From Okamejei kenojei (Eukaryota), in the NCBI GenBank assembly GCA_035221665.1, contig CM069150.1, forward strand, positions 35,278,001-35,342,000: a stretch of DNA of 64,000 bases. Direction: 5' to 3'. A model generated the notes under the pieces. That model saw only the letters and a list, made by a program, of their open reading frames with translations, made no database searches and was not told the origin of the DNA. Each line of letters begins with the position of its first letter. The stretch's first letter is position 1. This document shows, one piece after another, positions 1 to 64,000 of this stretch. Both the position numbers and the translations under genes were made by a program.

Positions 1-1699
1 TTCATTTAAAAAGCCGGGCAAACTGTTTGGAGTGCAGCTGGGACATTATGTTCTGTCCTCATGAGTTACACTGAATATAGAAATACGTGATCATCCTCGC
101 TGGCCTCTTGTGCTCTTGTTGTCAATGTGAGTGCCCACTGGACTATGCCTTAACATTGAACATGTCACTACACATAAAGCACTCAGAAAGAATCAAACAT
201 GATTTCAGAGAGTGATGTCGGAATGCAAGACAGCCTTTACGGAGATTGAAATTCAAAGAATGCCCAACCAGCTTTTTTAATATTGTTTGATATGATTTAT
301 AACAATAATGCACGAGACACAAGTGAATTGGAGAGTAGAGTACATCTTTATATTTAAAAAAAAGTTAAAAGTTACTCTAAAAAGGGTATTTAATAAATAC
401 AAATGTGTCAATGTCACAGAAATAATGCAACTTAAGAGTTAAAATATTGCTAGGTCATAATAATACAACTGTGACATTAATATAGTTTCTGGTAACTGCT
501 AAAGATCAATTTATAATGCAAAATTAGTTCAGAATTAATTTTTGCATGCTCACTAACATCTGCACAGTTAGATGTGCCAAAAAGGAACAAAGATTCAACA
601 CATGGAGCAAAATGTTCTATGATGTGGCATCATAATCATATATTAAATGTATGTTCGAAGATTGCTAATTCAACAAGTTGTACGACAAAACTATTTTGTA
701 CATTAATTGTGCACTATCCAACCGTAACTGCAGAGACGGGCCCATCCTTTCCTGACAAAGTTGGTTTCCTCAGACATTAAGCTGGGGTTTTTGTTTATTT
801 TACTTTATATCATGTCAGTGGAGCTCTGGGAAGATTTATGAAGCCCTGACTGTGACTTTTACATGAGGTGGTCAGGAGACAGTGACTTGACTGGCTTCTG
901 TTGAAAAGGGATCAGTGAAATTGTCAGTTGATTACTTTGCCTTGATTAGCATTTATAAGAGTCCTATGAAACATATTTGCATTCCTATTTAGCTGAGATT
1001 TTGCAGGGCACAAATGATTAAACTTGTCACGCAGGCTGATTGACAGGGTCAGATCTTTGCTTTATATTCTTTTGAAATTAAAAACAAATGTGTCAGTTTC
1101 TTCATGCGCCGGAGTGCTGAGAAGCTTGGCTGCCTTGTCATCGGAGATAGGTCAGGAATGTTTTAATTTTAGGGATAGATTCTAGTTGTCAAGTGAGTCT
1201 GATGGCGTGTAGTTCTGAAGACAAGATGTGAAGGGTGAATAGAAGAAGGGGGAACACCAAACAAAGACAAACACCCTCACATCATTACCAAGACCATTTA
1301 GATTCTTCCCTGACAGATACAATCACTCTGAATGACTATTAAACTCAATCAAGCAATTGGATAGTGGTCTTGCTGGTCACTTACCCCTCGAAGACCGAAT
1401 CAGCTAGTAACTGATATCTTAGTGCATTATCTTATTTATTGGACAATGTCACTGAGAAAGCACTTTGTGCTATCTGATGCTGACCTTTCTATTAGCAGCT
1501 GTGGCCCTGCTCAACACAACTGGGGAGACAGAAACTTTTCTTGGAAGTATGTCAAATAGAAGCCCAAGTTCAAAAAGAAGTAACTCCTGCTGTAACTTTT
1601 GTTTCTTGGCTTTTTGGAGATGGGTGACCCAACCAGAAAGTATCTCCCTGTTTGATTTGATCAGGGCTGCAACACAAAACAGTCAGACTTAGTTAGTAA

Positions 1700-1978
1700 T
1701 GCCCCTGTCCCACTTAGGAAACCTGAACGGAAACCTCTGGAGACTTTGTGCCCCACCCAAGGTTTCCGTGCGGTTCCCGGAGGTTTTTGTCAGTCTCCCT
1801 AATGGTCGAAAGTGGTTTCCGTTTTAAAAATCGGTAATCTTTTAGTCGAAGCCGGTTGCGATGCTAGTTGAAGGTGGTTGCCGGAGGACAAAAACCTCCG
1901 GGAACTGCACGGAAACCTTGGGTGGGGCGCAAAGTCTCCAGAGGTTTCCGTTCAGGTTTCCGAAGTGGGACAGGGACA
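1700..1978. mobile_element. PIF/Harbinger-like palindromic MITE
   Basis: Long terminal inverted arms (TGCCCCTGTCCCACTTAGGAAACCTGAACGG... / ...CCGTTCAGGTTTCCGAAGTGGGACAGGGACA), flanked by TAA/TTA, with no coding capacity. Inserted in the tail of a Rex1 LINE. Confidence 0.8.
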
Positions 1979-1980
1979 TT

Positions 1981-2400
1981 AGTTTAGTTTATTGTCACGT
2001 GTACCGAGGTACAGTGAAAAGCTTTTGTTGCGTGCTAACCAGTCAACGGAAAGACAATACACGATTACAATAGAGCCATTCACAGCGTACAGATACATGA
2101 TAATAATGTTTAGTGCAAGGTCAACCCAGAAAAGTCCAATCAAAGATAGTTTGAGGGTCACCCATGTGGTAGACAGAGTTCAGGACTGCTCTCTGGTTGT
2201 GGTAGGGTGGTTCAGTTGCCTGATAACAGCTGGGAAGAAACAGTCCCTGAATCTGGAGGTGTGTGTTTTCACACTTCTGCACCTTCTGCCCGATGAGAGA
2301 GGGGAGAAGGAGGAGTGGTCAGGGTGTGACTCGTCCTTGATTATGCTGTTGGCCTTGCCGAGGCAGCGTGAGGTATAAATTGAGTCAATCGAAGGGAGGA
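1981..2400 (-). mobile_element. Rex1/Babar-like LINE 3' fragment
   Basis: ORF 2180-2431(-) contains LPSIDSIYTSRCLGKANSIIKDESHP..FSPLSSGRR.RS..T.TSRFRDCFFPAVIRQLN, typical of the Rex1 RT C-terminus. The 3' end is AATAAA followed by a (CTAAA)n tail. Confidence 0.85.
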
Positions 2401-2550
2401 AAGCGTCAGTAATCATTTTCTTCACTGTCAATGCAGACAGAATCTGATTAAAACCTGAAGAAAGATGAAATTGGGAATTTGCTTTTCTTACTTTCTCTGA
2501 TCGGATATGCAGCTGAGATGATAACAGTATTATATTTTAGAACTGCCAAT

Positions 2551-3115
2551 TAGAACATAGAATAGTACAGAAACAGGCCCTTCAGCCCATAATGTCCATA
2601 GTGAACATGATGCCAAGACCAAGCCATTCCTTTAGGAAGGAAATGAGGAGGAATTTCTTTAGTCAGAGGATAGTGAATCTGTGAAATTAATTGCCACAGA
2701 AGTCAATGGATATTTTTAAGGCAGAGATAGATAAATTCTTGATTAGTACGGGTGTCAGGGGCTATGGGTTGAAAGCTGGAGAATGGAGTTTGGAGGGAGA
2801 GATAGATCAGCCATGATTGAATGGCGGAGTAGATTTGATGGGGTGAATGGCCTAATTCTGCTACTATCACTTATGAACTTATGAACCACCTCTTATCTGC
2901 CTTACATATATCCGTCCATTCCCTCGATAATCATGTGCGTATCTAAAATGTTGTTAAAGGCCACTATTCCTTTTTGTACACAGTTCAGTAAATGTATCAC
3001 TGTACATCACCGGCCTCTGTGCAAAAAAAAACATGCCGCTCACATCTCCTTTAATCTTTGCCCTTCTCACCTTAAAGCTGCGCCCTCTAGTATTTGATAT
3101 TTTCATCCCGGGAAA
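2551..3115 (-). mobile_element. Degenerate CR1/HER1-like LINE 3' end, interrupted by a second CR1
   Basis: The reverse of the GGGCTGAAGGGCCTGTTTCTGTACTATTCTATGTTCTA tail lies at 2551-2590, and CR1-like sequence resumes at 2887-3115. Confidence 0.6.
2622..2886 (+). mobile_element. CR1 LINE 3' fragment
   Basis: FRKEMRRNFFSQRIVNL-type coding end, then GAATGGCCTAATTCTGCT and a TTATGAAC repeat tail. Confidence 0.8.
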
Positions 3116-4668
3116 TTTTTTAATACTTTCCTAGTATTTGTAACACTTCACCAATCTTTAGTAACAACCTTGAATCACAGTTGCAGGCCAAAATATGGTA
3201 TGATTTATAATATGTTGAAGCATGATATTTTGTTCCTCCAGTCTTGAGTTTGTGAAATTCAGCTGTTAAACACTTGGGCACATAAAAGATCAAAACTACC
3301 CACCTCATCTCGTGCACCTTGCATCTTGGATTTTGTCTCTTCTCCCACCAATATGTCCCCAATAACTGTGTCTGGAAATACTCAGCAAGTCAGGCCACAT
3401 CTGTGGGATGAGAAACAGAACAACCATTTAAAGTTTAGATTTCCAGCATCATAGGCTTTTTTGATTATCACTCATCTGTGTCTGATTCTTCACTTCAATA
3501 ACCGATGAATATAAGCAGAGAACGAGTATAATAATTAATCACAAATGATCAGTGCACACGACAGATTGGAAAAATATGCATCTTGAAAATTGCACTGGTA
3601 GTCCGTGTTCAATGTGTTAAATATTACCAAGTTTTGTTCAAAAGATGTTTTGCAGCTACAGCACACAATTTCCATTAATAACATCTCTGGCCTGCGTCGA
3701 ATTTGGCAATACTTAGCATTTTCCAGTAGTTTCATTTGTCTGCCTTCTATAATAATCTATTACATTTTAAAGAGAAATGTTTGACTTCAGTTCAAAACTA
3801 CAAGAATTCAAATAGACACAGCAGGTGGGGGTGGAATCTGAGCGCAGATAGACTTTAATTTGGGGCCGCAACTCTGCTGCAATTTTGACCGCCTGAGATA
3901 AATTGTTGCTCAGTTAAGTTATTCAGGACAAACTTTACTTGCTGCCTTTTTGCGACATCTGTCAGACTTTGTGACAATCAAGGTATAGTCTACAAATGCT
4001 GATACACATACAAAGGACCGCATGGCATTAAAGAATCGCAAAATAGCAATGAAAAGTTTGGCATACTGGCTAGAATAGGTGACTGGATATTTGTTATGAA
4101 TATAAATGTCTCCATTTGGCCGGTGAATACGCTCAGAATTTGTGGATGGTTACAGAATTTAGAATAGAAAGTCAAAACTTTCAGAATTAGGGAGGACACG
4201 AAGAATCATAGCGTTCATGACGGATGCAGAGAATGCCATACAAGTTTCTAGCTGTTAATGTTGAACACAATGATCTGAACGGACGATAAGGAGCCAACTA
4301 TCTACAACGTGAATCACTGTTTTTCCTGAACTTGGATCTATTGCAAAATAAATATTAACATGCAGAGAATAACCGCTTTGAGAATTCTCTTTCCTGAGCA
4401 TTATTGCCGGAGAACTGAAGTACAAGAAAGGGAAATGGTACAAGTACAAGGGGGCCAGAGGAATAGGGCTGGATAGTGAGACCTCCCATCTCCCAAGGAT
4501 CTTCTATTGTGCACAAGGTCTTAAGCACCATGCAAGATAGAACATGCCATGCTCACCAAACCTCACACAAAGACCTTTCATTCATGGGCTTCCACAATTG
4601 AAGAGAGTAGCGATTGGGAAGGATGTCGTTACGTAGTGTCAGGGTTGGGATGGTGGAGCTCAGTGGGA

Positions 4669-4735
4669 GAAACAAAAAGCTTTTCACTGTACCTCGGTAC
4701 ACGTGACAATAAACTAAACTGAACTGAAACTGAAA
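4669..4735 (+). mobile_element. Rex1-like LINE 3' tail
   Basis: AAAAGCTTTTCACTGTACCTCGGTACACGTGACAATAAACTAAACTGAAC matches the 3' end of the element at 1981-2030. Confidence 0.8.
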
Positions 4736-4910
4736 AATCACTGGAGGTAGAGAAGTGATCATGTGGGGAAATGATGTAGAGGGTTATGTAGATACAACGG
4801 TGATCATAGAGGTAATCTGGAGTCAGGAGGAGATGTCAGAAGGATGGATATAGGAGGGAGTTAGTTAACAAAAAATACATGGGACTCTGGCACAGGAAAG
4901 AATCAGGGAA

Positions 4911-5039
4911 GAAGAAGGGTCTCGACCCGAAATGTCGCCTATCTCTTTCGCTCCTTAGATGCTGCTGCACCCGCTGAGTTTCTCCAGCTTTTTGTGTACC
5001 CTCGATTCTCCAGCATCTGCAGTTCCTTCTTTAAAAAAA
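4911..5039 (+). mobile_element. Penelope-like pLTR fragment (subfamily B) with 14-bp TSD
   Basis: Starts inside the hammerhead (GAAGAAGGGTCTCGACCCGAAATGTC). Flanked by AAAGAATCAGGGAA at 4897-4910 and 5040-5053. Confidence 0.85.
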
Positions 5040-5464
5040 AAAGAATCAGGGAATGTGCCTGATGTCATCAGCATTAAGCAGGATAATGGGATAATTTACT
5101 CAGAGCTTATAAAATGCCTGAAAAAAGTGCCTGAAAAAATGTAGGCATCTTGAACGACAGTGCAGTGAGTCAAGTGAGGATAGGACTATTAAATATCCCG
5201 TAAATTAAGGCCTGTGTCCGAAGTGAACTGCTCATTACAGTTTTGCAGAAGAAATGTCGAAGTGAGCTGTTCACATTGCTTCACATTATTGTGCATGCCC
5301 ATGTGCATTCCATGCATTTATGCATCGGATGCATGGAGAACATGGGTCAAGAATTCAGAGGGGTTCTACTGGCTTACACAGTAGATTGGGATTTTGATCA
5401 ATCTACACTCAATGACATTATGGTACCGCACAGAGTTTCCAGGCCAAGGACCATGAACACTCAG

Positions 5465-5662
5465 TGAGACAGGCAACATCTCTGGAGAGAAGGAATGGGT
5501 GTCGTTTTGGGTCAAGACCCTCGAACCCGAATGAATGCACAGTCTCAACCCGAAATGTCACCCGCACTTTCTCTCCAGAGTTGCAGCTTGTCCCGCTGAG
5601 TTACTCCAGCATTTAGTGTCTATCTTCGGTGTAAACCAGCATCCGCAGTTTCTTCCTACACA
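5465..5662. mobile_element. Inverted Penelope-like pLTR pair (degenerate)
   Basis: GGCAACATCTCTGGAGAAGGAATGGGTGTCG... followed by its reverse complement ...CCCGAAATGTCACCC...GAGTTACTCCAGC. Confidence 0.75.
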
Positions 5663-6052
5663 TTAATACTGACTTTCTGTGACATGGTACCTGGAACCAT
5701 TCTGCTCTATTTATCGTTGTAGGAAAGCTTTCCATGAAACCAGAGCATGTTCTTTCAGCACGTTATGTGAAGTAGCTTGATGCAACTTTGACAGTACTAT
5801 AACACTGATGCAATCCTGTTATATGTGCTGGTCCCACCTCAAAATATAGAAGAGAATGGATGGTTGCCAAAAATAGAGTTTCATTCCTGTTATTGAGCTT
5901 TGGTGCGTGGACAAATATATATTGTGCCTTGATTTTAGTTATCAACCAGCTTTCTGCAGTAACATGCTTCCCACTAGTCTACCTGCTTTCTACACGGTCA
6001 TACAGAAGTGCCAAGTGGATGATTCATCTTGACTTCCTCCTAAGATACTCAC

Positions 6053-6120
6053 CGTCAGATAAGCCAGTCTTCATTCCTTTTGATTTATTCCCAGCGTTGT
6101 CAAGAAATCGAGAGCAACAT
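6053..6120 (-). other. Candidate exon (68 nt), no recognised product
   Basis: On the minus strand: attttctctggtcccatag|ATGTTG...TGACG|gtgagt. One frame is open (CCSRFLDNAGNKSKGMKTGLSD). Support is splice motifs only. Confidence 0.25.
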
Positions 6121-6252
6121 CTATGGGACCAGAGAAAATCCCAGTTGTAGAACGAAAGATTAATGCTTCAGAACTATCTACACTTCTCACCCAAGCACTA
6201 CCAATTCCAAAACAAACACAATGTTTGAGGAATTCAGCTGGCCAGACAGCCT

Positions 6253-6730
6253 GTTTAGTTTAGTTTAAAGAAACATCCTGGAAATAGGCCCTTCAGCCCA
6301 CCGAGTCTGTTCCTGACCAGCAATCACTCGTACACATTCTATCCTATACAATAGGGACAATTTACAGAAACCAATTAACCCACAAACTTGCAAATCTTTG
6401 GAATGTGGGAGGAAACCAAGCACCCAGAAAAAAAACCCAAGCAGTCAAAGTCAAAGTCAATTTTATTTGTCAGATGCACCTGAAGGTGCAGTGAAATTAA
6501 TTTGCCAGCAGCGATACACTTAAAAAGAACACACAATACACAATAGAATTTAACACAAACATCCACCACAGCATTCCTCACTGTGGTGGAAGGCAACAAA
6601 GTTCAGTCAGTCCTCCGCCTTAGTCACGGGAAGGATGTACAAACTCCGTACAGACAGCACCTGTAGTCAGGATTGAACCTGGGTTTCTGGCGCTGTAAGA
6701 CAACAACTCTACCGAGGCGGCACTGTGCCT
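6253..6730 (-). mobile_element. HE1-type V-SINE, interrupted
   Basis: tRNA-like head (GGCACAGTG..GGTAGAGTTG..GGTTCAATCC), V-domain GGTTTCCTCCCACATTCCAAAG and a (CTAAA)n tail. Split by an insertion at 6448-6621. Confidence 0.85.
6448..6621 (-). mobile_element. LINE 3' end (Rex1-like) nested in SINE
   Basis: Ends AATAAAATTGACTTTGACTTTGAC on the minus strand. AGTCA is duplicated at 6443-6447 and 6622-6626. Confidence 0.6.
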
Positions 6731-6739
6731 CCTCTGTTA

Positions 6740-7030
6740 CTTGCCTAGCTTACCCCAACAGCACTTCCAAAACCTGCTCCACCAAGAAGGACAAGACATA
6801 AAGGTGTTTGGGAAAGCCATCACAGAAACCTTCCCCTTCAGGTCAAACAGGCTTCCTGGTTGGAAATAAATTGCCATTCCTTCATGACCACTGGTCCTAA
6901 ATTCTCAACTTATCTACCAAATAGCAGGAACTCCAGAGGACTCTGGAGATTCAAGAAGCTGGCCCATCACCATCTTCTCAAAGCAGATAGAGATGAGCAG
7001 TCAGCAACACCAATATCCTGAAAAATATTA
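6740..7030 (+). mobile_element. Old CR1/L2-class LINE 3' remnant
   Basis: Degenerate CAGCACTTCCAAAACC...CCATTCCTTCAT...TTCAAGAAG..GGCCCATCACCATCTTCTCAA resembles a common chondrichthyan LINE 3' end. Confidence 0.5.
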
Positions 7031-7159
7031 AATAACAATCATAGCAAAATAATACTCCATATTATATCACTGGTGATTCCTGTAATTGTAATGAATTATG
7101 GTTGCTTGCTAAGGTTGGTATCAGTACAGTTAAAATTGATTTTACAAGTTAAAAAGTAC

Positions 7160-8222
7160 TGCTGGTACCCCTCAGGGTTGTGTGTTCTTCCCTGCTCTAC
7201 TCCTGTACACCCATGACTGTACAGCCAAGGACAAGGCCAACTCAATCTTATGGTTCACCAATGATACGACCAATGTTGGCCGGATCTACAGCAATGATGA
7301 TACGATGTAAATGAAAGAGATCTAGAAAACCTGTGTAATGGTGTCAGGACCTTAATGTCAGCAAGACTAAAGAGTTTGGTTATTGAGTAAGAAAGTAAAA
7401 GATAAAAACAACTCTCTCCTCATCAATGGATCTGGTGGTATGTCTACAAGATCTTCTCGAACTTCTACAGCTACACTTTAGAAAATATTCTGACAAGATG
7501 CATCTCAGCCCGAAATGGGAACTGCTCCGCTCCTAACCATCTGAACCTGCAATGAGTGGTGAGCGCAGCTCAGCCATCACAGGCTCGCCACTTCCTTCCA
7601 TTCAATACATCTTGACAGGGCATTGTATTGAGGCTGGAAGTATCAGCAAAGATGCCCGGTCACCTTGGCCAGTCCCTTTGTTTCTCTTATACCTTCGAGG
7701 AGAAGATACAGGAACTTGAAAGCTTAGACATCTAGACCTAGGCACAGCTTCTTCCCCAATGCTATCTGACTTCCAAACCAAGCAGTGTAGGAAAGAACTG
7801 CAGATGCTGGTTTAAATCGAAGATAGACACAAAATGCTGCAGTAACTCAGCGGGACAGGCAGCATCTCTGGAGAGAAGGGTCTCGACCCGAAACGTCACC
7901 CATTCCTTCTCTCCAGAGATGCAGCCTGTCCCGCTGAGTTACTCCCAACATTTTGTGTTTATCTTCCAAACTAAGCATCTCTTTCACACCATGAGGTGCT
8001 GCAGTGTACTTTTAACTCTGCCTCATTGGTTATTATGTTACTGTACCTTAATATTATTTTACACTACTAGGTCTTTGCATTATAATTTGCACCATTCTGC
8101 TCTTTTTTATACTGGTTGCATTGACTATTGTATTTATCATTACTGTATGTATACTGTTTACTCTCTGCTTTATATCAACAATGAATTTAATTGTGCTCTG
8201 GTAAATATCACAATAAACTAAT
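7160..8222 (+). mobile_element. Degenerate Rex1/Babar LINE (RT remnant to 3' tail)
   Basis: Frame-shifted GTPQGCV...LYTHDCTAK...(D)DTT RT motifs at 7160-7300, the Rex1 C-terminus at 7600-7770, and ACAATAAACTA at 8209-8220. Interrupted by a pLTR. Confidence 0.7.
7785..7966. mobile_element. Inverted Penelope-like pLTR unit
   Basis: Fold-back with the junction just 5' of AAGGGTCTCGACCCGAAACGTC. Flanking repeat CTTCCAAAC(C/T)AAGCA at 7770-7784 and 7963-7977. Confidence 0.85.
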
Positions 8223-8424
8223 CGGTGTCTTTGTCTCTGTATGGTACAATTGGTCTTAATGTGACCCCTGGTGCAAGGTGGCCCCCTGTCTTTTAAAGCC
8301 GGAATTTGCACTTCACTGTTTTCTCAGTCAAGCTGTATTGATGGACTTGTTGCAGTACTTAGAAAGAAAATCAAAAATCAGGGATGTTGAAAGTAACATC
8401 CTGAAAAGTGCAGCTGATCAGAAA

Positions 8425-8570
8425 CAGTATCTCACCTTCAGTTCTAATGCTGGATCTTGACCTGAACACCAATAATTTATTTGCCCCCATAAATGCTTCT
8501 CGACTTGCTGAGTTCCTAGCGCAATTTGTTTTTTGCCCCAGATTCCAGTATCGGCATTCTCTTGTTTCTT
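8425..8570 (+). mobile_element. Old Penelope-like pLTR remnant
   Basis: CAGTTCTAATGCTGGATCTTGACCTGAAC...GACTTGCTGAGTTCCTAGC...CAGATTCCAGTATC. Confidence 0.45.
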
Positions 8571-8638
8571 CATCTCACCTTTTGTTTTTAGTTAGACCCC
8601 AAGGTGTTACTAAATATCTAATCATCTAAAAGATGTTG

Positions 8639-9076
8639 GGTGTACACAAAAGGCTGGAGAAACTCAGCGGGTGCAGCAGCATCTAAGGAGCGAAGGAGAT
8701 AGGCAACGTTTCGGACCAAAACCCTTCTTCAGACTGATGGGAGGTGGGGGAGGCGGGGAGAAGAAAGGAAAAAGGAGGAGGAGGAGTCCGAGGGCTGAGG
8801 GAGAGGTGGGAAGGGGAGGAGACAGCAAGGGTTAACAGAATTGAGAAAATTCAATGTTCAAGCCCAGAGGATGCAGACTCCCCAAGCAGAATATGAGGTG
8901 CTGTTCCTCCAACTTGCGGGGTTGCTCACTCTGGCCGTGGAGGAGGCCCAGGACAGAGAGGTCGGATACGGAATGGGAGGGGAGTTGAAGTGCTGAGCCA
9001 CCGGGAGGTCGGGTTGGTTATTGCGGACCGAGCGGAGGTGTTCGGCGAAACGATCGCCAAGCCTCCGCTTGGTCTC
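8639..9076 (-). mobile_element. Penelope-like element 3' part (GIY-YIG endonuclease end plus pLTR)
   Basis: ETKRRLGDRFAEHLRSVRNNQPDLPVAQHFNSP (GIY-YIG C-terminal half) followed by a pLTR with hammerhead. An 11-bp TSD AAAAGATGTTG lies at 8628-8638 and 9077-9087. Confidence 0.9.
8705..8732 (-). ncRNA. Minimal hammerhead ribozyme motif
   Basis: CUGAAGA-A-GGGUUUUGGUCC-GAAAC-GUU. Stem II contains G-U pairs and the cleavage triplet is GUU. Confidence 0.55.
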
Positions 9077-9503
9077 AAAAGATGTTGCCAGGACTCGAGG
9101 GTCTGAGCTATATTCGGAGCACAGGAGGGTGATTGGTGATCTTATAGAGGTGTATAAAATCGAGAGGAATAGGTAGATGCACAGAGTCTCCTGCCCAGAG
9201 TAGGGGGGTCGAGGACCAGAGGGTATAGGTTTAAAGTGAAGGGGATATGATTTAATAGGAATCTGAGGGGTAACTTTTTCACACAAATGGTGGTGAGGTG
9301 TAGAATGAGCTGCCGGAGGACGTAGTTAAGGCAAGGATTATTGCAACAATTAAGAATCAATTCGACAGGTACATGGATAGGACAGGTTTAGACCCAAACC
9401 CAGGCAGGTGGGACTAGTGTAGCTGCGACATGTTGGCCGGTATGGACAAGTTGGGCCGATGGGCCTGTTTTCACGCTGTATGACTAGACTCTACGACTCT
9501 ATT
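9077..9503 (+). mobile_element. CR1/HER1-like LINE 3' fragment
   Basis: GDLIEVYKI-type motif, TRGYRFKVKG, and tail GGGCCGATGGGCCTGTTT..CTGTATGACTAGACTCTA. Confidence 0.85.
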
Positions 9504-10134
9504 TATTTGCCTAGCAATTGACTGGAAAATTTAACTCAGTATAAACAATGCTCAATAGCATTTTGCTATTGATTTTGAAGGCTCAATTGATTTTAAGTGC
9601 AGCAAAAATAAAATATAAAGATTAAAGCCTCTACTTGCCAGAAATGCAATTACAGTTAGAGCACGCTGGTTGCAATAATATGCATACAATGTGCTGCTGA
9701 GCAAATCTAACCTAAGAGATATCATGGATAAAACTGCAGAAACACAGCACCCAAGAGAAGGAAGAAAAACACATGAGTGAAGCAGGAGGGAATGAGTACA
9801 ATAAAACTAAAAGAAAAACAGATAACAAGGGCAGCGAGGAATAAATACAAAGAAATAACTTTGGAAAGAAAACAAGGAAATGGAACAACCTCTATTATGA
9901 AGAAAGACATGCAGATGTGAAAAGGAAACGATATCTCTGGTGGAAACTCTTGACAGAGGCTCCACTCCAAGTTCAGGTCCAAGCAAAACCATGGAGACCA
10001 AGCTTACAGTGTTAAATTAAGTTAAAGCAAGACATCAAATCAGGCAAGAATTTGTGATGTGCTGATGTAGGAATGCTATATGGTTATTGCTGAGCGAACA
10101 TACAACCAGCTTTGCTGTAAAACATGATGCCTAA

Positions 10135-10655
10135 AGGGCCTGTCCCAACAGCAAGCGATTGCATGCGTCTAGCGCGACCAAACGTGGTCGCTTGAGGCGT
10201 ACGGCTGCGCGGGGCCAGTTCCACTTCGAAGCGCGGAGGCGTATGGAGTTGTGCGGGGCTGGTCCCGACATCGCGCAGGGCTCCGCAAATCCTGCACTGT
10301 TCGAAAATTCTGCGCGCCAACAGCCTGTCGGCCCGCATTGAGTGCGTACGCAGGGTCTTGACAATGTACGCAGCGTCTTGACGTCGTACGCCTAGCGCGT
10401 GGCGTCGTGCGATGATGTCACCGCCCAGCGTGCCTTTGAGTGATGACGTCACTGCCCAACGCCGTGCGACGTCCAAACTCAGTATGCCCGCCTCCTGCCC
10501 AGCTGATTGGTGAGTATGATGTCAGGACCAGCCCCGCACAACTCCATACGCCTCCGCGGTTCGAAGTGGAACCGGCCCCGCGCGGCCATACGCCTCAAGC
10601 GACCACGTTTGGTCGCGCTAGACGCATGCAATCACATGTTGGTGGGACAGGCCCT
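10135..10655. mobile_element. PIF/Harbinger-like palindromic MITE (CpG-rich, young)
   Basis: TIR AGGGCCTGTCCCA / TGGGACAGGCCCT, with about 135-bp near-perfect inverted arms (10135-10272 vs 10518-10655). Confidence 0.85.
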
Positions 10656-10664
10656 CAGCTCTAA

Positions 10665-10758
10665 CAGTCTAAAGAACGGTCTCGACCCAAAAAGTCACCC
10701 AGTCCTTCTCTCCAGAGATGCTGCCTGTCACGCTGACATACTCCAGCATGTTGTGTCC
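10665..10758 (+). mobile_element. Penelope-like pLTR fragment (mutated hammerhead)
   Basis: CAGTCTAAAGAACGGTCTCGACCCAAAAAGTCACCC...CCAGAGATGCTGCCTGTC. Confidence 0.75.
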
Positions 10759-10905
10759 ACGACACAAAGAAAGAGTGTCAACTGGGACAGAGGCCAAGTC
10801 CGGGATATCAGTGGGAAGTGGGATCATGGTCAGATGTTCTACCAAGAATGTGAGCTGCTGTTGGCGGCAATAGGAAGGATTGATACTAATCAGACGATCA
10901 TTGTA

Positions 10906-11085
10906 GTGCTCCGGTTTCCTCCCACACTTCAAAGACGTACAGGGTTTTAGGTTAATTGGCTTCGGTAAAAATTGTAAATTGTCCCCTTTGTGTAGGATAG
11001 TGCTGGTGTACGGGGTGAGTGCTGGTCGGCGCGGACTCTGGGGACCGAAGGGCCTGTTTCTGCGCTGTATCTCTGAGGTCTAAAG
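10906..11085 (+). mobile_element. HE1-type V-SINE, 5'-truncated
   Basis: GTGCTCCGGTTTCCTCCCACACTTCAAAGACG...GAAGGGCCTGTTTCTGCGCTGTATCTCT. Confidence 0.85.
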
Positions 11086-11315
11086 GTCAACCGTTTTGCT
11101 GAGAACATGCAGCACAGTGCAGTTTCAAAGGCACATTCAAGTTGCAGTTAAAAAAAACATGAAGAAATATGAACAATTAGCAAAATCCTTCCATTGTTAA
11201 TAATTATAAAGCATAGGATTACAAGCAACTTATTACCACAACTGGTAAACAGTGAGCTATTATAGTGAACACATTTAATAACTTCTTATATCTTGGTTTG
11301 CAAAGCCAAATCTCC

Positions 11316-11941
11316 CATAGAAACATAGAAAATAGGTGCAGGAGGAGGCCATTTGGCCCTTCGAGCCAGCACCGCCATTCATTGTGATCATGGCTGATCA
11401 TCCACATTCAATAACCCGTGCCTGCCTTTCCCCATATCCCTTGATTCCGCTAGCCCCTAGAGCTCTATCTTTTAAATTCATCCAGTGAATTGGCCTCTAA
11501 TGCCTTCTGTGGCAGAGAATTTCACAAATTCACAACTCTCTGGGTGAAAAAGTTTTTCCCATCTCAGTTATAAATGGCCTCCCCTTTGTTCTTGGACTGT
11601 GGCCCCTGGGTCCTGACTGCCTCATCATTGGGAACATTTTTCCTGCATCTAGCTTGTCCAGTCTTTTTATAATTTTATACGTTTCTATAAGATCCGCTCT
11701 CATCCTTCTAAATTCCAGTGAATATAAGCCCAGTCTTTCCAATCTTTCCTCATATGACAGTCCCGCCATCTCAGGGATTAACCTCGTGAATGTACGCTGC
11801 ACTGCCTCAATAGCAAGGATGTCCTTCCTCAAATTAGGAGAACAAAACTTCACACAATACTCCAGATGTGGTCTCACCAGGGCTCTGTGCAGAAGGACCT
11901 CTTTACTCCTATACTCAAATCCTCTCGTTATGAAGGCAAAC
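11316..11941 (-). mobile_element. CR1 LINE 3' fragment
   Basis: ORF RPHLEYCVKFCSPNLRKDILAIEAVQRTFTRLIP...LERLGLYSLEFRRMRADLIETYKI, with a (TTTCTATG)n tail. Confidence 0.9.
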
Positions 11942-13144
11942 TTTCAGTAGAATGCACAAAACCATGTTAATGAACATCCAGAAACCCATGAGCTGGTATA
12001 ACACCTAGTAATATATCTACTTTTAGCATGCTGTTTTGTGGGCCTTAGATTAAACATTGGCCAATGACAACTAGATTTCGAGAGTGTTGAAATATGGCTT
12101 TGGTAGCGATGATCAGGTGAGCTCTGAAATTCAGTTCCTCCCAGGGCCAAAGGTTTTAAGTTGTGTCTCTATTAATGTAATTATGTTAGCAAATAGTTTA
12201 TAAACGTAGAAATCTAAACAAGCACCTTGGCAAATTATTTAATTATTTTCACAGTTTTGCCCGAGGCAACCTGAGAATTTGGCAGAGCGTATAAAGTAGT
12301 TCTGGTTTCTATTCCAGAATAAATTATCCCAAGTGAAGGTCTGTTAAGTAAGAAATAAAATTATTCAAGCCTTTTACCACACATGTGTTTGAGACAGATT
12401 AAATAATCAAATTTGAAACAGAAATTTCAGAAATGGGTCTATGGAATCTCTTGTTCTCGGATGTGTACATTATACATATTATCCAGCAGGGGTCTGTGAG
12501 TGTGAGCCAGAGAGTGAGAGAGCTAACTGCATAAGGAACCTCAATCCGTACAACAAACCAAACAGAACAATTAAATGTGGACTCAGCAAGAAACTGTGCT
12601 CCCAAAATAGGTGAAGCTGAGCCATCCTGTCAAAGCGAAGGGATTTCATCCTCTCACTAATGCAGCAAAGACATATAAACATACATACATTAGCTTACAT
12701 TGCCTTTCTCGGCGCATAAGAGACAATAAGAGAGAGAGACTCATAATATACTGCAGGGTTAATGACAGTCTCCAGACTTTCCCATAATGACAGGTTGTCG
12801 ACAGGTTATTTACTCATTTTCCCCATAATACGTTGTTAGAATTTCATTTTCACTGAATCTGACTGTGAGACCGTGCTGTTCTCTGAAGTAACATTTCTCA
12901 ACAGATGGAGCTAAGACACGCTACTTAAATACATAATACTGCCAAACTTACAAGGTTCACAATCACGTAATTAGCTGTAATTAAGGAACAGTAAGTGAAA
13001 AATAATTTACAGTTTAGTTTATTTATCACATTAGCTAGTGTCAACTTTTGCTCACAGAACAGCATGAATCCAATTTTTTTTTCTCTCCTTTCTACTGTGT
13101 TAATTTAAAATGTAAGAGATTGAATAAAGTGAGACCTACAGTTA

Positions 13145-13551
13145 CCTTCCCGTGCAGGTGCTATAGACCTACACGGGAAGGTAGACGCTCACGCCCACGA
13201 GTCTCGGGCAGATGGGGCTCGGCAGCCTGGGAAGGCAGTCCATCTAGGAGAGGGAAAACTCTGGTTTAAAACCTCCACTGCCTTGTGGCCATATCCAGGA
13301 GTAAACCTCAAGAACATCCGGAGTCTGAGCCCCTAAGGCAGTTCGTCGTTGTCTACAACCTCGCTCTGGCAGCTCCTGCGACAGCGCTGGTGCCAAACTG
13401 TAACGGTCCTGCTGTTCCTTTGGATCGATCAGCGATGTGGGGAGTGGGGACGTGCTGCATGGGCAACAGCCTGTCCTCCATATGACATCGCCCAGGCTTG
13501 TATCCGACCAGGATGCATCACCCATGGTCAGTCATGACCGAGGGGGGCCTA
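13145..13551 (+). mobile_element. Bipartite non-autonomous RTE-derived element
   Basis: RTE-type 5'UTR motifs (GGCAGTCCATCTAGGAGAGGGAAAACTCTGG..AAACCTCC; GCTGCATGGGCAACAGCCTGTCCTCCATAT) joined to a 3' stem-loop GGTCA-GTCA-TGACC and a CTA-repeat end. Flanked by CTACA(G/C)TTA. Confidence 0.6.
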
Positions 13552-14743
13552 CTACACTTAGGGATTTTGTTTTTGCAAACTATTTTGTAATGGCTAAAAT
13601 ATGGGAAATGCGCAATTATTCCTTGAGATGAAACCACTTTGCATAAATAAGTAACTCGTAAATGTATATCCCTAACTGTTGCAAATTAAAGCATTTGCTG
13701 ACATTTTGGGGAAGAATTAAGTCATTTACAAAATGGTGCACCAGTCTGGAATTTTCCACTTGAGCATTTCTATCAAATCATTGAGGAGATTTTGATTTCA
13801 GCCATTATTTTTTTAATTTTAATGTATATTTGCACTTTGGCAGCACCTCAGGATGTGAGGTGTGCTGTACAGTAGGACTCTCTCCTCACCCAGCCCTGCG
13901 ACAATCCTAGCCTAGGAAAACAAAACCTTGTTGCAGATAATTCCAACTTCAACGTTTGGAGTTAAGTTTGCCCTGTCGTATCCGCATTCCGTCATCCAAG
14001 AAGTTGATCTTTCAAAAGATGTGTTCCTCTTTCATAATTTATTGCTTCCTGTTAAGACAGTTTTTAAAACAAGTCCTTTCTATGAATGAAATGTTGTCAT
14101 TTGTTCATACTATTCCCAACTAGTCTGTAATAATGGTAAAATTAATTCTTCTCAGATACTGTTGTGGAATGTGGCCCAACAGAGATTGATATGAACACAG
14201 TTTAGCAACCAGACCTGGATTGCTCCAGGAATGTAGGTAATGAAGCCTTACTCTCTGAACTTTGTGGTGATCGATACGAGCATTAAATATGTTCAGGAAA
14301 GTGACAAGTGTAATTTATTACTAAAATGCTGATTGGGGATAATTCAAAGTAAATTGCAAAACTTCAAGCAGAGAATTCATCATGTCAAAAAGTGCGCACG
14401 CAAAACTGTGATGCAAAAGCGACCAATTTATGGGGATGGCGGGAGGATGGGACAGCGGTAATGTTTACATTTCAACTGAAAGAGAGGGGCATTGGCTAGG
14501 AGAATTGGAAGATCATAAAGAGAGAGATTGTATTACAATTTTCTCCTTGAGATTCGAGGGATAACTCTTTAGTCAGAGAACACTGTCGAGTGTGTAGCAC
14601 TACCAAGTGTTGGACATGTGTCTCAAATCACACACGTGACACTATGACCTACATAATGCTATTGCATTTGAGGAAAGGTCAAAAATTATACTTAAAGGCT
14701 AGGGATAATGGTTCGCATGCAGGGCATCATGTGTGTACACTTA

Positions 14744-14960
14744 AGATAGGCACAAAATGCTGGAGTAACAGGCAGCATCTCTGGAGAGAAGGAATGGGTG
14801 ACGTTTTTCTGATCGAGATCCTTCTTGAGTCGGATGAAGGGTCTCTACCGGAAACGTCACCCATTCCTTCTCTCCAGAGATGCTGCTTGTCCCGCTGAGT
14901 TACTCCTGCACTTTGTGTCTATATTCGGTTTAAACCAGCATCTGCAGTTCCTTTGTTACA
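14744..14960. mobile_element. Inverted Penelope-like pLTR unit with 16-bp TSD
   Basis: Fold-back centred near 14825. Perfect TSD CATGTGTGTACACTTA at 14728-14743 and 14961-14976. Confidence 0.9.
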
Positions 14961-15326
14961 CATGTGTGTACACTTACTGGTTTAAAACTGTTCCGATCAC
15001 CAGTGCTTTCCCGCTACCTCAGCATCAACAGCTGGAATGGGAGGATGCAGTGTGCAGTAGTAGACTGTAACAAGGCCACATACGGTTGGGAATGTGATTT
15101 GTATCAAACAAACATTTTGCATATAAATCCTTGAAAATGGCAGTGCATGTTGTGAAGTGTTAATGGAACATAATAGTTTCATAAATAAAAGCACAGGGTA
15201 CAGGTGTAAGGGGATTATGTCAAACTATTGTAGTCCATACCTGGAGATTGCCTCCATTTCTAGTTACCGTGCTTTTGGACCTAGAAAGAGCAGGTCTGGG
15301 AGCATCTCCAGAGAACATGGATAGGT

Positions 15327-15624
15327 TGGCACAGTGGTGCAGCGGTAGAGTTGCTGCCTTACAGCGACTGAGACCTGGGTTCAATCCTGAGTAAGGGTGC
15401 TGTCTGTACGGAGTTTGTACGTCCTCTCTGAGACCATGTGAAGTTTCTCTGGGTGCTCCAGTTTCCTCGCACGCTCCAAAGATGTACAGGTTTGTAGGTT
15501 AATTGACTTTGTTAAGTTGAAAGATTGTCCCTAGTGTGTAGGATAGTGCTAGTGTATGGGGTGATCCCTGTTCGGACTCGATGGGCCGAAGAGCCTGTTT
15601 CCATAATGTATCTCTAAAGTCTAA
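15327..15624 (+). mobile_element. HE1-type V-SINE (near full length) inserted in a pLTR remnant
   Basis: TGGCACAGTGGTGCAGCGGTAGAG (A box), GGTTCAATCC (B box), V-domain and CR1-like tail. pLTR pieces lie at 15288-15326 and 15627-15662. Confidence 0.9.
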
Positions 15625-15856
15625 AAATGTGATGATTCGATATGGGATCCTTCTTCGGACTGAAATATCCTGTAAAATTTCTCCACTAGCATATGGTTTG
15701 GGACCAGTAGACACAGATTAGTATTGGGCAAAGACACAGGAGGGATGATGTTTATGCAGAGAGTTGTTGTGATCTGGAACTTGTGACCCATGGCTAACCC
15801 AAGACAACCAAAATCAATTGGATGGCATTGAAGATATTCCTCGACAAAATCAGAAA

Positions 15857-16030
15857 TAATGAATGAATGAATGAATGAATAAACAAGTTTATTGGCCAAG
15901 TATTCACATACAAGGAATTTGCCTTGGTGCTCCGCCCGCAAGTAGCAACATGACATACAGTGACAGTTAGGAATAACACACAAAATATTAAACATTAATA
16001 ATAAAACATCATCGATTAAACATGTGAATT
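15857..16030 (-). mobile_element. LINE 3' end with (TTCA)n tail
   Basis: GGCCAATAAACTTGTTTATTCATTCATTC on the minus strand. Same family as 63917-64000. Confidence 0.6.
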
Positions 16031-16159
16031 AAATTAAATGTTTTTCAATTCAGTTCAAACAATCTCCTCTGTTATGATTCAATAATTCTGCCTCATTCAA
16101 AATTATGGAGCAAAAACCCATAGAATTCTGTACAGGCGCCTAAATGCTACATATGGAGA

Positions 16160-16262
16160 AAAAAAATAGAAACTGCTGGAAATATCCAGTAGGACAGAGA
16201 GTGTCGGTAGAGAGAGAAAAAGAGTTCACGTTGCAGGTCGATGACCTTTCACCAAAACTGAG
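16160..16262 (-). mobile_element. Old Penelope-like pLTR (subfamily C)
   Basis: Minus strand CAGTTTTGGTGAAAGGTCATCGACCTGCAACGTGAACTC is a decayed hammerhead with stem I AGTT/AACT. Confidence 0.6.
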
Positions 16263-16465
16263 AGGAATCAGTAGAAGATAGGTGTGTTTTTTGGCTGATG
16301 TCAATGGAACTGAATTTCAGAAGGGGAGCAATTGCGATGTGTTGTGTGTCGGGTGAATCTGGTTGCAAACGTTGGGTAAAAATGGGCACAATGTAAATCA
16401 ATGTCAGGACCGATTTCCAAGGCTCAGAATGCCTGTGAAATGGTCATCCAAGTTGTTACATTTAT

Positions 16466-16753
16466 TTGTTTAGTTTGGAGATAATGCACGGAAACAGGCC
16501 CTTCAGCCTACCAAGTCCGCATCAACCAGCGATCCCCGTACACTTACACTATCGTACACACGCTAGGGACAATGTACAATTATACCAAGGCAATTAGCCT
16601 ACAAACATGTAGGTCTTTGGAGTGTGGGAGGAAACCGGAGATCGCAGAGAAAACCCACGCAGGTCACAGGACAAACTCCGTACAGACAGCACCCGTAGTC
16701 AGGATGGAACCCGGGCCTCTGTTGCTGTGAGGCAGCAACTCTGCCACTGTGCC
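16466..16753 (-). mobile_element. HE1-type V-SINE
   Basis: Head, V-domain and tail all present in reverse orientation. Confidence 0.9.
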
Positions 16754-16776
16754 AAATCAGACTATTTTTCAATCAT

Positions 16777-16991
16777 GTTGTTAAAGAAGGAACTGCAGAT
16801 GCTGGAGAATCGAGGGTTACACAAAAAGCTGGAGAAACTCAGTGGGTTCAGCAGCATCTAAGGAGCGAAGGAGATAGGCGACGTTTTGGGTCGAGACCCT
16901 GAAGAAGGGTCTCGACCCGAAACGTCGCCTATCTCCTTCGCTCCTTAGATGCTGCTGCACCCGCTGAGTTTCTCCAGCTTTTTGTGTAACC
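16777..16991. mobile_element. Inverted Penelope-like pLTR unit (subfamily B) with 15-bp TSD
   Basis: About 85-bp near-perfect inverted arms meeting at the hammerhead. TSD CTATTTTTCAATCAT at 16762-16776 and 16992-17006. Confidence 0.9.
16899..16926 (+). ncRNA. Minimal hammerhead ribozyme motif (intact core)
   Basis: CUGAAGA-A-GGGUC-UC-GACCC-GAAAC-GUC. Stem I is lost at the inversion junction. Confidence 0.6.
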
Positions 16992-17611
16992 CTATTTTTC
17001 AATCATTGCTGTAGTTACATAAAACAAGTGATGAGGGAATTGATACCTATGTTAACCAACCCCCAAGATATTCAGTGGCAATTACTGTAATAACTATGTA
17101 GCTACCGATTAATAAATGGCTCACAAAGACCTTTCTGTGGAGGCTGAATGAGCAAATGGGCAATCACCTCATTAATCACCTTCTACGACCCCACCACCCC
17201 AATCATCACCCCAGCACCATCTGTACTTACCTTTGAACCGTCAGGCGGGTGGGAGGCTGGTGGGAAAAGTGACTCAGCTTTGACCTGCTCGAAGATGCAC
17301 CTCGAATTGAGCAGCCTGCCTGTGGAGATGCAACAAATGCAGGCAGCTACAGTAAAATGTTAATGAGCCCCACTAGCCTTGCTTTGATCTCGAACCTCCT
17401 GGTTGAAGCACACTCCTGCTGTTCAACACCAAGGCTGAGCCTCAAAATGTACTCACTAAACATGATTAACATGCAACGGGGAGAAGTTCTCCTGAGCTCT
17501 GAGCACAAGCGAGAATATCGGACATCTGACTTGAAGCGCCCGCCAAAAGTCTGGCTTTGGTTTTAATGTTGTGAACCAGAGTAAATTTCACACCGACGGT
17601 GCCTGAGTTTT

Positions 17612-17651
17612 AACTCTACCCTATGGCAAGAATTTGATGTCATGATAGATC
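17612..17651 (+). repeat. 40-bp exact direct repeat, copy 1
   Basis: AACTCTACCCTATGGCAAGAATTTGATGTCATGATAGATC, identical to 19197-19236. Confidence 0.95.
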
Positions 17652-17712
17652 CCATTCCTTCTCTCCAGAGATGCTGCCTGTCCCGCTGAGTTACTCCAGC
17701 ATTTCGTGTCTC
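17651..17712 (+). mobile_element. Penelope-like pLTR fragment starting at the predicted cleavage site
   Basis: CCCATTCCTTCTCTCCAGAGATGCTGCCTGTCCCGCTGAGTTACTCCAGC. Confidence 0.85.
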
Positions 17713-19196
17713 CCTGTGTTTTAACACGTGCTTGGAATTGGACTGCTACACTTAATTATTCATGTCATTGCACTATTCACAGGGAAAGAGGCAACCAATA
17801 GTGACATGCACGCTAATTCAATTGTAAAAAAAAAAATCCTCCGTTGATTATCATACACAATATGTACAAAATTAATTCTCCAGCTCCAGGAATCCAATCC
17901 AGGCAATTAAGTCTTAATTGCACTTATACTTCTTATTTGTTGATTTGTTGTTTCAATTTTCTGTCACATCACAGAAGGTTTTAGAAAGGCCTTGTTTTAG
18001 TGCTGGTAAAATTTAGCTTTGTTGATAAGCAGATTCTCAAGCCAAGATCTAGTCTTATCAGTAAGTTGGAGGAAGGAGGATTTAAATTTTATGTTGTGCC
18101 CTGTGCTCGAAGGCAGGAGCTAGTGCATCCTAGAAAGACAAAATGTCTGTCCTGATGAAGGATAGAACCTGTCAATTGGCATTTAACCAAATTTTAATTA
18201 GTGCAATTTAATTTGTGTCTGCATTTGAGAGGTAAATAATATTACATTGTTTATGAAGCTGTGGTAGGGGAAGAATATTCTAATGTGGAAATTGTTTCTT
18301 CGGTATGTTATTGATAGCTTTGCCATCTTACCTTCCTATCTGATTTTTTCCACTGACAGCTTTTAGAAGTAGGTGAATTTTCAACTTTCCACACTGAAAG
18401 TTGGCAGCTATTACTGAAACTACCTTGAATCAATAGAAATGAAATTCTGGCTTTTTTTTTCAACACTGCCGATCTCCAACACTGCTTTTACACTGAGGAG
18501 GGGGAAATATTGAAATAAAAAATATGTATTTTCCGATTCAGAACTATTCATGTCATGCCAGCCTTGTTAGTCCCTCACTTATCAAGAATGTAATGTCTGA
18601 TAAGTCACAATTTAAAAAAATATATTGAGGCCTCTTAATTTGCAAATGAAAAATGTAATGATATAAATAGTGTTTCATTTTGATCACCTGCTTGCCACAT
18701 AAAGCAAAAATAATTTGCAACTTATGTGTCTTTCCTCCTCCCCAAAAACATTTTACTAATGACAGATCACCTTCAAAAATATCTGTTTTATTTAAAAATT
18801 GAATATCATCAAGTCTAATCTGTTCACACAAAACATACTTGTATCAGAAGCTGACAATCCAAAATTCTGGTGTCCATTTTAGGGTAAGCATGGATGATTT
18901 ATTTCCCCTGCAATTTTGCTGTCTTTTGCCTGTATGTTTTATGCAGATTCTGATAGTTCATTCTGCTATTGCCCATCATCATCTCATCCTGCAATTAGGG
19001 CATCAGACTCCTTTTGTCATTCTTTATAAGCTTAAGAATCACACTCGATGAACTGCCATTTAAAGACAGGGGGGTTCAGACAAGCCCCAGCATTTGAAGT
19101 ATGTTCCTCTTTGCTAATAACACATTTCTTGTTAGTTTTGCCTTGGGAAGGTCATCGGTACCCAAGGGATTCAGTGTTCCCTCCAACACTTAGTCA

Positions 19197-19236
19197 AACT
19201 CTACCCTATGGCAAGAATTTGATGTCATGATAGATC
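19197..19236 (+). repeat. 40-bp exact direct repeat, copy 2
   Basis: Identical to 17612-17651. Lies between two CCTTGGGAAG copies (19141-19150, 19243-19252). Confidence 0.95.
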
Positions 19237-19849
19237 ACATCTCCTTGGGAAGCCTCATAATAGTACAAGGCACAAACAAGACGGAATATGGCACCTCAGC
19301 ATCTAAATAACAAAATCCCCCTCTCTCTGCGTCTCTCCTGTGCACCTTATTTCAATTTATTTGCTTTTTTTTTGTCTTTATTTTAGAAAGTGATTTTTTT
19401 CACATAAGAATTGTGTCAATATTTTCTTACTGCTTGATAGTTAATGATAGCCACTTCCTTATCCACACCTATTTAACTCCCTGAGAACCAATTGCTGCAT
19501 TCTCAAGTGGCACGGTTTACTATTTCCCTGCTTCCAGCGGGACAGTTTAATGTCCAAACCTAGTCACTACAACACAGTCTTTTGCCACCAGTCAAATTAA
19601 TAAAGACCAATGCATTACTCTATAATTCAATCATTAACTTAACCTTCTGGGTTGAACCTGATACTTTATTATCGAGAACAATGCAAAGTTCATTTTGTGC
19701 AATGTGTAGGATTAGCAGATGATACACAGATTAGATATTTGGCTCGGGAAACCCTCCAAATGATCCTCCCTCCAGCACTTCTGATTCCTCCCTAACCTGC
19801 CCCGTCATGACTACCTGTCCCCGATCACCCTCCCAACCAACACCCCACC

Positions 19850-20135
19850 ATTGGAGAGAGTACAGCAGAGATTTATCTGGCTGCTGTTAGGATGGAACAT
19901 CTCAAATGGTGGAGAGATTGGAAAGGTTGCTTTACTTAGTGTGAAAGGGGCCTTATGAAGGGCATGGGTAGAATGGATTGTGAGGAGGTTTATCCATAAC
20001 AGAGGTTTAAAACCAAAGGGCGTAGGTTTAAGGAGAGGATTAAGAGAGTTCCAGGGATGTGAGGTAAAACCGAATGGGTGGTTGAGAATGCGGTGGAAAC
20101 ACTATTTATAAAGTATCTGGATGAAACATCAAAGC
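19850..20135 (+). mobile_element. Degenerate CR1 remnant
   Basis: TTGGAGAGAGTACAGCAGAGATTTA...AAAACCAAAGGGCGTAGGTTTAAGG. Confidence 0.55.
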
Positions 20136-20144
20136 GTAGCCAAC

Positions 20145-20450
20145 TACACACGAACACAAGGAAATAGGAGCAGCGATGGGCCACCAGTCCCCTCATGCCT
20201 GCTCGGCCATTCAGTGTCCATTCTGATCTGAATTCTTCCTATGTGCCGGTTCTTCTTAACCCTCAACTCCTGGATCTTAATCATCATCATCTTAAATCTC
20301 TCTAATGATCTCGCCACGACCACGTTCTGGAGCTGATAATTCCACAAGTTCATGTCCCTCGAACAGCAGGAATATCTGCACACCTCAGTTTTAAATGACA
20401 GGCCCCTTATTTTATAACTATGTTCCCTTGTTTGTGACTCTCCTGCTAGT
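20145..20450 (-). mobile_element. Degenerate CR1 3' end
   Basis: GESQTREHSYKIRGLSFKTEV..NLWN in ORF 20144-20503(-). Confidence 0.7.
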
Positions 20451-20499
20451 AGAAGGTGATTGGTGCTGGTGAATAGGATTACCATAGATGGGTACTTGA

Positions 20500-20685
20500 G
20501 CAAAGAACAAAGTAATGGAGTAAGTCAGAGGGTCAGGCAGCACCTGTGGAGAGAATCGATAGGCAGTGTTTCAGATCGAGACCCTTCAGACTAAAGAAGA
20601 GTCTCTTTACATCTGAAACATCACCTATCCCTTCCCTACACATATGCCATCTGACCTGCTGAGTTGCTCGGCATCTTGCCGTTTC
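20500..20685. mobile_element. Degenerate inverted pLTR unit
   Basis: GGTCAGGCAGCACCTGTGGAG...GAGACCCTTCAGACTAAAGAAGAGTCTC...GAAACATCACCTATCC...GACCTGCTGAGTT. Confidence 0.65.
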
Positions 20686-21054
20686 TCGTATCTCCATTGA
20701 TATGCACCTGATGGTCAGCCCAGACATGATGGATCGAAGGGCCAGTTTCTGTGCAATGTGGCTTTTTAACACCATCATTTGCCCTTCCAACAGATTTGCC
20801 ACCGTACCGCTCCCCCTCCCCCACCACAAGTGACTACCTCCCTTTGGCAAGTCTCTTTCCCCACACATGCCACCTGCAACTGCGCTGAATGTTTGTTTTT
20901 ATTGTAATCTTCACAAGATTACATTCTGCCGGACCGGCGTGGACCACCTGAACTGATGCTCCTCAGACTTCCCAGTGGTGCTTGTGACACTCCAGCCAAG
21001 GAACCTGCCATTTGCTGCATTTGAGGTTCTCACCTTTGCTGAAGTCCAATTTTA

Positions 21055-21126
21055 GGCTGGTTCGCATGCAACAAATGCTTTTGACTGTACCTCGATACAC
21101 GTGACAATAAACTAAACTGAAACTGA
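21055..21126 (+). mobile_element. Rex1-like 3' tail
   Basis: CTGTACCTCGATACACGTGACAATAAACTAAACTGAAACTGAAC. Confidence 0.75.
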
Positions 21127-21589
21127 ACGCGCCCCTTGGAGTCTCCCTGTTACACTGTAACATCTGTCCCTGTGCACTTCATATAGATTGAATAGGTTGA
21201 CAATTTAGATCCTCAGCTACCCTTGGGGAATAACAAGATCATCTCCAGCAATATTTTAGGGCTCTAATGGTAAAAAAAAACACCATTATTGCAGGATGAT
21301 TAATTGAAAATTGAGAACGTTACTGTGCAGATAAAGTAATTTGCACTTCAAGAAAAATATGGTAGACTGATTATTTGAGCTTGCACATGCAATAAGGATT
21401 CCGCACAACACCTCAGAGGTTAACTCTTCACAAACTGATTTATTAGGTAATAATAAATGAGTGTGTGAAGAGTTAATCACCAAGAGAGACTCATCCACTT
21501 CCTTCCACATACACTGATTTCACCAGAGGAAGAAAGATTCAAAAGGGGAAAAAGGAAAATATTTTACAGCAATGATATTTTAAAATGTG

Positions 21590-21688
21590 GATAAACACAA
21601 AAAGCTGGAGTAACTCAGCGGTGCAGGCATCATCTCTGGAGAGAAGGAATGGGTGACATTTCCAGCCGATATCCTTCTTCAGACTGGT
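21590..21688 (-). mobile_element. Penelope-like pLTR fragment
   Basis: GCTGGAGTAACTCAGCG...GGAGAGAAGGAATGGGTGAC...CCTTCTTCAGACTG. Confidence 0.75.
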
Positions 21689-21694
21689 GTGAAG

Positions 21695-21843
21695 ATGGAT
21701 AGATTCTTGATTAGTTATTGATCAGGTATTATGGCAGAAGGCAAGAGAATTGGGATGAGATAGATCTGCCATGATTGAATGGTGGAGTAGACTTGATGGG
21801 CTGAATGGCCTAATTCTACCTCCCACATCTTATGAACTTATGA
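21695..21843 (+). mobile_element. CR1 3' end
   Basis: GATAGATTCTTGATTAG...GCCATGATTGAATGG...GAATGGCCTAATTCT...TTATGAACTTATG. Confidence 0.75.
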
Positions 21844-21854
21844 TCAAAAAGCTA

Positions 21855-22075
21855 AACATTGCAGATGCTGGAAATCCAAAAGAAAAAAAAAGAAAAAAAG
21901 CTGGAACTACTTAGTAGGTCAGGCACCATCTGTACAGAGAAATACAGAGTTCAAGGCCAATGGCACTAGTCTGAACCATTCTACTGCACGGAGATTATCC
22001 GTAAACATTTACCCAGTTTCTCTCCACTGATGCTGCCTGACCTGCAGACTGTTCCAGCAGTTGAAGTTTTTAGTT
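21855..22075. mobile_element. Old inverted Penelope-like pLTR remnant
   Basis: GCAGATGCTGGAAATCC...GGTCAGGCACCATCTG and the reverse GATGCTGCCTGACCTGC..TTCCAGCA. Confidence 0.55.
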
Positions 22076-22491
22076 TACATTTTACCACAGCTGTGCATCT
22101 CACATACCACAGATACAGTTTTCCGTTCTCATCTTGAACCTATTGGTGACAGATGTTCATGGAGCAAAGAGAGAGTTCACCCGTGGGTTTGCTCCTTGCT
22201 TGCTCGGGTTAATGTGGCTGGGTTGGGTGCAGTACAATGATGCCTCTGGAATGAACATAACCCTGGACTCTCTCACTGTATGAAAAATGTGAAAAATCTT
22301 CAAGCTAGGCATCCAACAGTCAGCCAAAACAGACGGGCCTAGAAGCCCTTCAGCATCTGGAACAGATGATAAAGATGCAGCATGTAACAGACAAACTTAT
22401 ATTTCTTTCAAGGACCCACTCTTATAACATTATTTTGCATGCACGATCCTACAGTGAGTTGAGCGACAAGCTGAACGGTCTAGAGCACACG

Positions 22492-22811
22492 TTTTAGTTG
22501 TAGATATTAGTTAAAAATATAGCGAGGAAACAGGCCCTTCGGCCCACCGAGTCCACACCGACCAGCGATCCCTGCACATTAACACTATCCTACACACACT
22601 AGGGACAATTTACATTTATAAAATGCCAATTAACCTCCAAACCTGTACGTCTTTGGAGTGTGGGAGGAAACCGACGAGTTCGGAGAAAACCCATGCGGTC
22701 ACGGGGAGAATGTACAAACTCCATACCGGCAGCACCCATGTTGGGATCGAACCGGGGTCTCTGGCGCTGCAAGCGCTGTAAAGCAACTCTACCGCTGCGC
22801 CACTGTGCCCG
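22492..22811 (-). mobile_element. HE1-type V-SINE, full length
   Basis: Minus strand GGGCGGGCACAGTGGCGCAGCGGTAGAGTTGC...CGGTTCGATCCC...V-domain...GGGCCGAAGGGCCTGTTTCC. Confidence 0.9.
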
Positions 22812-23059
22812 CCCAATGATAGACATTCTCAAAGGCCTTTCTGCTGCTGACGTTTGCAATGGCAAAGTAACTGAACAAAAACAGGAAGATGTTGAGGAAG
22901 GCTTGTGGGAGCATTGTAGTGGATGGGGAGCACTTGAACTCTGCTCAAGCTTAGTGGGAGTCATGGGCTGCTGACTCTGGGAGAGTTGGAGTCCTGATCA
23001 AGAGAGAGTAGGGCAAACACAAGGAAGTTCTCCAAAGCTGCTGAAAATAATTTTTTTAA

Positions 23060-23230
23060 ATCTCAGATGCTGGAAATCTGAAATAAAATCAGAAAATACC
23101 TGAAACGTTCAGCAGATCAGGTAGCATCTACAGAAAGCAAAACAGAACCGACCCAAAAACATTAAGTCTGTTTCGCTTTCTGCAGGTTCTGCCTGACTGG
23201 CTGTGTGTTTACACCATTTTCTGGGTTTGA
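23060..23230. mobile_element. Old inverted Penelope-like pLTR remnant
   Basis: CAGATGCTGGAAATCTGAAATAAAA...CAGCAGATCAGGTAGCATC, then the reverse arm CTGCCTGACTGGCTG. Confidence 0.55.
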
Positions 23231-23849
23231 ATTGAGTTACCTGAAGCATGGTTACCAGCTGAACGAGGCTCCACAGGTGAGGCCTTTGTCCGGCAGGTCT
23301 TCATGCTAAGAGTGGACCTCAAGATGGTTGTGAAACCTTGTTTATGGATGACTAACCTGCGCCACCTTCAGGCCACATACTGGCAAACACAACATGAACT
23401 AATAGCTTCTGGGTCCGCTTTACATGCCATTGGATGCCAGGGCAATGAACAAGGCATATGTGGAAGACTCCAAAGGAAAATATGCACATTTTCTGTTGTT
23501 ATAATTGCTAATTCCCAATGCCTGGTGCATCCAAGCACTGAATTTCAAGGCACTTGCAACTGAAATCCTGCAGAATTAAGGCACACAACCTATTTCAAAA
23601 GCCAAGATGTTTAATTATCATATGTACCAATAATGGAACAATTAAATTGTTACTTGCTGCAACTTACAAACCCATAACTGCAATACATACAGATAAATAC
23701 AATAATCAACATAAAATCCAATAGATTAATAACAAAAAAAATCTTGCCGATCCATAAATGCAATAATTTAGAAAATCCAATAAATTAATAATAAGAAAAA
23801 TGAAATCTGCATTGCAAGGGGTGGTGGTGGAGACAGTATGATAGTGGCA

Positions 23850-24035
23850 GTTCATAGGTTCTGAGAGTAGTATTAGGCCATTTGGCACATTAAGTCGACT
23901 TCGCCATTCAATGATGGCTGATCTATTTTTCCCTCTCAACCCCATTCTCCTGCCTTCTCCCCTGACACCCTTACTAATCAAGAATCTGTCAATCTCCGCC
24001 TTATCAATCCATTGACTTGCCCTCCACAGCCGTCT
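23850..24035 (-). mobile_element. CR1 3' end
   Basis: ISKGVRGEGRRMG..SAIIEWR in ORF 23706-23981(-), followed by a CR1 tail. Confidence 0.75.
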
Positions 24036-24039
24036 CTGT

Positions 24040-24205
24040 TAAGAGGCGATTTAAGAGGCTTTTAGATCCCGCACATGGAAACGCAGGAAATAGATGGATA
24101 TGGATCATGCATAGATAGGTAAATGACATCATTTAACTTGGCATCATGTTTAGCACAAACATTGCGGGCCAAGAGCCCATGCCAGTGCTGTCCTGTTGTA
24201 TGTTC
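24040..24205 (+). mobile_element. Degenerate CR1/HER1-like 3' end
   Basis: TTTAAGAGGCTTTTAGAT...GGATATGGATCATGC...TTGGCATCATGTT...CTGTTGTATGTTC. Confidence 0.55.
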
Positions 24206-24549
24206 CAATGCAGCAGCTTTTCCCCAAGTCCTTCAAACTAAAAAGAGGACAGTAGAACATTAATGGAGTGCTCTGGTAAATTTATGATGTTTTACTTCTT
24301 GTGTACAAACTACTTCTGACATTCTCCAGTTAGGAGCTGCATATTCAAGAACTATAAAACGCTTCAGTGGGTCGGTGGTGTTTTAATTCAAATTTCAGCG
24401 TACGAGTGGGGTGGAAGATTGCAACCTTCCCGTGGTCTGCCCTGATCCGACTAATGCAATCAACTCGACGTGCACAAATGGAAGATCAAATAAAACAAGT
24501 TGTCCTACAAGCACGCCACACGAAAGAAGAAGAAGCGTACGAACAAAGC

Positions 24550-24670
24550 TCAGTTTCAGTTTAGTTTATTGCCACGTGTACCAAGGTACAATGAAAAGCT
24601 TTTTGTTGCGTGCTAGCCAGTCAACAGAAAGGCAATACACGATTACAATCTATCCATTTACAGTGTATCA
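24550..24670 (-). mobile_element. Rex1-like 3' tail
   Basis: Matches 1981-2090 (GTTTAGTTTATTGCCACGTGTACCAAGGTACAATGAAAAGCTTTT). Confidence 0.8.
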
Positions 24671-25009
24671 TAGTTAAAGTAGGAAATGGTGCTGTGGGAG
24701 TACAGATTTAAGAGGGTGGAGCGATTGTAACGTGAGTTTGTAGATCTGCTTCTGTGGCTAACACGCCAATAGTCGCCGAAGACTAAACCTGACAATAGTA
24801 ATAAACCAAACCAAAACTTAGCACAAAACGCAACAGTTTTACAGGCCTCAAGACGTAATTTTATCAAGAACCTGATTGCTTCCTTGTGTGCCATTAGCAC
24901 ACTTCCAGATTTTATTCTGGGTGATCCGCATTCACACAAGCCGGAAGGTTGAACCATGCCCTCTGACATTACTGTCGCAAAGTTATCCAACCATGAACCA
25001 CACTTAGGA

Positions 25010-25667
25010 CATGGGCCGCGGAACCGGGGGGGGCTGGGGGGGCTGCAGCCCCTCTACGTTTTTGGCGAGACATACTTCATAACCCAAAATTATCCAGCCC
25101 GCAGGCGTATTTTTCTCTTCTTCTGAGGACCTCCGACATCCAGAATCTCAGAACAAGCACACACTGAGCGTGGTAAAACCAAAGATCATAGAGCGGAGCA
25201 CCGCCCCAAGGATCACAGAGCCGATGCTCCATTCAATGATCTTTGGGCAGCGCCACAACCAGCTGCCCCCCCCCCCCCCAAAACCCTCCCTCCCCTCTGC
25301 ACAACGGCCAATCACAGTGCAGTTCACAGTCGGGATATGGGGTAATGAATGAAGCGCTGTGATTAGCCGCCGAGCAGAAGGGAGGGAGGGTGGGCCCCGA
25401 GCGAGAGAGAGAGAGAGTCAGTCGGCCCCGAGAGAGAGAAGGTCGGGCACCAAGAGGGAGGGAGAGAGGGAGGTGGGGGGATAGGGGATATATCCCCCCA
25501 CTGTTTGAGTTGGGGTTGTGGCCTGCATTATCCACCAGTTTTTGGAGGTTGAGCAAGAACAAAAAATAATAATTGTGCCACCCTCCCCACCGCTCGATCG
25601 CTCCGCTCCCTCACCGGGTCAATGAACGCTCAGCCCCCCCACTTTCAAAAACTTTCCGCGGCCCCTG
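25010..25667. mobile_element. hAT-like non-autonomous DNA transposon (MITE)
   Basis: 14-bp TIR CA(T/G)GGGCCGCGGAA / TTCCGCGGCCCCTG with subterminal GCT(G)CAGCCCC motifs at both ends. No clean 8-bp TSD is visible. Confidence 0.6.
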
Positions 25668-25864
25668 TAGGGTACAAGACTCTCAGACTGAAACAGGCTT
25701 CTGCACACATTGGTGGAAGCCTGACCCCATCTCATCTCCTCCCAGGATATCAGAGGCATCCATCCTCTTCACGTAGGTTTGCCTTTAAGTCGTTTACAAT
25801 CTTCACTCCCTCCATCTCCTGCTCCTGCCAATGATCATGCACAACGCCTCTCCCAAAATGAACC

Positions 25865-25865
<1 letters not shown>

Positions 25866-25917
<52 letters not shown>
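25866..25917 (+). repeat. Poly-C homopolymer (about 52 nt)
   Basis: Direct observation. Confidence 0.95.
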
Positions 25918-26777
25918 ACCCTTGTGTTGCTCACTGCACCCTCCAATTGCCTCCCTACCGGACTCCGATCCTCGTTAATATCTCCAGCCGATTCCAGCCA
26001 CAGACTCTGATCTGAACCTCTGTTTCCCTCCCCTAAACCAAGATCCCCTCTAAATCCTGCTGCACCTTACAATCTATAGTTCAGCTGTCAGCAGGTCTTT
26101 ATACGTATGCAGTATGGTAGCCTTATTCTATCATGTTCACAACCCTGGCCTTGCATTGTGATAACACTTTGATTCTCATACCGTGGCACAACACCATGTT
26201 ACCTCAAGGTTTTTCAGGCAGGGTACCATTTTAGCCCTTGTTGTTGTAACATTGCTTTAATTGTCTTAATATTGTACAGGACGAAAGTCCATTCTGAATC
26301 CGTTTTTCTTATAGTAATAACTCATTTTTTTCTATTTAAAATCCACTAAAATGTGAAAGACATGCAATACTATTGTGGTCTCTGATCTAATAATGCATTA
26401 TCCAGTTTGGTGGTTATCAAAGGTATCTACCAGAAGTGGGCTCAGGTAGAACGTATGTTGAACGTAAACCCAAGAGTATTGCACATATTCAGCAACTCCC
26501 TGGAATTTGAGCGTTGTAGCAATTGGGGCCACACACTGAGGCAGTTCCCCACAAAGAGACTTTTTTGGACTGAGAGGAGGTTGTTACTGAAAGAAGAATG
26601 ACATTTAAAAACAAAAAAGTTTACTTTTAACGCAGAAGTTTTGTTTTAAACCAGGATAAGCAAAATTAAATAAGTTCAAGATTATTACATAGTTTAGGAT
26701 TTTGCATTATTCAAGAAATTTTTGATAGTTGGATGTTCATCGCTGTTATACTGTCAAACCTACAAAAAACAGCCATC

Positions 26778-26890
26778 TCGGTGGGTCAGGCAGCATTTCT
26801 GGAGAAAAGGACTAGGTGACGTTTTGGGTTGAGACCCTTCTTCAGACTGAGAGTCAGGGAGGGGGAAATGAGAGAAATGAAAAGGTACTT
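26778..26890 (-). mobile_element. Penelope-like pLTR fragment
   Basis: GGTGACGTTTTGGGTTGAGACCCTTCTTCAGACTGAGAGTCAGGG (hammerhead with GAAA mutated to AAAA). Confidence 0.8.
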
Positions 26891-27164
26891 AGCCATTGTT
26901 TTGGTTGTGGTTCCAAGTCCGTGTGCTCAAATCAGGGAATGGGTACGGAAGGTGTGTTTTGAACACAACAAATCCACTCAGGTTTGGTTTCCATTCAAGC
27001 CACTGACATCTGGTGGAATGCTAAAGAGAGAAGAGGGCAAGGGACTTTGCCTTCAAAGGAAACCAGCAGCATGAACATCTTATCTGTTGCTGTGAATCTC
27101 CAGGGAAGCATTGGAGAGCGCTGTTGAAAGAGGCGTGAGACAAGAGGCCCTACAAGAATACCAA

Positions 27165-27250
27165 GAGTCTGATGTTTGGTCTTGACCTGAAACGTCACCC
27201 ATTCCTTCTCTCCAGAGATGCTGAGTTACTCCAGCTTTTAGTGTCTACCA
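27165..27250 (+). mobile_element. Penelope-like pLTR fragment
   Basis: GTCTGATGTTTGGTCTTGACCTGAAACGTCACCCATTCC. Confidence 0.75.
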
Positions 27251-28465
27251 AGGGTGTGTTACACAGGTAGGAAAGAGAGACAAAACTAGTTATCCCTGAA
27301 CTAAGATACACAGCTATAATTCATTGAAGTTTACGATTTTATACCCAACTATACTTTGTTATCACTCCCTCCATTTTTTTTTTAAATGCTTTGAAATTGT
27401 TTTATTTTTCAGTTTACATTGACATTTCCAGGTCTCCGTGTACTTCTTTCATCTGATTTGAATTGTCCTTTGAAAATATTCCAGAAGATTCCCTGACTTT
27501 TTTTATTAGGTGGGGGGGGGGGGGGGAAGGCCTGTAATCGTTATTTCCTTCAGTTTTTACTTTTAATTTTGTGTTTGTACATCAGCCAGAACAAATAAAA
27601 ATGTTACTTGTATTTAGTGTCTCTTTCACCACTGCCAGCTCCTCCTTCCCCATAGATTTCTTGATCATGTTCATCTTTCAAACCAAACTTCCATCTTTGT
27701 CCATTTTGTGATACTAATATTATTATGTTGAGATAAGACAAGAGGCAGGTATGAATGAAAAGAAGAGATGAACAGATTTGTGTCTACTTTGTGAAGTAGA
27801 TTGTCCTAGCTTATGACACATGAAATGCATTAAGAACCCATATCCATTTAGGTACCATCTATAATTGTCTGCATTTTGTGGAGACAATATTCTTTCCATT
27901 TTCTTTCAAGTTCAAAGAAAACGATTCAAAGATACATAAAACATGCATCCTCTATCACTGCATAGTGTTGCAATATAGAAAAGCCAGTTGATCTCAGTAA
28001 TAAAACAATGGATATTATTGGTTGCTTAATTGCAAAGAAACAGAAGCATTGGTGTATTGGTGCACTGCTTATAGCCGAGAGAAAAGAGAACTATTGGTGA
28101 TTAAAACAGTATCAAACAACAGGGATCTAAAATGATATGTTCTTCGCATTAAACCACAAGGCTGCAGTAAGTGCCCAGTCTGACTTCTCCAGTATTGAGC
28201 TAATATATGTAGTTTAGTTTTTAAATGATGGTATTCTGATAAACAAATGTGTCATGGAATCACACAATGTCAAAGAATCTATTTAATTCATCTAAAGAAA
28301 CTCTTCATCTCCGTGCTTTCTTTGACAAACTATTTTTTGCCAATTGGCAAAGAGGAGATCTTCCTGCAGTTCATCACAATGGGGGAATCAAGAAGCCATT
28401 CCTGAAGAGATGTTCAGCTTACTCTGGACAACAGTTGAGCAGGAACCTGGTTCATAAATTCATAA

Positions 28466-28799
28466 TGGCCCAGTCCCACTGTACGAGTTCATTCAAGTGC
28501 TCTCCCGAGTTTTTAAAAAAAAAAATCAAACTCGTGGTAAGCACGTAGAATGAACGTAGCGGGTACGTCGGAGCTCGGGGACGCCTCTTAGCGGCTCGTA
28601 ACGCTAACGGCAGGTACTCGGGAAGACTCGTTAACGGCAGGTAAGCTCGGGAAGCCTCGTGAGGATTTTTCAACATGTTGAAAAATGTCCACAAGAGCCC
28701 CGAGTACCAACGAGTGGCCATTACCGCAAATCTCCGAGTTCGAATCAGGGCAAACTCGGGAAGAACTCTTGAATGAACTCGTACAGTGGGACAGGGCCT
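28466..28799. mobile_element. PIF/Harbinger-like MITE with TAA TSD
   Basis: TIR GGCCC(A/T)GTCCCACTGTACGAGTTCATTCAAG, with TAA at 28463-28465 and 28800-28802. Removing the element restores the CR1 tail TTCATAAGTTCTAGG. Confidence 0.9.
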
Positions 28800-29195
28800 T
28801 AAGTTCTAGGAACAGAATTAGGCCATTCGGCCCAAAAAGACTACTGCGCCATTCAATCATGGCTGATCTATCTTTCCTTCTCAACCCCATCACCTGACTT
28901 CTCCCCATAACCCATGTTACACTTACTGATCCAGAAGAATCAGTCGATCTGTGTCTTAAAAATATCCATTGACTGGGCCTCCACAGCCATTTGTGGCAAT
29001 GAATTCCACAGATTCACCACTCTCTTGCCTAAATAAATTCCTACTCATCTCCTTTCTAAAGATACATCCTTTTATTCTGAGGCTATGGCCGCTGGTCCTA
29101 GACTCTCCCAACAGTGGAAACATCCTCTCCACATTCACTCTCTCCAGGCCTTTCGCTATTCAGTAAGTTGCAATGAGGTGACCCCTTGTCCTTCT
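28800..29195 (-). mobile_element. CR1 3' fragment
   Basis: NVERMFPLLGESRTSGHSLRIKGCIFRKEMSRNLF. Confidence 0.85.
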
Positions 29196-29491
29196 ACATG
29201 GAAGTGGCGGTATGATGTGGGTTAACCCAACTGCCTCCTCTCCCAGAGGTAGAAGTGGGATTGGGTAACCCAACTGAAAACTGGGAGGATAACCTACATG
29301 CAGAGGACATTCATGATCAATGGAAGAAAGAATAGTTTTGAAAGTTAAAAATAATCTTTCAGCTCAGAAAAGGTATCTGTTGGAGAGGCAGAGGAAACGT
29401 GAACATGGGTAGAAGACCCAAGAAACACCAACTGTTCCCTTGAGCACAATCTCAAGATGGTGGCTAAAATTTTCACATCAATCAGTCTTAC

Positions 29492-29566
29492 CACAGTGAA
29501 TTTGAGACCTCAAAATCTGCCATCTGCACACAAGAGTTTTTAGATGAATATTCGTAGTGTCCCTCA
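29492..29566 (-). other. Candidate exon (75 nt), no recognised product
   Basis: ctttcttcttcttcacaacag|TGAGGG...CTGTG|gtaaga. Length is divisible by 3 and two frames are open. Support is splice motifs only. Confidence 0.3.
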
Positions 29567-29594
29567 CTGTTGTGAAGAAGAAGAAAGCTTTCAA

Positions 29595-29915
29595 CTCTGA
29601 TACCCCTTCCTCTCCGTCCCTCCCCCACCCAAGTCATTGTACTAGGTTCAAAGTCCTTGTCGAGTCTCATTGTTTATAACTCATTTTCACCTAGCCCACA
29701 GCTAACAATGGCCTGCTTCCTTTATCATCGTTACTTTCTTGCATATCTTTCATTCATTTATCCTATAATCTCTCCATATTACCGTCTATATCGCTTGTTT
29801 CCCTTTCCCCTGACTCTCAGTCTGAAGAAGGGTCTCGACCCGAAACGTCACCTTTTCCTTTTCCCAAGAGATGATGTCTTGACCCACTGAGTCACTCCAG
29901 CCTTTTGTGCTTATC
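29595..29915 (+). mobile_element. Penelope-like 3' region/pLTR
   Basis: Pyrimidine-rich pLTR body followed by CAGTCTGAAGAAGGGTCTCGACCCGAAACGTCACC. Confidence 0.85.
29822..29849 (+). ncRNA. Minimal hammerhead ribozyme motif (intact core)
   Basis: CUGAAGA-A-GGGUC-UC-GACCC-GAAAC-GUC, with palindromic ACGU stem III and a short stem I (GU/AC). Confidence 0.7.
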
Positions 29916-32017
29916 CACCATCAACTAGAGGGGTTGTTTACAGTCCAGCCGCATTCAGCCTTTAAATCATGAATGGTTTTATCATCTTCGACTCAGGAGG
30001 GGTGAGCGAGCCTTCAGCAAATAGATTTAGTCATCCAGCTTTAATGGTTTCAGCAAGACGAGAGAAGTTGCTGATTGGCTAAACATAGATGATTACATCA
30101 GGGAAGGCTATTAGTAATTAATGAAATGCTGGCAGTAATTGGGAAAGTGTAAGGGGCCTGTAATGGAAGTCATCCATTCTACGCATTCTTCCTAGACGTG
30201 GAACAATCCCTCACTATCCTTATGATCTCACATGCTTATCCATGCAAATCTATCTGACAGGAAGGTACATCTCTGTCTCCTTAATTGGACAGAATGGAGT
30301 TGTTTATGGATATCGCAGACATTTAGGCCTCAGTAGGGGGTTACTCAAAAAACTCGTTAGCAAAAGCCACCCTAACAATCCAGTCAGATTCCTTCCCCTG
30401 AGCTCGGAGTGTCCAGTGAAATGGTGTTTCAATCAGACATTAATTTCTAGAATAGAGAAGGAGAATATCTCCAGCAGGCAGGAAGCCCAATCAATGGACT
30501 TGATTTACAACTTTTCATATCCCTGCTCTTTATCAACACTGAGAGGTTTTATATAATTTGAACCTTGTAATGTTCCCATGTGAGAAATGGGTTATGAATC
30601 ATGCAGAGCAATAAACTATCTTATGTGCACTGGGACAGTGTGTGATGTAGTGGAAAAATGTATTCAGTATTGTGTAATCCCAAGCCCCATCATTTAAAGA
30701 GACAGTAATATTTTTTAGTGACCCACTGTAAGTCAGAGTTATCAAAATTCAAATCTATGCAGCATACCTTTTTAGCCCTCAGCTTCTAATATTTATGAGA
30801 TGCAGTAATGATATAATTTTGTGCTCATTGTGGTGGGAAACAGTCCCTTTGCACACAATGCTAGTTAAATATTCCCAGGCCAGTTATGCCCGCAGTCAGT
30901 TCTAGGTAAAAGCTGGTGCCCAACCATGGCAGTCACTGACAAATGACTACGTTGAGTCAGGAATAGGTGTGGTCTGTGTTCAACCGGGCTGTGGCATCTG
31001 GAGCGTTTTACAGGGTTCTGGCACCTTGTCACTTTGAACAGTTTAGTTCTTGGTGAGCGCTCTGTCATCGAGGGCTTGATTCCTACATAAAGGTTTCCGA
31101 GCACTCCATCCATGGCATCAGTTAGCAAGCTAAGTGATCCTTACCGATGAAGTGCCAGAATCTATACCTCTTTCAGTACCAGCACGGGGAACAGCTGTTG
31201 AGAGCAGATAAATTCTCAATGGCTGTTCTCAATAGAAATTGCATTGAAATCTGAAAGACTGGAGAGATTTTCTAATCGCCTCCACTGACTGTTCATTTTC
31301 TTTTGTATTCCAACGTTCCTTGCTGGCTGCTTGTTTTCCCCTCCATCTCTCTATTTTGTTTACCTTCAATACTTTTTCCACTTTCTACCATTTTCTTTTA
31401 CCTTTTTTTTTCCTTATCGTATCTTATCGTGCCTCGTTTGATTTTGATTTTATTTTCCAGACAGTTTTTTTCCTTCATTGTATTTGTTTCGCCTATCTTT
31501 TTCTCTCCATTATCATTAAATGCCATCGTCTGTATTCTTATATATTAAATAAAAACACAGAAAAGGCTGGTTGCTATCAGATAGGAAAGAAATTATCCTG
31601 TTTTGGATATCATCTTTCATCAAAGCTCCCAGCGGATTCTGTTTATATTTCATGTTTCCAGATTTTTTTTTTTGTTCTGTATGTCCCGAACGTATACAAA
31701 TGGAACTCGTCTGTCAGCTATTTTTACAAAGACTCTAATCCATTTATTTTAAACGAGTTCATTTATTTTAAAAGGCTTGGCATCTTAGTTAAAGCTGTGG
31801 AGGAATTTCACTCTGCAAACGAGAGCACATTCGTTACTGGCTTCGGGCAGAACAATTTCAGCCGTTTTATCTCTGGAGTTTAATCTCTTTCCTATTTTCA
31901 AGCTGCAAATAATCACTAAAAACAGCGATGAATCATTTTGGGCAGCCGTACACCTGGCTACCCTCAAATCCTCCCCCTGATTTCAGTGCCAGGGCCCTGT
32001 CCATTGGCTGCTTCTTA

Positions 32018-32281
32018 GTGTGTTGGAAGGAACTGCAGATGCTGGTTTAAACCGAAAGTAGACACAAAAAAAGCTGGAGTAACTCAGCAGGCACAGGCAA
32101 CATCGCTGGAGAGAAGGAATGGGTGACGTTTTGGGTCTAGACCCTTCTTCAGGCCAGTCAGAAGGAATGGGTGACGTTTCGGGTCGAGACCCTTCTTCAG
32201 ACTGAAGAAGGGTCTCAACCCGAAACTTCAGCCATTCCATCTCTCCAGAGATGCTGCTCCAGCTTTTTGTGTCGATCTTCT
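32018..32281. mobile_element. Inverted Penelope-like pLTR unit with tandem hammerheads
   Basis: Two tandem minus-strand motifs (32125-32152, 32173-32200) and one plus-strand motif (32202-32229). Flanking repeat GCTGCTT(C/T)TTA. Confidence 0.85.
32173..32200 (-). ncRNA. Minimal hammerhead ribozyme motif (intact core)
   Basis: Minus strand CUGAAGAAGGGUCUCGACCCGAAACGUC. Confidence 0.7.
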
Positions 32282-35200
32282 GCTGCTTTTTATTCACCTC
32301 TTTCGGACATTGTAAACATTCACCAGTCACTATCAACTGCAAATTAAAAGTACCTGTTTTTATAAAAGTGTTAAAAAAATAGTGCTTGTTGTGGCAAGTC
32401 AGGTGTTGTATTCAGAAAAATGAAGCCAACAAATTGTTAAGTGTCAAGTGTATTGGTTTAAGCCAGTACTGAATTACACACAACCAATTCTCTCGACTTA
32501 AGGCATGAAAGCTAAGATTCCAGTGCTTTTGTTATCGTTATTATTTATTTTTATTGTGAAGGGTGCATTGTGAAGGGTATTTAAATGATAAATTCTCTAT
32601 GTGGTGTTACCAGCATATCCTAAATAATCAAATCTTACACAGTCATACCATTGGATTTTACTCTCCACGGAATTTAAATATATTTTTACTATTCTCAATA
32701 GTTGAGATCTCAATTTGAAATAGCGCAGATTGTGTGGAAAGTTGCTGGTTACTCAAATACAAGGAACACCACGCATACCGAGCCAAGGCGAGGAGTTAGT
32801 TGCAACATGTCAAGGTGATTCCAGCTATTCGACAAGCAGCCGCTCCTCAGACCTGCTCCTGTATGCACGTTGCTGGGAGTAACATTTTTCACTGGTGAAA
32901 AAGGGCTTCCGTTTGCTTTTACAACACATTCTGGTTCGTTTTATTCTTTTTGTCGCTGCTTAAGAAGATCAGGGAGCACCCAGGGTTAAAATCTCCAGCG
33001 TTTGTTTGACATTTATACCCAGGATTTCCTGGTAACAGTCTGTACACTTGTAATCTTAACTAGAGCACAAATTCCACTTAAGGTATCACACAAGTATTTG
33101 TGTGGGAACAACTGTGGTAACATTTCATTATATATATATATAATTTTGATCATAAACTACCCAGCTTGTCCAACATCACACATTAATAACCAGAGTAAAT
33201 TCAATGCTGTTATAATTACCCCAGCTCACAGATCCCACAGGCATAGCTTTGGTTTGGTATCAAGCAACCCAGTTGACTTACAGGTTACAGTTACTTCTTG
33301 TTTTTTGCTTTAACTTTCTCGGCTGGTCTTCCCTTATTTTGTGGTTGTTCCTTTATTTTATTCTCTCCTTCCAGATTGCATTGGTAGCCCCAGTGTGCTC
33401 CCAGTAATGCAGAAGGGCATAATTTGGATCAATTAAGTAGTCAGGAAACCATAGAGTTGTGACAGGAACACAATGTAGAACCCGAGTAGCAGGCACAGTG
33501 TGAACGAGAACAGAGCTGAGAAAAGGCTTAACAAAATTACTGAACTCCAGTAACACCAAAATAAATAGGAAAGCACCCTTCTCTGGGGAACACGAAAATC
33601 CGAATCAATTTTAGCTCATTCCGAACTGTGAGCAGTGAAAAATATTTTTCTGATCTGCGTCGTGCCAATTTTCTATTGGTTAAATTTCAATTTGTTCAAT
33701 TTGTTTAAATTTCCATGAAATGAAAACCCTAGGACAGGTCAGTTATTATTCTCATCACAATTAAAAATCGCATTTTCTTGTCCATGGTTATGCACGGTTA
33801 TTAGTAATTTTGAAGTTCAGGCCTCTATTAATTACTGTTAAATCAATATAATCTTGTAAAAATGCAAAATATTGATTGATATAATTTTATTTATCTAATT
33901 TAATTTTAGTATAACATTGATGTTAAATCAAATTTCCAATATACTAGAAACATGTAGAACCTCTGTGCTCCCCTAAGCCATTGATATTCAATGTTAAAAG
34001 AATAAACACTTTACAAAATGGCATTGGTACATTTTAAAATATACCAGAAAGTCGCAGAATTTGGACATCTTCAACACGGTGGGTTTTTTTAAACTGAAAT
34101 TCTTCACAGTTTCTTTTTCATGAATATAAAAAAATGGAGGAACTCCCTCAGTTAAGGCATCAAATAATAAAAATAATAATGAACGCCTAGGCTTAGCCAG
34201 TGTTGTCAGCACAAAAGACCTCCTGGGCTATAGTAAAAATGCCACAGTGTGTTGTCTCAGCACCTAGCCAGATCCAGAAGCTTTTGTTGCACTGCTTTCT
34301 CTCTTCCCACAGACATTATCCGTTCGATTAAGTTGTGCAGCAACTGGCTTTGTTAATATTTCCACTGCTTCACAGATTTCTGGATCTTTCCATTTCAAAT
34401 ACAATAGTTGAAGACCACAAATTTCCTATTAACTAGATTGCCTTTGTTACCGGTATATTTCTGTAATTTATGGTTGCAAGACCTGGATTTGCTGATTAGG
34501 GTAGGAGGTGCCTCATGATATTAAATATGACAGTGGCAATATGTAATGGTTTCGCTTAATTGATGTTGCGCTGACCTTTTTGGAACCCAGTGTACATATA
34601 ATGCAGATCAGTTTTATTGTTAGAATTTCTCTGAGTCGCTGTGTTAAAAAAAAAATCAATGGTTATTGCATCTTCTATTTTCCAAAGATATTTTTGCAGT
34701 TTGATCAATACCGGCACTGGGACTGGTAAATGCTGTAATATGTGTGTGTGTTGATTGAACAGATCTATTTAAATCTTTATAAACACTTGCGCGCTGCTTT
34801 CTGTGCTTTCCATAAACAGCATTTTGGAGTACTGTAAAATATAATTCAGCAGGATTAGATCCTTTCAGTTTCGAAATCTAATAACCTTGGCAAAGCATAG
34901 ACTTTAAAAATACACATTTTTTTTGAGACCGGTAGCCTTTTATTAGCCTGCAAGAGAGGTGAAATGAATGGGTTTAAAGACTATCACAGTTTTTCACATT
35001 TCTTCAACATAAAAGTCACTTTGTTTTCACAAAGTTGCAGTATTTTTCTAGAAAGCCATTTTCTTTCCTGTGTCGTTTTTAGCTTCCAGCACAAACCATA
35101 TATACTTTAAATACCACTTTGATTTTAAAAAAAGCACTCAGAAAACTTAAATGAGCAAACCAAATATGAAAGGTAAATATTATTTTTGAGAGAAAGTCAA

Positions 35201-36189
35201 ACTTTATAAGGGGATCAGTGGGATTATTAGGTTAGTTGGAGCAGGAATGCTATTTTTTCATGACCTCTTTTTTCAAATCAGTCGTATGGTATCACAATTA
35301 ACATTTTACAAGTTCAAGAGTTTTGTCCATTTCGACTTAGTTGGACTATGAAAAATGGTGTGGGGTCTGCTGGCTGAGAAGATTTACTGAGCCAGGCTGT
35401 TCAAGGGAACTGAATTAACATGAACGGAGATGCAGCCGTTAACCTGGGAGTTCTTTAGCCATCATGTCATTTTAACTACATGTGTTAATTTAATGCTGCC
35501 AGGCTCTGTAATCATATAAATCAGCCCTCCTAACAACAGTTCTGATCATTTCAATATTTTCAATTCAGCATAACGAAATGTTAAAAATAAATAATTTGAA
35601 ATATTTTAATTGTGGATTCATAAAAAGGACATTTTTTGGTAACTTTTTCGCCCCCTCTTTTTGCAACCACCCACATCTCCATCTCTCCCACCCGTGGGGC
35701 TTTGAGCAACACAAGGGCAACAATCACCAATGTAATCGAAAATCTTTTAGAGATACTTGGAAAGATTTTTATCTCACTGCTCCGTGTATCAGAGCCCGGT
35801 GCTTATTATTATCACTTCTGCCTTGACTTTTTTTCTTAACTAGTAATAAATTGTGAGCAGGATTTGATTGCAGGGGGTGGGTGGAGGATTGTCCACATTG
35901 TGCAAATCATCCCCATGCCAGTACTGCAGTTTAATTCACACCACAATTTATTCCTCTCAGCAGCCACATTGTCTCTGGCTCGTGTGACCAATGCAGAACT
36001 GAGAGCATAGCAAGCTCTCTGCAGCCAGTAAGGCATCACATTTGTAATTTGAGGAGAAACAATGACTCGATTTTAATATGATTTAAAAAATCCTAATTAA
36101 TGTGGATCAGAAAATTAGGATAGACCGGTTGAAATAGCATTTTACTGTTGCTGAGAATATTCTTCAAAATTAAGATGCAGCGTAATGAC

Positions 36190-36420
36190 TAATAAATTCA
36201 TAAGTGAATTCAGGAGAAATATCTTAATCTGACGAGTGAATGGAATGTGAAATATGCTGCTGTGAGGTATAATTGAGGCAAAATATCAAAATGCATTTTA
36301 GCGGAAGCTTGTTAAGCGTATCAGAGAGAAAGAAATATAAAGATCTGCTGAAATGGTGTGGGAGGTGGGCTTATTTGGGCAAATGTAGGCCATTTGACTC
36401 GTCTGCTCTGTAGGGTTTAT
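36190..36420 (+). mobile_element. Very old CR1 3' remnant
   Basis: GAATTCAGGAGAAATATCTT..GAGTGAATGGAATGTG...GCATTTTAGCGGAAGCTTG. Confidence 0.4.
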
Positions 36421-36547
36421 GTAACTCAGTGTGATTAATTTGTATTTCATCATATCTTATTATATCTTATGATGAACAATCATGCTTGGCAATCTCAATT
36501 GAGGGGAGAATGTTGCACCAGACCAGAAGACCTGGTGCAGTCCTCAG

Positions 36548-36697
36548 GATAGACACAAAACGTCAGAGTAACTCAGTGGAACAGGCAGCATCTCTGATGC
36601 TGAGAGTAGGAATGGGTGACGTTTCAGATTGAGACCCATCTTCGCTCCATAGATGTTGCCTCACCCGCTGAGTTTCTCCAGCACTTTTGTCTACCTT
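36548..36697. mobile_element. Chimeric inverted pLTR unit (A arm plus B arm)
   Basis: The left arm is subfamily A and the right arm (CTTCGCTCCATAGATGTTGCCTCACCCGCTGAGTTTCTCC) is subfamily B. Flanking repeat CAG(T/A)CCTCAG. Confidence 0.75.
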
Positions 36698-36776
36698 CAG
36701 ACCTCAGAGATGTGCAATGGGATATTTTAAATCCAAAGTTTATTATCTCTGCCCACTTGGTATTTGTTCAGTACTG

Positions 36777-36955
36777 AAAGGGTCCATTCTTGTGTTTTAC
36801 AACCGTATGATGCTATGACATTACGTTATTACATTTTGAGAATGTTCTTCAGGAGCTCATACTAGATGAGCAGATCTTCACATTTTTACTCAAATTTGCC
36901 TGGTGAATTATATCCATTACAACAGCATCAAAAGTCATCATATAGTTTATAGTGC
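36777..36955 (+). repeat. About 180-bp diverged direct repeat, copy 1
   Basis: Aligns to 38412-38599 (GTTATTACATTTTGAGAAT..GGAGCTCATACTAGATGAGCAGATCTTCA..AGCATCAAAAGTCATC..TAGTTTATAGTGC). Confidence 0.9.
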
Positions 36956-37199
36956 GCTAAATGTTAACTAAGATTTTGAGCTCAAACTTGAAGTGGCCTG
37001 AAACCAAAGACCTTTTGACCAGGCATACAAGTGCTACCAATTACGCTAAAGTGACCTTCCAGAAAGATGAAGACTAAAGGTAAATCAAAACTAGTTCCAG
37101 AGTGTGAAGTATCTTATTGTTTTGTTGAAGAGAGTAGATAATGCAGGAGAATTACTTAAGGTAAGATGCAAGTGCAGATGCAAAGAGAGACCTTATGAT

Positions 37200-38452
37200 G
37201 CAAGTTCGTAGTATGCTGGAAATGGTGAAATAGGTGGATAGGGTAATGCTTGCCGTCATAGGCTGAGGCATTGAGCGTAAGAGTTGAGATGTCATGTTAC
37301 AACTGCTCTAGGAGTATTGTGTATAGTTCTGGTTGCCAAGCTACAAGAAGAATGCAGTCGCATCTTTCTAAAGTGCAGAAAACATTCACATAGAAACATA
37401 GAAACATAGAAATTAGGTGCAGGAGCAGGCCATTCGGCCCTTCGAGCCTGCACCGCCATTCAATATGATCATAGCTGATCATCCAACTCAATATCCTGTA
37501 CCTGCCTTCTCTCCATATCCCCTGATCCCTTCAGCCACAAGGACCACATCCAACTCCCTCTTAAATATGGCCAACGAACTGGCCTCAACTACCTTCTGTG
37601 GCAGAGAATTCCAGAGATTCACCACTCTCTGTGTGAAAAATGATTTTCTCATCTTGGTCCTAAAGGACTTCCCCCTTATCCTTAAACTGTGACCCCTTGT
37701 CCTGGACTTCCCCAACATCAGGAACAATCTTCCTGCATCTAGCCTGTCCAACCCCTTAAGAATTTTGTAAGTCTCTATGAGATCACCCCTCAATCTTCTA
37801 AATTCCAGCGAGTACAAGCCGAGTCTATCCAGTCTTTCTTCATATGGAAGTCGTGCCATCCCAGGAATCAGTCTGGTGAACCTTCTCTGTACTCCCTCTA
37901 TGGCAAGAATGTCTTTCCTCAGATTAGGAGACCAAAACTGTACGCAATACTCCAGGTGTGGTCTCACCAAGACCCTGTACAACTGCAGTAGAACCTCCCT
38001 GCTCTTGTACTCAAATCCTTCACCGGGATGTTACTTGAATGGGGGGGCTTTAGTTACAGGAGAGATTAGATAGGCTGGCTTTATTCCCACAGGAACATTG
38101 GAAGCTGATCTTATTGATATTTATAAGATTGTGAGGGCATAGATAGGGTAGATGGTCAGAATTTTTTTCCCCAAGTAAGCGTGGCTAAGACTAGAGGGCA
38201 TAGTTTTAAGGTGAGAGGTGAGAAACCTAAAGGAGATCTGATCGGATAGTTTTTCACACAGAAGGTGATGATTGTAAAGAGATGCCAGTGGAGGTTAAGA
38301 AGTAGATACGATTGAAGCTTTTAAGAGGAATGGATAGGAAGGAAATAGTGGGATACGGGCCTAATGCTGGTAAATGGAATTAGCTTAGATAGCAGCATGG
38401 ACATTGAACTAAAAGGGCCCATTTTTGTGTTTTACAGCTATATGATGCTTGA
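37200..38452 (+). mobile_element. Old CR1 LINE split by a younger CR1
   Basis: GAGTATTGTGTATAGTTCTGG...GTGCAGAAAACATTCAC resumes at TTCACCGGGATG (38019) and runs to its tail near 38450. Confidence 0.65.
37390..38018 (-). mobile_element. Young CR1 LINE 3' fragment
   Basis: Uninterrupted 164-aa ORF YRVLVRPHLEYCVQFWSP...FFTQRVVNLWNSLP...IRGYG and a (TTTCTATG)n tail. TTCAC is duplicated at both ends. Confidence 0.95.
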
Positions 38453-38599
38453 CTTTGTTATTACATTTTGAGAATATTCTTCGGGAGCTCATACTAGATG
38501 AGCAGATCTTCAAACTTTTACTCAAATTTCCCTCCTTACCTTGAGGTGAATTTCATCCATTAATACAAGCATCAAAAGTCATCGTATAGTTTATAGTGC
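38412..38599 (+). repeat. About 180-bp diverged direct repeat, copy 2
   Basis: Aligns to 36777-36955. Confidence 0.9.
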
Positions 38600-38759
38600 A
38601 CTTTGCACTTCTCTATTTTAATGAAATACTTTTATTAATTGCAAGCCTTTCTTTAATCCTTCACCAGCTGCTTGTTTGGCAGTTGTAGTCAGACCTGAGG
38701 TAAGTAAGAGGACAACATTTCTGCTGTTGGAGACACAGCCAAGTAACAGCTTCTTCTTG

Positions 38760-38870
38760 GAGACTGGAGATGCTGGGATCTTGAGCAAAAAAACAAATGG
38801 CGAGAGGAACTGAGCAGGTCAGGCAGCATACCTGTGGGGTTTGAGGCCGTAACACTTGCTTAGATTTCAT
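38760..38870 (-). mobile_element. Old Penelope-like pLTR remnant
   Basis: GAGATGCTGGGATCTTGAGCAAAA...GGAACTGAGCAGGTCAGGCAGCAT. Confidence 0.55.
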
Positions 38871-39473
38871 AATTGACCCCAATGCACTGGTGAAGACTGG
38901 CTACTCCGATTACTATTGTTGCAAGATACCAGCTTCCACGACCACTAATAGTGATGGTAGGAGGCCAGACTCTCATAAAGGTCCATGGAGAAGCCCACCG
39001 TAGGAGAGTGATAGAAAATCACTTTTTTGAGTATGCTAACACTATGTAATTAATGTTTTTTTGCCCAAAGAATTATGTGAATTTCCAAGAATTAAAAAGT
39101 AATAATTGTCATGTCATTATTAACCTTTTACAAATTTCACTCCACATTTCAATGATGATTAAGACCCTATGATGAGGTTACAACAAATCAGTTGATACAG
39201 AACTGAACAAGGCTTTTGAGATTAATATTGTTGAAATGCCTGATGTTGGAAATTTTGAAACAATACTTTAATAAGATAGTTACCGATGAAGGGGCATTGA
39301 TCGAAACATTATTATTTCACTCAATTTTTGTTTTGATGTTTTAAGGAGCATTATCATTGCGTTATCTTAAGCTGTCTAGATTTCAAGGTAAACCAAAAAT
39401 GGTCCTGTGTAAAATGCAACACCGCATCAGTGAGGTCATTTTAAGCCTTGCTATCTGGGCAGTAATGTTTGGG

Positions 39474-39545
39474 TAACTCAGCGGTTTCTAGTGAAAGTAT
39501 CTTTCTTCGGTGTAGACCAGCATCTGTAGTTCCTTCCTACATAGA
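39474..39545. mobile_element. Tiny pLTR-derived insertion with TSD
   Basis: TAACTCAGCGG...CTTCGGTGTAGACCAGCATCTGTAGTTCCTTCCTACA flanked by AATGTTTGGG (39464-39473, 39546-39555). Confidence 0.65.
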
Positions 39546-41924
39546 AATGTTTGGGAACAGATTGTCCATCCTTTATTAATCTTGTCTCATTTTAAATGAT
39601 GGGTAAGATTTAAGCAACTTCTATAAAAGCTGGCACATACTGGCGTACAACCCACCCATACAGCAAAACAGAAGTGCATGTACAATGTTGTGCATGGGGC
39701 CAGACTAAAGTTATAAGAAGAGGGTATAACCACTGACGTATTGAAATCCTATCCCATATGATTCTAACCTTTGCCTATCTCAGCTTTAAAGTCTGGTGAA
39801 TGTCATACTTGACTGGTTTGAAGTGGCTCTTTTAACAATATTCATCATCGCTCTATAGGTTCCCTTTAAGATGAATCCTGCTTTTAGTTTAGATAAGCAA
39901 ACAATGTTGAAGCTCAGCCCATTTGGCTTTATTCTACTGCCAGTCCCTCTTACATACAGATACTGGTTATTTTGTAACAGAAGCAACAACTGAACAAACC
40001 CAGAATTAAGTGACATCGGCACATCACTTGGAGGCTGAGCAGCTGAGGGGGAGAATGGGGGGCAGTGACAAAAGTGAATCTGCACCCTGGATCCTGCCGG
40101 TTCCGTGAGAAAAGATGCCAGATTTCACGCCAGACGCAGCTTGAATGAGTAGTTCTCAGCTGCCTCTTAGTGGCTGTCTATGGCGAAACATGACAGGGAT
40201 AAGAACCGTTTGGATAATGTAACAGAGTACAAAAATTATTGTTTGACAGCTGGAAAAGGAGATAAACGATAGCGTCGGTGGAAGCACTAATATGTGATTT
40301 ATGAACTATAATTTAATTAGCATGGATATTTTAGTTTGACTGTTATTGAGTCTCTTGCTTTAAGAGTTGCATTTGTCAATCAAGATCGGCATAACTGTTT
40401 TGAGCTTATGTTAATAAATAGGCTGTTTTTGCATGAAATGCTGTAATATTTAGAAATTACTGTGATCCCTAAGAAAGAAAGGAAAAATATAGAAATTCCT
40501 GATAAGGTTGGTAAAATCAAGAGTCTCACAGTATCTATTATTAGTCAATGGCCTGGCTGAAATACTTAGTGGAGGTATTATTTGAACAGCGATCACATAA
40601 TGATGCCTTCAACTTCCACGTGAATATGTTTCAGGGAAAAGGATGATCTTGTTTGCGACAAGTGCCAGCACTAAAAGTTATAGCAGACGTTTGCCATTTA
40701 TGACAACCACTGGAAATCTAGCAGCCATGTTTCTGAATTTATTCTATTTCCTCTACCCTATTCTTGATTTAGTGCATAGTTTTCCTATTAAAATGATTTG
40801 TTAGCGATGCAGGTTAGACAGCCGGTAGACTGGTTTATCAGGTTTCTCTCTCCAATATATCCCTCCAACAGCCAGAGCATTGCGGCTGTATTGTTGCACA
40901 AAAATTACCAGCGATTATTTGCTGCCATCCCGTGACACACGGATTTTATTGTCCCTTCCGCCGTTGACTGGATCACTCAGGGGCAACAGAGCCGGAGGAA
41001 ATTAATCTCTGCTTTGTAAGCAGAAACAAAAACAATGCATGTCATAGTGAGAAAATTTTGATCCACTGTATTTCAAAAACTTAAGTTTTATTTTTTGAAC
41101 CGTAAATAGAGGGAGAAATGGCACACACATCAGTTTGTTAGCATTATTCCATCACAACATTACAATTATGGGCAAATAGACAATTATTGCATTGGTATGA
41201 ACACAGTCATCTACTTATTTGAGAGATAAGTGTTGAGGAATTCCATTTTTGTTTGCTGTTTCAAATCTGTTTGAACAATATGGGCTTTGCAAATTGAGCA
41301 GATCATTTTCCCAAATGGAAGGTAACACAGACTGTGGCAAGGTATTCAAAGTGAGCACATTCTAAGTGTTAGCGATAGATTTGCAACGTTTTATCACACA
41401 AGAGCTTTGTATATCATTGCACAATCACCTGCCTTGAACAGGTACATTGTAAACACCTAGTATACTACATCATTATTCAATCACCTACAGGTACATTGTA
41501 GTCACTGTAAATTTTCTACAGGTCATTTAGTGACAACAATGTGCACCGTGATAGCGAGTGTAAAAATCTAGGTATCCAGTCTCGGCTGAGTTAGCAGATA
41601 TCACCCGGTCGGTAGAAAACAGAGGTGCTGCAAATAGCTTTCAAATCCCTCAGGTGCCAGATGGAACGAAGCAGCCTGCGATCCAGAAGCAGACTGCTGT
41701 GCACTGAGCTGTGCTGGAAGACGCACCTATCTGGAGTTCAGATAATAGCTGAATTGTTCAGTTATAACATCCCATTCCATTTCAGTCATTGCCAAAATAT
41801 CGATAGGATTCTGAAGGCATCTTATATAACTTACGTATCATTTTTTATGTTCTGTGCATTGTGTGAGTTTACAGCAAGTTCGGTTTTGGTCATCCTGCTA
41901 TGGGAAGAATGAGAGAAGATGTAC

Positions 41925-42382
41925 GAGGATGTTGCCAGGATGTTCTGTGCTCCAAGAAATACAGGCCTAGAAATACAGGCTTGGGCTATATTTCTTGGAA
42001 CGCAAGAAGCCTGAGAGGTGATCTTAGAGAGGTGTCTAAAACCATGAGGGGAATAGACAGGGTAAATGCACACTTATACCCAGAGAAGGGGAATCAAGAA
42101 CCAGAGGACGTAGGTTTAAGGTGAGAGGGAAAAGACTTAATAGGAACCTGAGTGGCAACTTTTTCACACAGAGGATGGTGGGCATAAGGAACGAGCTGCC
42201 AGACGAGGTAGTTGAGGCAGGGACTATTACAACATTTAAAAGACATTTGAACAGGTACATGGATAGGAAATGTTTGGAGCTAAATGGTTAGCGGGCAGGT
42301 GGAACTAGCGGAGATGGGGGCATCTTGGTCGGCATGGACTAGTTGGGCCGAAGGGCCTTTTCCATGTTGTTTTACTCTATGC
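41925..42382 (+). mobile_element. CR1/HER1-like LINE 3' fragment
   Basis: LGYISWNARSLRGDLREVSKTMRGIDRV, with tail GGGCCGAAGGGCC. Confidence 0.85.
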
Positions 42383-42619
42383 CTGTGATACTGCTGCAAG
42401 TTGGCTTTTCTTTGTACCTGCACCTCACCGTACATGTTCATAAAACAATAGACACGATTTGACTTGACTCTCATCATGAACCTGTTACCCAAATGCAATG
42501 CCTGTTGTTTTGCAGAAAAAAAGGGCAAGTTAAACTATTCATTTTTAACTTTGTAAACATTTCGGTCACTTTGTGATGCCTTGTGTTGCTTGACAGAGAG
42601 ATAGAGATCGAGAGAGTTA

Positions 42620-42768
42620 TATTTAGCTCTTAGGGCTAACGGAATCAAGGGATATGGGGAAAAAGCAGGAATGAGGTACTGATTTTCGATGATCAGCCAT
42701 GATCATATTGATTGGTGATGCTGGGTCGAAGGGCCGAATGGCCTACTCCTGTACCTATTCCTTGTTTC
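42620..42768 (+). mobile_element. CR1 3' end
   Basis: GGAATCAAGGGATATGGGG...GATCAGCCATGATC...GAAGGGCCGAATGGCCTACTCCTG. Confidence 0.85.
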
Positions 42769-43019
42769 GACAGAGAACTGGTCATGATGGGACGCGGACC
42801 AAAGTTGGAAAGGTAAACCATTAGTTCATCAGAGCTGGAAGAGTGAGAGATAAAATATAGCTAAGTTAAAAACAGGGAAGTGGATTAGAGAACTGAGTGC
42901 AGGCAAGATCTTCAAGGCAAAAAACGACTTTAAGAACTGTCCAAGCGGCATTGGTGCGGAAATAAAAGAAAACAGAGTGATTATATCCAGCTTCAACATA
43001 ACCGGATGGAAGATGAATA

Positions 43020-43195
43020 CTGGATGGTTTCAAGAGAAAGTTAGATTTAGCTCTTAGGGCTAAAGGAATCAAGGGATATGGGGAAAAAGCAGGAACGGGG
43101 TACTGATTTTAGATGATCAGCCATGATCATATTGAATGGCGGTGCAGGCTCAAAGGGCTGAATGGCCTACTCCTGCACCTAGTTTATATGTTTAT
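43020..43195 (+). mobile_element. CR1 3' end
   Basis: Same subfamily as 42620-42768. Confidence 0.85.
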
Positions 43196-43432
43196 ATGAT
43201 AAGAAATTGCCCAGAATCCCTAAAGATCGTCTAAGAAGGGTGCTGGATCCTGCTACAAAATGAAAAGTAAACATTATGGATTTTATTGTAATTATGGAGC
43301 AATCTTGCAATACTATTAGAAATTGTTTTTCAGGTGTCAAAACTCTGTCCTTGAGAAGGAAAAGCACTTTAAGTGGAGTCTCACTGTATTAAGATTGCCA
43401 GAAAGTTACATAACAAAACAAAAGATTGTTGG

Positions 43433-43523
43433 AGATAGACACAAAAAGCTAGAGTAACTCAGCAGGACAGGCAGCATCTCTGGAGAGAAGGAATGGGTGA
43501 CGTTTCGGGTCGAGAGCCTTCAG
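43433..43523 (-). mobile_element. Penelope-like pLTR fragment
   Basis: GATAGACACAAAAAGCTAGAGTAACTCAGC...GGGTGACGTTTCGGGTCGAGA. Confidence 0.85.
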
Positions 43524-43654
43524 TTTGTTGTTGTGGTTTTAGTCTAGAAGAAGCAACAAAACTCAAAAGGTTGAAGGATATTTTTATTTGTGGCTCGAGG
43601 TGTTACGGCATTTGGTGAAGTCCAGCCAACCTGCTTAGGAACATCCTAGACCGA

Positions 43655-43905
43655 GATAGTGTGGAGAAGATATTTACAGTAGTGAAGGAGTCCAAGACCA
43701 GAGGGCACAGCCTCAGAATAAAAGGCCATGCCTGTAGAATGGAGATGAGGAGGAATTTCTTCAGTCAGAGGGTGGTGCATCTATGGAATTCATTGCCACA
43801 GATGGCAGTGGAGGCCAAGTCATTGGGTATTTTTAAAGCAGAGATTGATAGGTTCTTGATTAGTAAGGGCGTCAAAGGTTATGGGGAGAAGGCAGGACAA
43901 TGGTG
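43655..43905 (+). mobile_element. CR1 fragment
   Basis: ESKTRGHSLRIKG..MEMRRNFFSQRVVHLWNSLP..FKAEIDRFLISKGVKGYG. Confidence 0.9.
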
Positions 43906-43944
43906 AAAAGACAGCCCTGAACCCTGTCAGTGTATTTGAAGTCA

Positions 43945-44110
43945 GTTTTAGAGTCATAGTCATACAGTGTGGAAACAGGCCCTTCGGCCCAACTTGCCCA
44001 CACCAACCATCGTGTCCCATGTACACAAGTCCAACCTGCCTGTGTATGGTCCATATCCCTCTAAATCTGTCCTATCCATGTACCTGTCAAATTGTCTCTT
44101 AAACGTTGCC
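43945..44110 (-). mobile_element. CR1/HER1-like 3' end
   Basis: Reverse of GGGCCGAAGGGCCTGTTTCCACACTGTATGACTATGACTCT. Confidence 0.8.
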
Positions 44111-46959
44111 TCAATTCATGTCACTTAAAAATTCCTCGTGAACCTCAGACCCAGGTCAAGGTAACACTCCCGAGAGGTAGGAAAATCACCTGCTGCTCTG
44201 CTATTTGCAGAATCTGCAGAGGAGGAGTTTGTTTTGTCAAACTGATCTCAGACCTAAAATAAAGAACTTTGTTTTTTTTGTTTAATTACTTGTGTCTAGA
44301 GAGTTAGGGATAAAGCAAGTCGAAATGCAGTAATAACGTGCTTCTTTTTCTTCTCCTCCAGGGCAGAGATAAACAATGATCACAATCTGCAGTCCAGCAT
44401 CCTTGTCCAGGCCCTCCCCTGCATTTACTTCAGCTGCAACGTTGAACTCCAGTTGCTCTGACCACAAAGAGCACTCAACTACTGCAATTACTCTTCATTC
44501 TCACTAACAATTTGGTAATGAAGTATTGATTTTCCAGCTCGATTCCTATGGATGTTATTAGATTTTCATTGATAAACTGTGCTCGGGCTCTCGACTCCCT
44601 CCTGCTGCTCTGCGGCACATGTAACAAAGTGTTCTTTAGGGGATAATGGCTGGGAACATTGATGTGTTTATTTCGTCAATTGGTTACTCCTGATGGCCAA
44701 AAAAGGTACGATTTTTCAAACTTTAAGCCCAAGTTTAATGTAAAGATACAATCACATTGGACACTAATGTCTTTCCTGCTGATGCTGACATTGAATTATG
44801 GCTGAATTGCCAGTGTGCCCCACAGCCCTCTCTTTATGAGGGAAGCAGTTTTGTAGCCAGTACAGTTGTCAATGTTGCACCTGAGCTTCCCACTGCAGTC
44901 TTAACAGCACAAGGGATCAATCTGTCTAACTAAGAAGAAAAAGACTGATGAAGCTGTGAACAAGATCCAGCCAGAGAAAAAAAAGTGTGTACGCTGTTTA
45001 TCATCAACTGCAACAGTTCACAGGATCAGCTTCGTAGTGGCTAGGAACAACACAAGACATTTTTGCTACCGGGAAGATCAGTCTGCTGCTGTCCTTGTTT
45101 AAAAAATAGCCTTCACTGACATCCTACATCACACCAAGTATGAACCTACAGCTGAAGGAGAGAGAGAAAAATGATCACAAGGGAGCGGACAACTGCAGTT
45201 CAATCCTGATAACTTCTTGTTTCTACAGTGTGAGCTTCAATGGTAGAGATTGGAGACAATGGGAAATGCATCTCCGTTTATCCCTGATAAAGTCGCAAGA
45301 GACAAAGTCGCAAATGAATGGTGTTGCAGCTAGGAGTTAAATAAATACCACAGGCGCACACATCAGGTATTCAGTTTATTAAGCACTGCTGGACAAACAT
45401 ATCAGCTTTATTAATGTAATTTTTATTTTTAGAGAGTTCACCAATTTTTTTTTTATGAAGCCAATCAATTATTATAGAAATCATTGTTAACCCACTGTGG
45501 TAACACAACTCCCCAAGTTACAATTCAATTGGTATAGAGGATGTGCATCCAGTTTATAGTAAAACATGGACAATGGTCTGACTTCATAAACACAGGTCTC
45601 CTCATCTTGTGAGTTCTGTCGAGAAAAAGGAAACACTTTCTCATGCTTCAATGCATGCAGGCATATATTCCATTTGCACCACATTTTACTATTAACGATA
45701 ACTTTAAATGTAGCTTTTTTCCAGTTTTATCTGGTATTGCTACATACTATGGTATGATCTCAAGTTGAAGGAATATACAGGCTGTACAAATAATGTCAAA
45801 AAATCTTTATGTACCTCAGTGCATTCTTCATTTATTTTCACTGATGGTCTAAGGATTAATTTAAGCCACAGGCCAAGAGGGGCAGATCAAGAGTACGGAG
45901 ATTGCTTTCCTATCCTAGTGACTTAAAAATGCATTTGCTAGTCTTTATCTAAATTCTACCTGCAAAACAAAATTGTTCTGTGGCTACAATGTCCTATTGG
46001 ATGTGATTTCAAGCACCAGTTGGTCAAAATGCTCACAAATTTTGCAATTGCAAATCCAAGGTTTGCATAGCCCGCAGAGAAACTCTTTTAAATCGGTTCT
46101 CTCACAACGTTTAGACTTTCAGTAAATAAGCAACAAATATATTGTAAGTTTCTCATTGCTAAAGTTTCCCTTACCCATCAAACCTTTTATCTGAAAATAT
46201 GTACGAGGCTATCAATATTATCATGTTCTCACTGTGGTCCAGGCCCAAAATCCTGCTCTGGATATTTTCAGCCTCAAAGCTGTGAGTGGATTGGTGACCT
46301 CTCATAGAAACTATCAAATAATGAAAATTGTGTGGTTTCTGCAATAGAGGGTAATCCACAGAGCCTCGGCTGAAAACTGAAAATTCGATTCCTGCAACTT
46401 CCTGGGATTGAAAAGACCATGTATGTTAATTTAAGCCATGTCCATGTAATTTAATCCTTGAGTAATCCCAGGACATTTTATGCCTGGTGTCAATACCGTG
46501 CATGTTATTTTTCTTCATGTGCAGTTTTCAATATCAATGTAATCACAGCATTTTATTTTATTTTGCAAGAATTGCTGCTCTCTGAATGTAGCCTCAAAGA
46601 TTTCACCTAGAGGAGAGTTCTTTGGTCAAGATGAGGTTTTTCAGTCTAGATTTTCAGGCAGAAGAACCCCCTGACTATATAAGAGGGCAGAAAGAAAATC
46701 TCCTTCTCACAATCATTTGGTCCGTGTTTCCTGCTGAAGTTTATAACCCACACCATTACATCTATTCAAACCCCATTCATATGAGGATCAAGGTCCCAGG
46801 TAATGACCACTTTTTTGCACTGGTGGTCTCTGCTCTAATTAATCAGGAGCAACACTGCAACATATTAAGATGTCACGCTATGTTTCAATATATTACATTG
46901 AATACTTCATCACCAGCTAATTTCACCACATTGTTCTACGATCATATTACCAGTCTTAA

Positions 46960-47235
46960 CGTTCTTTTAGGAAGGAGATGAGGAGAAATTTCTTGTCAGA
47001 GGATAGTGAATCTGTGTGATTTTTTTTGCCACAGAAGGCTGTGGAGACCAAGTCAGTGGATATTTTCAAAGCAGAGATAGATGCATTTTTGATTAGTCTG
47101 GGTGCCAGGGGTTATGGGGAGAAGGCAGGAGAATGGGGTTAGGAGGTAGAGATAGATCAGCCATGATTGAATGGTGGGGTAGACTTGATGGTCCAAATGG
47201 CCTAATTCTACTCCTATCACTTATGACATGAACAT
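46960..47235 (+). mobile_element. CR1 3' end
   Basis: TTTAGGAAGGAGATGAGGAGAAATTTC...GATCAGCCATGATTGAATGG...CCTATCACTTATGAC. Confidence 0.85.
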
Positions 47236-48324
47236 GACGAAGTTTGTAAAAAAAATAACTTTGCAATCTTTGTTAAAAGAACCAGTTAGCAGAGCAGACA
47301 ACATTCACAGTCGGTATTATTTGTTATTTACCTGTTTATCAGAGATTTAGTGATAGGAATAAAAACAGGGATCCCTGTGAACGATTTGCAAGCAAAACAG
47401 CTCTTCACATTAATAAAAAATTGGTGCCAATAAAAATCCCCAGTCACACTAATAGCTGGAAGCATGTGACTGAAATATCTATCTGCAGTGTTTGATCAGT
47501 GCAGAACAGCTGCTCACTGCCTCACCATTCCTACATTTATCACTTGAACCTCTTACCTGGTAATCCTTTAGCAGGTTTGGAAAGCCATTATAATTCATCA
47601 TTTTTAATTAGATATTCCCAAATCATAGAAAAATGTCCTCTAACTACTTCATTTGGCAGGTTATCTGTAAGCATCTGATTGCTTGCTTTATATTTGGATA
47701 CTCTGTACAATGGCCACATCAAATTGATTGTACAATGTTAGGTCAAAAGCAGTCACATGCACTTCCTCCACTGACAGCCCCCAGCTGTGAAGCTTTAAGT
47801 CCCTGATAGTGTTCTCACCCACTTTTCCCATGTCCCCAAGGTGCCTGTTGAAGCCAGCAAAAACATGAGAGTTTCTGTCTTACAGGCCTCTAACTAACTG
47901 ATCGGTGGCTTACTCTGACTGAAAATATGGAGAATAGTGCCGAGAGATTGCAGGTCTCTATTCGAGGTTGCCTGACTACATGACATTCATTTCAAACTGC
48001 ATTAACTGGTCACTCTGAATCCAAACGTTCAGCTTATTATAAATTTAGGATGTTGCAAGTTTGTAATAGGCAACCATCGCAGATGTTTATGTAGTAGGAC
48101 CACCTAAAATCTGTATTTACTTGATATGGGTCAAATGGATTATTATCCAGAAATGTATTCTCAGTCACTGATACTAAAAGCAGCTGTTTGCTGTTTGCAT
48201 TCTGCTTCTGACTTCAATGGAACTGAATTGTAAAAGTGGAGTAATATTTACAGCTGCTGGCATCTTAACACATTTTGCACGACTGACTGAAGGTAATTTT
48301 TTTAAAGCATTTTAAATCGCAAGA

Positions 48325-48560
48325 ACATTAGAAGCAAGTGCAGGAGAAGGCCAATCAGCCCCTTGAGCCTGTTCATGGCTGATCCAATCTTTCCCAAGCC
48401 ACTTGACTCCCATGTAGTTTAAATGCCTTTTAATCTTAGTCTTAAATATCAGCAGTGACTGCCTCCTCTAATGTCTGGGGTAAGACAGGTGGAAGATAAC
48501 CTTTGGAAAAGACATGAGGAGATGAATGTAATTCTAAGTGTCTTTTTAATAACACAGCCC
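48325..48560 (-). mobile_element. Degenerate CR1 3' end
   Basis: GCAGGAGAAGGCCAATCAGCCCCTTGAGCC...CATGGCTGATC. Confidence 0.5.
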
Positions 48561-48749
48561 AATAATAAAAAAAAAACAGCCATAGAACCACAACATGGAG
48601 CAGGCTCTCTGCGAGTTTTCGCCACCAATGAAGTAGCCAGCCACAGTAGTACCACACTGATCCCAATTTTATTCTCCCAGCATTTCCATCAACCCCCCTC
48701 TCCCACAACCGCCACCCCCCTCTCCATTGGTCCCTCCCAATTCCACTAA

Positions 48750-49210
48750 TCACCTACACATGTGGGGCAATTTACGGCTGCTAATTAATCTACCAACCCA
48801 TGTGTCTTTGTGGTGTGGGAGGGAGCCACAGCACCCAGGGGGAAATCCACGCAGTCACTTGGCAAACATGCAAATTTCGGAGCTGGGAGGTGGACAGAAT
48901 TGAGCTCTGATTATTGGAGTTACATTATTTTTGCCACTCTGCTGCCCCTTCTCAGAAAAGTTCAATCAATCCCATTCCCCGGTTTGTTTTCTTGCAATCT
49001 AATCCTTCTCACGTGCACCTTAACTCCCACCTGATTCACCTACCTCTCATCTTCACATAATTAACCACCCGGCCAGCATCTCTCTTGAGATGTGGGAGGA
49101 GAACAACATTGTCACAGGAACAAAGTGCAAACCCCACAAAAGCAACACCAGGGGTCAGGATCGAACCCAGGTCGCTGGAGCTGTGAAACAGCAGCCCAGT
49201 CTGCCACCCT
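48750..49210 (-). mobile_element. Two degenerate V-SINE remnants
   Basis: GGGGCAATTTAC..CTAATTAATCTACC..TGTGGGAGG at 48765-48820, and GGTCAGGATCGAACCCAGGTCGCTGGAGCTGTG at 49152-49185. Confidence 0.6.
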
Positions 49211-52200
49211 TGTATTGGTGCATTAAAACCACTTTTATGACAGAGAGCTGGAACAGACAGCAGTAGAATGTAATAAAAGAGAGACCATCTTCTCCGTGAA
49301 AGACTTAATACTTCTGCCTTGTGACTATCCTTGTGGTCACTATTCTGTCCCATTTTATTGAACGAGAATCCGGTAGAGTTTCCTTGATCAATTAGGTTAA
49401 TGTGTGTGACATACAGAGAGAGAAGGAGGGAGAGGCAACTGTATTTAAATGAAGGATTTAAAAAATCTTTATCTGATTCTCCTTAGTTTTTATATTGCTC
49501 TTCCTACAATTAATTTTGATCAAATTTGCACTTTTGCAAGGGTATTGTGCTTTACACTGCCTCCATCTACTAGTATTCCAGATTAATTTGAAGCCTGACC
49601 TGAGAACCATTCTTTACAATCCCCCCAAGTCTGACTGGTCCTATCCTGCAAAGAGTTAACGCCCCATGAGTTTGTCTCTGATTGAATCATGCTGGCAATC
49701 CATTGTCGTGCAGCCCTCTCCTTCATTTGCTGTTTTTTCCTTCCATCCATCCAGTTTAATTGGGCAGTGTATATAATTTTCAGCTCTACCATCGAACCTC
49801 CACAGAGTCTAGATGCCTCTTTACGTCTGAAGGTTATGTGATGCTGTGTGACCACGCTCAATAACAATTCAATAAAATCAGTCATCACCGAAAATTCTGG
49901 AGCCACAAATCTCATTTTGCTTTAATACAACTGACTACTGGCACAGTTATTATTATATTTCTGGTGTGGAAATTATCTCCTTATCCTGTATAATGCAGAG
50001 TGGTTAGAGTCCTTAGGGGCAGAGAAAACCTTGTCCACTGGTGAAGATCAAGGCAGGCAGACAGCAGATGGATTTGATTGTTCTGTGTCTTGTGTAGACC
50101 TGGGGAGTAGACTTGGGAGGTTAGACATAGAGAAACGAGCGCAGGAGAAGCTCATGGTGGGTTGTGACTGAATGATGCCTGACAGGAAAGCCTTTCAGTC
50201 TTTTGTATTACAAAATAAATTCTGTAGCCCTCTTAAACCCAGCATAAAAAATCTGTCATTCACCTCCCAGGGACTGCGTCATTCAAACTCGAGTTGGACA
50301 TAATAGTAAAATTGCTTTTCTCAAGGCATGTACAGCCAGGTTCAGAATACAAAAGTATCACGCTTTGGGGAGAAGGGGAAAAAAAAGAGAGAAAATGAAG
50401 TTTCAGAAATGTCATTCTGAGGTAATGAGGCGTGGGCAGAAAGTATACCCCGCGCATCATTTGATAGAGATGCTGGTCGAAATAGCTTCATTGATGTGTC
50501 AGCACTCGTCTATCAATCAATCATCCATTACACTTTGCAAGTAACAATAACTGCAAAAGCTACAGGGCAGCTTATACAGTAGAATTCACTTATGGGTATA
50601 AAAAACAGCAGTTAAAATGCAGTTTTGACATGAAAAGCATGAAGCAGGTGATTTTTTTCCTTTATGGCAGGAGGGAAAGATGCTCTAGACCAAGAAGCTC
50701 GTTTGGTGTTATGGTCGTGGTTTGACTTTATTTAATGTTGCATCCAGATTCGGAAAGGAAAGTTGGTTCACTCCTTTTATCTTTAGTACCACACATCGAG
50801 AAACGAGTCAAGCAGGAAAGAAGGCCGCACTTAGCCAAACACCTCGTTTGTACACAGAAATGAGGAATTAAAATTATATCATTGATAATCAATTTTCCAA
50901 AGTGACATGCAGCTCCTCTATTGACCCAGAGCTGCGCAGTGAACAGCTTTTTCTTTGGATTCCATATGTTCTGTTGTTTTGCAAATCTCTTTGCTGTGTG
51001 CCAACATGAGGGCAATATTTTGATTTTTTTTTTTAGTTCTGGCTCGCCTCCAACGTAGATTAAAATTATTAATGTTTTACTGTAGGAATCCTTTTGATTA
51101 TGGCTATCCATCATTTTGTTGTAAAACAGAGAAAGATATTTCAACAAAACCTGCTAGGCAACAATTTTTAAACGTGTGTTTTGAATGTAATTGCCTCATG
51201 TATTTGCCGTCACCAAAATATGCAGTTTTCTTTCAATTCAGATGCGAAGCTATTGTTAAATTAAAATCTTCAACTTGCGAGTCATCAAATTATACTGACA
51301 GCAAGCTTCTGTTTAAAGTCATGCCTATGGCTAGAGGCACTAAGAGAACCAGTTAGTCCTGTTCTTCACTCTTATGTCTGTGCTCTGATGCCCATTCTAA
51401 TTGCTGGCAGGTCAGACAGCAAATAAAATTTGATGCATGCCAGCAAAGATTGTATCTCTATGTCCACATTTGGATGTAAAAAGCTACGTTTGTTGAAAAG
51501 ATAAAATGCACTTGGCAAATATATCCAGATCACAGATTCACGTCTGTGTTACTGTTTCAAACAAATAGCATTTACAGCAAGGGGCACAAACGATGAGAAT
51601 CACATCTTCATATTTTGGGATGACTGCGCTAATCAGTGGCAATTTGAGAACACCAATGTGTTGAAGTTAGTCTATTGAATTTAATTTGGTAATGTTTGAT
51701 CTTTTCTCTTAAATTCCTTTCTCCCTCTCAAAGTGCAAAAGGGCTGAAGTAAGAATTTGAATAGGGCAAGACTTCCTGCAGAACAATAAACAAATGGCCA
51801 ACATCATTCTGTGTTGGTGTTAACCCTGCATTACAATTGTCTAGCTCTGCTATTTTAAAAAGTTTAATTAGTAAGTAACGTTACATTCCCACAACCAAAG
51901 TATTTATCCAGTCACATCCGGTGTCACAATATTGCAAGATGAATGCAATATTACATGAAAAGGAGTAAAGCATGTTTGGATTTCATTATTAGCAAACAAT
52001 AATGTTCACCCCATTCATTTTGACCTGTTACTGGTGTATGGATGTTATCAGGACATTCTAAAGATGCCCTGGGAAGGAATGATCATTGCGGTGGCGTAAA
52101 TCTCAGTGGAAATGAGTGTATCCCAATTGATTTCAGTTTGTGAAGCTCTGGACTGGAATCTGAATTGCAGCCAAAAAAAAATACACAGCTCGTCATATTA

Positions 52201-54964
52201 ACTAGTGCCGAATAGATCTGATTCCCAGTAATAGTAGATCTGCATATGTAAAGTCTCGGATGTTTGACAACACAAGGACATACGGCCAAATAAAAAGAAG
52301 TAATCCCACAGCTGCCAGAGCAGCAAACATCCACAAGTCCTTAATTGAAACAGAACAAAAATTGAATAGAAAATCAAATCATGGAAAAAAAGTAAATGCC
52401 AGTCCCCTAAAATTGGATAGATTACAAAAACATGAGACCTATGTTTCATTATTAAATTGTAATATTCATTCAAATTGTTAGATTTTAATTAGATGAAGAT
52501 AAGAGATAAGGTTTATTTTCAGGATAATTAAAATAGCTATAACCAGACAGAGGGAGAACAATTAAAGTATCCTACAAGTGCTGGACTCTGTCCTGCTATC
52601 TGGAAAGTGACCAAACACTTTGCAAACTTGGTACTCAAAATTAGAGTTAACCAGCATAAAGAACAGCTGTTAAGTCTTCTAATATAATTTTCTTGCTAAA
52701 AAGCAGTTACATGGAGAGTATAGATTAAATATATCTCTAGAAATGGAAAATGAAGCGACCCAATTAGCAATGCGAAGACTACAGTAAGAGTGTCATTCAC
52801 ATAACGTTGCCACAGTAGTGTTATGGTTTTTTTTTAACCCTTGCATAATTAGCAGCTTGTGTTAACATTCCTTACACTGAACTTCCAGCCACACATTGCA
52901 CCTGGTATAGGCCTGTCACAGCAGTAATAAAATCAAATCAGCACGCCGTTTCAGATAAATTTGAGGAAATCAGCAGGATTGTGGAGACCCAAAGATTGAT
53001 CTTTTTTTTCTTTACGCAATGGATAAATTTCATACCAGTGTCATCGTTTGAAAATGAAGGAGGACTAGAGTGCTGTAAATGTTTATTTACACTTTCCAGA
53101 ATACACTAAAAATAACAAGGACTTGCAGCAAACTACAAACAAAGCTCGTAGCTAAGTATCGATTCCAGACAACTAGAACCTTGTATTATACTAGTTGCTT
53201 TTCCACAGATACAACGGGGCAATAAAATGGTTAAATCCGAGTACTCTACATAACTGTGCTGTTTATGTAAAAAATAACTAGAGATATTCAAGATGGCTGA
53301 CACCAGTAGTCCTCTGGTTACTTCGTGTACCCTTATAGTTTACTCAAGTCTAAATATAGCCTGCTAATACGTATTCAGACATTTTATAACTCAAGTGCAT
53401 GTTGTATATAAATATTCTTACCTTCATTTTTTTTTAAACTTCCAGTTGTATACTTACTTGAAACTCAAAAACTTGGGTGGATTGGGTTTGACGGGGTGGG
53501 GGAGGGAGAACATGGGCGTGGGGGGCGTGGGAAGTTGCATTGTTTAAGAATACATTAGAGAAGTTAGAAGAAACTGCACTTCAATTTTTATTATGAAGAC
53601 ATGAAGCACTGTAAATACATGTAAAATATTCAACCCAAAGTAACTGTTAGGGTCTATGTTTTCATGTTGTATTGGTTGTTCTTTTGAAAAGATGTTCCAC
53701 TTTTTTTGGTACAGATTATTTACCTGCCAAATGCTGTTTTGACTTCTGGCTTTCAGCTTTTGAGCAGTTTAAATATCACAGAAAGATTTGGCTGTTTTCT
53801 AATATGGCACTAGTCACAACAAAACTAGCCAAAATAAAGTCACCTTACTCTGAAGTGCTGTTTAACAGCATGTTTCTCCAACTGCATATATTGTCAATAT
53901 TATTGATAGATAAAATCCCCTGATATGCCTCAGCAGAGTATCATGTAAATGTTTAGACTGCAGAGACAAACAAAGTAAGATTTCTCGTGCTTTGATTTGA
54001 TACTTATTTATTGAATCTTTTAATCAGTATATGAAAAAGACAACCAAGTAAATATAAGCTATTAAGTAGCAAAGCAACATTGAACATTGAGGAAAAAAAA
54101 TGCCAGCCATATATTTATGCACTGACTTCCAAAATAAATGAAGTTTCCTTTGCATTTCCACCAAGCAATTATTATTATTTTTTAAATAAAGTCCGTGAAA
54201 TTATTTCCTGGCATTGAATAGAATTGTCCAAGATTATAGTCTTATATTGAATGAAAGTTCTTTGTCGTTAAAGAAATGCAATTTTTGTTGTTGTTTGAAA
54301 TCTATTCATGATCTGATTCTCACTGATGTATAATTTTGTGACAGACTGCCTTTTTGTTTTAGTACAGTGGTTCCTGTACTGTTTGTATTGAACTTAATTT
54401 GAAACTGCTTGTAGTGTTGATCCACCAGGGCACAAGCCATGAAAAAGCTTGTTTGTGTCAGACTGGGCTCTCCAATGATAATGATAATGACCTATAATAC
54501 AGAAAAAAAGTGGATATGTATAAAAAACAAACTGATGCACTTATTAAAGAGACTATTTATATGATTAAAAAATATATATTTAGATTTTTTCCAAGCACAA
54601 CTCTGAACAAAAAGTGCTCTTTTTATTCTTTATGAAAATGAACTGTTTCTGATCTTTCTACATCAGGCTAAATAAACTCTGTAAGGACATTTGAAGAAAT
54701 TGCTTTTTGTGCTTTCATTGCATTATATTCAATATTATTGCGACTTCAATGACAAGGTTCACGTTTTATCCACACCTGCTTTTTGTCACACTCGGCACTC
54801 AATCTGAGTTATCAGCCCAAGGTAGATGGTGTGAAAGTTGGGTTTAAAAGTTGATATTGAGCCTCAGAAAGAGTAAAGAGGCTGGAATAATGTGAGGATT
54901 AGGCCCATAAAGACAGGCCACCACTGATGAGACAACATAAATTAGCTGTACACAAGTGGCCAGA

Positions 54965-55378
54965 GATGAATGGTTGAGCAGGCTGGGACTCTCCCTGGAG
55001 CGCAGGAGGAAGAGGGGTGATCTTATAGAGGTGTATAAAATCATGAGATGAATAGATCGGGTGGACGCACAGTCTCATACCCAGTGTTGGGGAATCAAGA
55101 AACAGAGGGCATAGGTTTAAGGTGAAGGGGGAGAGATTTTATAGAAATCTGAGGGGTAACTTTTTCACACAAAGGGTGGTGGGTGTATGGAACGAGCTGC
55201 CCTAGGAGGTAGTCGAGGCAGGGACTATTGCAATGTTTAACAAGCAATTGGACAGGTACATGGATAGGACAGGTTTAGAGGGATATGGGCCAAGCACAAG
55301 CAAGTTGGACTAGTATAGATCGGACAACTTGGTCGTTTGGGGTAAGTTGGGCCAAAGGGCATGTTTCCATGCTGTGAC
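54965..55378 (+). mobile_element. CR1/HER1-like LINE 3' fragment
   Basis: GGTGATCTTATAGAGGTGTATAAAATCATGAG...TTTTTCACACAAAGGGTGGTGGGTGTATGGAAC. Confidence 0.85.
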
Positions 55379-55739
55379 AATGAATACTGAGTATGGAGAA
55401 GACCAGAGAAGCTTTACACAGTTAAAGGGAATGCCATATCTAGAAACTGATGACACATGGCTGAATGAAGCTTGGACTTTGTTAGGCTGAAGCAAACAGA
55501 GTTCAGCTTGAGTAAAAGACTGGAATAATCAACCCTATACATTAAAAGGCACATTTGGGGTTTCAGAAATGGTTACTTCTAACAAAAATAAACAACAACA
55601 AAAAAAAAAGAAGAAAAAAAGAAATGGTCAACGAAAAATGATATAAATAAGAAGACAATGTGGCTTTCCTGGGACTCTGGTTCTGCTTCCCAATAATGTG
55701 TCCAAGTGTTTATTCATGTTAATGAATGTAATTTATAGA

Positions 55740-55864
55740 CAAGAACTGCAGATGCTGGTTTACACCGAAGATAGATACAAAATGCTGGAGTAACTCGACA
55801 GGACAGGCAACGCCTCTGGAGAGAAGGAATGGGTGACTATTCGGGTCGAGATCCTTCTTCAGAT
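55740..55864 (-). mobile_element. Penelope-like pLTR fragment
   Basis: GAACTGCAGATGCTGGTTTACACCGAAGATAG...CGGGTCGAGATCCTTCTTCAG. Confidence 0.85.
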
Positions 55865-56027
55865 AATATCGTTTACTGCTTTAAAGATAGTCTCAGTACG
55901 TTATTGCATTGGGATCACCAGTTGCGTGCCAATGCACTTCAATGACTTTGGTTCTTCATCCACATCCACATGCATAGTAATTCCAGAAAGGGTGATTGAA
56001 CAATAACCAAGAGAATGAACCCAAATG

Positions 56028-56190
56028 GAGGAAGAACTGCAGAAGCTTGTTTACACCAAGGATAGACACAAAATGCTGGAATAACTCAGCAGGACAGGCA
56101 GTATCTATGGATAGGTGATGTTTCAGGGTCTCGATCCACAAAAAGTCACCCATTCCTTCTATCCAGTGATGCTGCCTTTCCTCCTGAGTT
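56028..56190. mobile_element. Degenerate inverted pLTR unit
   Basis: GAACTGCAG...AACTCAGCAGGACAGGCA, then GGGTCTCGATCC..GTCACCCATTCCTTC..GATGCTGCC. Confidence 0.7.
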
Positions 56191-56214
56191 ATGAGTTTGA
56201 AATGAACCCAAGTG

Positions 56215-57300
56215 TTCAATAGACAATAGGTGCAGGAGTAGGCCATTCGGCCCTTCGAGTGAGCACCTCCATTCAATGTGATCATGGCTGTTCATCCACA
56301 ATCAGTACCCCATTCCTGCCTTCTCTGCCATTTCCCCTGACTCCGCTATCTTTAAGAGCTCTATCTAACTCTCTCTTGAAAGCATCCAGAGAATTAGCCT
56401 CCACTGCCCTCTGAGGCAGAATATTCCACAGATTCACAACTCTCTGGGTGAATTTTTTTTCCTCATCTCCGTTCTAAAGGGCGTACCCCTAATTCTTAAA
56501 CTGTGGCCCCTGGTTCTGGATTCCCCCAACATCGGGAACATGTTTCCAGCCTCTAGTGTATCCAATAATCTTATATGTTTCAATAAGATATCCTCTCATC
56601 CTTCTAAATTCCAGAGTATACAAGCCCAGCCGTTCCATTCTCTCAACATATGACAGTCCCGCCATCCCAGGAATTAACCTTGTGAACCTTTGCTGCACTA
56701 GCAAGAATATCCTTCCTCAGATTTGGAGACCAAAACTGGACACAATACTCCAGGAGTGGTCTCACTAGGACCCTATACAACTGTAGAAGGACCTCTTTGT
56801 TCCTATACTCAACTCCTCTTGTTATGAAGGCCAACATGCCCTGGGCTTTCTTCGCTGCCTGCTGTACCTGCATGCTTACTTTCAGTGACTGATTTACAAG
56901 GACCCCCAGATCCCGTTGTACTTCCCCTTTTCCCAACTTGATGCCATTCAGATAATAATCTGCCTTCCTGTTTTTGCCACCAAAGTGAATAGCCTCACAT
57001 TTATCCACATTAAACTGCATCTGCCCACTCACCCAACCTGTCCAAGTCACCCTGCATCCTCCTCACACTAGAGCAGTACCCCACTAATCACTGCCTGTCA
57101 TTCTGAAAGGGTTAATCCCTACTCTTTGTTTCCTGTCTGCCAACTAATTTTCTATCCATTCCAGTACCCTATCCCCAATACCATGTGCTCTAATTTTGCC
57201 CACTAATCTCCTATGTGGGACCTTATCAAATGCTTTCTTAAAGTCAAGGTACACTACATCCACTGGCTCACCCTTGTCCATTTTCCTAGTTAAATCCTCA
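56215..57300 (-). mobile_element. CR1 LINE with reverse-transcriptase remnant
   Basis: MDKGEPVDVVYLDFKKAFDKVPHRRL; QMQFNVDKCE..RDLGVLV..LYRVLVRPLLEYCVQFWSP. Contains internal deletions and frameshifts. Confidence 0.95.
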
Positions 57301-57458
57301 AAACTGTGTGTTCGGTCACAGAGAGCAACTCCAATTGAAATTAGCAATTCATCACAGTCTAGAAAATAAAATAATGTACCTTTGAGTTAATACGGAGTGC
57401 CTTTACAAGGTAAGTTATCAGCAGAGTTTCCTGGATGTGTTTTTCTGTTATATGTACA

Positions 57459-57667
57459 GAAATGCTGGTTTACACCAAAGATAGACACAAAATGCTGGAT
57501 TAATTCAACGGGCAGCAGCATCTCTGGAGAAATGGATTAGATGACGCTTCGGTTCGAAACTCTTCAGGTTTTCTAATCAAGGGTCTCAACCCGAAAAGTG
57601 ACCTATTCCTTTTCTCCAGAGATGCTGCCTGACCCGCTGAGTTACTCCAGCATTTATGCTTATCTTC
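57459..57667. mobile_element. Inverted Penelope-like pLTR unit
   Basis: GATAGACACAAAATGCTGG... followed by the reverse arm ...CCAGAGATGCTGCCTGACCCGCTGAGTTACTCCAGC. Confidence 0.75.
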
Positions 57668-58165
57668 TGCTTTCATGTTATTTCAGGTGGAAATGTTAAT
57701 TTTATCACAGGGCCATTTTCTATCCAAACCAATCAGCAAAATATGGCAATGTTCAATTTGATCACGTGAAAGTTAAGACACAGATTACCGAGAACCACCT
57801 CCCACATTGCCCTGACATGGAGAAATAAAGCTTATACTTATGCCAAGAAATTTTGTAAAATTCAGGTCTTTTCACATTCCTTACACTGACACTTTAAGAT
57901 GATTAATGTTGGGCTGGGAAGATGGATTAACGCTTTAAGTACTGTGCTGACACTCTAATGAGAATCTCGACTGTGTGCATAGTACTCCTGCAGAGAAACT
58001 TTCTGATTTATTATGGGGAAAGATATAGCATCATTATAAACAGCACTTGTGCTAAAATCCCATGAGGAATTTCTGATGCTATTAATGCTACACTTATGCA
58101 TATTTCCTCAAATGTCATATAGTTAAAAGGCGTACATGGCAACTATAACTGATTGTCTCCGAGAA

Positions 58166-58420
58166 TCTTCTTCTTAGGCAGTCCTATGGGATTGAGGATG
58201 ACTTGCTTCCACTCTGGTTTTGTGGGTTCCGAGGTGGCTGATGAGGTCAATGTGGAAACCGCAGACTCCTCATCTACATGGATGATGTGAAGTTCTTTGG
58301 CCACTGAGGTGCGGTGGTTAAGACGGACCCTGATGATGACTTTCCCTGTGCCAGACAGCAGAGGGACACCTCTGTAATAGTTGGCCACCCACTTTCTGGA
58401 AGATGGCCTTGACTGCAGCA
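58166..58420 (-). mobile_element. Internally deleted RTE LINE
   Basis: NYYRGVPLLSGTGKVIIRVRLN (RT start, NYRGISLLS-like) joined to an RTE-type 3' end with a (GAA)n tail. Confidence 0.65.
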
Positions 58421-58494
58421 TTTCTGAAGTCCCGGGTTTAACTTCAACTTTCTAAATGTGGCTTTAATGAACATGAATATGTAACTGAAGCTTA

Positions 58495-58773
58495 GTCGTT
58501 AGAGATACTGCGTGGAAACAGGCCCTTCGGCCCACCAAGTCCACGCTGACCAGCCATCCCCGTACACCAGCACTATCCCACACACTAGGGACAGTATACA
58601 ATATTTACCAAAGGCAAATTAACCTACAAACCTGTACATCTGTGGAGTGTGGAAGGAAACTGGAGCACCCGCAGAAAAACCCACATGGTCACAGTGAGAA
58701 CGTACAAACTCTGCATCCATAGTCAGTTCTCTTTCACTGTAAGGCAGCAACTTTACCGCTGCACCGTTGTGCC
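58495..58773 (-). mobile_element. HE1-type V-SINE (internal deletion)
   Basis: Head, V-domain and tail in reverse orientation. Confidence 0.85.
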
Positions 58774-58960
58774 AACCCTTCACCGCTCTTCACCGTTGAG
58801 TCGGGAGACTGTCTGCTCTGGAGATTTAAAAAAAAAATAATTTTAATTGGCTGTAGCATTGATCCAGCAGATAAATAGACAAAGTCTCTCAGTCTGAGGC
58901 CCTCGCTCTAGTCGAGGGCCCTTAAGGACCAATTCTCCTGCCTGAATGTTAGCGTAGAAT

Positions 58961-59094
58961 AGTCCGAAGAAGGGTCACGACCCAAAAGGTCACCTTTTCC
59001 TTTTCTCCCGAGATGCTGTCTGACCCGCTGAGTTACTCCAAATTTTTGTGTCTATCTTCGATTTAAACCAGCATGTGCAGTTCCTTCCTACACA
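58961..59094 (+). mobile_element. Penelope-like pLTR fragment
   Basis: AGTCCGAAGAAGGGTCACGACCCAAAAGGTCACC...GAGTTACTCCA...GCAGTTCCTTCCTACACA. Confidence 0.8.
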
Positions 59095-59249
59095 ATATTC
59101 GGGACATTAATACTGGAAAATAATCAATGCAGTTGTTTATGTTATCTACCAATATCTATCACTAGTTCACTGACTCCTTTACCTCAATTTTTCCAGTACT
59201 TCGATCCATTACAAATATTGTCCATTCTCAATCTCTGACATATCTCCTC

Positions 59250-60075
59250 TAATATGACTTTCCGCACTATCCCGTTATGAGGTATTTTCCTTAAACTGTA
59301 GCTTTCCCCCCACCATAGCTGACAGGGCTCTCAATCACAACTCCATATCTTGCACTTGTGCTTTCACCTCCTCCCCTCCCAGTCAGAACACGTGAACCGC
59401 TGTCTTAGTCTTCCACTCCACCAGCCTCCACATCCAATAGATCATCTCCATAATCCACCATCTCCAACGCACACCATACTCAGCGCACATCTTCATCTCT
59501 GCACCCTGCTCCTCCCCTTTCAGCATTTCAAATGGACCACTCTCTCACTCTTACCCACTCTTCCATGCCGCAGACTATTGACCTTCTGACACTTTGCCAT
59601 GCAATCACAGGACATGTGATCACAGGTCTGAAGCAGGGTCTCGACATGAAACATCACCCGTTCCTTCTCTCCAGAGATGCTGCCTGTCCACACTGAGTTA
59701 CTCCAGCTTTTTTTGTGTCTATCTTCAGTTTAAACCAGCATCTGCAGTTCATTCTTACACATACATTGACGGATTTCTCTGCAGGACACCTCCATTCAAT
59801 CCACAGTGCTCCTTCTCTGCCCGCTCTGCAGGACGCCTCCATTCTGTGCCTCCACTCTCCTGCCATTGCCATTCTGTCTATGCACAACATAACCCCCAGA
59901 GTTCTGTATAGAATTCAACAATATTTGAGATGATATGTTCCTGCCTCTAGGTGCCAGAGTTTAAAGTAATTGTTACTTTGACGGCTTTGGTCTTATTATT
60001 CTGTCATTATTCTGTCACTCTTCCAGTTCTGATGAAGTGTCATCAATCGGAAACATTGATTCTGGTTCTGTTTCC
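59250..60075 (+). mobile_element. Old Penelope-like ORF remnant ending in a decayed hammerhead
   Basis: Decayed FPPTIADRAL...FHSTSLHIQ.II..PLSAF...PCNHRTC linker and RF.GHLHSI, then CAGTTCTGATGAAGTGTCATCAATCGGAAACATT at 60024-60057. Confidence 0.6.
59622..59761 (+). mobile_element. Younger Penelope-like pLTR nested in the old element
   Basis: GGTCTGAAGCAGGGTCTCGACATGAAACATCACCC...TTTAAACCAGCATCTGCAGTTC. Confidence 0.8.
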
Positions 60076-60245
60076 ATGAGGTAACTTTTCCACGCCAAGG
60101 GTGGTGGGTGTATGGAATGAGCTGCCGGAGGACTTGGTTGAGGCAGGGACTGTCGCAACGTTTAAGAAACATTTAGACAGGTACATGGATAGGACAGGTT
60201 TAGAGGGATATGAACCAAACACAGGCAGGTGGGACAAGTGTAATG
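60076..60245 (+). mobile_element. CR1/HER1-like fragment
   Basis: GGGTGGTGGGTGTATGGAATGAGCTGCC...GACAGGTACATGGATAGG. Confidence 0.8.
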
Positions 60246-60920
60246 GGTCAGATAGCATCTCAGGAGAATACAGGTAGGGAACATTTTGGGTCTTGACTCT
60301 TTTTCAGACTGATTGTACAGGGGGGGGGGGGGAGGGGGGAGGAAAGAAAGCTGGAAGAGGGGAGGGGAGGGGCAGGTAGGTAGGCAGACAGGTGAGGAGG
60401 GTTATTTGATAAGGCAGATGTTTTTTTTAATAAATGGATTCAAGAGTTGCAAAGAATTGTGAAGCCTGAGGAGGGAATGTAGGTGGAAGGGGGGAAAATG
60501 TTTAGGTCTAGGTGGGGTACAGGGGGAATGGGGGTGCACGAGGGAATGAGGGGGAGAGTGTATGGAGGTGAGAAGGGAGAGTGTCATGTAGTTACCTAAA
60601 GCTGGGAAATTCAATGTTCGTACTATTGGGTTGTAACCTGTTGTTCCTCCAAAGCTCACTCTGGCATTGGAGGAGGCTCAGGACTGAAAGGTTAGCTTGG
60701 GAATGGGAAGAGGGGTTAAAATGGTTAGCAACCGGGAGGTCCTACAGGCCTTGGCCAACAAGTGCAAGTGGTCGACAAAACCGTTACTGAGGCTACGTTC
60801 GATCTTTCCAATGTACAGGAGGCTGCCTGATGCAGTAGATGAGGTTAGAGGAGGTAGACATGAAGTTCCGTCTCAGCTGAAAGGATTGCTGGGATCCCCT
60901 GGATGGAGGTGATGGAGACG
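60246..60920 (-). mobile_element. Degenerate Penelope-like element (GIY-YIG plus pLTR)
   Basis: Minus strand IQGSQQSFQLRRNFMSTSSNLIYCI...LYIG...RF...LPVANHFN, followed by a decayed pLTR. Confidence 0.7.
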
Positions 60921-61151
60921 GCGTAGGTACTGGGACTCAACAAAATTTGACAGAGACAAATCCACCTCCTCATGTAGATGGAAGGAGAAAAGTTAATTGC
61001 AATTTACGCTGCACAATTGGACTATTCTATCTCCTCCACTTTGCAGAAATACTTGAATGACTTGAAAGTGTTGTAGTATTAATGTAAATTCTCTTTATTT
61101 CCACAGTCTGAAACTGGGTATTGACTTACTCAGCTGCAGGGGAGTTGATGT

Positions 61152-61420
61152 GATAGACACAAGATGCTGGAGTAACTCAACGGGTAAGGCAGCATCTCTG
61201 GAGGAAAGGAAGAAGTGACGTTTCAGGTCGAGACCCTTCATCAGACTGAACGTCAGGGAGGGGCACACAAGAGGTATGGGAAGGTACAAAACAAAGCAGA
61301 GCCTGGAAATGTGGAGCCCACAACAGTCCAATGTTAGCTGGGTTGAGGTGTTAACGAAGGAAGACAAAGGATGAAATTAGCAAGAGGACTCGGGTGGGGG
61401 ATGGGCGGAGAGAGCGAATT
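61152..61420 (-). mobile_element. Penelope-like pLTR
   Basis: GATAGACACAAGATGCTGGAGTAACTC...GTGACGTTTCAGGTCGAGACCCTTCATCAGACTG. Confidence 0.85.
61217..61244 (-). ncRNA. Minimal hammerhead ribozyme motif
   Basis: AGU-CUGAUGA-A-GGGUC-UC-GACCU-GAAAC-GUC-ACU. Canonical CUGAUGA box, 3-bp stem I, and a G-U pair at the base of stem II. Confidence 0.65.
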
Positions 61421-62713
61421 TGTTCTTCATGGCCAAAAGTTCAAGGATGAACTGCTGTAACTTTTAGGTTGTTAATCCACTTTCCTCCCATGTTTAAGGC
61501 ATGACTCATGGTGAACAATTTCATTAGTGTCAACTGTCGGCCAGTTCTTCACCCTAATCACCATTTTTCATGTGCGAGTGGATAAAGTGTTAATAGGGTA
61601 TTTACACAATGTAAGCTTGCTTTCATCTCTAACTCTGATACTAGCTGAAGCTCTCAATATCATTACAATTGATAAAGCTAACACACAGGCAGATATGATT
61701 GTTTTTTTTTCACCTTAGGCTGTATACCTTTAAACAGCTATCAGGAGATCCATACAAACTCGATTCAAATCACCAGGCAGATATAAAATGATAGCTTTCT
61801 AAGGATAACACTGCACATCACAATGCGATTTTGAACATAAAAGCTAGATAAATTAAACACCAAGTTAAATAAAACAAAAATGCTGCCAACAAATTGCAAA
61901 TCATTAATTTTTTTTTAAGCTACCTTATTTCATTCTGCTATATTTTAAAGACAGTCTTTCAAAGCCAGTACAGGGACAGCAGTGCAAATATTTCACCACA
62001 TGTGACTGCATTTTAGACAGTCACATTAAGAGATCTAGCCTTAAGGTACAATAAATATAGTTTTTTGGAAAGCATAGAAGTATAAATTGCGTCATGCCCA
62101 GAGGGTGAAAGAATTCGGAATGTGGTTGCGATGGTAAGTATTTAAAGGACACATGGCTGTGTCCTTTAGGAAGAGTTATTAATGACTATTTCCAACTGTT
62201 CAGATGTGATGCATTTTAACTAGGTAGAAGTTATAGCGTTGTGTAGTGAGTAGATCTTTGAATACACATATTTTGTGTCAACACCAACATTTACTGTATA
62301 GTGGTTCTAACCCTACGTATAAAATTATTAAGCCCTGACATTGATTTAATGGCACAAAGTAAAATTAAGACACATCCTGCAGTTACAGCCTCAGCTCAAA
62401 TTTTGTACCTCCTTTTAGGTTAACATTGTAATACCATTTGATGTATTTCTTAATGGTATTTTGCATTTCCATGGCAGAGAGGTGTGGCGTATTTTAATTA
62501 ATTTAATTCGCAGCTTATGTTCGAAATGCTGTCAAGCAAGGATACGATTTTCCTAGTTTAACGTTTACCCAATAAATGAAAGAAACATTTAATAAACAGC
62601 AGATGCTGGAAACCTGAAATTAAAAAAAAAACTCAGCAGGTCAGGCTGCATCAGTGGAAAGAGAAACAGGATTAAACATTTGGTGAGAAGACCGCTTGAT
62701 CAAAATTAGGAAA

Positions 62714-62990
62714 GGTGGCACAGTGAAACAGTGGTAGAGTAGTTGCCTTACAGCGCCAGAGACCCAGGTACAATCCTGGCTGTAGGGAGGTTTGTACGTT
62801 CTCCCTGTGACCGCATGGATGTTCGCCGGATGCTCCGGTTTCCTCCCACACTCCAAAGGTTTATAGTTTTGTAGGTTAATCGGCTTCGGTAAAAAATTGC
62901 CCCTGGTGTGTAAGATAGTGCTAGCCTGCAGGGATGGCTGGTCGGCAAGGTCGAAGAGCCTATTTCTGCGCTGTATCTCTAAACTAAACG
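62714..62990 (+). mobile_element. HE1-type V-SINE
   Basis: GGTGGCACAGTG..GGTAGAG..CTTACAGCGCCAGAGACCCAGG...TGTATCTCTAAACTAAAC. Follows an old pLTR at 62595-62710. Confidence 0.85.
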
Positions 62991-63324
62991 AAAAGAGGGA
63001 AAACTAGTTTTAAGTTGCAGAGATGGTGAGAGATGGCTAGAACAAAAGAAGTATCTATGATAACGTGAGGTCGATATTGTCCTCAGATAAGTTGCAGACA
63101 TCTACCAGTCAGAGAGAGCAAAAGGTGGAACAAAATTGATGAGAATGAGGAGAGAGCACAGAGGCACATAAAAAGGGTGCAAAGTGCAGGGCTGTAGGAC
63201 ATGCCAACCAAGTTGGGATGTGTTAATGATGAGAGAAAAAACTGAGCTTGTATCACAGATAGATGACTCACTGCAGAAAAGGTAATTTCTGATAGACACA
63301 AATTGGACAGAGTATGCAGAAACA

Positions 63325-63730
63325 AGTAAATGCAGATGCTGGTTTACACAAAAAGACACAAAGTGCTGGAGTAACACAATGGATCCGGCAGCATCTCTGG
63401 ACAACATGGATCAGTGACGCTTTGGACTGAATCAGACTAATTTGAACTTGCAGAGCTCAATATCAAGGCAAAAAGGTTGCAATGTGCACCAGAGGAAGAA
63501 GTGGCATTCCTCAGTATTATAACAGTTGCAACAGAGCTACGAAGAACTGTAGATGCTGGCACCTTGAGCAAAACACAAAATGTGATAATAACTCAGTGGG
63601 TCAGGCAACATCTTCGTGGAAATGGATAGGCGACAGTTCAGAAGAAAAGTCTTGACGTGAAAGGTCATCTATTTATTCCCTCCACGGATGCTGCCTGGCC
63701 CGCTGATTTACTCCAGCATTTTGTGTTTTG
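63325..63730. mobile_element. Two degenerate Penelope-like pLTR pieces
   Basis: 63325-63440 on the minus strand, and an inverted unit at 63540-63730 (CAGTTCAGAAGAAAAGTCTTGACGTGAAAGGTC..GATGCTGCCTGGCCCGCTG). Confidence 0.65.
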
Positions 63731-63916
63731 CAACAGCATAGAAGGCAGCAGGTGGCTAAATCAGAGTGGGAGTGGGATGGAGATTAGCAGGGAGTCTGAA
63801 TTCCCTCTGTAGATTGATTCTGACATTCTGTAAAACCGTCACCAAATCAATGTTTTGTTTCTCCAACTATAGCAACTAAGTGACAACTGGATGGCCACAG
63901 TGGCACAGCAGTAGAG

Positions 63917-64000
63917 AATTGGATTGAATTTGAATTGAATTGAATTCATTTTACTAGCCAAGTATGTATACATGCAACAAATTTACCTTGGTGCTTTGCT
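63917..64000 (-). mobile_element. LINE 3' end with (ATTCA)n tail, inserted in a SINE head
   Basis: Similar to 15885-15930. Preceded by GGCCACAGTGGCACAGCAGTAGAG. Confidence 0.55.

Follow-up and report, generated by a model that had tools for sequence, protein, structure and literature searches.

A predicted minimal type I hammerhead in the abundant 5'-truncated ends of a Penelope-like element of the skate Okamejei kenojei

Minimal type I hammerhead ribozymes (min-HHRs) have been reported in fish Penelope-like elements (PLEs) of the Xena, Poseidon and Neptune types (PMC4209133). The role of the hammerhead in PLE replication is called unclear in the available text of PMC8557442, which, together with the accessible portions of PMC3846280, gives an inverted copy and a one-sided tail of 30–40 bp as the PLE layout and ties a CX2-5CxxC linker to the Neptune and Nematis clades. 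For the Anolis Poseidon element PAc, the accessible part of Frangieh et al. 2024 (PMC11167929) reports that reverse transcription (RT) initiates internally in vitro, with starts approximately 85–92 nt past the hammerhead cut, that uncleaved RNA is the main insertion template, that the motif cleaves only with the element protein, and that RNA with a dead ribozyme inserts equally well. Animal non-LTR retrozymes, as presented in the available portion of a recent preprint (bioRxiv 10.64898/2026.07.22.740005), share a type I hammerhead and pLTR ancestry with the sequences described below and are present in the one chondrichthyan sampled.

Here we analysed a window of 64,000 nt from Okamejei kenojei (contig CM069150.1, positions 35,278,001 to 35,342,000), in which a hammerhead motif is present at 29822–29849(+), as an earlier note on this DNA had described. 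Its recurrence across the window, also claimed there, was confirmed with a 25-mer pattern (11 matches at no more than three mismatches vs none in 100 shuffles), with the 28-mer core (24 matches at no more than eight mismatches vs none in each of 10 shuffles) and with a profile built from 18 motif copies, which gave 43 hits (E < 0.01) at about 31 loci. The resulting density of one locus per 2.1 kb agrees with the previous estimate of about one piece per 2 kb, and the hammerhead family is indeed the most repeated of the window, with a self-BLAST depth of up to 43 compared to no more than 7 for longer repeats. This window density is far above the thousands of copies per genome counted in PMC4209133, and, unlike the skate, none of the species in Table S1 and Figure S3 of that paper is a cartilaginous fish. 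The ribozyme finding, ordinary in kind, gives a class known since 2014 a member from a cartilaginous fish. A literature search returned no paper on this skate family, which may already be listed in Repbase, Dfam or the supplements of PMC8557442 and the 2026 preprint.

The predicted minimal type I hammerhead of the 29.8 kb copy occupies 29820–29851(+), as judged by folding and by the consensus in Figure S3 of PMC4209133. It consists, in the order common to the family, of a 2-bp stem I (29820–29821 with 29850–29851), CUGANGA (29822–29828), one extra A (29829), a 4-bp stem II (29830–29833 with 29838–29841) closed by a 4-nt loop (29834–29837), GAAA (29842–29845), a palindrome (29845–29848) and GUC, with the predicted cut after 29849. 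The palindrome is four bases long, and stem III is possible only between two copies, i.e. in a dimer. The 5-bp stem II with a 2-nt loop proposed earlier had to be abandoned, since the fifth pair had a predicted probability of 0.00, leaving 4 bp and a tetraloop. The motif resembles the min-HHRs of PMC4209133 in its CUGANGA, the extra base before stem II, G10.1-C11.1, GAAA, the palindromic 15.2/16.2 positions without a loop 3, the NUH triplet and its occurrence as dispersed single copies. Stem I, about whose shortness the earlier note had rightly warned, comprises 2 bp, one of them U-A or U-G, and in two copies 3 bp, and so stands at the short extreme of the published range of 2–5 bp, in which 2-bp cases also occur (PMC4209133, Figure S3). 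An Rfam covariance-model search gave no hammerhead among its five matches at E ≤ 1, presumably because the motif is without stem III. Two further candidate features were rejected: an extended stem I, the third and fourth pairs of which fail in most window copies, and an open reading frame (ORF) across motif and tail, broken by a 1-base indel between subfamilies.

Among 19 core-spanning copies, CUGANGA, GAAA and NUH were complete and in order in seven (29822 among them), and four of these (8732, 29822, 32200 and 61244) keep every part, with stem II and the palindrome present and stem I no shorter than 2 bp. The five cores listed previously as intact do retain their core bases; however, in the copy at 16899, located where the two arms of an inverted pair meet, the 5' strand of stem I is missing and a single pair remains, and the copy at 8732 has a stem II weakened by two G-U pairs, together with a GUU triplet. 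The 61244 copy carries a G-U at 10.1-11.1.

Judged from its sequence, the motif is a min-HHR in the 3' end (pLTR) of an EN+ PLE, as had been proposed, because it is linked to an endonuclease, flanked by target duplications, found in inverted pairs with a one-sided tail and matched by the published consensus. At 8639–9077(−), a 5'-truncated PLE composed of an endonuclease end, a pyrimidine-rich pLTR and the hammerhead (core 8705–8732) is enclosed by one 11-bp target duplication. The link to a GIY-YIG endonuclease described earlier is thus real, although the ORF in question (8838–9076(−)) is a frameshifted C-terminal remnant. A second, more decayed PLE 3' end at 60244–60900(−) comprises a remnant at 60595–60900, a pyrimidine-rich pLTR and a broken hammerhead at 60280–60307; these are the two units of the window with a GIY-YIG remnant directly upstream of the pLTR. 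Both endonuclease-bearing copies are truncated, and no RT domain or full-length element of the hammerhead family was found in the window. The endonuclease stop codon at 60595(−) shares bases with a donor-like splice site, which, together with the pyrimidine tract and a CAG, outlines a possible PLE intron.

A 48-aa piece of the endonuclease produced 54 protein matches at E ≤ 0.001, and the remnant was 83% identical to a Leucoraja protein over this query. Ten homologues (eight from this search and two from another) with identified organisms came from Leucoraja, Rhinoraja, Hypanus and Rhincodon. The Pfam GIY-YIG model scored above the cut-off in one of nine homologues and weakly in four, and a Pfam search of five window pieces gave no useful match. 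An RT-thumb-like sequence was seen by eye to precede the endonuclease in homologues P0002 and P0055, and a CX2-5CxxC linker precedes the GIY-YIG motifs in 5 of 56 homologous proteins, a region that the window remnants do not cover. The element likely belongs to the Neptune clade; we infer the clade, as the window holds no RT of the family and the linker was seen in homologues only. Likenesses to Neptune EN+ PLEs, as far as the available parts of PMC8557442 and PMC3846280 describe them, include the C-terminal GIY-YIG domain, the cysteines between its motifs, the linker of the homologues, the pLTR, the inverted 5'-truncated copy and a 30–40 bp tail at one end. Unlike those elements, nearly all insertions here are ORF-less stubs of 100–250 bp, and RT does not occur in the window. 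Three skate gene models (P0004, P0008 and P0010), for instance a neuromedin-U receptor model, have the element's endonuclease end as their last exon and are probably annotation chimeras.

The whole 29.8 kb insertion spans 29630–29918(+), as delimited by contig depth bins and the ends of unique contigs (the 5' limit being approximate), and consists of about 190 bp of pyrimidine-rich pLTR, the hammerhead and about 65 bp up to a short 3' end, the tail being absent. Contigs of three other organism labels cross from the interior of the element into the sequence 3' of it and differ in about 1% of letters, so that the insertion is old, shared and predates their split. It is adjoined at 28453–29320 by a high-copy repeat of an unrelated family (depth 1.0–2.8 million in run X5).

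Across the window, 3' ends fall at two fixed places, approximately 65 and 100 nt past the cut, and the 35–40 bp between them constitute the tail. Of the 25 loci tested, 8 had target duplications scoring at least 8 (9–16 bp long), vs 0 of 60 random controls; the other 17 showed no clear duplication. Ten head-to-head pairs were identified, with the tail on one arm in eight, on both arms in none and on neither in two. Their junctions differ from pair to pair and sit in self-complementary patches of the motif: the pair at 7785–7963 is joined by 5-bp microhomology (15-bp duplication, one mismatch), that at 14744–14960 by a short palindrome at the 5' edge of the hammerhead (16-bp duplication, tail on the plus arm), and a pair of the second subfamily at 16777–16991 has a 15-bp duplication and a tail on the minus arm only. 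The unit at 32019–32279 combines two tandem minus-strand copies with an inverted copy, a tail on one arm and an 11-bp duplication with one mismatch; its copy at 32173–32200(−) is complete, and the second core of the tandem (32125–32200) is broken at G12. This unit, near 32.1 kb, is the one tandem case; close pairs are otherwise head-to-head, so that neighbours on the same strand hardly occur. If transcribed, the inverted pairs at 7785–7963, 14744–14960, 16777–16991 and 32160–32260 would form long hairpins; weak Rfam microRNA or hairpin matches correspond to inverted pairs, two of which gave microRNA-precursor matches below threshold.

Solo stubs are exemplified by 4911–5039(+), which starts 2 bases into the core and has a 14-bp duplication, by 27166–27247(+), which starts 3 bases before C3, abuts a 7-bp duplication and has a broken core, and by 58961–59092(+), which runs from −3 to the tail end, also with a broken core. 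The copy at 61150–61290(−) retains some upstream pLTR, a complete core and a 3-bp stem I.

For comparison of copies, 7 old, weak hits out of 43 were left out. Five of the remaining 36 extend into upstream pLTR. Among the 31 well-preserved copies without it, 25 have their first base somewhere from −7 to +10 relative to C3, ahead of the cut (the reference used for start positions itself ends at −7), and six short copies start further in. Starts at the cut site were seen in two copies, namely 17651–17711(+), the only well-preserved solo copy to begin within one base of the predicted cut, and the old weak hit at 22011. Contig ends from public runs that lead into unrelated sequence peak 3 bases before C3. 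Within the top six places per run, such a peak was present at 32203 in four of four runs (659–782 contigs, vs 1073–1111 at the tail end) and at the homologous position 8735 in three of four (17–28 contigs); its counterpart in the 29.8 kb copy is 29817–29823(+), where the A at 29819 is −3 of C3. The −3 position fits an initiator-like pattern, and a pyrimidine tract with its CAG also ends here in all five pLTR-bearing copies. Copies that span GUC imply templates of uncut or re-ligated RNA, and since most copies span the cut site, the templates were likely uncleaved; circular or re-ligated RNA would likewise yield cut-spanning copies.

The 5' edge of the hammerhead may be the RNA start of the element, in which case RT initiated internally would produce stubs of 100–140 bp. 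A more specific scheme, with an RNA start at an initiator at −3 of the core, internal RT initiation 100–140 nt downstream of it and run-off of the enzyme at the 5' end, is possible although doubtful; another option is that the boundary at −3 is caused by the enzyme stopping at structure. Should the −3 start be true, internal initiation would be naturally recorded in the genome on a very large scale and the hammerhead would double as a core promoter, which would explain the 2-bp stem I. The skate copies probably share with PAc two internal RT starts that define the tail and a mainly uncleaved RNA template, whereas no 5' end hot spot is described for PAc in the accessible part of PMC11167929; according to the same text the ORF of PAc starts in stem II, while the frame of the skate motif is not kept between subfamilies, and the two elements differ in clade.

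A pattern scan of metagenomes, using a pattern that included the core and not the stems, gave 13 loci, of which seven belong to one Poseidon-type family (L001, L002, L003, L005, L008, L009 and L012, with a Poseidon-type endonuclease upstream in L009), one (L010) is otherwise hammerhead-like and five look like chance matches. A scan of viral sequences gave one locus, identical in length and match position to L004, and no skate contigs were among the loci of either scan. The hammerhead of the Poseidon-type family has the same geometry as that of the skate with a different stem II, a 4-bp stem I and a UNCG-type loop, and its fold-back copies are joined at the stem I edge. That this family folds back at its own stem I edge favours a general structural or RNA-start cause of the boundary, and, given that L003, L008 and L012 fold back at the 5' edge of stem I, such a fold-back boundary may be general in PLEs. 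The motif at L010:926–991(+) is minimal-hammerhead-like, its stems I and II measuring 2 and 6 bp, respectively.

Collectively, the repeats are very probably insertions of a short hammerhead-bearing PLE end, probably copied from uncleaved RNA and since decaying, so that the ribozyme is probably inactive in almost every one. The element protein would nick the target and, as PAc does in vitro, start RT internally, at either of two points about 65 and 100 nt past the cut. Copying would then pass the intact GUC and usually end at the 5' edge of the hammerhead, either at the RNA start or at a structural stop of the enzyme, and the self-complementary patches of the motif could give rise to the fold-back junctions, presumably through fold-back priming. 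Selection would keep the hammerhead only in master copies, where slow cleavage may take place in a dimer, probably aided by protein.

The pattern of decay was compared across the 36 copies. Non-CpG core sites were off the majority in 14 of 237 cases (5.9%) vs 95 of 1281 (7.4%) at comparable downstream sites (p = 0.49), a downstream rate from which 16 subfamily-diagnostic columns had been excluded by eye; with these columns restored it rose to 218 of 1800 (12.1%). CpG sites were off the majority in 62 of 246 cases. Copies decay without sparing the core, and subfamily differences mostly avoid it; the contrast of 12.1% with 5.9% fits selection on masters and weakens a pure 'no difference' reading. 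In a test of stem pairing, 74% of cells pair vs 58% when shuffled and 19–38% when slid. This pairing test used 17 rows (13 window copies and 4 of the 7 Poseidon-type loci), in which stem II is closed by G10.1-C11.1 with an extra base after position 9 (85% of cells paired); the compensatory changes come from two families only, amounting to about one event per pair.

A different reading holds that the motif never cleaves in this lineage and is a vestige retained for another role, as a promoter, a splice acceptor or a site bound by protein. In all five pLTR-bearing copies a pyrimidine-rich tract and CAG end one base before the core, an arrangement similar to that in Drosophila virilis, where an intron ends at helix I (PMC4209133), and both the donor-like site over the endonuclease stop at 60595 and the 2-bp stem I would be in keeping with such a function. 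However, splicing to this CAG gave no convincing joint among the best 15 of 43 candidates, and stems I of 2 bp are found in published PLE hammerheads (Figure S3 of PMC4209133). In addition, the common variants among contigs aligned to the 8732 copy stay within what a hammerhead permits (position 17 is C or U, and the stem II variants are U-A or U-G), the invariant core bases being hit by none of the best 40 of 78 variant rows, and the distant Poseidon-type family has the same geometry with compensatory changes. We therefore consider loss of all cleavage function unlikely.

Approximately 300,000–360,000 contigs per run map to a stretch of 6.5 kb in which another repeat is also present, and summed contig depth over the hammerhead repeat in run X5 was 1.4–3.7 million vs 29–77 in most unique bins, figures that do not represent copy number. 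A very high-copy PLE with fixed ends lends itself to a genome-wide test of cut vs uncut templates and of the RNA start, and the same material to a test of how inverted pLTRs and tails arise, which are open points of PLE replication. Ends that are fixed on both the 5' and the 3' side, together with target duplications, would also suit a self-propagating non-autonomous family, SINE- or retrozyme-like, with its own transcription start and mobilised in trans, possibly via circles, the more so as animal retrozymes derive from pLTRs. Retrozymes, however, are tandem units with a hammerhead in each, at least in the available text of bioRxiv 10.64898/2026.07.22.740005, whereas the skate copies are solo or head-to-head with one two-copy tandem and with junctions that vary between pairs, and circles of a retrozyme would have the cut site, not −3, as their boundary. 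Moreover, depth in run X5 was of the same order over the endonuclease region (2.8–6.4 million) and the hammerhead region (3.7–17 million), suggesting that protein-coding copies are common. Independent propagation of the stubs is accordingly quite improbable.

Returning to the reading of decaying insertions from a PLE end, folding predictions are consistent with an idle ribozyme. In 12 of 12 tests (four window copies in three contexts each) the active double hammerhead lay 15–40 kcal/mol above the best fold, on energies that ignore Mg2+, tertiary contacts and proteins, and the first stem II pair had a probability of no more than 0.05 in eight of eight longer contexts. The corresponding gap was 5.6–13.5 kcal/mol in the Poseidon-type family, which is the better candidate for activity assays. 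An exon scan of the window found no convincing host gene. The expectation of the earlier note that very many potential self-cleavage sites would be seeded in introns is unsupported, because few copies are complete (4 of 19), the core decays like its flanks, the active fold is unfavourable, close pairs are head-to-head with same-strand neighbours nearly absent, and no host gene emerged. Although the four copies keeping all parts, the locus density and the repeat depth in run X5 mean that complete copies must be many genome-wide, it is highly improbable that cleavage of host pre-mRNAs by the dispersed copies reaches a relevant frequency, considering the 2-bp stem I, the poorly formed stem II, the lack of a convincing gene in the window, a stem III that forms only with a partner copy in the same orientation, the inactivity of monomeric and low activity of dimeric min-HHRs in PMC4209133, and the failure of 8 of 9 Xenopus retrozyme dimers to cleave, as given in the available text of bioRxiv 10.64898/2026.07.22.740005.

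Several other repeats were observed in the window. Remnants of another retrotransposon lie at 11316–11943, 37397–38030, 43619–43906 and 56219–57386, the last of which includes a match (57177–57338) to RT-like sequence in P0002; we take these remnants to be ends of CR1/L2-type LINEs. Dispersed repeats of 260–300 bp, a SINE-like size, with up to seven overlapping matches each, were found at 15319–15625, 16465–16754, 22507–22809, 46962–47226, 58489–58777 and 62709–62993. Finally, two segments are CpG-rich: that at 25000–26000, a possible promoter, includes a long simple repeat, and that at 10084–10655 holds a 138-bp direct duplication.
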